Assembly (NCBI GenBank): GCA_048939015.1
Contig: JBHLPW010000011.1
Coordinates: forward strand, 1 to 26,919
Direction of reading: 5' to 3'
Length of the DNA: 26,919 nucleotides
From: Promethearchaeota archaeon
GTDB taxonomy: Archaea > Asgardarchaeota > Lokiarchaeia > Sigyniarchaeales > SOKP01
Below, piece after piece: positions 1-26,919 of this stretch. The notes below the pieces were generated by a model that saw only the letters and a list, made by a program, of their open reading frames with translations, was not told the origin of the DNA and made no database searches. How positions within the stretch are numbered: position 1 is the first letter of the stretch; each line of letters begins with the position of its first letter. Position numbers and translations under genes: made by a program.

Positions 1-137
1 ACTTTATAACTCTCTAATAACCATCACTGAATAGATAATTATTATAAGATGAATTATCTTCATCTTTATAATAAAGTGGTTAATAAATAGTTATTTTCAA
101 AAAAATAGTTAAAAACACAGTAGAAATTATTACTATA

Positions 138-551
138 ATGAGTTATAATCATTGCTTACGATGTGGAAGAAAGTTAACAAATCTAATAAGTAAAGAAAGA
201 GGATTTGGAAGAACTTGTTTTAAAATTAAACAAATGGAAAAAGAAAATAAGGTTAATGAAGAAGTCCTTAGAGAAATCAATTTTCTCAAATGCGAAATCA
301 AAATGCTAAAAGGGTTATATCATCAAATAAAAACAAATGGAATTAGATATCAAGAAGATCCTATTGAACGAATAAAAAGAGAAGAATCTGCTAAAATTGA
401 AGATCCACTTTTGAGTAAATACAGGAATGCCTTTAAAGAGTGCATTTCAGAGTTAAAGGAAGTTCTTAAAGAACGAGCTAATAAAATTGAAGAAACTTTA
501 GATAGATTGCCAATAATAATTGAGAAAGAATTTGATTTAGCAGAAGTTTAA
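138..551 (+). CDS. DUF6011-like Zn-binding N-terminal domain protein with coiled-coil C-terminus
   Basis: N-terminal HCLRCGRKLT-x4-KERGFGRTC matches the CxxCGRxL...GxGxxC pattern of DUF6011. The remainder is a charged helical/coiled-coil region. Confidence 0.6.
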   Translation: MSYNHCLRCGRKLTNLISKERGFGRTCFKIKQMEKENKVNEEVLREINFLKCEIKMLKGLYHQIKTNGIRYQEDPIERIKREESAKIEDPLLSKYRNAFKECISELKEVLKERANKIEETLDRLPIIIEKEFDLAEV

Positions 552-627
552 TACTTTTATTATTTAAGCTCTTAATCATTAATATCTTTTTAATTGAAGA
601 GTTATAATTTTAGTGGATAAGAAAATT

Positions 628-639
628 AAAAAAAAAAAA
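628..639 (-). terminator. Putative archaeal U-rich terminator (T12 on minus strand) downstream of the MCP gene
   Basis: A12 run about 45 nt downstream of the MCP stop, in a convergent intergenic region. Confidence 0.35.
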
Positions 640-682
640 TCAAAAATTAAAGCATCAAATAATTCTAAAAACTTAGGTTATC

Positions 683-1495
683 TTAAACTTCATTTGTTAA
701 TTTATTTTTTAAATCATCAGAAAAAGTGCCAAGTTTATTAGCTGTTGCTGAAATTTCTTCCATGGAAGCTGTTTGTTGTTCCGCCGATGCACTAATTCCT
801 TCCATAGAATTGAATGTTGAATTAATTTTATTTACCACATCCATAATATCTTTATTCGTATCAAGAACAGCAGTTTTTGCTTCTTCTGCCAATTTTCGAA
901 CCTCATCTGCAACAACTGCAAATCCTCTACCTTGTTCTCCTGCTCTACCTGCTTCAATACTGGCATTTAGCGCTAATAAATTTGTTTGATCTGCAATATT
1001 AGTTACCAGATCAATAACATTTCTTATATTATTAGTGGCATTTATAGCTTCTTGGGCTTCTTGCGTTATAAGTTGAGTAGAGCTTGAAATTTCTTCTGAG
1101 GCAGCGTTCACTTCACTTGCACTTGCCGCTAATTCAGTAGCAATATTTGAAACATTTATAGATGCAGCGGAACTTTCTTTTAATATAGTAGATATTTTCA
1201 ATTCTTGTTTCTGAATTATTTTAACTAAATAATAGATCGCAAAAATAACATAACAACAAGCAATTAAAATAAATATGCTTCTATAGATTTGATTATCAAA
1301 TAATACATATGATCCTCCTGTAAAACCCATAATATTAATGGTAGATATTAGAATATGTAATGCGACTTTAAATCCTATCGATTTTCTTTTTAATTTAAAT
1401 TTTCTCTGGATGAATATAAAAGCACTGACAATTATGACTCCAAATGCACCAAACATCATTAATTCGTTAGAAAGGGATAATGTAAGAAAAAGCAC
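683..1495 (-). CDS. Methyl-accepting chemotaxis protein-like receptor (about 3 TM helices plus a short MCP signalling domain)
   Basis: Hairpin-tip signature [37 protein letters not shown], methylation-type helices ([27 protein letters not shown]), hydrophobic N-terminus, and an AGGTGA SD upstream of the GTG start. Confidence 0.9.
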
Positions 1496-1661
1496 AATTG
1501 ATCACCTACTAGATAAATTTTATAAAATTAGTTGATTAATAATACAAATTTTATATAAAATTACCCTTTTGTAAAATTGTTCCACCTATTAGGTATCTTA
1601 TTTAAAAAAAAATCTTGTGAAAGGATATAATAAAATTCATATCTCTAAATTGATATTATCC

Positions 1662-3377
1662 TTACCTTTTAGCAAAGGGTTCAAGGTCTAAGGCTTCAAA
1701 AATTTCATCAACGGATTCTATTGTTCCTAAAAAGTGCCATTCTCCTTCTTCGACATTTTGACCAGAACCATATTTCGAAGCCATATCATAAAGCCTATTA
1801 AAATTTCCATAATGCAAAGCAACTCGATTTTCTGCATAATCTCGAGCAGACCACGTAGTTATTAAAAATTGCCAGTCGCTACTTTCTAAAAGAAGAAGTT
1901 CTCTAGCCATCTGCTTCAGGATTTTAATTAGATTAGGATCATTAGAATCTTTATATTTTGCTATGATATCTTCACTCTTCGCTTCACATTCATAGATTCT
2001 TTCCCATGTCCAAGTTGTCCACTCATTTAACCACACCCAGTGAGAACTTGCTTGGCCCCAAGAGCCTTCAATTACGCTTACTACTTTATTTGGGGGATTA
2101 GCTTCAAGATATAATCTAGTATTAGTCAATTCTACTTCTGGATCATCTTCCACCCACCTAAGAACTCTGGCTATCCACCAATTTCCCTCAAACCACCAAT
2201 GTCCAAATAACTCTGCATCATAGGGTGCTACTACAATTCCGTTGTTCCCATTCTTATTTTTGTAATCTCTTAATATATCTTTAATTAGATTTAAATAATG
2301 TCCTGCATTTTCATCCAGTTTACCAGGTACGTCGTCTGGCCAATATAACATCTTTTTGCCCAAATCCAGCTTAGGGCTCGTAACCTTCCAGTATTTCAAT
2401 CCGCCAGGCCAGTTCTTTTTATGAAAATCGAGATATTCAGCACAACCAGGATATCCATGCTCTCCACTCCATACTACAATTCCAGTTTTTTCATCTCTTG
2501 TAAAAAAACCGACGGGTCCAGGAGTGCTAGGATCAGTTGATACTAAATATGGTTCATATTGAGATTTTTCAAAAGAAGTTGGGATTTCTTCATATTGCGA
2601 TTCAAATTGTTTCCAGAGCTCTGCAAGTAAAGGAAATCGAGCGGCATAAACTCCTTGTGATTTTCCACCTAAGAGTAAAGCGGTATCAATAAAAAAGTAT
2701 TTTAACCCATTTTTAGCAAGAAAATATTCCACGCCAGGGCGATTATATTCTTCTCCAGTTATAGGATTTTTCCAACGATATCCTGGACGATAAGCACATT
2801 CTGGTAGCCATACTCCTGTAGGTGCTCTTCCAAAATGACTTTTGTAATTATCAACTGCTGTTTTAAATTGAGCATCTATTGATGAATCTTTAGATAGTAA
2901 TGGAGCATAACCATGAGTTGCTCCACAAGTGATGATATCAATTAGTCCTATATCTTGAAGTTTTTTAAATGCTCCCACAACATCCTTATTATATCGATTT
3001 ATAAAATTATCTCTAACTCGATCATAGAATTCCTGCCACCATTTAGTTAATTTGATTCTTCCGTCAGTATATTTATTTTCAGTAAAATTTTCAAAATCAT
3101 TTACAGCAGCATTATATTTTTCTTCTAGATATCCTTGAAAACCATCAATAAATCTAGGATGGCGAAGCATCTCACACAATACTGGAGTAAGACCAATAGT
3201 TAGTTTTGGATGGTATCCATCATCAACAAGTTTATATAATTCTATTAGAAGTGGAATATACGTCTCTGCAGCTGCCTCATTAACCCAATCCATTCCATGT
3301 GGCCATACACCATGTCCCAATACCCATGGAAGGTGGCTATGTAAAACAAAACAGAATGAACCTAAATTTTCAGTCAT
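1662..3377 (-). CDS. GH57 family 1,4-alpha-glucan branching enzyme (DUF1957 type)
   Basis: Motifs HSHLPWV, ETYIPL, ATHGYAPLL, nucleophile WLPECAY, acid/base PYDAELFGHWWFEG and C-terminal RELLLLESSDWQF, typical of TK1436-like branching enzymes. Confidence 0.92.
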   Translation of the reverse strand: MTENLGSFCFVLHSHLPWVLGHGVWPHGMDWVNEAAAETYIPLLIELYKLVDDGYHPKLTIGLTPVLCEMLRHPRFIDGFQGYLEEKYNAAVNDFENFTENKYTDGRIKLTKWWQEFYDRVRDNFINRYNKDVVGAFKKLQDIGLIDIITCGATHGYAPLLSKDSSIDAQFKTAVDNYKSHFGRAPTGVWLPECAYRPGYRWKNPITGEEYNRPGVEYFLAKNGLKYFFIDTALLLGGKSQGVYAARFPLLAELWKQFESQYEEIPTSFEKSQYEPYLVSTDPSTPGPVGFFTRDEKTGIVVWSGEHGYPGCAEYLDFHKKNWPGGLKYWKVTSPKLDLGKKMLYWPDDVPGKLDENAGHYLNLIKDILRDYKNKNGNNGIVVAPYDAELFGHWWFEGNWWIARVLRWVEDDPEVELTNTRLYLEANPPNKVVSVIEGSWGQASSHWVWLNEWTTWTWERIYECEAKSEDIIAKYKDSNDPNLIKILKQMARELLLLESSDWQFLITTWSARDYAENRVALHYGNFNRLYDMASKYGSGQNVEEGEWHFLGTIESVDEIFEALDLEPFAKR

Positions 3378-3565
3378 AATTATTTAATTTTTATTGAAGG
3401 TAATGAACAGAAAGAAGTAAATTTTATTTAAAATTCTATTTCTAATAAACTAAAAATAGGGTAGATTTAACTTAAAATCGTTAAAGTTATATATTCTTAT
3501 TTATAGCTTTTTATCATATAATTTCCAATTGAACGATTATTGAAATTCTAAAAAAGTCGTGTTTA

Positions 3566-4954
3566 ATGATTCACAATCCAATAGAAAACCTTAATGAGTT
3601 AAAAAAGAACGGAAGAATTATAGGAAAAGCAAATTACGTCTTTACACCAGAGATATCAAGCTCAATAGGATCTATTCATGGTAGTTTCTTCAAACAAAAT
3701 GAGTCTATTGTCATGGGGAGAGATTTCCATAATGATAGCCGGATGTTAAAAAGAGCTTATACTTCAGGTATGATGTCTACAGGGATAAATCTTTTAAATC
3801 TCTCAGATTGTACATTTCCATTATTGCAATTTACAATTCGACGCTTTGGGGCCAGTGGTGGAGTTTATTTCTCTGGAGGTCATTTATATAGTGAAGATGT
3901 TGGAATAAGGTTTTTGGATGCTGGCGGTATTGAGTTGACCCAATCAGAAATCGACAAAATAATAGAATCTTACAATAATTATCCTCGGCAAATAAGAAGA
4001 GTAGATCCAAATGAAATTGGACAAATAACGGCAATACCTCAGACTGCAGATGTTTATATCAAATCTCTTCAGCAATTTGTAGATAAAAAGAAGATAAAAA
4101 AAGCGAACTTAAAAATTGTGGTAGATTGTTCTTATGGACCAACAGGTAAAATAACACCACTTTTAATTAATGATATAGGAGTTGAAGTCATAGCTTTAAA
4201 CACTCATTATCGCGAAAGGGCTTCAAGTCCAGTACCTAGTATTAATACCATTCGTAATACAGCAGACATCGTGAAAGCATCAAATAGCCATCTTGGAGTA
4301 TGTTTTGATGTAGACGGTTCAAGAATTTTAGTGATAGATGAAAATGGACTTGAAATAACCTTCGAAGATCTATTAATGCTTTTTATTTCATTTGATAAAA
4401 GAATTCAAAGATCGAAATCTAGTACCATCATTACAACGCCTTCGATATCTACAGTTGTGAGAAATTTCGTCGAGGATAGCGGTTTTCCTATAAAGCAAGT
4501 AGAAAATTACCCTGGAGAGATTTCAAGGCAAATAAGAGAAGAACGCGCATGTTTTGCTGCAGCAGATACTTTAAAATACTATTTCCCAGAATATAGTCCC
4601 TTTTCAGATGGTAACTTTATTCTACTTAAGATTTTAGAAATAATGACTACTCAAGATGACCTCCTTAGCTCATTAACAAGAGGATTTCCAAAAGGTATTA
4701 AAATAAATAAAGCTATACCAGTTTCTTCAGAATTGATTGAAAACATCCATAATCGATTAAGAATGATGGCAGACGAGAATGGATACAAATATCATGATAT
4801 TATAAATGAATTAAAGATAATCGATAACGATACATATACAACCATTAGGGTAGCTTTATATAGAAATGCATTACTTTTGTCAGCTGAATCGAAAGAAAAA
4901 GAAAAAGCTCAAAAAATGATCACTGAATTAGAGGAAATTATATCCAAACTTTAA
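3566..4954 (+). CDS. Alpha-D-phosphohexomutase (PGM/PMM) fold protein with degenerate catalytic motifs
   Basis: Family layout is present (G..N..FTPE, MGRD...DSRMLKRA, KIVVDCSYG, GVCFDVDGSR), but the phosphoserine loop reads FSGGH instead of TASHN. Confidence 0.85.
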   Translation: MIHNPIENLNELKKNGRIIGKANYVFTPEISSSIGSIHGSFFKQNESIVMGRDFHNDSRMLKRAYTSGMMSTGINLLNLSDCTFPLLQFTIRRFGASGGVYFSGGHLYSEDVGIRFLDAGGIELTQSEIDKIIESYNNYPRQIRRVDPNEIGQITAIPQTADVYIKSLQQFVDKKKIKKANLKIVVDCSYGPTGKITPLLINDIGVEVIALNTHYRERASSPVPSINTIRNTADIVKASNSHLGVCFDVDGSRILVIDENGLEITFEDLLMLFISFDKRIQRSKSSTIITTPSISTVVRNFVEDSGFPIKQVENYPGEISRQIREERACFAAADTLKYYFPEYSPFSDGNFILLKILEIMTTQDDLLSSLTRGFPKGIKINKAIPVSSELIENIHNRLRMMADENGYKYHDIINELKIIDNDTYTTIRVALYRNALLLSAESKEKEKAQKMITELEEIISKL

Positions 4955-5051
4955 AATTTTATTTTCTGTATAATATGGAATTAAAATTTAAAATAAATAG
5001 AATCAATTATATAATAATATAATTATAACATAAGTTTCAAAAAAAGATGAT

Positions 5052-5714
5052 TTGATCATGGTATTTGACATTAGTTCTGTAATAATTCTGATAACATTGA
5101 CAATTATATTTGTAGTCTTTTTAATTTTTGATTTATTCGGGAGGAATGAGCAATACGGTTATTTAGCTTATATTGTAGCGGTAGTACCAGTAAACTATTT
5201 TTGGGCTATAGGAGGAGATCCGCTTATCGTTTATATTCTTCTTTTCGTTCTCTGGATTATTACCATCCTACGTGATACAATTGCAGTATATCAAAAGAAA
5301 GATAAGGAGATTAATGAAATACTTATGTATCTTGCTCTTGGAATACTTGTACAATTAATTGTTTCTGCAATATTACCAGAAACTATTTCAACCTTACAAG
5401 CAACTACAGATAAATTTTGGTTTTTCTGGTTACCTAATGTACATTCTCCAATTTTTGATGAAACAATTGCTTTGGTATTTAAGATTACAGTTACGATTTT
5501 GATATTTCTTGTTATTATTCCATTAATCCTTGACGTTAAAGATGAAGAAATACCCTTACCCATTGTTATCGTTTTCGTTGTTTTATTTGTTGTTCCTTTT
5601 TTATATCTAAGTTACGTCTGGATTCCTGAAGCAATGGGGGTTTTAACTTTTCTTTTCGCGGTAATTCTCTTTATAATTTTATTACTTATAACAAGAGGCC
5701 AAGAAAAAAAATAA
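5052..5714 (+). CDS. Hypothetical polytopic membrane protein (about 7 TM)
   Basis: 220-aa ORF dominated by long hydrophobic segments. No family motif recognised. Confidence 0.75.
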   Translation: MIMVFDISSVIILITLTIIFVVFLIFDLFGRNEQYGYLAYIVAVVPVNYFWAIGGDPLIVYILLFVLWIITILRDTIAVYQKKDKEINEILMYLALGILVQLIVSAILPETISTLQATTDKFWFFWLPNVHSPIFDETIALVFKITVTILIFLVIIPLILDVKDEEIPLPIVIVFVVLFVVPFLYLSYVWIPEAMGVLTFLFAVILFIILLLITRGQEKK

Positions 5715-5724
5715 AATACCTTAA

Positions 5725-5733
5725 TTTTTTTTT
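5725..5733 (+). terminator. Putative U-rich terminator
   Basis: T9 run 10 nt after the stop of 5052..5714, in a convergent intergenic region. Confidence 0.35.
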
Positions 5734-5825
5734 ATCTTCTCTAAACTTTCTATTATTATTAATTTAAAATCAAAATAATTCTTATATTAAGAAATAAAAA
5801 GAAATTTCCAACTAGATCATGGGAT

Positions 5826-7145
5826 CTAGTTGTCTATATCAAGTATAAGATATTTTCTTGTGTAAAAAAATGCAATTAATAAAATTAAAGAACAAATTGG
5901 ACTCCAGATAATTAATCCCATTGAATATGACAAGGATCCCACTGTAATTTCTGGTAATTCATTTATAGCACCTAACAAAAATACCCCAAGGGCTTGAAAA
6001 ATGTTTAAAAAAATCGATGGTACACCAGTATATGTTCCAGCTTTTAATTCTCCAGTAGTTCTTTTGTCATGTTCAGCGAGATCAGCAAAAATTACGGCAG
6101 GCAACAAATACCATCCTCCCAATGATGCACCAATACCAATTATAAAAAATAGTCCTACAAATAAAAAATTATTTAAAGGTATCAAACCTAATAATGTAAT
6201 TGGAAGGACTAACGCAGCTGAAATGTAAATATATAGCATAGTTTGTTTTTTTCCGAATTTTTGTATTACCCTTCTCCAGATTTCAAGAAAAGTAATAACA
6301 CAAAAGAAATTTATGCTAAAAATTAATAAATATTCACTTAGTTCTAAATTTAAAACCGTTTCAAAAAAAGGGAGCATTTGTGTGATTATCATAACCCATG
6401 CAACACTTGAAATACCAATGGTTATAGCAACTGCCATAAAATTCTTATTTTTTAGGCAAATCTTTAAAATTTCTTGAAGATTCGATTTTATCTTAACTTC
6501 AGGCTCTGTTGGCATTAAAAATGCATTTAAGCAAAAAAGGATAATGGTTAAAAAACCAAAAAGGCATATGGGAATGACAAAAGTGAAAGGAAGAGCATTC
6601 GGATTAGTAGAAATTAGATCAAAGACTTGGGTTAACACTAAATAAGTATAACTCCAATAAACTAAAGTCCCAAACAAATTAAATATGTTTTGTATTTGAG
6701 AGACTTTTGGACGTTCATTTATATCGAAATGTTCAGCCATCCATGCTTGATATGGTACAGTTATACCAAAACTAGCTCTAAATAGAATTTCCCAGATTAA
6801 TAACCACATGAAAAGAACGAATTTATTATTCATATCAGATAAAAATAACGAAGGTAACATCAAGAATATAAAGGAAAGTCCAATGACAGGGGCAAAAATA
6901 ATTATATATAGCTTTCTCCTACCCCACCTTGTATACTTCATATCACTAATCCATCCAAATAAAAATGAAAACAAAGCAATGCTAATATAGCCCATAGATA
7001 AAGCTAACCCTACAAGAAAAGGTGGGACCTGATATGCTATAGTATATAAGGCAAATACGCTAAATCCCTCAATTCCAAGTACCATTGACAACCCTATCCT
7101 AGGCATAGCAAAAATAATAGTTTTTTTTATACCCATAGCTAACAC
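5826..7145 (-). CDS. MFS transporter, GPH (MelB/MFS_2) glycoside-cation symporter family
   Basis: About 12 TM segments, with motifs GWISD..YTRWGRRK, PYQAWMAE...ER, QKFGKK and FADLAEHD...TGELKAGTYTG. Confidence 0.88.
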   Translation of the reverse strand: MLAMGIKKTIIFAMPRIGLSMVLGIEGFSVFALYTIAYQVPPFLVGLALSMGYISIALFSFLFGWISDMKYTRWGRRKLYIIIFAPVIGLSFIFLMLPSLFLSDMNNKFVLFMWLLIWEILFRASFGITVPYQAWMAEHFDINERPKVSQIQNIFNLFGTLVYWSYTYLVLTQVFDLISTNPNALPFTFVIPICLFGFLTIILFCLNAFLMPTEPEVKIKSNLQEILKICLKNKNFMAVAITIGISSVAWVMIITQMLPFFETVLNLELSEYLLIFSINFFCVITFLEIWRRVIQKFGKKQTMLYIYISAALVLPITLLGLIPLNNFLFVGLFFIIGIGASLGGWYLLPAVIFADLAEHDKRTTGELKAGTYTGVPSIFLNIFQALGVFLLGAINELPEITVGSLSYSMGLIIWSPICSLILLIAFFYTRKYLILDIDN

Positions 7146-7431
7146 ATCGATATAAATGATTAATTTCGCTTAAAACTTTTAATGTTTAATCTATATAAAA
7201 TGTTAACCATAGAATAAATCGTTTCCAATTTTAATATTCTATATAAATAATTATATAAATTTAACCGAAAGAACTCAAAAATAGATTAATTTAAAAGATT
7301 AGTTTATATAACCTAGTGTAACTCACAATTTAAATAATCAATTATTTATTTATTTCATAAATCTTATTTCATAAAAAAAATAACAAATTTACTAACAATT
7401 CATAATAAAAATTTAGATTAAATATTAAAAA

Positions 7432-8430
7432 ATGGCAAAGAAAAAAAGCAGTACAGATGAAGATAGTACAGAAAAAGTTCTAAATTCAAAATCTTCTTAC
7501 AGTTTAAAAGATTTGCCGGGTGTTGGAGATGCAACTGTTAAAAAGTTGATGGAGGCTGGAATTGTATCCATTAGAACTCTTGCCATGTATCCATTGAAAA
7601 AATTAATGGATGAAGCCGGTATAGGTGAGAAGACAGCAGAAAAGATAATTAAAGTAGCACAAGACATAGAAAAAATGGGTTTCAAGTCTGCTGATAGAAT
7701 TTGGGAGAAAAGGAAGACTCTGAAAAAATTAACTACTGGCAGTCAGAATTTAGATGACTTATTGATTGGAGGAATTGAACCTGGAGCGGTTACAGAAATA
7801 TTTGGTGAGTATCGGACTGGAAAGACCCAATTAGCGCATCAATTATGTGTTAATGTACAACTCTCCTATGAAGAAGGAGGTCTTGAAGGGGGAGCTTTAT
7901 ATATTGACACTGAGGGCACTTTTAGACCAGAAAGAATAATACAAATGGCGGTTGCAAAAGATTTAGATCACAATTTAATTTTAAAGAATATAACTGTTGG
8001 AAGAGCTTATAATAGTGATCATCAAATTTTGTTAGCCAGAGAGGCTCCCATAATCATAAGAGAAAAAAATATAAAATTAATTATAGTAGATTCACTAATA
8101 GGACATTTTCGTAGTGAGTATATTGGTAGGGGGACATTAGCAGAGCGCCAGCAAATTATTAATACTCATATACACGATTTATTAAGGTTAACTGAAACCT
8201 ATGACGAATTAGCTGTAGTATTTACAAATCAGGTATCTGCTAGACCAGACGTATTTTATGGTAATCCTCTAATTCATACCGGTGGGCATGTTGTTGCTCA
8301 TGGAGCTACTATTAGGATTTTTTTAAGAAAAGGAAAAGGCGAACAACGAGTAGCGAAAGTCGTTGACGCACCTCATATTCCCGAAAGTGATACTGTGTTT
8401 TCAATTACGGAAGATGGTATAAGAGATTAA
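7432..8430 (+). CDS. radA: DNA repair and recombination protein RadA
   Basis: N-terminal HhH (LPGVG), FxxA polymerisation motif (GFKSA), Walker A GEYRTGKTQ, YIDTEGTFRPER, Walker B LIIVDS and LRKGKG. No intein. Confidence 0.97.
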   Translation: MAKKKSSTDEDSTEKVLNSKSSYSLKDLPGVGDATVKKLMEAGIVSIRTLAMYPLKKLMDEAGIGEKTAEKIIKVAQDIEKMGFKSADRIWEKRKTLKKLTTGSQNLDDLLIGGIEPGAVTEIFGEYRTGKTQLAHQLCVNVQLSYEEGGLEGGALYIDTEGTFRPERIIQMAVAKDLDHNLILKNITVGRAYNSDHQILLAREAPIIIREKNIKLIIVDSLIGHFRSEYIGRGTLAERQQIINTHIHDLLRLTETYDELAVVFTNQVSARPDVFYGNPLIHTGGHVVAHGATIRIFLRKGKGEQRVAKVVDAPHIPESDTVFSITEDGIRD

Positions 8431-8443
8431 TTTTTAAAGAAGA

Positions 8444-8881
8444 TCAATAATCAAGATTAATATTTATATCTATTCCCTCTCTTATAGATTCTGAGATGAT
8501 ACAGAACTGCTTAAAACTCTTCTGACATTGATCTAAATTTTTACGTATTTCAGAATTATCGATCTTTGGATTTAATGTTATATCGATTTTTTTCAGCCTC
8601 CAAAAACCATTTTCGTTTTTCATACTCGTAACAATTGCCTTACCTTCGATATCTGACAATGAAACGTTATTCTTTTTACAACAGAATGTAAGACTACCTG
8701 CTAAGCAACCTAAAACTGATAAAGCTAACAATTTAGATGGATTAGGTCCAATTTTATTAATTGATCTTTTATTATATTCATCAATAAATAGATCATTCAT
8801 CTGTATTTTACCAAGATCGCACTTAAATATCATATCATTTTCTAGTTTTATACCAACTTCAGATTTATACTCATTTGACAA
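8444..8881 (-). CDS. OsmC/Ohr-family peroxiredoxin-like protein (paralog 1)
   Basis: GPNPSKLL...LGCL and C-terminal FCIISESIREG give the two OsmC cysteines. TTG start with an AAGGTGA SD at 8888-8894. Confidence 0.85.
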   Translation of the reverse strand: MSNEYKSEVGIKLENDMIFKCDLGKIQMNDLFIDEYNKRSINKIGPNPSKLLALSVLGCLAGSLTFCCKKNNVSLSDIEGKAIVTSMKNENGFWRLKKIDITLNPKIDNSEIRKNLDQCQKSFKQFCIISESIREGIDININLDY

Positions 8882-8887
8882 TTTTTA

Positions 8888-8894
8888 TCACCTT
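8888..8894 (-). promoter_or_regulatory. Shine-Dalgarno AAGGTGA for OsmC paralog 1
   Basis: Reads AAGGTGATAAAAA-TTG on the minus strand. Confidence 0.7.
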
Positions 8895-8897
8895 AAA

Positions 8898-9365
8898 TTA
8901 TATATCAAGATTAACATTTACCTCAATACCTGCACGTACGGACTGTGTTACTATACAATATTGTTCAAAAAAACTAACACCATCTTTTACTCCTTTTAAA
9001 CATTGTTTTGCTCTTTTGAGTGCTTCAGGATCTTCTATTATTGGTTCAATATTAACATCAATTTTTTTAATTCTTAAAAATCCTTTTTCATTTCTGGCAA
9101 TAGTAACTTCTGCTTCGGCTTTAAAGTCATCAACCTTGAAGTCTCTTTTTTTAAGACAGAAAATAAAACTTGCACTCAAACAGCCCAACACACCCAAAGC
9201 GAGCATTCTAGAAGGATTAGGTCCTAGCATATCCACTTCTGTATGATGTTCCTCATCAATATAACAATCTTTTACTTTCATAATACCGAGATCACATTTG
9301 AAAATCATCTGAGACTCAAATTCATCTAATTTTAACCCAACTTTAGTTTTAATTTCTTCTGAAAT
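8898..9365 (-). CDS. OsmC/Ohr-family peroxiredoxin-like protein (paralog 2); probable ATT start at 9365, giving 155 aa
   Basis: Motifs GPNPSRML...LGCL and YCIVTQSVRAG. The frame upstream of the ATG at 9308 encodes ISEEIKTKVGLKLDEFESQ, homologous to the paralog N-terminus MSNEYKSEVGIKLEND. GAGGTG SD lies 6 nt upstream of the ATT. Confidence 0.85.
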   Translation of the reverse strand: MSEEIKTKVGLKLDEFESQMIFKCDLGIMKVKDCYIDEEHHTEVDMLGPNPSRMLALGVLGCLSASFIFCLKKRDFKVDDFKAEAEVTIARNEKGFLRIKKIDVNIEPIIEDPEALKRAKQCLKGVKDGVSFFEQYCIVTQSVRAGIEVNVNLDI

Positions 9366-9368
9366 AAC

Positions 9369-9971
9369 TTACACCTCTTTAATTTTTTTCTCAATTTTTT
9401 TTAAGTGAAAGTGTCTGGATAAATGAAACCAGATAAATGGAATATATAGTAGAATTATATATATAAATTGAAAAGCAAAAAGTATTCCCATAACTATCAT
9501 AAGAATAAAGAGAATAATCTCTATAATTAAAAATAATTTATTATTATAATATTTAGCATCAAAGAAAGATGAAGGGTTCTTATATTCTGATAAATATTGG
9601 GGGAGATTTTCAAATTCCTCTTTTGAAATGAGGAATTTAAATCCAACCTGTTTTTGTTGAAAATACAATAAATTAGTGCCCCAATCTAAAGTATCAATAA
9701 TGATATGGGTGAAATATGAAATTGCGCTTATAATTAAAATTGTCCAATTAAAAATTAGCCCAATGAATAACATAATCACGCTTGGAATTATCGAATGGGT
9801 AATTAACAATCTATGATTATTTTGTTTCGCAAATTTAGAAAAAAAAATATCAAAATCACAAATAAAGGAAAACAAGACTATCATTGAAAATTCAAAAAGG
9901 TTGAAATTGAAAATCTGGTTTAAAATGGATGCAAATATAAAACCAACAGCAAAATGACTATTTATGTGCAT
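9369..9971 (-). CDS. Membrane-bound metal-dependent hydrolase (YdjM-like)
   Basis: Motifs MHINSH, CDFD, HRLLITHS and THIIIDTLD with about 4-5 TM segments. Confidence 0.75.
   Translation of the reverse strand: MHINSHFAVGFIFASILNQIFNFNLFEFSMIVLFSFICDFDIFFSKFAKQNNHRLLITHSIIPSVIMLFIGLIFNWTILIISAISYFTHIIIDTLDWGTNLLYFQQKQVGFKFLISKEEFENLPQYLSEYKNPSSFFDAKYYNNKLFLIIEIILFILMIVMGILFAFQFIYIILLYIPFIWFHLSRHFHLKKIEKKIKEV
9372..9377 (-). promoter_or_regulatory. Shine-Dalgarno GAGGTG embedded in the last codons of the upstream gene
   Basis: Reads GAGGTG-TAAGTT-ATT TCA GAA GAA on the minus strand. Confidence 0.6.
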
Positions 9972-9993
9972 ATGGATCTTTTTATTATTTTGA

Positions 9994-10977
9994 TTAGTTG
10001 ATATATCTCTCTTTTTTCATCCTTTTTAAAACAGTCTTTTTAGTTTCAAAACCAGAAGGTCCTTTTCTCTCAACTAAAAAAGATGCTGCAGCAGATGCTA
10101 AATATGCAGCCTTTTCAACTGATTTCCATGATTTGTCAGAATGAAAGAATTCATATAGAAATATAGAAAGATATACATCTCCTGCTCCTGTTTCATCAAC
10201 AACTTTTCGAGGTTTAAACGCTGGAATTTTCAGGATTTTTTCTCCTTTTTTTATTAGCATTGAACCCTTTTCACCTAACGTCATAATATAAATTCCATAA
10301 TTTTGATATTGAATACAATGATTCATAACCTCATTAAAATCATCCCATTCTCCAGCAATTAATTTCATTTCTTCCTCTGATCCTTTCAAAATCAATCTAT
10401 CTCCAATTAGATCTATAATTTTTATTAAATTAGCAATGATTTCATCATCATGAACATATCTAACTTTACCATTTTCATCAATTTTTCTGATAAAACCTTG
10501 TAAATCTATGCCAATATAAGTATCAGGAAAATTTTTTAAAACTTGTGATACATACTCATATGAAATTTCATTACAGAGTGGTACAAGCACAAATATATCT
10601 GGAGGATTATCAATAAATTGTGAAGGTATATCTTTAAAACTAAGATTTGGACTTCTTGATTTGAGAGTTAGAGTTCTTGCATGATCAAAATAATCTAAAA
10701 TAAAATTTGTATTCTTTACTTGGGAATACCTAATTCCACTTAAATTAATATTTTTTACCCTAATTTTATTTAATAAAGAGTCATCAAAATTTATTTTTCC
10801 AATATGAGAAACAACGCTTATTTCAGCATCTTTAGTATATTTCCTTAAAGCTAAGGAGCAGAATGACACACTTCCACCTAAACTAGGTTTATTTATTCGC
10901 TTAAAACGAATAATATGATCAATGGCAAAGTGACCAGCAAATATAATGGAAGTATGATTACTTTTTTGGGTATTCAT
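9994..10977 (-). CDS. PfkB/ribokinase-family carbohydrate kinase
   Basis: N-terminal GHFAID...LGGS, MTLGEKGS and the signature VVDETGAGDVY. Confidence 0.9.
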   Translation of the reverse strand: MNTQKSNHTSIIFAGHFAIDHIIRFKRINKPSLGGSVSFCSLALRKYTKDAEISVVSHIGKINFDDSLLNKIRVKNINLSGIRYSQVKNTNFILDYFDHARTLTLKSRSPNLSFKDIPSQFIDNPPDIFVLVPLCNEISYEYVSQVLKNFPDTYIGIDLQGFIRKIDENGKVRYVHDDEIIANLIKIIDLIGDRLILKGSEEEMKLIAGEWDDFNEVMNHCIQYQNYGIYIMTLGEKGSMLIKKGEKILKIPAFKPRKVVDETGAGDVYLSIFLYEFFHSDKSWKSVEKAAYLASAAASFLVERKGPSGFETKKTVLKRMKKERYIN

Positions 10978-12093
10978 TTAAGATGATTTTAGTGATTCAA
11001 TAATTTTATTTTTTTCGTCTATTGTAATTTTTAACTTATTGATTTTATTTTGCAAATCTTCTACCAAGTCTGACATAGGACCTGTATGAACTAAGGGTTG
11101 AGGTTGCTCTTGTGTTCTTAATTCTAAAATCAAACTTTCTTTTTCATTTAATTGGTTCTGTAATTTCGAAATTGTATTTTCAAGTTCATCAATTTGTGGA
11201 GTGAGTGTGGTTTCCTGTGTTTTCTTTTGTAAAGAATTTTGCACTTTGGATAGTTCATCTTTCAGAGCCTCATTTTCTTTCTTCAATTCTTTTAACTCAT
11301 TTGGTTCAAGCTTGATTCCACCGCTTTCTATTGCAGATTCTAGTTCAGACTTTTCTTTATTTAATGTATCTACAATTTTTTTGTATCTATTTAGATCCGA
11401 CTGAAGATCTTGACATAAAATTTCAAGCGTGTGAGCTGAAGGTTGGGTTGGTTGCGGCTTAATTACTGATGGTTTAGGTGTTTCCACAGGAACAACATAA
11501 TCTATTGGTAATTTCTTCATTTTTGCTATTAATTCTTCATTTAAAGCTTGATTTTCTTCAGTTAAATCAACAATTTTCTTTTCTAAATCCTCAGTTTGGG
11601 ACTTTTTCTTTGATAACTCAGATTTTAAATCATCAATTAAAGCACTAGTAGCATCAGTAGGAGCATTACTCATTGATTCAAGCGATCTTGAAGCTACTTC
11701 TAGTTTTGTTTTTAAATCAACTATTACATGGTTTCTTGCTTGTAATTCCACTTCCTTTTCTGTTAAATCTTTTTCTAAACTTATTACTTTATTATTCAAT
11801 GCAATATTTTCTTGTTGAATATTACTCACATTAGTTCCACCTGTAGATCCTGCTTGCTGTAATTGCGTTTTTAATCTCTCGTTTTCATCAATTGTGCTCT
11901 TGATGATTTCTTCTGTCCTAGTTATCAATTCTATATTTTCTTTTATTTTATTTCTCAAACGTTCATTTTCTTCTTCCATTTCTTTCATTTTATCTAAAGT
12001 TTCTCCGATAGCACTAGGTTTTTTGATTTCTGTTTCCATCTTTTTTCTCCATAGGCTTATGAAATCCTCAACTTTTTCATTATCTTCTGGCAT
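10978..12093 (-). CDS. Hypothetical segmented coiled-coil protein
   Basis: Heptad-rich E/K/L/N sequence interrupted by Gly- or Pro-rich linkers. Abuts the PfkB gene. Confidence 0.8.
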   Translation of the reverse strand: MPEDNEKVEDFISLWRKKMETEIKKPSAIGETLDKMKEMEEENERLRNKIKENIELITRTEEIIKSTIDENERLKTQLQQAGSTGGTNVSNIQQENIALNNKVISLEKDLTEKEVELQARNHVIVDLKTKLEVASRSLESMSNAPTDATSALIDDLKSELSKKKSQTEDLEKKIVDLTEENQALNEELIAKMKKLPIDYVVPVETPKPSVIKPQPTQPSAHTLEILCQDLQSDLNRYKKIVDTLNKEKSELESAIESGGIKLEPNELKELKKENEALKDELSKVQNSLQKKTQETTLTPQIDELENTISKLQNQLNEKESLILELRTQEQPQPLVHTGPMSDLVEDLQNKINKLKITIDEKNKIIESLKSS

Positions 12094-12330
12094 TTCACTT
12101 CAAGACATTTAATTTTCTTAAATTATTATAAAACTTCTTTCTATCTTAATTATTTTATGCTTTTCTCTTTTATAATTTTTGGAGCTTCTTTAACTTTTAT
12201 TTTTATCTCTAAAATATTTTATTTTAAGTAAATAATTATTTGTAAGAACTCCTGTTAAATTTGATTATTAAATGATTGGAGAGAGTTTTATCCTTAGGAA
12301 TTTATATGTAAAATAAAATATATGTTGATT

Positions 12331-13221
12331 CTACGAAGGTTTAGACAAGATACCTGAAAAATATCCCACACAATAACCACCAATACTTCCAGTTCTTTCA
12401 GAGCTAGTATAATATTTCAATAATTCACCTTTAGTTGCATTAAGATTCTTACTAATTAACATCAGTGTAGTAATTGTTTGTGGGCCACATACCGTAGTTT
12501 TTAAAGCCGCTTGAAGAGTTTTTTCTGGATTTAAATTTTTAAATTCTTTAATTACAGCTAAATCATATTCTTTAAATTTTTGCAATTGATTCGAATCATT
12601 TACTTGTTTATGTGACATATCTGAGGATGCTACAATAACGACATCTTTATTAATCGAATTTATCGCACCGGTTATATCATTTGCAATTTCATTCATTGTT
12701 TTAAAATCTCTAATTCCTGCTATTTTGATAGTTACGATTTTCACTTCTCTTTCGAGAGAACAGTATTTTATAAATGGTAATTGAATTTCTATATTATGTT
12801 CTTGTTCAGAAAATCCTGTAAATAAAGAATTGTCTTCTTTAATTATTTTACTTCTATCTAAAATTTTATTTGATAACTCCTCATCTATCTTCAAATTTCC
12901 TAGTGGGGTTTCCCATTCCCCTTTTGCCATCAATCCAATTTTGCCATGTCCCATGTGATCAGTACCTAAAACTATAATGGAATCGGGGATTTTTTCTTTA
13001 AATAAGTTTAGATAAGTAAAAGCGGCGCAGGGTCCCGAATAATCCATTCCAGCATGGGGAGAAACTCCCCCAATAATAGTTCTTTTTTCTTTATTCAATG
13101 ACATTGGTTCCTCATTCGGTCCAAATTGAGTATCGGAAAAATAATCACTCATTGCTTCAAGTAAACCTTTTTTTGATCCTGGATACCAAGAACCAGCATG
13201 GGTTGCTCTTCTAATTACCAT
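12331..13221 (-). CDS. MEMO1 family protein (AmmeMemoRadiSam system protein B)
   Basis: Motifs RRATHAGSWYP, SPHAGMDYSG, GTDH, WETPLG, EHNIEIQLPF, ASSDMSH, TVCG and YYTS...VGY. Confidence 0.92.
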   Translation of the reverse strand: MVIRRATHAGSWYPGSKKGLLEAMSDYFSDTQFGPNEEPMSLNKEKRTIIGGVSPHAGMDYSGPCAAFTYLNLFKEKIPDSIIVLGTDHMGHGKIGLMAKGEWETPLGNLKIDEELSNKILDRSKIIKEDNSLFTGFSEQEHNIEIQLPFIKYCSLEREVKIVTIKIAGIRDFKTMNEIANDITGAINSINKDVVIVASSDMSHKQVNDSNQLQKFKEYDLAVIKEFKNLNPEKTLQAALKTTVCGPQTITTLMLISKNLNATKGELLKYYTSSERTGSIGGYCVGYFSGILSKPS

Positions 13222-13340
13222 GTTCTCATCACCAATGATTAATATTTCTACATTAAATTTATTATTTTTGGAGTTTAAATAATTTCATTTACTTAGAGCA
13301 AAATTGAAAGAATTATTATATTATTTTTAATATCTCTTTA

Positions 13341-13937
13341 TTGATGAATCAACTAAACGATGAACAAGTCACTCTAAATAAAATTGAGGTACCAGACAAA
13401 ATTCCGGCAAAGTTCGTCAATTCGCGGGTAATTGTCTTCAATCCTTTATATGCTTCATATTTATATGTAAAGAAAGGATTTTTTGGTTCCCCGGTAGGAA
13501 TAAATAAACCGAGATTAGAATACTTTGCTAAACCTAGTGAATTATCATTGATAGAAGCTTATTATTTATTGGAAAAGGATGAAATTACTATATTTGATCA
13601 AAAAGAGAATAAATTTTTAGATCCGAAGGAATTTTATGATATTGCAACAAGGATTCATCATAAGTTTGAAGAAAAATACATAATTTACAAAGATTTAAGG
13701 GAGAGAGGTTATATTCCTAGACCTGGATTAAAGTTTGGAGCGGATTTTGTTGTATATAAGAAGGGTCCTGGACTTGAGCATTCTCTTTTTATGGTACATG
13801 TCCTACCACATGATTCTGAAATTACTGCTATCGATATGGTAAGAGCTGGACGTCTAGCGACTTCTGTTAGAAAAAAATTTGTAATAGCGAATCCACTTAC
13901 ACGCAGCTACTACTTTTTTGAGTGGTTTAAACCTTAG
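13341..13937 (+). CDS. endA: tRNA-intron endonuclease, catalytic subunit
   Basis: LSLIEAYYL, YKDLRERGY, GLKFGADFVVY (Tyr), GPGLEHS (His) and RLATSVRKK (Lys) give the catalytic triad. Confidence 0.95.
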   Translation: MMNQLNDEQVTLNKIEVPDKIPAKFVNSRVIVFNPLYASYLYVKKGFFGSPVGINKPRLEYFAKPSELSLIEAYYLLEKDEITIFDQKENKFLDPKEFYDIATRIHHKFEEKYIIYKDLRERGYIPRPGLKFGADFVVYKKGPGLEHSLFMVHVLPHDSEITAIDMVRAGRLATSVRKKFVIANPLTRSYYFFEWFKP

Positions 13938-13964
13938 TTTTTAAATGAATTATGTTTTGATAAA

Positions 13965-15788
13965 TTAAATAGATTTTACTCTCATTATCTGGATAAGATT
14001 ATTTTTTATCTCTTCAAGTTGTTGGAACTCATCATTTGGTACCATTTGATGGATACGCAAAATAGAGGATGTAAGGTCTGGATCGAATATTTCATCAAAT
14101 AATTTTCCTTTATTTATCAAACTTTTACCTTCTCTGTATAAAATAAGGATGATTTTGATTAATCCTAATAATTTTGTCATACTAGTATGATTATCAATTT
14201 GATCATATGCATTTTGAATTAAAAATCCATTTTTTATCATTTTTGCTATAAAGAGTGTTAATTTTTGGTCTTCAAGTAAATTCTTATCTCCAGCTAACTG
14301 AATCACATGCTCTAAGTCTTTTTCTTGCGATAGGATTTCATTAACTAGTTTTCTACATTCTAACCATTCAATATCTATCTCAGGCCATTCAATATCTCTA
14401 TTGTACCACCATTCTGCTATAAATTGTGGATAATTTGAATATGAATTTTGCCAATTAATAGCAGGATACTGCTTTAAATATGCTAATTTTGAATCTAATG
14501 CCCAAAAAGTTTGGACTAGCCGTTTGGTTGTTGATGTAACAGGTTCACTAAAATCCCCTGCAGGGGGAGAAATTGTACCTATAATGGTTAATGAGCCAAA
14601 TTTCTCATTTCCTTTTTGGTCATTCCCTAAAGTTTTAATATAACCGGCCCTTTCATAAAAACTTGACAATTTGGATGGTAGGTAGGCAGGATAACCTTCT
14701 TCTGCAGGCATTTCTTCTAATAATCCTGAAATTTCTCGCAAAGATTCAGCCCATCTTGATATACTATCAGCAAGAACAACGACATCATATCCCATATCTC
14801 TATAATATTCGGCAATTGTTACACCAGAAAATAAGCTAGCTTCCCGGGCAGAAACTGGCATATTAGAAGTATTAGCTATAAGTATAATTCTGTCTGATAA
14901 AGTTCTTCCATTTTTAGGATCTATAATATCAGAAAATTCCTTCATAATATTAGCAATTTCGTTTCCTGGTTCGCCACATCCAATATATACAATCAAATCT
15001 GCATTACACCATTTAGCTAACATTTGTTGGATGACAGTTTTTCCTGTTCCAAAACCACCAGGAATAGCTGTTGTTCCTCCTTTTGCGATTGGAAATAATA
15101 AATCAATAGTGCGTATTCCGGTAATTAATGGTTCAATGGGATTAAATTTCTTATCATATGGACGTCTTTTTGTAATCGGCCATTTTTGTAACATTGCAAA
15201 GGATTTTTCTTCATCGTTTACTTTTATTCTAAATATCTCATCAATAATTGTATAATTACCCTCATTTGCAATAAAGGAAAGGATTCCAGAAGTATAGGGG
15301 GGAACCATAATTCTATGTTCTAAATATGAAGTCTCTTGCACAACTCCAATTATATCTCCTATCTCAACTTTATCATTAAGTTTTCTTAATGGTATAAAAT
15401 GCCATTTTTTAGTTCTTGAGATAGAAGGATATTGTATACCTCTTTCTAACCTTCCGGAAAGAATATCTTCAAAAAGTCTTCCTAATGGTCTCTGTAATCC
15501 ATCGAATACATTTGAAAGAAGACCAGGAGCTAATTCCATTGAAAGTGGCTCATTTAAACTAATTACATTATCATATAGCTTCACGTTTGTAGTGTCTTCA
15601 AAACATTGAACAGTAACATGGTCTGAATAAATTTGGATTACTTCACCCAAAATATTATATTTGATAATCTTAATTAAATCATGAAGACGAGTTTGATTTT
15701 CAAGCCCCTTAACTTTAATCAATGATCCTATAATTGCTGAGATATATGCACGATTGGTTTTATTTTTTGAATCAGTTTGATTGAACAT
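13965..15788 (-). CDS. atpA: A/V-type ATPase subunit A, second paralog with altered catalytic motif (GEPGNE)
   Basis: Full-length A subunit with Walker A GGFGTGKT, NTSNMPVSAREAS, EEMPAEEGYPAYL and SPPAGDFSEPV. The GER motif reads GGC GAA CCA (Pro codon at 14967-14969). Confidence 0.93.
   Translation of the reverse strand: MFNQTDSKNKTNRAYISAIIGSLIKVKGLENQTRLHDLIKIIKYNILGEVIQIYSDHVTVQCFEDTTNVKLYDNVISLNEPLSMELAPGLLSNVFDGLQRPLGRLFEDILSGRLERGIQYPSISRTKKWHFIPLRKLNDKVEIGDIIGVVQETSYLEHRIMVPPYTSGILSFIANEGNYTIIDEIFRIKVNDEEKSFAMLQKWPITKRRPYDKKFNPIEPLITGIRTIDLLFPIAKGGTTAIPGGFGTGKTVIQQMLAKWCNADLIVYIGCGEPGNEIANIMKEFSDIIDPKNGRTLSDRIILIANTSNMPVSAREASLFSGVTIAEYYRDMGYDVVVLADSISRWAESLREISGLLEEMPAEEGYPAYLPSKLSSFYERAGYIKTLGNDQKGNEKFGSLTIIGTISPPAGDFSEPVTSTTKRLVQTFWALDSKLAYLKQYPAINWQNSYSNYPQFIAEWWYNRDIEWPEIDIEWLECRKLVNEILSQEKDLEHVIQLAGDKNLLEDQKLTLFIAKMIKNGFLIQNAYDQIDNHTSMTKLLGLIKIILILYREGKSLINKGKLFDEIFDPDLTSSILRIHQMVPNDEFQQLEEIKNNLIQIMRVKSI
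14652..14726. repeat. 75-bp near-identical repeat shared between the two atpA copies (other copy at 21320-21394)
   Basis: Direct comparison gives 73/75 identical nt. Confidence 0.85.
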
Positions 15789-15812
15789 TTAACATCCCAT
15801 ATTACAATCAAA

Positions 15813-16232
15813 TTAAGTTATTTGTTTGTTACAAAATGGACATTTTTTCACGAAACTTGGTAAAATATTTCCACAGCCTTGACACTTTTTAATTAAAGGT
15901 TTATGAACCCCCGAGTCAAGACTTATACGTCCAGGTATTCTTGGTTGAGGTATTTTCTCTTGAACTACTCTAGTTTGTTTTCTACTTGAAGATGTTCGTT
16001 TTCTATTTGGAAACATTTCAGAATATAACGATCTTTTACTTCGCTTAAAGAATAGACCAAGTCCAACTAAAAATAAGAAGGATATTAAAGAAATTATGAT
16101 AATAGGGTTAAAATTTAAATCAATTAAATAAAATAATAGGAATAAGAGAATTAAGGAGTATATAACTAAACCAGCAATTGCCTTTTTATTTATTCTAAAT
16201 TTATATTTCTTTTCGATATTTTCAGTTGCCAT
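15813..16232 (-). CDS. Small membrane protein with 2 TM helices and a C-terminal zinc ribbon
   Basis: Two hydrophobic helices, a basic linker and KCQGCG-x7-KCPFC. Lies between atpI and the second atpA with 24-38 nt gaps. Confidence 0.8.
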   Translation of the reverse strand: MATENIEKKYKFRINKKAIAGLVIYSLILLFLLFYLIDLNFNPIIIISLISFLFLVGLGLFFKRSKRSLYSEMFPNRKRTSSSRKQTRVVQEKIPQPRIPGRISLDSGVHKPLIKKCQGCGNILPSFVKKCPFCNKQIT

Positions 16233-16270
16233 TGATTATTAGCTTACATTCTAGATAGTTGGTTTATAAT

Positions 16271-18559
16271 TTATTTATATTTTTTAGAGATATAATTAAT
16301 TGCTTTTTCAATTTCCTCTCTAATAGATTCTGTTTCTATTTCTTTTTCAATTTCCTCAGAAATAATATCTTTTTCAGTTATTGACTTAAAGTTGATGATT
16401 GAAAAATTACTATCTAAATGGAAAGGAATATATCCCACTCCTGAACCTTGGAAAAATTTAAAAAAGAATTCATAAAAATGCAATCTGAGGGTATTTAGAA
16501 AAACTAATAATCCTTCTAATAAAATAACAATGAGATTTCCGAAGATTAAACCAATTAAATTCACTATTTCTACAACAATGCCTTCTCCTTGAATTAAATT
16601 AACCAAAACATTTATCGCATACAATAAAGCAATATGGGCTAAAGCTAACGCTAATAATCTAAGATAAGAAGCAACATTACTCATAACAGATAATACAGTG
16701 TCAAATGTTTCAAGAGAACCCTCACCTATTAATGAAGTATAAGATTCCTTTTTTAGATATGAAACTCCAAATAATTTTCCAAAAGGCTTCAAAATTAATA
16801 GTAATAAACCAGGTATTATCACTAATAAAATAGGATATGGATATGCTAACCAACTATAAATATCAAATCCATATACGAAAATTAAGATCGTTCCTCCTGT
16901 TAATAGAAAAATTTTCATTAAAGAATCAGTTAGTGCTAAATACTTTCTATATTGTTTCCAATAATTCAAAAATTGGATAATCCAACCTAAATTAATGTGG
17001 AAAACACCTATAATTATTGCAAAATAAAGCACAGACATTATGTTACCTAATGGATTGTAAAGGGTTAAATTTAAAAAAGGAATTGTTATAGGTTCTAAAT
17101 GCCATAAAACATTTCCAAAAATTTCAATTTCGTGGAGTCCAAAAAACTCCCCATATAAAAAACCAACGAAAAATGAAGCCCATCCACAGAAAAAGATAAT
17201 CCAAGAGAAATTAACAATATCACCTCCTCGTTTTCTATAGACTAAAGCTCCAATTAAGCCTGAAATAATAAGAACTAAACCATGACCGATATCTCCAAAC
17301 ATTAAGCCAAATAATATTGGAAAGGTGATTGCAATAATTGGTGTAGGATCAATTTCTGAATACGTTGGTGTACCATACATTCTTGTAAGTGTTTCGAAAG
17401 GTTTAACTAAAAAGAAATTCTTCATAATTGTTGGAGTTATTTCTCGTAAGTCTGATTTGTCTTCATCCTCTTCCAATGTATCTATTATAGGTTCTTCATC
17501 AGATTTTATTTTTTTAGCCGATTTTTTCTTTTTTATTTTTTCTAAACCATAATTTTCTTTTGTAACACTTTTTTTTGAGATTAAAATTGATTCAATTGTA
17601 ATATTATCCTTAAATTTATTAAATAAATTATTTTGAACATTTTTTAATTTAGAAGCAGGTACGAAAAATTTTAAAATTAAGCGATTACTTGGCATTCTTT
17701 CAAACTGTCTATTTGCCCAATTATATTCTTCAACATTTTGAACGATTTCATTGATTCCAGCGAACATTAGTAAGTTATCTTTACTAATTCGATTAAGTTC
17801 TTTATAATATCTTAAAAGCAAACTTTCAATAAAATTAATCTCTTTATCAATTCTTTTATGGTGTATTCCCGATTCTGTAAAATATTTTTTTACGATTGGA
17901 ACTTCTTCAGAATGAATAAGGCGAATTCTTCCATTAAACTCAATTTCTTTATCTCTTGGATAAATTATATAGAATCCAATTCTATCTTTAGAGACTTCAA
18001 AAGTTTGATAAAAGTTTGGAAAAACACTAAAATCGAAGAGGTTATTAAGGTTATTGAGATTTTTAGAAAATGTAGTAAATATTCTAAATTTAAATTGATT
18101 TATATCAACAAGTGAATCTGTTTTCATATTCAGCTTCTCTAAACTCTTATAGCAAACCTTTAACATATTCAAATTCTCTAATTCAATAGTTCCTTTAGCA
18201 ACAAAACTTTGCAATTCATTTACTCGATTACTATAAAAATTTACTTCTTCAAAAAGGTGGTTAATTAACTCTGGTAAATCATTTGCAGTAAATTCTATTC
18301 TTTTGATTTTATCACTTTTTAATTCTGAAAGAATAGACTCAGTAACATTAAGCTTTTTTAATAAATTATTTAAATTCTTTCTCAAATCTTTAATTCTATC
18401 AGCAATTGGTTCTTGATCTTCTGAATCTTCTTTAATTTTACTTTTCTCTCTCGGTTTTATATGAACTAAGGCTAAGTTAGATAATTCAATTAGAAATTGA
18501 TCTCTAAAAATGGGATTTATTTCGGTTTTCATCAAATAAAAGTTGTCTTTATTCGCCAT
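16271..18559 (-). CDS. atpI: A/V-type ATPase subunit I (a)
   Basis: Motifs PFETLTRMYGTPTYSEIDPT, FGLMFGDIGHG, the essential Arg in SNVASYLRLLALALAH, and LEGL...LRLHFYEFFFKFFQG. ATG at 18559 (MANKD) preferred over the TTG at 18592. Confidence 0.95.
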   Translation of the reverse strand: MANKDNFYLMKTEINPIFRDQFLIELSNLALVHIKPREKSKIKEDSEDQEPIADRIKDLRKNLNNLLKKLNVTESILSELKSDKIKRIEFTANDLPELINHLFEEVNFYSNRVNELQSFVAKGTIELENLNMLKVCYKSLEKLNMKTDSLVDINQFKFRIFTTFSKNLNNLNNLFDFSVFPNFYQTFEVSKDRIGFYIIYPRDKEIEFNGRIRLIHSEEVPIVKKYFTESGIHHKRIDKEINFIESLLLRYYKELNRISKDNLLMFAGINEIVQNVEEYNWANRQFERMPSNRLILKFFVPASKLKNVQNNLFNKFKDNITIESILISKKSVTKENYGLEKIKKKKSAKKIKSDEEPIIDTLEEDEDKSDLREITPTIMKNFFLVKPFETLTRMYGTPTYSEIDPTPIIAITFPILFGLMFGDIGHGLVLIISGLIGALVYRKRGGDIVNFSWIIFFCGWASFFVGFLYGEFFGLHEIEIFGNVLWHLEPITIPFLNLTLYNPLGNIMSVLYFAIIIGVFHINLGWIIQFLNYWKQYRKYLALTDSLMKIFLLTGGTILIFVYGFDIYSWLAYPYPILLVIIPGLLLLILKPFGKLFGVSYLKKESYTSLIGEGSLETFDTVLSVMSNVASYLRLLALALAHIALLYAINVLVNLIQGEGIVVEIVNLIGLIFGNLIVILLEGLLVFLNTLRLHFYEFFFKFFQGSGVGYIPFHLDSNFSIINFKSITEKDIISEEIEKEIETESIREEIEKAINYISKKYK

Positions 18560-18581
18560 AATTGTCACTTTCAATTTTTTT

Positions 18582-19217
18582 TTATTTTTCAATAATTAGA
18601 TCTTTAGTTTTTTTTAACCTAATATAATTTTCTCTGTCAATTTCCTCTAATATATCTTTTATTAGTTTAATGTTAGATTTCAATTGAGGAATTATGATAT
18701 TTTTTAAACCATTTATCCTACGATTGATTTTCTTAAAGTTTATTGCTTGTTTTAAAAGCAAATCTTCGATTTCAGAAAATTCAATCATGTGATTAAAAAA
18801 TGATTTCAAAGATTGAATTAAATCATCTAAATAATGACTTGTATTGTCAAATGTATAAGCAGGTAATTTTTCTTCTTGAATTAGTTCATAAGAAATTTGT
18901 GGATTTGTAATTCCTACTACTTTTTTGTAAAAAATTTCTATTTTAGGTTTGTATTGAATTCTACTTAAACTACTTATTAAGAACAATTCATTTTTTCCCA
19001 TCTCTTCATAAGTAAGATTTAATAATTTCATTGATTCTTTAAAAAAAGTGAGAAATTCGTTTCTATATTTAATATAATCTTTCCACATACTACGAAGTAA
19101 AATAATTAATTGTTCTCTTCTTAATTCCAAAAAATTCGCTCCTTTTTGAGCAAAATTTAATCTTTTACGCAAGTTTATTAAGTTCGTTTTACTTGGCTTT
19201 ATCTCTCTAAAACTTAT
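18582..19217 (-). CDS. atpD: A/V-type ATPase subunit D; probable ATA start at 19217, giving 211 aa
   Basis: RLNFAQKGANFLELRREQL and KKINRRINGLKNIIIPQL...LEEIDRENYIRLK. The conserved IKPSKTNL (P-T/S-x-x-x-L) lies upstream of the annotated TTG. Confidence 0.93.
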   Translation of the reverse strand: MSFREIKPSKTNLINLRKRLNFAQKGANFLELRREQLIILLRSMWKDYIKYRNEFLTFFKESMKLLNLTYEEMGKNELFLISSLSRIQYKPKIEIFYKKVVGITNPQISYELIQEEKLPAYTFDNTSHYLDDLIQSLKSFFNHMIEFSEIEDLLLKQAINFKKINRRINGLKNIIIPQLKSNIKLIKDILEEIDRENYIRLKKTKDLIIEK

Positions 19218-19220
19218 TCT

Positions 19221-20612
19221 TTACACCTTTTCAGAATAATATTTATCAATAAATTTTTGATGAATTCTAAGCAATTGATTTTCAGTTAAATTACCTAATA
19301 TATCCCAAGCGATATTAAGAGAATCTGCGAAATTACGATTTTCATCTGGTTGTTGATTCATAAATTTTTGTTCAAATTCTTGTCCATATTTCAATAAATT
19401 CTTTTGCTCAAAGTTTAGCCCATCTTCTCCGACAATTGAAATAAGGTCTTTAACTTCTAAATAATTTGAATAAGATGCTAATAATTGAGAGGATACATCT
19501 GCATGATCATCTCTCGTTTTATCCCCACCAATAGCATCCTTCATTAATCGTGATATTGAAGCTAAGACTTCAAAAGGAGGGTAGATGCCTTTCTGGTGCA
19601 AACTGCGACTTAAAACTAATTGCCCTTCAGTGATGTATCCTGATGTATCGGGAATCGGATGAGATATATCATCATTAGGCATTGTTAGAATGGGTATTTG
19701 AGTTATTGATCCCTTCTTGCCTTTAATTTTTCCAGTTCTCTCATAAATGGATGCAAAATCAGAGTATATATAGCCCGGATATCCCTTTCTGCTAGGTATT
19801 TCCTCTTTTGCAGAGCTTAATTCTCTTAAAGCCTCAGCGTAATTCGTCATGTCAATAAGAATAACAAGAACATGCATATCCTTTTCAAATGCAAAATATT
19901 CCGCAGTAGTTAAAGCGACTCTTGGAATAATTAATCTTTCTATAATTGGGTCATCAGCAAAATTGATAAACGAAATTATATTTTGTATAGTCCCTCTTTC
20001 TTGAAATTTATTTAAGAAATAGATTGCTTCATCTTGGATTATTCCTATCCCACAAAATATAATAACAAATTGTTCTTCTGAGGTAACTCGTGCTTGAGTC
20101 GCAATTTGAGCGGCTAATTTATTGTGAGGTAACCCTTGTGCACTAAAGATTGGAAGTTTTTGGCCTCTAATTAAAGTAAATAGCCCATCTATCACGGATA
20201 CTCCTGTTTGTATAACATCAATAGGGTATTCTCTAGCATATGGATTAATTGGCAGTCCATTAATATCTCTTTGAATATTAGTTAGAATCTCAGATTTTGA
20301 GATCATTTTAGTTTTTATATCTATAGGTTTACCTAGTGAATTAAAAGTCTGCCCAAACATATCCATTGAAATTTTTACTTTAAAAACATCTTCCGTAAAT
20401 ACTATCTCTGCATTCTCAGATGATAATCCAGAAGTATCTTCAAATACTTCCACGACTATCATCTCTTCATTCAATTTTACAATCTGGCCTGTACGAGTCT
20501 TGTTATCATCTGTATTAATTTTAACAATCTCACCATATTGAGCATCATGTTCGTTTTTAAGAAATAATAACGGACCTATAATTTGCTGAATTTTTCTATA
20601 AATTACACTCAT
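19221..20612 (-). CDS. atpB: A/V-type ATPase subunit B
   Basis: Motifs RGQKLPIFS..GLPH, DMTNYAEALRE, GYPGYIYSD, TMPNDDISHPIPD.SGYITEGQ and the arginine finger SISRLM. Confidence 0.97.
   Translation of the reverse strand: MSVIYRKIQQIIGPLLFLKNEHDAQYGEIVKINTDDNKTRTGQIVKLNEEMIVVEVFEDTSGLSSENAEIVFTEDVFKVKISMDMFGQTFNSLGKPIDIKTKMISKSEILTNIQRDINGLPINPYAREYPIDVIQTGVSVIDGLFTLIRGQKLPIFSAQGLPHNKLAAQIATQARVTSEEQFVIIFCGIGIIQDEAIYFLNKFQERGTIQNIISFINFADDPIIERLIIPRVALTTAEYFAFEKDMHVLVILIDMTNYAEALRELSSAKEEIPSRKGYPGYIYSDFASIYERTGKIKGKKGSITQIPILTMPNDDISHPIPDTSGYITEGQLVLSRSLHQKGIYPPFEVLASISRLMKDAIGGDKTRDDHADVSSQLLASYSNYLEVKDLISIVGEDGLNFEQKNLLKYGQEFEQKFMNQQPDENRNFADSLNIAWDILGNLTENQLLRIHQKFIDKYYSEKV
19224..19229 (-). 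promoter_or_regulatory. Shine-Dalgarno AAGGTG embedded in the atpB 3' end
   Basis: Reads AAGGTG-TAAAGA-ATA AGT TTT on the minus strand. Confidence 0.6.
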
Positions 20613-20614
20613 TT

Positions 20615-22453
20615 TTATTTAAATACCCCATGGGTTAATTTTAAAGATTCTATTTCATTAAGTAATTTATTCTTTAAATCATCAATTTTGTCGAAATCCC
20701 TATTCTCAATTGTACGATTAATTCTTAAAATATCACGTATTACTTTAAGTTCTCTAATTTCTTCTATAAAAAATCCTTTTTCTAACAGTTCTTCACCTTC
20801 TTTATATAATAAAAGAATAATTTTTATCATTCCCAAGAGTTTTTTCGCGTTTGTAAAGTTATCGATATTATCAAATGCATTTTGAATTAAAAATCCATCT
20901 TTAATCAACTTAGCAATAAATATAATTAAACGTTGATCTTCTGGGAGATTTTCCTCTCCAATAAGTTGTACAATATATCTTAACTCATTATCTTTTGATA
21001 GAATCTCATTTACTTGTTGACGACAATCATGCCAATCTATATCAATTTCTGTCCAATCTATATCTCTTTCATACCACCACTGTGAAATATAATCTGGATA
21101 ATTAGAATAAGAATTTAACCAATTAATTGCAGGATAGTGCTTTGAATATGCTAAAGCAGCATCTAAAGCCCAAATACCCTGTACAAAATTTTTAGTTGTG
21201 GCTGTAACTGGTTCACTAAAATCTCCTGCAGGAGGTGAAATAGAACCTATGATAGTTAAAGACCCTATGCTATCTTCATTACTTTCTTTTTTTCCAATTA
21301 ATTTAACAGTTCCAGCCCGTTCATAAAAACTTGACAATTTGGATGGTAAATAGGCAGGATAACCTTCTTCTGCAGGCATTTCTTCTAATAATCCAGAGAT
21401 TTCTCTTAACGATTCTGCCCATCTAGAGGTGCTATCGGCTAGAAGTGCAACGTCATATCCCATATCTCGATAGTATTCAGCAATTGTTACGCCAGAGAAG
21501 ATACTCGCCTCACGAGCAGAAACTGGCATATTTGATGTGTTAGCTATCAAAATTATTCGATCTAATAGGGATTGACCACTTTTAGGATCAATTAATTCAG
21601 AAAATTGTTTTAAAACATCGGCTATCTCGTTACCCCGTTCACCACAACCTACAAATACAATTACATCTGCATCACACCATTTTGCTAATGATTGTTGAAT
21701 GACTGTTTTACCAGTGCCGAATCCTCCCGGAACTCCAATTGTACCTCCTTTTGTAATGGGAAATAGCAAATCTATGACTCTTACCCCTGTGATTAAAGGT
21801 TCATGGGGCAATTTTCTCTCTTTAAAAGGGCGTGGAATAGTTATTGGCCATTTTTGTAGCATTGAAAAATTTTTTTCTGTATTACCAATCTGTAATTTAT
21901 AGATTTCGTCTGTAATCGTGAAGTCTCCTTCATCTGCTAGGAAAGTTAACTTTCCTGATATATTAGGAGGTATCATGATTTTATGTTGTATAATTGGAGT
22001 CTCTTGTACTGTACCAATAATATCACCACTACTTACATGTTTGTCAATATTACTATTAGGTAAAAACTTCCATTTTTTTGTGCGTGATAGGGAAGGAATT
22101 TCTAATCCTCTATGTAACCCACCTCCTTTAAAAAGATCAAAAGCTTCTTGTAAAGGTCTTTGAATTCCATCAAAGAAATTCCTTAATAACCCAGGTGCTA
22201 ATTCCATAGATAGAGGTTCTTTCAAATTAATGACCTCATCATTGATTCGTAAATTATTAGTGTTCTCAAAACATTGACATACTACATGATCAGTATAAAT
22301 TTGAATAACTTCTCCTAGAATTTTGTGTTTACTGATTTTAACCAAATCGTGAATGCGAATCTGGGTTTCTAGTCCTTTAACTTTAATTAATGAACCAATT
22401 ACAGCTGATATATACCCTATCTCAGAATTTTTTTCAGAATTGGATTTGCTCAT
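20615..22453 (-). CDS. atpA: A/V-type ATPase subunit A (canonical catalytic copy)
   Basis: Walker A GGFGTGKT, intact GCGERGNE, ADSTSRWAE, EEMPAEEGYPAYL and HYPAINW. Confidence 0.97.
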   Translation of the reverse strand: MSKSNSEKNSEIGYISAVIGSLIKVKGLETQIRIHDLVKISKHKILGEVIQIYTDHVVCQCFENTNNLRINDEVINLKEPLSMELAPGLLRNFFDGIQRPLQEAFDLFKGGGLHRGLEIPSLSRTKKWKFLPNSNIDKHVSSGDIIGTVQETPIIQHKIMIPPNISGKLTFLADEGDFTITDEIYKLQIGNTEKNFSMLQKWPITIPRPFKERKLPHEPLITGVRVIDLLFPITKGGTIGVPGGFGTGKTVIQQSLAKWCDADVIVFVGCGERGNEIADVLKQFSELIDPKSGQSLLDRIILIANTSNMPVSAREASIFSGVTIAEYYRDMGYDVALLADSTSRWAESLREISGLLEEMPAEEGYPAYLPSKLSSFYERAGTVKLIGKKESNEDSIGSLTIIGSISPPAGDFSEPVTATTKNFVQGIWALDAALAYSKHYPAINWLNSYSNYPDYISQWWYERDIDWTEIDIDWHDCRQQVNEILSKDNELRYIVQLIGEENLPEDQRLIIFIAKLIKDGFLIQNAFDNIDNFTNAKKLLGMIKIILLLYKEGEELLEKGFFIEEIRELKVIRDILRINRTIENRDFDKIDDLKNKLLNEIESLKLTHGVFK

Positions 22454-23162
22454 AATACTTCAAATATTCTGTTATTTTTCCCCGTTGATTATTAATAAAT
22501 TTTTCAAATTCTTTTTCTGTTTCCTTAATTTCTGAATCATCTATAATTTTTGCAATTTCTATTTGGATGAATGGTGATGCTTTATCTATCAAGTTATTAA
22601 GAGTATAATCATATGAGATAATCCCTCCTATAAGTGATATCTTGAAACCACCTATAAAATCACGTTGATCCTTGTTAATTTCAACAGGTTTTTTGAATAA
22701 CTTTCCAATTTTATCATAATTTTTAATAAAATAATCGTAATCTTTTGAATTAAATAGAATTTCTATATCATGAGTCTCATCTATGTTATTTTTAATATCT
22801 TTAATAGATTTTAATAAATAATTAATATATCCCGTATAATTTTTGTTGATTTTGTTTTCAATTAGAATAAATAAACTTTTTTTTAATTCTTGAATTAGAT
22901 TATTCTTTAATGCAAGGACTTTATCTTTCCCTTTTAATAATGTTGATGATAAGGATTGATTTAAAAATTGCCCAAAAGTTTCTATGAGGTGTGTTTTTAA
23001 TCTTTGAGATCTTTCATTACTTCTTTCCAAAAATCTTTTCTTGATTTCAGCCTTTTGAAATAATGTTTTTTGACTTAACTCTTTTATCTCTTTTTGAGCC
23101 TTCTCAATAAAATAATAACCCAATTGACTAAATTGTTTCCTTAATTCTTTTTCTTCTGAAAT
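22434..23162 (-). CDS. atpE: A/V-type ATPase subunit E; probable ATT start at 23162, giving 242 aa
   Basis: Coiled-coil N-terminus, C-terminal FIGGFKI...ISYDYTL (GG...D-x-T/S motif), and position directly upstream of atpA. Confidence 0.8.
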   Translation of the reverse strand: MSEEKELRKQFSQLGYYFIEKAQKEIKELSQKTLFQKAEIKKRFLERSNERSQRLKTHLIETFGQFLNQSLSSTLLKGKDKVLALKNNLIQELKKSLFILIENKINKNYTGYINYLLKSIKDIKNNIDETHDIEILFNSKDYDYFIKNYDKIGKLFKKPVEINKDQRDFIGGFKISLIGGIISYDYTLNNLIDKASPFIQIEIAKIIDDSEIKETEKEFEKFINNQRGKITEYLKYYEQIQF

Positions 23163-23176
23163 TTTAACTCAACTCA

Positions 23177-23500
23177 TTATTTAAAAACAATATCACCTAA
23201 TGCATCATGAATCTTATTAAAAATAATATCTCCTTCCTCAATATTAGGTTGGAAAATATTTGGTAAAAGAAATACAAAGGGCTTTTTATTGGCTTTTTTA
23301 TAATCCAATAAAAAGTCAATTATTTCATCTGATAATGCGATGGATATAAGCAATATCCCAATTGACTCTATCTTTATTAATTCGGAGAATTCTTTTAAAA
23401 ACTCTTCCTCATTTCTAACAACTGTACCTTCTATTCCTAAAAGCCCCAATAATATTACTATTTCATCTTCTCCTAGGATATGAATTTTTAGTTCTTCCAT
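23177..23500 (-). CDS. atpF: A/V-type ATPase subunit F
   Basis: KIHILGEDEIVILLGLLGIEG, IGILLI, PFVFLLP and IHDALG. 107 aa. Confidence 0.9.
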   Translation of the reverse strand: MEELKIHILGEDEIVILLGLLGIEGTVVRNEEEFLKEFSELIKIESIGILLISIALSDEIIDFLLDYKKANKKPFVFLLPNIFQPNIEEGDIIFNKIHDALGDIVFK

Positions 23501-23811
23501 TAAAAATCAATTCCTACCTTTTCAATAATTAGATTTTGTAAATTGGCTATATTTTTTTTAAAATTGTTTTCAATTTTATTAATTGCATTATTTAGATTTT
23601 TTTCATATACATTAGTTTCTTTGTCTATATCAACAGTTAGATTTCCTATAGCAGTCTTTACAAGCACATTTATTTTAGTTAAATACTCTTCAAATTTTTC
23701 ATTTTGGTTTTCTCGAAATTCTTCAATCTCTTTCAAGTTAAGACTTTTAGCATCATTTATTAGATTATCATAAACACTTTCAATATCCTTAAGCCATTCA
23801 AATATATCCAT
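23500..23811 (-). CDS. Probable A/V-type ATPase peripheral-stalk subunit G/H
   Basis: 103-aa helical, charged protein (LKDIE...LINDAK) in the operon, with a TAATG overlap to atpF. Confidence 0.65.
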   Translation of the reverse strand: MDIFEWLKDIESVYDNLINDAKSLNLKEIEEFRENQNEKFEEYLTKINVLVKTAIGNLTVDIDKETNVYEKNLNNAINKIENNFKKNIANLQNLIIEKVGIDF

Positions 23812-23861
23812 TAATCATCCCTTTCTTACTCTATATCTCATTTTGAATAATAATAATAATA

Positions 23862-24923
23862 TTATAGGATTTTATATTTTTCATTGATTAAAGTGACTAA
23901 TTTTGGTAATATGTATAAACGTATTTCTTTATCTTTTTTAATTAAGACTTCCATAATCTTATAAATTGTTAGATAATCAATCTCTCCAGCTCTTATCTTG
24001 AATTTTTTAAAGAAATATTCCAAATACAAAGTTTCAACTGACCATATTATGTGATTTCTATCAATTTCAAAACTTGGAAAAAGCGATCTAAATTCTTTTA
24101 TTCTACCTAATAGTTGATGTAGTATTGAAATAAAATCTTCAATAGTAGATTGTTCTATCAAAAATAATAGAATACTACTGTCAAAAAATAAAAATGTATC
24201 AACTAAAAATTGTTGTAACAAATTTCTATCAATGTTATTTTTAATTCCCCTATAAATTATATTTAAATTATATATCTCAGAGATATATCTTATATAAAAT
24301 GAAATTATTGCTTTTTCTTTTGGATTTAAGTACTTTATTTCATCAACCAAGGTATTATAAAATAATTGATCTAAAAAAGCTTCAAGTACAAATATTTCAT
24401 TGGTTTTTTTAAAGTAAAGAATTCCTTCTCTGATTACTTTATGATACTTAGTACGTCTCATAAATAATTGAATTTGATCTAAAGAGGATATTTCAATTAG
24501 GCTTTTCATGAAATCTGTATTATTTAAGTATTTTTCAACTAACATATTTACCATTTTCGATTTTTCTTGAGTACTCATTCCTAATATTGTACCGAGGATG
24601 ACATGTTTAATATTCATTATTTCATACTTCGTTAGAAAATTCTTTAGAAAATTTCTCATATTTTCTGGAGAGTATGATAGAATTTTACCAATTAATTTAA
24701 TATAAGTATGGAAAAGTGCTCTTTCAATATCTTCTATTGTGTATGCATTAAAACTAAGACCTGGATAATATACACTGATATATTCTATAAATTCATTAAT
24801 ATCAGAGATTTCGTCTAACTTTTGAAATGATGATTTATCCATTAATAATTGTTTTAAATAACCAATCTTAATTAAAGTATAAGCGTAGCTGGGGACGGTA
24901 ACACTCGTAAGAAATTCACTTAT
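23862..24923 (-). CDS. atpC: A/V-type ATPase subunit C (d); probable ATA start at 24923, giving 353 aa
   Basis: Motifs KYEIMNIK, LEAFLDQLFY, SEIYNLNIIYRG and KDKEIR. The in-frame upstream segment YAYTLIKIGYLKQLLM resembles the conserved Y-x-Y-x-x-x-R/K...LL N-terminus of subunit C. Confidence 0.85.
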   Translation of the reverse strand: MSEFLTSVTVPSYAYTLIKIGYLKQLLMDKSSFQKLDEISDINEFIEYISVYYPGLSFNAYTIEDIERALFHTYIKLIGKILSYSPENMRNFLKNFLTKYEIMNIKHVILGTILGMSTQEKSKMVNMLVEKYLNNTDFMKSLIEISSLDQIQLFMRRTKYHKVIREGILYFKKTNEIFVLEAFLDQLFYNTLVDEIKYLNPKEKAIISFYIRYISEIYNLNIIYRGIKNNIDRNLLQQFLVDTFLFFDSSILLFLIEQSTIEDFISILHQLLGRIKEFRSLFPSFEIDRNHIIWSVETLYLEYFFKKFKIRAGEIDYLTIYKIMEVLIKKDKEIRLYILPKLVTLINEKYKIL

Positions 24924-24959
24924 TAAGTATTTTTTATATATTATTTAAAAAAATTATTT

Positions 24960-25340
24960 TTAAGCTGCTGGTGTTGGTATCTTTGTCCAAAGTAAAATTC
25001 CAACAATGAAACCATAAATTGCTAATGCTTCACATAAAGCTACAATTAAAAAAGCCTTAAAAAATGCTTCTTCTCTCTCTGAAAGAGCTGAAATTGCTGC
25101 CGTGCCAACTGTTTTCATAGCCAATGCACTTCCAATTACAGAAAGACCAACTGCTATCGAGGCACTTATAGCCATTGATGCTGCAGTTACCGAATTATAA
25201 TAATCAAATGTACTAGGAACTTGTGCTACTACAAATGAAACAATTCCGTTTGAAGTAAAGATTACTAAGAATATCAAAATAACTTGAAATATACCAAGAC
25301 AAAGATAAAACTTTTGTTTTCCGTTCATAATTTTTTGCAT
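24960..25340 (-). CDS. atpK: A/V-type ATPase proteolipid subunit K (c), single hairpin with N-terminal leader
   Basis: AVGLSVIGSALA..VG.AA and LIVALCEALAIYG (ion-binding Glu), plus an extra hydrophobic N-terminal segment. Confidence 0.93.
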   Translation of the reverse strand: MQKIMNGKQKFYLCLGIFQVILIFLVIFTSNGIVSFVVAQVPSTFDYYNSVTAASMAISASIAVGLSVIGSALAMKTVGTAAISALSEREEAFFKAFLIVALCEALAIYGFIVGILLWTKIPTPAA

Positions 25341-25483
25341 CTTAATTTTTAATTAAAAAAAATAACTTGTTTAAGGGAGAATAATAAAGTTTTGCGTATA
25401 AATATTCTTCTTAATAATAATAAAAGAGAATTCTCCTACACTAAAATAAAAATTAAAATTAGAACTAAAATTCTTAATACTAT

Positions 25484-26131
25484 TTACATATAAAGTAAAA
25501 CTCGAATTTTATCTGCTATATCATGAATGCGGTCTGCTAATTGCTCCAATAACACAATACTATCTCTTAACCGTAAGAGTACTCTAATATCTATTTTTTC
25601 ATCTGAGTATAAATATTCAAGAAATTGTCTATAAATATTATCAACTTCGTTTTCAATCTCGTGAATTTTTGTGGTATTATTAAAAACAACATCAGGTTGA
25701 TCTCTTAAGCTTTTTATAGTTGATTTTAATACGTTAGCCATCTCTATGGTTTTGTTAATCAATTTCTCATATCTCATAACTATCTCTTTATTATTTTTAA
25801 CATCCATTTTAATCTTAGGTAACATATCGACAAATTCTAAAGGATAATTGATTACGTTATCCATTTGAAGGATTAATGCAACGAAATCACCTAATCCTGC
25901 TCCAGATTCAGAAAAATTTTGAATTAACTGAATTTTTATTCCGTCTGCATCTTCCTCAGACAATTGCATTTTGCTTTTTTTCTTCTCAAGTGAGGATTTA
26001 TGCTTTTCGTAATTATCAACCCATCTATTATAGAAAACTCCCATATCACTAAGAACAGAATAAATAATCCTTGAGTGTTCTATAAGCATTGAGATAATTT
26101 CTTCCTTTATTTTATTCAATTGAAAAATCAA
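25484..26131 (-). CDS. DUF47 / PhoU_div phosphate-transport-regulator-like protein
   Basis: Two repeats of E-x-x-x-D (SEEDADGIK, IENEVDNIY) and LEQLADRIHDIAD. Confidence 0.85.
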   Translation of the reverse strand: MIFQLNKIKEEIISMLIEHSRIIYSVLSDMGVFYNRWVDNYEKHKSSLEKKKSKMQLSEEDADGIKIQLIQNFSESGAGLGDFVALILQMDNVINYPLEFVDMLPKIKMDVKNNKEIVMRYEKLINKTIEMANVLKSTIKSLRDQPDVVFNNTTKIHEIENEVDNIYRQFLEYLYSDEKIDIRVLLRLRDSIVLLEQLADRIHDIADKIRVLLYM

Positions 26132-26328
26132 CTTAAATATTTAATTTACTCTTATAATTATAAAATATTAGATCAATAAAAAATATAGTATTTAGAGAAA
26201 TTTTAATATATTTTAATTTAATTTATAAATAAATTCTAAAAGTAATGAAATATCTACTTAATAAAATAAAATTTTAATTTATAGAATTCTTACTCATTCA
26301 AATTAATGTAACAGGAGAAAGAAACGTA

Positions 26329-26919
26329 ATGACTATTAAGGATAAAATACAACAATGGAAGGAGTATTCAAAAATGTCCGATTTAGGAATTATTGCTAGA
26401 AGAAAATTCTTTAATAATGCCTTTGATGGGGCATTAACCTGCGCAGGTATTATAAGCGGGATTTTTATACTATTTTTGTCAGAACCTTCTACATTTGAAA
26501 CTCAAGATGTACTTATAACTGGATTTGCAACAGCACTCGCCATAGGAATTAGTGGTCTATGGGGTGCCTTTCTTTCCGAAGAAGCAGAACGAAAGAAAAA
26601 AGTTATAGATATGAAAAAGGATATGGCAGAAGTTGATGAAGATCTTGAATATCCGAAAATGTTGCATGTGAAGCAGAAATATATAAAAGGAAATAAAAAA
26701 AAACCAAAGTCATTGCTTGAAAAAGCAGAAAAGTTCGCTACAATTGTAGCATCTTTAGTAGATGGTGCAGCTCCTGTTTTAGGAAGTTCTCTTCCTCTTA
26801 TTCCTTTTTTCTTTGGAGTAACATTAAGTTGGTTTCATTTTATGTTTTCTTATACAATACTTATTGGATTACTTATATACTTAGGAGTATTTCTGGGACA
26901 AATTTCAGGAGGAGGTCGT
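26329..26919 (+). CDS. VIT1/CCC1-family membrane protein (TIGR00267-like), truncated at the window end
   Basis: My translation from ATG 26329 (AGGAG upstream): ARRKFFNNAFDGALTCAGIISG...GFATALAIGISGLWGAFLSEEAERK...SLVDGAAPVLGSSLPLIPFFF. The frame is open to the window edge and is absent from the ORF track. Confidence 0.85.
   Translation, partial: MTIKDKIQQWKEYSKMSDLGIIARRKFFNNAFDGALTCAGIISGIFILFLSEPSTFETQDVLITGFATALAIGISGLWGAFLSEEAERKKKVIDMKKDMAEVDEDLEYPKMLHVKQKYIKGNKKKPKSLLEKAEKFATIVASLVDGAAPVLGSSLPLIPFFFGVTLSWFHFMFSYTILIGLLIYLGVFLGQISGGGR

Follow-up and report, generated by a model that had tools for sequence, protein, structure and literature searches.

Near-cognate start codons very probably open genes for an OsmC-like protein and ATP synthase subunits D, E and C in a lokiarchaeal genome

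Four genes in the window, the whole 26,919-nucleotide stretch of lokiarchaeal DNA analyzed here, very probably begin at near-cognate codons, that is, codons one mismatch from ATG (ATT, ATA, ATC, CTG and ACG). They encode the second of two tandem OsmC-like proteins (OsmC-2) and three subunits of an A/V-type ATP synthase (Table 1). We take the near-cognate codon to be the start because it holds the position of the ATG or TTG of orthologs, because an AGGTGA-like motif lies 6 to 8 nt upstream, and because coding constraint begins there. Comparative sequence evidence makes it highly likely that these are true near-cognate starts, positioned by Shine-Dalgarno (SD) pairing and decoded by ordinary Met-tRNAi under relaxed stringency, with possible feedback through aIF1.

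Table 1. Positions of the genes and initiation motifs discussed in the text
Feature	Position	Strand	Details
OsmC-like paralogue 1	8444..8881	-	TTG start at the codon matching the OsmC-2 start; serves as internal N-terminal reference
OsmC-like gene 2 (OsmC-2)	8898..9365	-	155 codons; ATT start (9365-9363); PF02566
OsmC-2 SD, GAGGTG	9372..9377	-	spacer 6 nt; overlaps last codons of upstream gene
atp operon K-C-H-F-E-A-B-D-I	16271..25328	-	mixed start codons
A/V-type ATP synthase subunit D (atpD)	18582..19217	-	211 codons; ATA start (19217-19215); PF01813
atpD SD, AAGGTG	19224..19229	-	spacer 6 nt; within last atpB codons
ATP synthase subunit E (atpE)	22434..23162	-	242 codons; ATT start (23162-23160); PF01991, weak (E 1e-4)
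atpE SD-like motif, GAGTTGA	23169..23175	-	spacer 6 nt; weaker motif; GAGGTGA in several relatives
ATP synthase subunit C (atpC)	23862..24908	-	348 codons; ACG start (24908-24906); PF01992
atpC SD-like motif, AAGTGA	24916..24921	-	spacer 7 nt to ACG; GGTGA in most relatives

A first-pass annotation had proposed ATA or ATT starts for these genes, each followed by a Ser codon. The four codons it named lie on the minus strand where it placed them, in frame, with an in-frame stop upstream and Ser next, and the SD motifs that it had reported 6 nt 5′ of the OsmC-2 and atpD codons are both present (9377-9372 and 19229-19224). Comparison with same-genus genomes, which are not independent samples of one another, bore out three of the four as starts. 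The atpD codon is ATA in 11, ATT in 6 and ATC in 4 of 21 genus genomes, its third base having changed at least four times among A, T and C, and the same codon is ATG or TTG in seven genomes of other families. The first TTG of atpD lies 15 codons downstream, database record P0001 (211 aa) has Met at the ATA position, and Thermus subunit D, for which a structure has been solved, aligns with the extension from its residue 3. The EM model missed the atpD start. For OsmC-2, the codon is ATT, ATA or ATC in 21 of 22 genus orthologs, with an ATG directly after it in one (G016), and it is ATG in G037 and G039; the EM posterior for the ATT is 0.94, and the first ATG is 19 codons downstream. The start of atpE is ATT in 16 genus genomes, ATA in 4 and TTT in 1, again with an EM posterior of 0.94; its first TTG is 13 codons downstream, and a stop lies no more than eight codons upstream in 20 of these 21 genomes. 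All three extensions are free of stops and evolve as coding sequence, as had been proposed, with pairwise differences at codon positions 1, 2 and 3 of 0.22, 0.09 and 0.47 for atpD, 0.14, 0.09 and 0.42 for OsmC-2, and 0.29, 0.15 and 0.53 for atpE.

For atpC, the proposed extension is real, but its start had been placed five codons too far upstream. ATA 24923 is rejected: it lacks an SD, its codon is variable among relatives (TTT, TAT, TCT, CTG and others), and in five relatives an in-frame stop separates it from a conserved ACG. It sits at the 5′ edge of the SD-like motif that precedes that ACG. The ACG codon is found in 20 of 23 genus genomes, with TTG in 2 and ATG in 1, and the same position is ATG in six genomes of family f2. 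EM picked the ACG unaided (posterior 0.84), and at least 13 database homologs of AtpC begin with Met at this residue; the first ATG is 22 codons downstream. The start set is thus wider than the ATA and ATT originally suggested, although both are used. At the four resulting starts, each one mismatch from ATG, no usable in-frame ATG, GTG or TTG precedes the conserved coding sequence, and the spacers are 6, 6, 6 and 7 nt, with the atpE and atpC motifs weaker in this genome. Each codon is homologous to an ortholog ATG or TTG and is kept non-ATG, the outgroup N-terminus of atpE aligning only loosely.

These observations bear on the possibility of artefact, in which the codons are miscalls, the extensions are untranslated with the true start at a downstream ATG or TTG or at the GTG within the SD, or the genes are readthrough fusions. 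Many orthologs of OsmC-2, and some of atpC, have an open frame from the GTG of the SD into the gene, and atpB and atpD share a frame here. Yet the same codon class recurs in more than 20 independent assemblies, the extensions are conserved as coding and that of atpD matches the solved subunit D, the in-frame GTG of the OsmC-2 SD is followed in this genome by the stop of the upstream gene, and the frame of that GTG varies among relatives. Readthrough fusion is rejected because the frame of atpB relative to atpD differs in five relatives (G001, G005, G014, G016 and G023). We regard artefact as very improbable and already largely refuted.

The suggestion that start selection is relaxed across the lineage was upheld by a genome-wide SD-spacing test. 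At a spacer of 6 to 8 nt from a strong SD, this genome has 102 in-frame near-cognate codons versus 394 canonical ones, so that about one in five strong-SD genes very probably has a near-cognate start; the same scan gave 7.5 out of frame and 21 to 26 at other spacers, and the in-frame peak is exclusive to the 6- to 8-nt spacer (102 of 174 sites). Two Methanococcales controls with similar GC content (28-32%, against 29.8% here) and SD gave 3 near-cognate versus 242 canonical starts (Fisher p=5e-16). Near-cognate starts are estimated at no less than 2.4%, and probably 4-6%, of genes in this genome, with the EM soft counts of about 11% taken as an upper bound. ATA and ATT dominate, and EM that gave every non-canonical codon the same prior at the outset settled on ATT, ATA, ATC and CTG; flat-prior EM rescoring had too little power to single out ATH codons. 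The SD consensus learned in this genome is AGGTGA, which fits the archaeal consensus (PMC7531240); the 16S 3′ end was not found in the assembly. The Ser at the second position, true of the four codons originally named, is not enriched genome-wide (22 of 102 near-cognate versus 53 of 287 ATG starts, or 22% versus 18%, p=0.56), and a Ser requirement is therefore rejected; the 39% Ser figure from EM is biased by its learned second-codon term. The roughly 100 affected genes are functionally unrelated and include ribosomal proteins. The regions around the ribosomal protein L3 gene in 20 genomes were uninformative: L3, L4 and L23 have canonical starts, and our automatic start-picker gave false calls there. 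A 1.4-Mb Asgard genome (G041), despite its choice as a negative control, is itself positive, with 8 near-cognate versus 94 canonical starts, and a 400-kb sample of G032, too small for a rate, has 3 versus 23 strong-SD sites.

How might such codons be used? We envisage that the 30S subunit, held in place by SD pairing, has a near-cognate codon 6 to 8 nt away within reach, and that the ordinary Met-tRNAi, with its CAU anticodon, inserts Met after pairing at two of the three codon bases, less efficiently than at ATG. The lineage would tolerate such weak starts in several per cent of its genes and keep some of them weak over long times. The gene for the fidelity factor aIF1 itself has a poor start: its frame contains no Met and opens with an ATT that is invariant in all 21 readable genus genomes, and other Asgard families have ATC, ATA or CTG in its place. 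This start may create negative feedback of the infC kind that keeps fidelity at a permissive set point, in which case the aIF1 level would tie all near-cognate genes together; aIF1 autoregulation is possible on this analysis. The fidelity-loop substitutions that the first-pass annotation suggested looking for are not evident: no loss-of-fidelity lesion is visible in aIF1 loop 1, aIF1A, aIF2-beta or the uS9 tail, whose cores are conserved. Damaged initiation factors are rejected as the cause, since aIF1, aIF1A, aIF2, uS9 and the initiator tRNA are all present with conserved cores; KsgA is present as well. The initiator tRNA, found by pattern after ARAGORN missed it, has a normal CAU loop and likely an intron after the anticodon. 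The sole oddity in the initiation machinery concerns aIF2-gamma, which carries an HhH domain at its N-terminus.

A weaker but serious contender shares this initiation mechanism and differs on its purpose: A+T pressure turns ATG into ATA or ATT, a permissive ribosome tolerates the change, and nothing is regulated. The low GC content, the dominance of ATA and ATT, the repeated third-base changes in atpD and the unrelated functions of the affected genes fit such neutral drift, and many genes may be so explained. Against it, a single transition separates ATG from ATA, but ATG is absent from three start columns, which never show G, as is the case for only 13 of 46 variable fourfold columns (about p=0.02); atpC keeps the GC-richer ACG in most genus genomes; aIF1 retains its ATT throughout the genus and other near-cognate codons beyond it; and the Methanococcales, at similar GC content, do not show the trait. 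The earlier proposal that weak starts tune ATP synthase stoichiometry has in its favor that D, C and E are near-cognate in the genus and A, B and K start with ATG. In A/V-ATPases, D, C, E, F, I and H are low-copy and A, B and K high-copy subunits. Low-copy F, I (18559) and H nevertheless use ATG in this genome, as do K (25328), A and B, the K start is ACG (G032, G025 and G039) or ATT (G028) in four sister-family genomes, and near-cognate starts extend to about 100 unrelated genes, which leaves tuning doubtful. In family f2, the cases observed are atpK, with ACG or ATT, and aIF1 of G030. Translational coupling alone, with a terminating ribosome reinitiating at the nearest acceptable codon, is improbable. 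It suits OsmC-2 and atpD, which begin 3 nt past the upstream stop (that of atpB for atpD), and atpE, which begins 14 nt past, but not atpC, about 50 nt past atpK; and genome-wide a same-strand stop within 30 nt precedes 20% of near-cognate versus 44% of ATG starts, with 68% of near-cognate starts having none within 100 nt (upstream ORFs under 100 codons left out). As a general cause it is therefore rejected. Far less probable still than drift or tuning is that mRNA editing yields AUG, by C-to-U conversion of ACG and A-to-I conversion of ATA, or that an additional initiator tRNA reads Ile codons. Editing of ACG to AUG is known in plant organelles and the assembly lacks part of its tRNA set, but no single chemistry would convert all of ATT, ATC, ATA, ACG and CTG, ATA, ATT and ATC interchange at one site, and only CAU initiators were found.

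SD-placed near-cognate starts thus remain our preferred reading, and they have precedents. In bacteria, AUU or AUA behind a strong SD starts infC (IF3 autoregulation) and pcnB in E. coli and infC, cvfC1, ccpN and citZ in S. aureus (PMC4705826, PMC13009471), where SD-led AUA and AUU starts reach ~10-30% of AUG (PMC13009471). As here, those starts are SD-placed and conserved between species and include a fidelity-factor gene; unlike here, they number ~2-4 per genome rather than about 100 or more and belong to the IF3 system, whereas this archaeon has aIF1 and aIF2 and includes core ATP synthase genes, ribosomal proteins and ACG. Deinococcus deserti starts dnaA with ATC, rpsL with CTG and infC with ATA (PMC2830850), likewise essential genes with conserved starts missed by annotation and with Met removed before Ser; those cases are four genes established by N-terminal proteomics, whereas ours are far more frequent and are shown by sequence comparison. 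Archaeal reviews list AUG, GUG and UUG only, with aIF1 reported to reject AUU (PMC7531240, PMC6237735), as it does in Sulfolobus and in vitro (PMC4705826). The present system resembles archaeal SD initiation in having aIF1, aIF1A and aIF2, an SD that fits the archaeal 16S tail and a normal Met-tRNAi; SD use has been described as rare in Lokiarchaea (PMC12993045), unlike the clear signal in this genome. Eukaryotic eIF1 autoregulates and CUG and ACG serve as near-cognate starts (PMC4705826). There too a homologous factor has a deliberately poor start and ACG and CTG are used, but eIF1 has an AUG in poor context reached by scanning, whereas here a non-AUG codon is placed by the SD. Our literature search, with most subscription papers beyond reach, found no report of near-cognate starts in Asgard archaea.

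Because their start codons are non-canonical, most gene finders would shorten these proteins, and the misannotation that the first-pass annotation predicted is borne out: about 97 of 120 database AtpD homologs are truncated, a count that is approximate since regex tallies of database N-termini include a few misfiled rows. Some NCBI entries and the AtpD record of this window already begin at the ATA-type codon. Gene callers drop a median of ~20 N-terminal residues from near-cognate-start proteins, P-loops and first helices included, and even a pipeline open to ATA and ATT overlooks ACG; for Asgard genomes, the lost N-termini affect proteomics, predicted structures and any claim that a gene is truncated. 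Near-cognate starts in about a hundred or more genes would revise the view that archaea use AUG, GUG and UUG only, and the aIF1 ATT start would give archaea a counterpart of the autoregulation known for IF3 and eIF1. We speculate, tentatively, that Lokiarchaeia, and other Asgard archaea to a lesser degree, control translation across the genome through near-cognate starts kept by selection in 4-10% of their genes, with output set by aIF1, which would autoregulate through its own ATT, and possibly aided by a lineage-specific, nucleic-acid-binding extension of aIF2-gamma. Since this group sits where eukaryotic initiation evolved, such starts would bear on when strict AUG selection arose.

Comparison with orthologues gives good support to the reading that near-cognate start codons (one mismatch from ATG: ATT, ATA, ATC, CTG and ACG) are real in this genome, the evidence being codon position, Shine-Dalgarno (SD) spacing, codon swaps among orthologues, coding constraint and controls. 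In the window, the initial 26.9 kb of contig C72 in a 4.86-Mb assembly of 29.8% GC, proteins have their close homologues in entries labelled Promethearchaeota/Lokiarchaeia. The four codons singled out by the first-pass annotation do lie on the minus strand, in frame, below an upstream stop and before a Ser codon; one gene encodes an OsmC-like protein, and the other three, from an A/V-type ATP synthase operon, encode subunits D, E and C. In all 21 genus genomes with a readable atpD start, the codon is ATA (11), ATT (6) or ATC (4), usually immediately 3′ of the atpB stop with the SD within the final atpB codons; in other families it is ATG in five genomes and TTG in two. The 15-codon atpD extension shows coding constraint across the genus, and solved Thermus subunit D matches it from Thermus residue 3. 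The atpE column reads ATT in 16, ATA in 4 and TTT in 1 of 21 genomes, with an upstream stop at most 8 codons away in 20, making atpE, previously considered the weakest case, as firm within the genus as the others. The TTT, in relative G024 (locus L047), follows a perfect SD, with an in-frame ATA two codons upstream; it may reflect a shifted start or an assembly error. Among 22 OsmC-2 orthologues in the genus, the start is ATT in 15, ATA in 5 and ATC in 1, and the homologous position is ATG in two orthologues from family f2 and TTG in the tandem paralogue. ATG directly follows the ATT in one relative and TTG is the next codon in one. In many relatives a GTG inside the SD shares the reading frame of the gene with no stop in between, but in the source genome a stop comes after it.

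Features of the window (contig C72) and of contigs C27, C40 and C77 of the same genome
Feature	Position	Strand	Remark
Tandem OsmC-like pair	8444-9365	-	
OsmC-2 start	9365	-	ATT
Membrane protein	9369-9971		unrelated to OsmC; place taken in many relatives by a third OsmC-like gene, directly upstream of the pair
Subunit A paralogue, second, divergent	13965-15788	-	just downstream of operon
Small membrane protein	15813-16232		C-terminal zinc-ribbon motif; between atpI and subunit A paralogue
atpI, longest frame	16271-18592	-	start (18592) too far upstream; ATG 18559 by orthologues
atpD start	19217	-	ATA
atpE start	23162	-	ATT
atpC start	24908	-	ACG
atpK, longest frame	24960-25340	-	start (25340) too far upstream; ATG 25328 by orthologues
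aIF1/SUI1	C27:8581	+	L100:1426; ATT
aIF2-gamma	C40:79246	+	L364:217-546
tRNA-Pyl (CTA, with intron), tRNA-Sec (TCA)	C40:27483-27584, C77:15344-15436		ARAGORN predictions

For atpC, the proposal of a start upstream of the first ATG held, and the codon itself moved. Initiation at ATA 24923, from which the frame stays open in the source genome, is the weaker reading: the bases upstream are only A/T, the codon varies in relatives, and in five of them a stop separates it from an ACG that lies five codons downstream. That ACG is conserved in 20 of 23 genus genomes (TTG in 2, ATG in 1) behind a GGTGA-type motif, is replaced by ATG in six family-f2 genomes, was selected unaided by our mixture model (posterior 0.84), and corresponds to the first-residue Met of at least 13 database homologues. 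A start at ACG 24908 is thus preferred. The predicted N-terminal misannotation is borne out: among 120 AtpD homologues, ~97 are truncated, ~10 over-extended and 12 correct, the last including the record of the window's own AtpD and several NCBI entries; among 120 AtpC homologues, ~50 begin at the downstream Met and ~30 at a codon upstream of the ACG.

The genome-wide scan bore out the pattern. In frames of 100 codons or more, a strong SD motif close to the 5′ end accompanied ATG/TTG/GTG in 394 cases and lacked a canonical start in 174, of which 102 had an in-frame near-cognate codon at a 6-8 nt spacer (ATT 45, ATA 42, ATC 8, CTG 6, ACG 1), compared with 7.5 in the out-of-frame control and 21-26 for in-frame spacers of other lengths. 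Near-cognate starts thus make up ~1 in 5 strong-SD genes, with a floor of ~2.4% of 3991 frames; an EM model giving all non-canonical codons equal priors at the outset put the share at 3.8% (posterior >=0.8), 5.6% (>=0.5) or, as a soft maximum, ~11%. Judging by the N-termini, the list presumably includes ribosomal proteins L15, L21e and S10, response regulators, and small GTPases whose P-loop lies upstream of the first canonical codon. A Ser second codon, noted earlier at the four sites, is about as common after near-cognate starts (22%) as after ATG (18%; p=0.56). An upstream stop is nearby for only 20% of near-cognate starts, versus 44% of ATG starts, so coupling is not required. The AGGTGA signal is clear here, with an SD assigned by EM to ~64% of genes, whereas SD sequences are described as rare in Lokiarchaea on the basis of Promethearchaeum (PMC12993045); a sample of family-f2 genome G032 had fewer strong SD sites per gene.

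Under the identical test, Methanocaldococcus indicus and Methanothermococcus Ax23 (800 kb; 28-32% GC, same SD) gave 3 near-cognate against 242 canonical starts (p=5e-16 versus this genome). The 1.4-Mb genome G041 of Asgard family f5 (L186-L205) gave 8 against 94 in 400 kb (p=0.003 versus controls; ATA 5, plus ATT, ACG and CTG), so the trait extends past Lokiarchaeia at lower frequency. Among its near-cognate frames are some that resemble MoaA, the primase small subunit and, with an ACG start, a proteasome alpha subunit. In family f2, atpK starts with ATT in G028 and with ACG in G032, G025 and G039 (L056-L059); G036 has ATG instead, and atpF starts with ACG in G016 (L049) and ATG in all others.

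Individual near-cognate starts such as infC and pcnB are known (PMC13009471, PMC2830850). Archaeal reviews give AUG/GUG/UUG as the only starts (PMC7531240, PMC4705826), a 2026 Asgard review does not mention near-cognate ones, and our literature search found no report of them in Asgard archaea. What sets this case apart is the scale, the use of ACG and the start of aIF1 itself. The aIF1 frame has no Met and begins at an ATT unchanged in 21 of 21 readable genus genomes; the start is ATT/ATC/ATA in other genera of the family, ATA or CTG in four other Asgard families (f6, f9, f11, f17), and ATG/GTG in most remaining families and Methanococcales. By analogy, the starts in those four families suggest that infC-like autoregulation has recurred among Asgard archaea.

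The inspection for fidelity-loop substitutions that was proposed earlier showed no evident loss-of-fidelity change: aIF1 retains an intact zinc knuckle and basic loop, with KWGR (loop residues as in PMC6237735) in place of the RFGK/RYGK of solved archaeal structures, and nothing out of the ordinary was seen in aIF1A, aIF2-beta, the uS9 tail, KsgA or the CAU initiator tRNA, all of which are present. aIF2-gamma carries an additional N-terminal helix-hairpin-helix domain (PF14520, E 8e-11), present with a K/E-rich linker in 13 of 13 loci read from the genus. In other families of the order, a Lys-rich low-complexity extension mostly takes its place.

The archaeal 30S is prepositioned by SD pairing, and in vitro the Sulfolobus aIF1 acts against initiation at AUU (PMC4705826, PMC6237735); in S. 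aureus, SD-led AUA/AUU starts yield ~10-30% of AUG output (PMC13009471). Ordinary Met-tRNAi probably initiates at near-cognate codons at a reduced rate, and permissiveness may reflect an aIF1 level that is low or self-limited, not a broken factor. The suggested tuning of subunit stoichiometry fits D, C and E, weak relative to A, B and K in the genus; F, H and I do not fit, nor does family-f2 K (ACG/ATT). The three variable start columns contain A, T or C but never G, as do 13 of 46 variable fourfold columns (about p=0.02), and ACG in atpC and ATT in aIF1 are maintained. These observations lend modest support to the idea that selection retains some weak starts.

Follow-up and report, generated by a model that had tools for sequence, protein, structure and literature searches.

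A second, very probably catalytically crippled A subunit in the A/V-type ATPase operon of a Lokiarchaeia family

The A3B3 (or alpha3beta3) head of rotary ATPases is held to contain exactly two types of subunit, fixed before the last universal ancestor. What, then, is the role of a second full-length A subunit encoded at the end of an ATPase operon? Such a gene, here termed A', occurs in the Lokiarchaeia assembly GCA_048939015.1, in a stretch of 26,919 nucleotides (nt) that we refer to as the window. No published description of A' was found in the literature searched.

Content of the operon

All eleven open reading frames of the operon lie on the minus strand in the order K-C-G/H-F-E-A-B-D-I-ZnR-A' (Table 1), as a preliminary description of the locus had it, with 38 nt between I and ZnR and 24 nt between ZnR and A'. 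Subunits A, B, C, D, E, F, G/H, I, and K were all found, G/H and E through weak Pfam matches plus synteny, and functional residues are kept (the ion-binding carboxylate in K and the arginine finger in B). Subunit K comprises one Glu-bearing hairpin (CEAL) and a hydrophobic N-terminal segment. The GERGNE motif of subunit A is intact, with R273 encoded by CGG at positions 21635 to 21637 and E501 at 20951 to 20953. The frame of subunit C is open to 24944 (360 amino acids [aa]), and its real start is probably farther upstream; that of subunit D is open to 19220, with an ATA at 19215 to 19217 as a possible start. The tRNA intron endonuclease gene that bounds the operon adjoins ZnR directly in many operons lacking A'.

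Table 1. Features of the ATPase operon and its boundary (positions in the window)
Feature	Position	Strand	Basis or remark
Subunit K/c, 126 aa	24960..25340	-	NCBIfam PRK06251, E = 1.4e-14; motif survey
Subunit C (AC39/d)	23862..24842	-	PF01992
Subunit G/H (peripheral stalk), 103 aa	23500..23811	-	Weak PF03179, E = 0.005; conserved position
Subunit F, 107 aa	23177..23500	-	PF01990
Subunit E (peripheral stalk)	22434..23123	-	PF01991, E = 1e-4
Catalytic subunit A, 612 aa	20615..22453	-	PRK04192, 759 bits
Subunit B, 463 aa, single copy	19221..20612	-	PRK04196; arginine finger SISRL intact
Subunit D (rotor)	18582..19172	-	PF01813
Subunit I/a, 773 aa	16271..18592	-	PF01496
ZnR, 139 aa	15813..16232	-	Two predicted membrane helices and C4 zinc ribbon
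A', second full-length A subunit, 607 aa	13965..15788	-	Pfam domains, alignment, predicted structure
Pro274 codon (CCA) in A'	14967..14969	-	Gamma-phosphate/Pi-binding arginine position
Lys502 codon in A'	14283..14285	-	First acid of DELSEED-equivalent rotor-contact loop
tRNA intron endonuclease gene	13341..13937	+	PF01974; convergent, 27 nt from A' stop

This is the sole atp operon found in the assembly, which is 94.9% complete: tblastn located a single B gene, as had been claimed, and no further A, B, I, or K genes outside the operon, so the suggested search for a separate canonical operon yielded none. As the only ATPase found, the operon does not fit the earlier idea of a specialized, additional rotary enzyme. 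The gene order, which had been called rearranged, is unremarkable, because other, single-A families of the order share the arrangement K-C-H-F-E-A-B-D-I (locus L157).

ZnR has predicted helices at residues 16 to 38 and 43 to 62, a basic linker, and a C4 zinc ribbon whose cysteines (C117, C120, C131, and C134) are invariant. Pfam, Atlas, and fold searches returned generic zinc-ribbon families only, with no Foldseek match at E ≤ 0.001, and a modeled complex of ZnR with subunit I scored 0.31 (mark, 0.32). Like the eukaryotic Vo subunits e and f, it is a small, putatively two-helix membrane protein encoded beside the gene for subunit a/I; unlike them, it has a zinc ribbon attached through a long linker, and no Pfam or fold match to either was found. 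Throughout the order, ZnR belongs to the operon whether or not A' is present. The synteny of atpI, ZnR, and A' holds in most operons, but ZnR also follows atpI where A' is missing, and in genomes G190 and G191 A' stands alone, distant from ZnR, which tells against ZnR as the partner of A' that it had been taken to be.

Residues retained and altered in A'

A' aligns with A without gaps at 64% identity, and its barrel, bulge, nucleotide, and C-terminal domains (PF02874, PF16886, PF00006, and PF22919) all score above cut-off. The predicted structure (pLDDT, 88) has a TM score of 0.90 to 3VR4, and A' shows the complete A fold, matching a known catalytic A at an E value of 4e-170. A' resembles the catalytic A subunits of P. 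horikoshii (1VDZ/3M4Y), E. hirae (3VR4), and T. thermophilus (3GQB/7VAI) in its four-domain fold, P-loop, catalytic Glu, Walker B motif, and adenine pocket. It departs from them in having Pro at the arginine that binds the gamma-phosphate or Pi, in having lost the DELSEED-equivalent acid, and in being encoded besides a normal A.

Residues were counted in 57 nonredundant A', 44 A, and 14 outgroup copies, the last two giving 58 catalytic A copies in all. The position after the catalytic Glu is Pro in 57 of 57 A' and Arg in every A (44/44) and outgroup (14/14) copy, such that GER becomes GEP (R273 of A is P274 of A'). The spacing of this site is identical to that of K238/R262 in E. hirae, where R262, with K238, is an ATP ligand (PMC9336149). 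Walker A (GxxxxGKT/S), the catalytic Glu, and the Walker B Asp are kept in all 57 copies, as are the equivalents of betaR246 and of T. thermophilus F230, S385, and Y419 (PMC2775895). An adenine-pocket neighbor, S437, is replaced by Leu in 55 of 57, and the alignment of A' copies contains no compensating Arg or Lys close to the nucleotide site. In E. coli, betaR182Q has an ATPase activity of 0.020 (versus 42), ATP synthesis is abolished, and Pi binding is lost, with MgADP binding unaffected (PMC3268026). The A' substitution belongs to the same class of lesion as betaR182Q/K, here arising naturally. By analogy, A' is very probably crippled at catalysis, which agrees with the preliminary description.

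The first residue of the DELSEED-equivalent loop, aligned to E. hirae D480 (PMC3772951), is also altered: it is Glu in 44/44 A and acidic in 13/14 outgroup copies, and in A' it is Lys or Arg in 47/57 and acidic in 2/57. Subunit F may hint at a rotor contact of A', its residue 99 (23204 to 23206) being acidic in 40 of 49 genomes with A' versus 3 of 26 without, a nonsignificant difference that was the best of ~3,500 columns in a screen of operon subunits for co-evolution with A' presence. The direction holds in new genomes (by strict count, acidic in 12/16 with A' and 2/8 without), and of only 5 independent pairs, 2.4 went the same way and 0 the opposite (P ~0.5). Being picked among so many columns, with few independent pairs, F99 is a lead only. 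A fixed salt bridge between F99 and K502 is unsupported, since 9 of 36 acidic-F genomes have no K/R502.

Similar to the noncatalytic B (A/V) and alpha (F1) subunits, A' is a paralogue of the catalytic subunit minus a catalytic residue, kept by selection. Unlike them, it is young, limited to one family, and keeps both the catalytic Glu and the P-loop, which B has lost; its bulge domain is also intact. The arginine-finger position in A' is of the SYSNY type, as opposed to SISRL in B, and lacking this finger, A' cannot substitute for B.

Distribution and evolution of A'

A' with the GEP motif is present in 80 of 135 genomes of one Lokiarchaeia family and in 0 of the 265 remaining Asgard genomes. 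All four Pro codons are used at the site across genomes, which, with the exact motif recurring in 80 of them, indicates that Pro274 is no assembly error. The median dN/dS is 0.15 for A', 0.11 for A, and 0.21 for I, and A' ranges from 0.10 to 0.30 across all 32 pairs, evolving slightly faster than A. The gene is thus conserved, syntenic, and under purifying selection, neither restricted to one genome nor evolving neutrally (dN/dS near 1). That A' is a decaying duplicate or artefact might be argued from its faster evolution and its repeated absence in relatives (at least 5 to 6 changes on the operon tree), but it is refuted by the intact frames, the dN/dS values, the conserved residues, and the occurrence of the same Pro in so many genomes, and its probability is negligible.

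Variability differs among domains. Entropies of the N-terminal barrel, linker, and bulge (1.11, 1.00, and 1.24) are like those of A (1.07, 1.04, and 1.29), as expected if A' still assembles, and the C-terminal domain is more variable in A' (1.39 versus 1.12). In genomes G174 and G175, A and A' share 0.70 to 0.73 of silent sites (~0.37 by chance), despite which A' retains P273, L318, L437, and K501. The trees reject neither a single clade of A' (p-AU, 0.71) nor a duplication event at the root of the family (p-AU, 0.11); they leave the timing unfixed, and loss and transfer of A' are indistinguishable. Among the operons surveyed, there is no case of A' replacing A.

Gaps before A' are typically 9 to 62 nt, with no separate promoter evident in them and no upstream motif shared by eye; a scan of the operon for sigma-70 promoters and terminators, a model unsuited to archaea, gave chance-level results. 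With respect to energetics, PF00361, PF00146, PF03116, and PF02665 had no match in genome G000, and PF00146 was found in 4 of 135 family genomes, leaving the A' family almost without a detected redox-driven ion pump. H+-PPases are widespread (110/135), and their presence does not track A'; together with the single-hairpin K, they allow for a synthase role, a point against the brake proposed below.

A proposed third subunit in the head

We infer that A' is a near-dead third head subunit, a selected pseudo-ATPase that stalls mixed rings and thereby saves ATP, a reading to which we give an even chance. As the product of the operon's final gene, A' would replace an A in some A3B3 rings, still folding like A and binding nucleotide (probably Mg-ADP over ATP, and no Pi) with very slow turnover. 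Motors containing it would stall, because rotary catalysis needs three working sites; in F1, one dead beta of three halts the enzyme (PMC4415626). The mixed ring would resemble those engineered hybrids, in which one beta is dead (betaE190Q), but these and the betaR182 mutants are laboratory F1 constructs, and a natural case was not found in the literature searched. The enzyme would, in this pump-poor family, probably often run as an ATP-burning proton pump, in which case A' would act as an optional brake, or damper, limiting ATP waste. The consequences of losing the arginine and of one dead site come from literature on other enzymes, and the arginine data, from F1 with Gln or Lys and not an A/V enzyme with Pro, make this reading less certain. 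It is further disfavored by the cost of a constitutively cotranscribed dominant negative (at equal incorporation, only 1 in 8 rings would be all A), by the slowness of regulation through subunit exchange, and by the invariant catalytic Glu, odd for a dead subunit. In the noncatalytic alpha and B subunits, this Glu is lost. A' is also dispensable, being cleanly missing from many related operons that are likewise without pumps.

Several of these observations could be accommodated otherwise. As an assembly or storage factor, A' would be an inert placeholder on B or the stalks, preventing uncoupled ATPase from forming until rotor and membrane sector are in place, and would then be swapped for A or stay in rotor-less A'B complexes. 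Loss of the invariant rotor-loop acid, the variable C-terminal domain beside conserved assembly domains, and the location of A' away from the operon in G190/G191 all suit this role; it is nonetheless unlikely, in that the ATPase is built in many relatives that have no A', there is no obvious need for a perfectly kept nucleotide site in a chaperone, and the nonsignificant F99 trend hints at rotor contact. If instead the shaft were free to turn past the idle site left by lost Pi binding, with its weakened rotor loop, rings with one A' would use or make two ATP in each turn rather than three, raising H+/ATP by half. Putative cotranscription without a separate promoter would then be explained, and it has been argued that the number of ions per ATP increases when a ring has fewer catalytic sites (bioRxiv 10.64898/2026.10.01.756066), but a single dead site stopped hydrolysis in F1 hybrids and few ion pumps that could drive synthesis were detected, making this improbable. 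The broader proposition that A' adds a third type to the head subunits, a recent repetition of the ancient split into catalytic and noncatalytic forms, with a working A2A'B3, protons per ATP set by composition, and a co-evolving F, is improbable to the same degree.

Two further readings dispense with a dead site in the ring. A slow but working isoform, with altered nucleotide or ADP-inhibition traits and replacing A at times, would account for the invariant catalytic Glu and other tested active-site residues and for the S437 replacement, but the Arg is invariant in 58/58 aligned catalytic A and essential in E. coli F1, and neither a compensating residue nor an operon with A' in place of A was seen; we consider it slightly more doubtful still. 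Outside the ring, A' might be a monomeric ADP/ATP sensor or a scaffold, perhaps with ZnR, consistent with its intact P-loop, the stand-alone copies, and the adjacency of ZnR in most operons. This is very doubtful, as ZnR is retained without A' across the order and no A'-specific conserved surface was found beyond ~10 positions.

The known inhibitors epsilon, zeta, IF1, AtpTheta, and V1 subunit H, small or unrelated proteins, attach to a head of normal composition. As a brake, A' would share their proposed job of stopping wasteful hydrolysis and would differ in being the catalytic subunit itself, duplicated at full length and dead. Because it is found in one Lokiarchaeia family only, A' says little about eukaryote origins, and the bearing on the eukaryotic V-ATPase that had been anticipated is weak. 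An A-type plus a V-type match was noted in a Loki genome (PMC7997004), which may or may not be the A/A' duplication. If the reading of A' as a stalling subunit is true, a near-dead third type would represent a new control of rotary ATPases, exerted via head composition and not by a small inhibitor. The archaeal A/V-ATPases, for which few dedicated regulators are known, would gain one, and A' would offer a tractable natural model for a catalytic paralogue turning noncatalytic.

Operon content and context

ORF and profile searches recovered K, C, G/H, F, E, A, B, D, I, the zinc-ribbon ORF (ZnR) and a second subunit A gene (A') on the minus strand of the window, confirming the eleven genes and the coordinates given in the preliminary description. 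Close relatives are Promethearchaeota (Lokiarchaeia) records. The D and C frames remain open upstream of their first ATG, GTG or TTG, and ATA starts are plausible for both. A tblastn search of the 4.86-Mb assembly (94.9% complete) detected neither further copies of any ATPase subunit nor a separate canonical atp operon, so that this operon encodes the only rotary ATPase detected in the cell, and not a specialised extra enzyme. Nor is its order distinctively rearranged: K-C-H-F-E-A-B-D-I is common to single-A operons in another family of the order Sigyniarchaeales (L157).

In G031, a genome of a different family, there are two distinct atp operons (L155, L156), each with a normal GER subunit. 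The operon is split in the one-contig assembly G006:C1 (L153, L154), with A-B-D at ~2.19 Mb and I-ZnR-A' at ~3.05 Mb, reflecting either a real rearrangement or a scaffolding error. The sole A gene of G282 (L137, 9886-11771) is broken into two frames of 333 and 302 aa, either by a frameshift or by a sequencing error, and catalytic A genes of 1137 to 1171 aa in G207 (L120), G186 (L127), G181 (L138) and G034:C65 probably contain inteins. In four genomes of 92 to 98% stated completeness (G017, G198, G280 and G258), nothing matched subunit A at E ≤ 1e-40, owing either to gaps in the assemblies or to genuine loss of the enzyme.

Features of the window and its contig (G000:C72)
Feature	Position	Strand	Note
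GH57 branching enzyme gene	1662-3377		divergent from next
Phosphohexomutase-like gene	3566-4954		
tRNA intron endonuclease gene	13341-13937	+	convergent with A'
A'	13965-15788	-	second A, 607 aa
ZnR	15813-16232	-	139 aa
Open frame upstream of D	19215-19220	-	
A	20615-22453	-	catalytic subunit
Open frame upstream of C	24843-24944	-	
H+-pyrophosphatase gene	40933-42897		~15 kb past K end of operon; similar distance in several relatives

Altered residues in A'

A' aligns with the A subunit of the window without gaps at 64% identity, and its predicted structure is a complete A subunit fold (pLDDT 88; TM 0.90 against E. hirae 3VR4). In non-redundant sets, position 273 is proline in 57 of 57 A' sequences, with all four proline codons in use across genomes, and arginine in 44 of 44 A subunits of the family and 14 of 14 outgroup subunits. 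The changed arginine lies 24 residues past the P-loop lysine, the same spacing as between K238 and R262 of E. hirae, the latter an ATP ligand (PMC9336149). At the equivalent site in E. coli F1, betaR182Q has an ATPase value of 0.020 versus 42 and no ATP synthesis, and Pi binding is lost with MgADP binding unaffected (PMC3268026). No compensating basic residue was seen near this site in the A' alignment.

All other active-site features tested are retained in A': the P-loop, catalytic glutamate, Walker B motif and betaR246-equivalent arginine, and the residues corresponding to F230, S385 and Y419 of T. thermophilus. Further typical changes are D279N, I318L, S437L and the loss of E501, a site that is K or R in 47 of 57 A' sequences and acidic in 2, and that aligns with E. 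hirae D480, the first residue of the rotor-facing loop equated with DELSEED (PMC3772951). The sequence evidence is strong that A' is a selected, crippled paralogue of A. Because A' lacks an arginine finger, it cannot replace B, and a role as a stand-in for B is ruled out.

Spread and evolution of A'

A search with the exact DNA pattern for CGEPGNE, which other kinds of altered A could escape, matched 80 of the 135 genomes in the family to which the window belongs and 0 of 265 other Asgard genomes; A' is thus conserved beyond a single genome. Among the 80 metagenome matches listed, 53 lay in ATPase frames, every one of them GC-poor and with its best hit in this family, and the others were unrelated sequences. 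Over 32 close pairs, which are not independent of one another, median dN/dS was lowest for B (0.06), followed by A (0.11), A' (0.15) and I (0.21); A' is not evolving neutrally, and that it is a decaying copy is highly improbable.

A tree test did not reject A' as a single clade, and its subclades mirror host clades. A' is optional: at least 14 operons lack it, the endonuclease gene coming straight after ZnR, and presence and absence require 5 to 6 changes on the operon tree. In two genomes, G190 (L143) and G191 (L145), A' is a solitary long-branch gene of 56 to 57% identity located apart from the operon. Genus codes g1, g12, g21 and g22 do not form single clades on the B+I+C+D tree, reflecting either label problems or operon transfer.

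The A and A' genes of G174 and G175 have 82% identity, and their four-fold silent sites agree at 0.70 to 0.73 (chance, ~0.37); against every other lineage, the values approach or reach saturation (mean, ~0.4; highest, 0.54). Despite this likeness, A' retains P273, L318, L437 and K501. The simplest reading is gene conversion sparing the A'-defining residues, in which case the lesion itself would be under selection; alternatively, this may be a slowly evolving lineage from which A' derives.

Possible roles of ZnR and A'

ZnR combines two predicted membrane helices with a C4 ribbon on a long basic linker; a conserved LxxxY[RK]xP segment precedes the ribbon, and some copies have two ribbons. Matches occur in 124 of 135 family genomes, although some weak ones may be other proteins, and sequence-profile and fold searches matched it to none of the known subunits. 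Its association with the atp operon extends over three or more families of the order (L157, L278-L291), with the gene adjoining atpI or lying just before K in families other than that of the window. Since it also persists in A'-less operons, ZnR is on genomic evidence not the partner of A' originally suggested but a candidate accessory subunit, so far undescribed, that belongs to the Lokiarchaeia enzyme independently of A'.

The gaps before A' are short (mostly 9 to 62 nt), and its barrel, linker and bulge are as conserved as those of A, suggesting that A' would be made from the operon along with the other subunits and could sit beside B in the head. One dead site among three halts F1 (PMC4415626); by analogy, rings containing a dead A' would stall. 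No complex I/Mrp/group 4 hydrogenase, Rnf/Nqr or NarI/HdrE membrane subunit was detected in the window's assembly, which does have two H+-PPases; across the family, NuoH-type proteins occur in 4 of 135 genomes. The rotary ATPase therefore probably often pumps protons at the expense of ATP. We put at about an even chance that A' is a dead subunit stalling some motors, so that ATP is saved. This reading is weakened by the price of making a dominant-negative subunit constitutively, by the invariant catalytic glutamate and by the clean loss of A' in relatives. A lead on ring entry of A' comes from residue 99 of subunit F, which is acidic in 40 of 49 operons of A'-bearing genomes versus 3 of 26 without A', a nonsignificant contrast resting on five independent pairs.

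Other roles appear less probable. An assembly or storage factor is unlikely, if the best of these, and a gear change, with rings retaining two working sites, is more doubtful. Slightly below it we place a slow but active isoform, to be weighed between the retained catalytic residues and the effect of betaR182Q. A stand-alone sensor, for which the two copies away from the operon speak, seems more improbable still.

The absence of the CGEPGNE pattern from the other Asgard genomes searched leaves only a weak link to the regulation of eukaryotic V-ATPases, on which the operon had been thought to bear. Full-text literature, including papers on ATP synthase evolution but few subscription papers, yielded no description of a second A subunit lacking this arginine.

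Follow-up and report, generated by a model that had tools for sequence, protein, structure and literature searches.

A second A/V-type ATPase subunit A with proline in place of the phosphate-binding arginine is conserved in a family of Lokiarchaeia

Results

The atp operon ends with a second subunit A gene

We analyzed a window of 26,919 nucleotides from a Lokiarchaeia genome (contig JBHLPW010000011.1). It contains an A/V-type ATPase operon, encoded on the minus strand like all its features described below, with the gene order K, C, G/H, F, E, A, B, D, I, a zinc-ribbon gene and a second subunit A gene, further called A'. A' (13965-15788) encodes a full-length protein of 607 aa and is the last gene of the operon. 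The canonical catalytic subunit A of 612 aa is located at 20615-22453, with Arg273 encoded by CGG at 21635-21637, and is followed by subunit B (19221-20612), which carries the Arg-finger motif SRLM. The remaining operon genes (in order of transcription K, C, G/H, F and E, and then, after A and B, D and I) fall within 16271-25340; the K, C and G/H assignments rest on sequence features and position. The genome contains two A genes, only a single detectable B and one membrane sector. The A and A' proteins of this genome are 64% identical. In the genomes that carry it, A' usually starts 20-50 nt past the preceding operon gene. Codon usage did not differ between A' and A or B, which is uninformative on expression, and a promoter and terminator scan with bacterial consensus sequences gave matches at chance level only; no regulatory element was identified.

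Two further features of the window were recorded. The atpD gene (18582-19172) was called from TTG and encodes 196 aa, compared with 200-229 aa in many relatives, and the real start codon is possibly further upstream. At 7432-8430 and 8444-9308, the sequences pointed to a RadA-like gene and to two OsmC-like genes in tandem.

The operon neighbour of A' (15813-16232) encodes a 139-aa protein with two transmembrane segments and a C4 zinc ribbon. We obtained no Pfam match for this protein, and the Atlas search gave zinc-ribbon clusters only, below 0.9. Such a gene follows atpI across Lokiarchaeia families, whether A' is present or not (L065:2487-2999, L069:10499-10912, L077:1323-1745). Because it is found in families and genomes without A', being older than A' and persisting in its absence, we rejected the idea that it is a dedicated partner of A'. 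It may be an uncharacterized accessory subunit of the ATPase.

A' belongs to the subunit A family

A' is a member of the subunit A family by sequence. It scored 721 bits on the NF003220 model (cut-off 470), while under the stricter TIGR01043 model (cut-off 972) both A' (718) and A (749) remained below the threshold. The AlphaFold model of A' (pLDDT 83, pTM 0.86) contains the barrel, the non-homologous region, the alpha/beta core and the helical C-terminal domain, and it superimposes on A/V subunits A with TM of 0.90-0.91 (E. hirae 3VR4, at 0.91, T. thermophilus 7VAI and P. horikoshii 1VDZ). These four domains, the P-loop, the catalytic Glu, Walker B and the adenine pocket are shared with them. 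Unlike them, A' has Pro for the arm-helix Arg (Arg262 of E. hirae) together with I319L, S438L, E502K and D280N, and it is a second copy beside a canonical A.

We also considered whether A' could be a stand-in for B. This was rejected, as A' scored only 114 bits on the B model NF003235 (cut-off 349), its Walker A is intact, and it has SYSNY where B has SRLM. Since the Arg finger is lacking, A' cannot replace B.

Proline occupies the site of the phosphate-binding arginine

The initial annotation had reported the motif GCGERGNE (codons GAA CGG) in A and GCGEPGNE (codons GAA CCA) in A', with an intact Walker A and catalytic Glu in the latter. We reread both open reading frames and these claims held. 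The A' motif spans 14958-14981, with the catalytic Glu273 at 14970-14972 and Pro274, encoded by CCA, at 14967-14969; Walker A (GGFGTGKT, G244-T251, including Lys250) is located at 15036-15059. The codons CGG and CCA are two bases apart. In the structural model Pro274 is placed in the turn between the strand 265-272 and the helix 276-287, in a block of lower confidence (63).

The altered residue had been described as a near-invariant Arg that contacts phosphate, and this was confirmed. In E. hirae three residues hold the gamma-phosphate: A Lys238 of the P-loop, A Arg262, with which the arm helix begins, and B Arg350 (PMC5095293). The distance from Lys250 to Pro274 in A' is 24 residues, the same as between Lys238 and Arg262 in E. 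hirae, and the stretch aligns with P. horikoshii A without a gap. Therefore we assign Pro274 to the site of the phosphate-binding Arg. In a family-wide alignment Arg was present in 62 A and 19 outgroup sequences (81/81 canonical copies). The annotation had also proposed an alignment to see whether GEPGNE is conserved in a clade. It is: all 46 aligned A' sequences have Pro and none has Arg. All four Pro codons are used among the orthologues. CCA is also found in two near relatives (L105 and L169, with 92% and 87% protein identity). Among contigs from four DNA runs, one of 10 kb (X6) spans A' at approximately 91% identity, without directly attesting the codon.

We then searched for exceptions. 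A metagenome-wide pattern scan for other residues at the Arg site, which is blind to Gln, His, Pro, Gly, Cys, Trp and CTN-coded Leu, found one subunit A with Met (L180:854-882) on a contig of 1.6-fold coverage; this singleton is probably an error. Pro in the A gene positioned beside B was absent from every continuous operon examined.

A' is kept under purifying selection

We calculated pairwise Nei-Gojobori dN/dS values for 13 species pairs and obtained 0.11-0.20 for A' and 0.08-0.13 for A. A' is kept under purifying selection, and the claim that the intact 607-codon frame is still under selection held. On a tree of 28 genomes the Pro codon underwent at least 9 synonymous changes and no amino-acid change. 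As the codon varies and the amino acid never does, it is Pro itself that is held, beyond the mere absence of Arg.

Canonical A has 147 fixed columns; 119 of these are each retained in at least 95% of A', and only two, R274 and I319, are wholly replaced. Lys250, Glu273, Glu277, Asp341, Arg345 and Arg380 are invariant in the 46 A' sequences, among them the Walker A Lys, the catalytic Glu, the Walker B Asp and, in Arg345, the counterpart by motif of E. coli betaR246; the last Walker A position is Thr in 42 and Ser in 4. The second fully diagnostic residue, Leu319 (14832-14834, Ile in A), occurs in all A'. Leu438 (14475-14477, Ser or Ala in A), three residues ahead of the adenine-stacking Tyr441, was observed in 98% and Asn280 of the arm helix (14949-14951, Asp in all A) in 89%. 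Lys502 (14283-14285, Glu in all A) was found in 36 of 46 sequences (about 77%) and lies in a C-terminal loop which, by general knowledge of F1 and V1, we take to be rotor-facing. No compensating basic residue near the catalytic site was found among the diagnostic columns of A'.

Two further differences, DSISR and QYPAINW, had been listed in support of the same idea. Both are present in A', but they failed as support and we rejected them as co-signatures, because Ile343 (14760-14762; 10 of 31 A') and Gln440 (14469-14471; 4 of 31) are polymorphic within A' and each is also seen in Arg-bearing outgroup A subunits.

Mean identities for A and A', respectively, were 0.68 and 0.63 in the barrel, 0.62 and 0.61 in the non-homologous region, 0.86 and 0.79 in the core and 0.72 and 0.60 in the C-terminal domain. 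In every genome, A and A' share 87-100% identity over residues 330-370, a stretch that includes the rotor-bearing loop EEGYPAYL, and the rotor-facing SPPAGDFSEPV is largely conserved in A'. We set aside a general charge shift of the rotor loop as specific to A', since its net charge of -0.85 (-3.47 in A) is similar to that of the outgroups (-0.58).

Signature residues outlast homogenization of A and A'

In two closely related genomes (G186 and G187; L202 and L203) A and A' group together in the tree. Over the whole gene they are 81% identical and share 77-80% of codons, including those around Pro, while in the other genomes tested the identity is 59-70% and 43-61% of codons are shared. In this pair A' has lost D280N, so that Asp is found again at this position, as well as the differences at 214, 242 and 433. 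P274, L319, L438 and K502, together with V269I, V406I and I94V, are still found only in A'. We interpret the pattern as putative gene conversion that spared the residues defining A'. Since both genomes are close kin, we count the homogenization as one event.

We also noted a run of 44 bases identical between A' and A in the source genome (A' codons approximately 355-369, near 14682-14725), in the EEMPAEEGYPAY region. It is the longest such run among the non-homogenized genomes and is perhaps a short conversion tract.

Distribution and history of A'

A DNA pattern for the Pro motif matched 80 of 135 genomes of the Lokiarchaeia family of the source, spread over 7 genera. Among 265 genomes from the rest of the phylum (Asgard) it gave no match. 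These counts refer to genomes searched, many of which are incomplete; one genome (G017) without any ATPase match was left out. An additional A' with the variant flank GEPGSE was found in G233. In the sister family, which we take to include the cultured Lokiarchaeia, A' was found in 0 of 14 genomes and A is single. When all GTDB species were scanned, 81 stretches matched. At least 72 were subunit A, mostly from Promethearchaeota (Lokiarchaeota) sediment bins and some under other Asgard labels. At least eight matches, outside Asgard, were rejected as unrelated frames or proteins. Bacteroidetes/Chlorobi proteins (L091, L104, L134) that start with MCxTCGCGEPGNE are unrelated to ATPase A; we take this start to resemble the metal-binding N-terminus of HypB.

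Within the genus of the source, A' forms one clade (SH-aLRT 99, quick tree). In the family tree, built with the trait column masked, A' subclades mirror A subclades and A' branches are longer than those of A. No A' was seen in the deepest family branches sampled (G189, G191, G199, G201). A constraint of all A' together was not rejected (p-AU 0.26), which is no proof of a single origin. The simplest history is one duplication inside the family followed by vertical descent and several losses.

A' is missing from continuous syntenic loci of G011, G216, G235, G241-243 and G249. The zinc-ribbon gene directly adjoins endA in all of them except G011, which is 99% complete and has an FBPase-like gene on the opposite strand (L084:10832-11836) at the position of A'. 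As it is missing from several lineages, A' is dispensable. In G202 (L211:955-2832) and G203 (L214:5072-6925) A' lies outside the operon on long branches, with Pro kept and Walker A ending in GKS; the flanking genes in these two genomes showed no relation to each other.

Several operons of unusual structure were encountered during the survey. In the closed chromosome of G006 (L050, L086) the operon is split, with a possible E gene, A, B and D at approximately 2.19 Mb and I, the zinc-ribbon gene and A' at approximately 3.05 Mb, possibly by rearrangement or misassembly. Two genomes (G021, L070; G248, L198) contain a divergent A/B operon with 45% identity and another gene order, for which transfer or bin contamination is possible. 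Two subunits A of 1131 and 1118 aa (L080:5526-8918, L081:749-4102) have a large insertion at Walker A, likely an intein.

Discussion

A' lacks the Arg expected of a competent catalytic subunit while its other catalytic motifs are intact; impaired hydrolysis and synthesis are inferred. It also meets the sequence criterion for a pseudoenzyme, namely loss of a catalytic residue combined with purifying selection; the lack of activity is inferred. The proposal of the initial annotation that A' is a pseudo-ATPase is therefore supported, yet it remains an inference from sequence and from the E. coli mutant, and the catalytic Glu is retained throughout A'. In E. coli F1, betaR182Q and betaR182K retained 0.020 and 0.25 umol/min/mg, respectively, compared with 42 for the wild type; for R182Q this is an approximately 2000-fold decrease of ATPase. 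In both mutants synthesis and Pi binding were lost, and betaR182 is needed for high-affinity binding of MgATP and not of MgADP (PMC3268026). A' lacks the same residue, and a similar loss of Pi binding with retained ADP binding is predicted for it. We are confident that A' is a selected, strongly impaired A subunit, which is common ground to the brake, slow-isoform and out-of-motor readings discussed below.

We propose that a lineage-specific duplicate of catalytic A, old within its Lokiarchaeia family, may have been fixed by selection as a phosphate-blind subunit that binds ADP, enters the A3B3 head and stalls or slows the motor. We consider this brake as likely to be right as wrong, and assembly, binding, activity and expression are all inferred. 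Judging from homologues, the A' site would bind Mg-ADP and hardly Pi or the transition state; by analogy, synthesis would therefore stop and hydrolysis would fall about a thousandfold. In Bacillus PS3 F1, one dead beta is enough to stop steady ATPase (PMC4415626). A ring with a single A' site is predicted to stall as a whole in the same dominant manner, an extrapolation from F1 and not from an A/V enzyme. The conserved motifs of A' are those which, from knowledge of F1 and V1 structures, we take to line the B interfaces and the rotor bearing. As they are nearly unchanged, the A position in the ring is favoured for A'. There, next to the single B, it would give A2A'B3 or AA'2B3 heads, parked or crawling, so that under energy shortage ATP would not be wasted and the coupled leak of ions would be blocked. 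How many motors run freely would depend on the A':A ratio, with a fraction of (1-p)^3 under random assembly.

The brake is supported by the survival of P274, L319, L438 and K502 through the homogenization in G186 and G187, by the single B and single membrane sector of the genome, and by the usual location of A' at the operon end. Several points speak against it. No transcript, protein or activity data stand behind this reading. A constitutive, co-transcribed dominant-negative subunit would be costly, as only 12.5% of heads would be intact at a 1:1 ratio. The invariant Glu273 seems to exceed the needs of a purely dead subunit and fits residual turnover. A' is absent from several lineages and outside the operon in G202 and G203, and its C-terminal rotor-contact domain is less conserved than that of A.

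It is possible that A' is instead a slow working isoform, in which Pro274 retunes the site and A'3B3 or mixed heads run approximately a thousand times slower than normal. Cells that grow very slowly could, for instance, use it to maintain a minimal ion gradient at the expense of ATP. This would agree with the invariance of Lys250, Glu273, Glu277, Asp341 and Arg345, with selection for Pro itself and not for any non-Arg residue, and with the behaviour of F1 when another charged catalytic residue is mutated: if the P-loop Lys, the general base or the Arg finger is replaced by Ala, F1 still rotates, 10^3-10^4 times slower (PMC5380711). However, the diagnostic columns near the site contain no basic residue that could compensate, neither Pi binding nor ATP synthesis survives R182Q or R182K in E. 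coli (PMC3268026), and B, D, F and the membrane subunits are not present in a second set. A role outside the finished motor also cannot be dismissed: A' may be an assembly placeholder or store of B, as A'B dimers, or may sense nucleotides together with other partners, a role that has been proposed for xATPA. The relaxed C-terminal domain, the relocation in G202 and G203, the repeated absence and the xATPA precedent (10.64898/2026.07.08.737214) fit such a role, while the conservation of EEGYPAYL, of most of SPPAGDFSEPV and of the whole pocket does not, and the zinc-ribbon neighbour is no dedicated partner.

That A' is an ordinary active isoform, with Arg dispensable in the local sequence context, seems very unlikely. 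In its favour, every other catalytic residue is kept and the dN/dS of A' exceeds that of A only slightly. But Arg is found in all 81 canonical copies, a metagenome-wide scan, limited in the residues it covers, gave one low-coverage Met exception, no continuous operon examined has Pro in A beside B, and the E. coli mutant data (PMC3268026) speak against it. Finally, the longer branches and frequent losses of A' could point to sequencing error, mis-binning or a decaying duplicate. Its occurrence in 80 genomes with intact frames, the use of all four Pro codons, a dN/dS far lower than 1 and subclades that mirror those of A leave almost no room for this explanation.

No description of A', of its motif or of a second Lokiarchaeia A subunit was found in the literature searched, with most subscription papers outside its scope. 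The closest parallels are the non-catalytic subunits, B of A/V and alpha of F enzymes, which are paralogues of the catalytic subunit that lost the chemistry after duplication (PMC10656485). A' is likewise a catalytic-subunit paralogue with a loss after duplication. In contrast to them it is of recent origin, with 64% identity to A and, over the core, 27-29% to B, and it keeps Walker A and the catalytic Glu and has no Arg finger. Engineered F1 enzymes are F-type laboratory mutants and Pro is not among the reported substitutions, whereas A' occurs in nature and is under selection. In microalgae, xATPA binds F1 subunits in vitro and seemingly has no ATP synthase function (bioRxiv 10.64898/2026.07.08.737214). 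It resembles A' loosely, in that both are conserved additional paralogues of a head subunit of rotary ATPases. However, it derives from the non-catalytic F-type alpha, has no ATP site and has an added domain, while A' stems from the catalytic subunit, whose pocket it retains. IF1, epsilon, zeta and subunit H of V-ATPase are not part of the ring but bind to it reversibly as distinct proteins. A' is proposed to stop ATP hydrolysis as they do, but would itself be a ring subunit. To our knowledge, no dedicated inhibitor protein has been established for archaeal A1Ao enzymes, so A' would be a candidate for one.

The three catalytic sites of rotary ATPases are generally viewed as identical and all required. 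The retention of a natural paralogue without the Arg in about 60% of genomes of a widespread Asgard sediment family suggests a way to control the motor from inside the ring. A bolder form of the brake, in which the ring is doped with isoforms to give a natural head of three paralogues (A, A' and B) and a parked or down-geared motor, is one that we lean slightly against. A' is also a young, testable model of the change from catalytic to non-catalytic subunit after duplication, an event otherwise placed before LUCA. If the bolder reading is true, the A/A'/B head would re-enact, in living cells, the split into catalytic and non-catalytic subunits from which the family arose.
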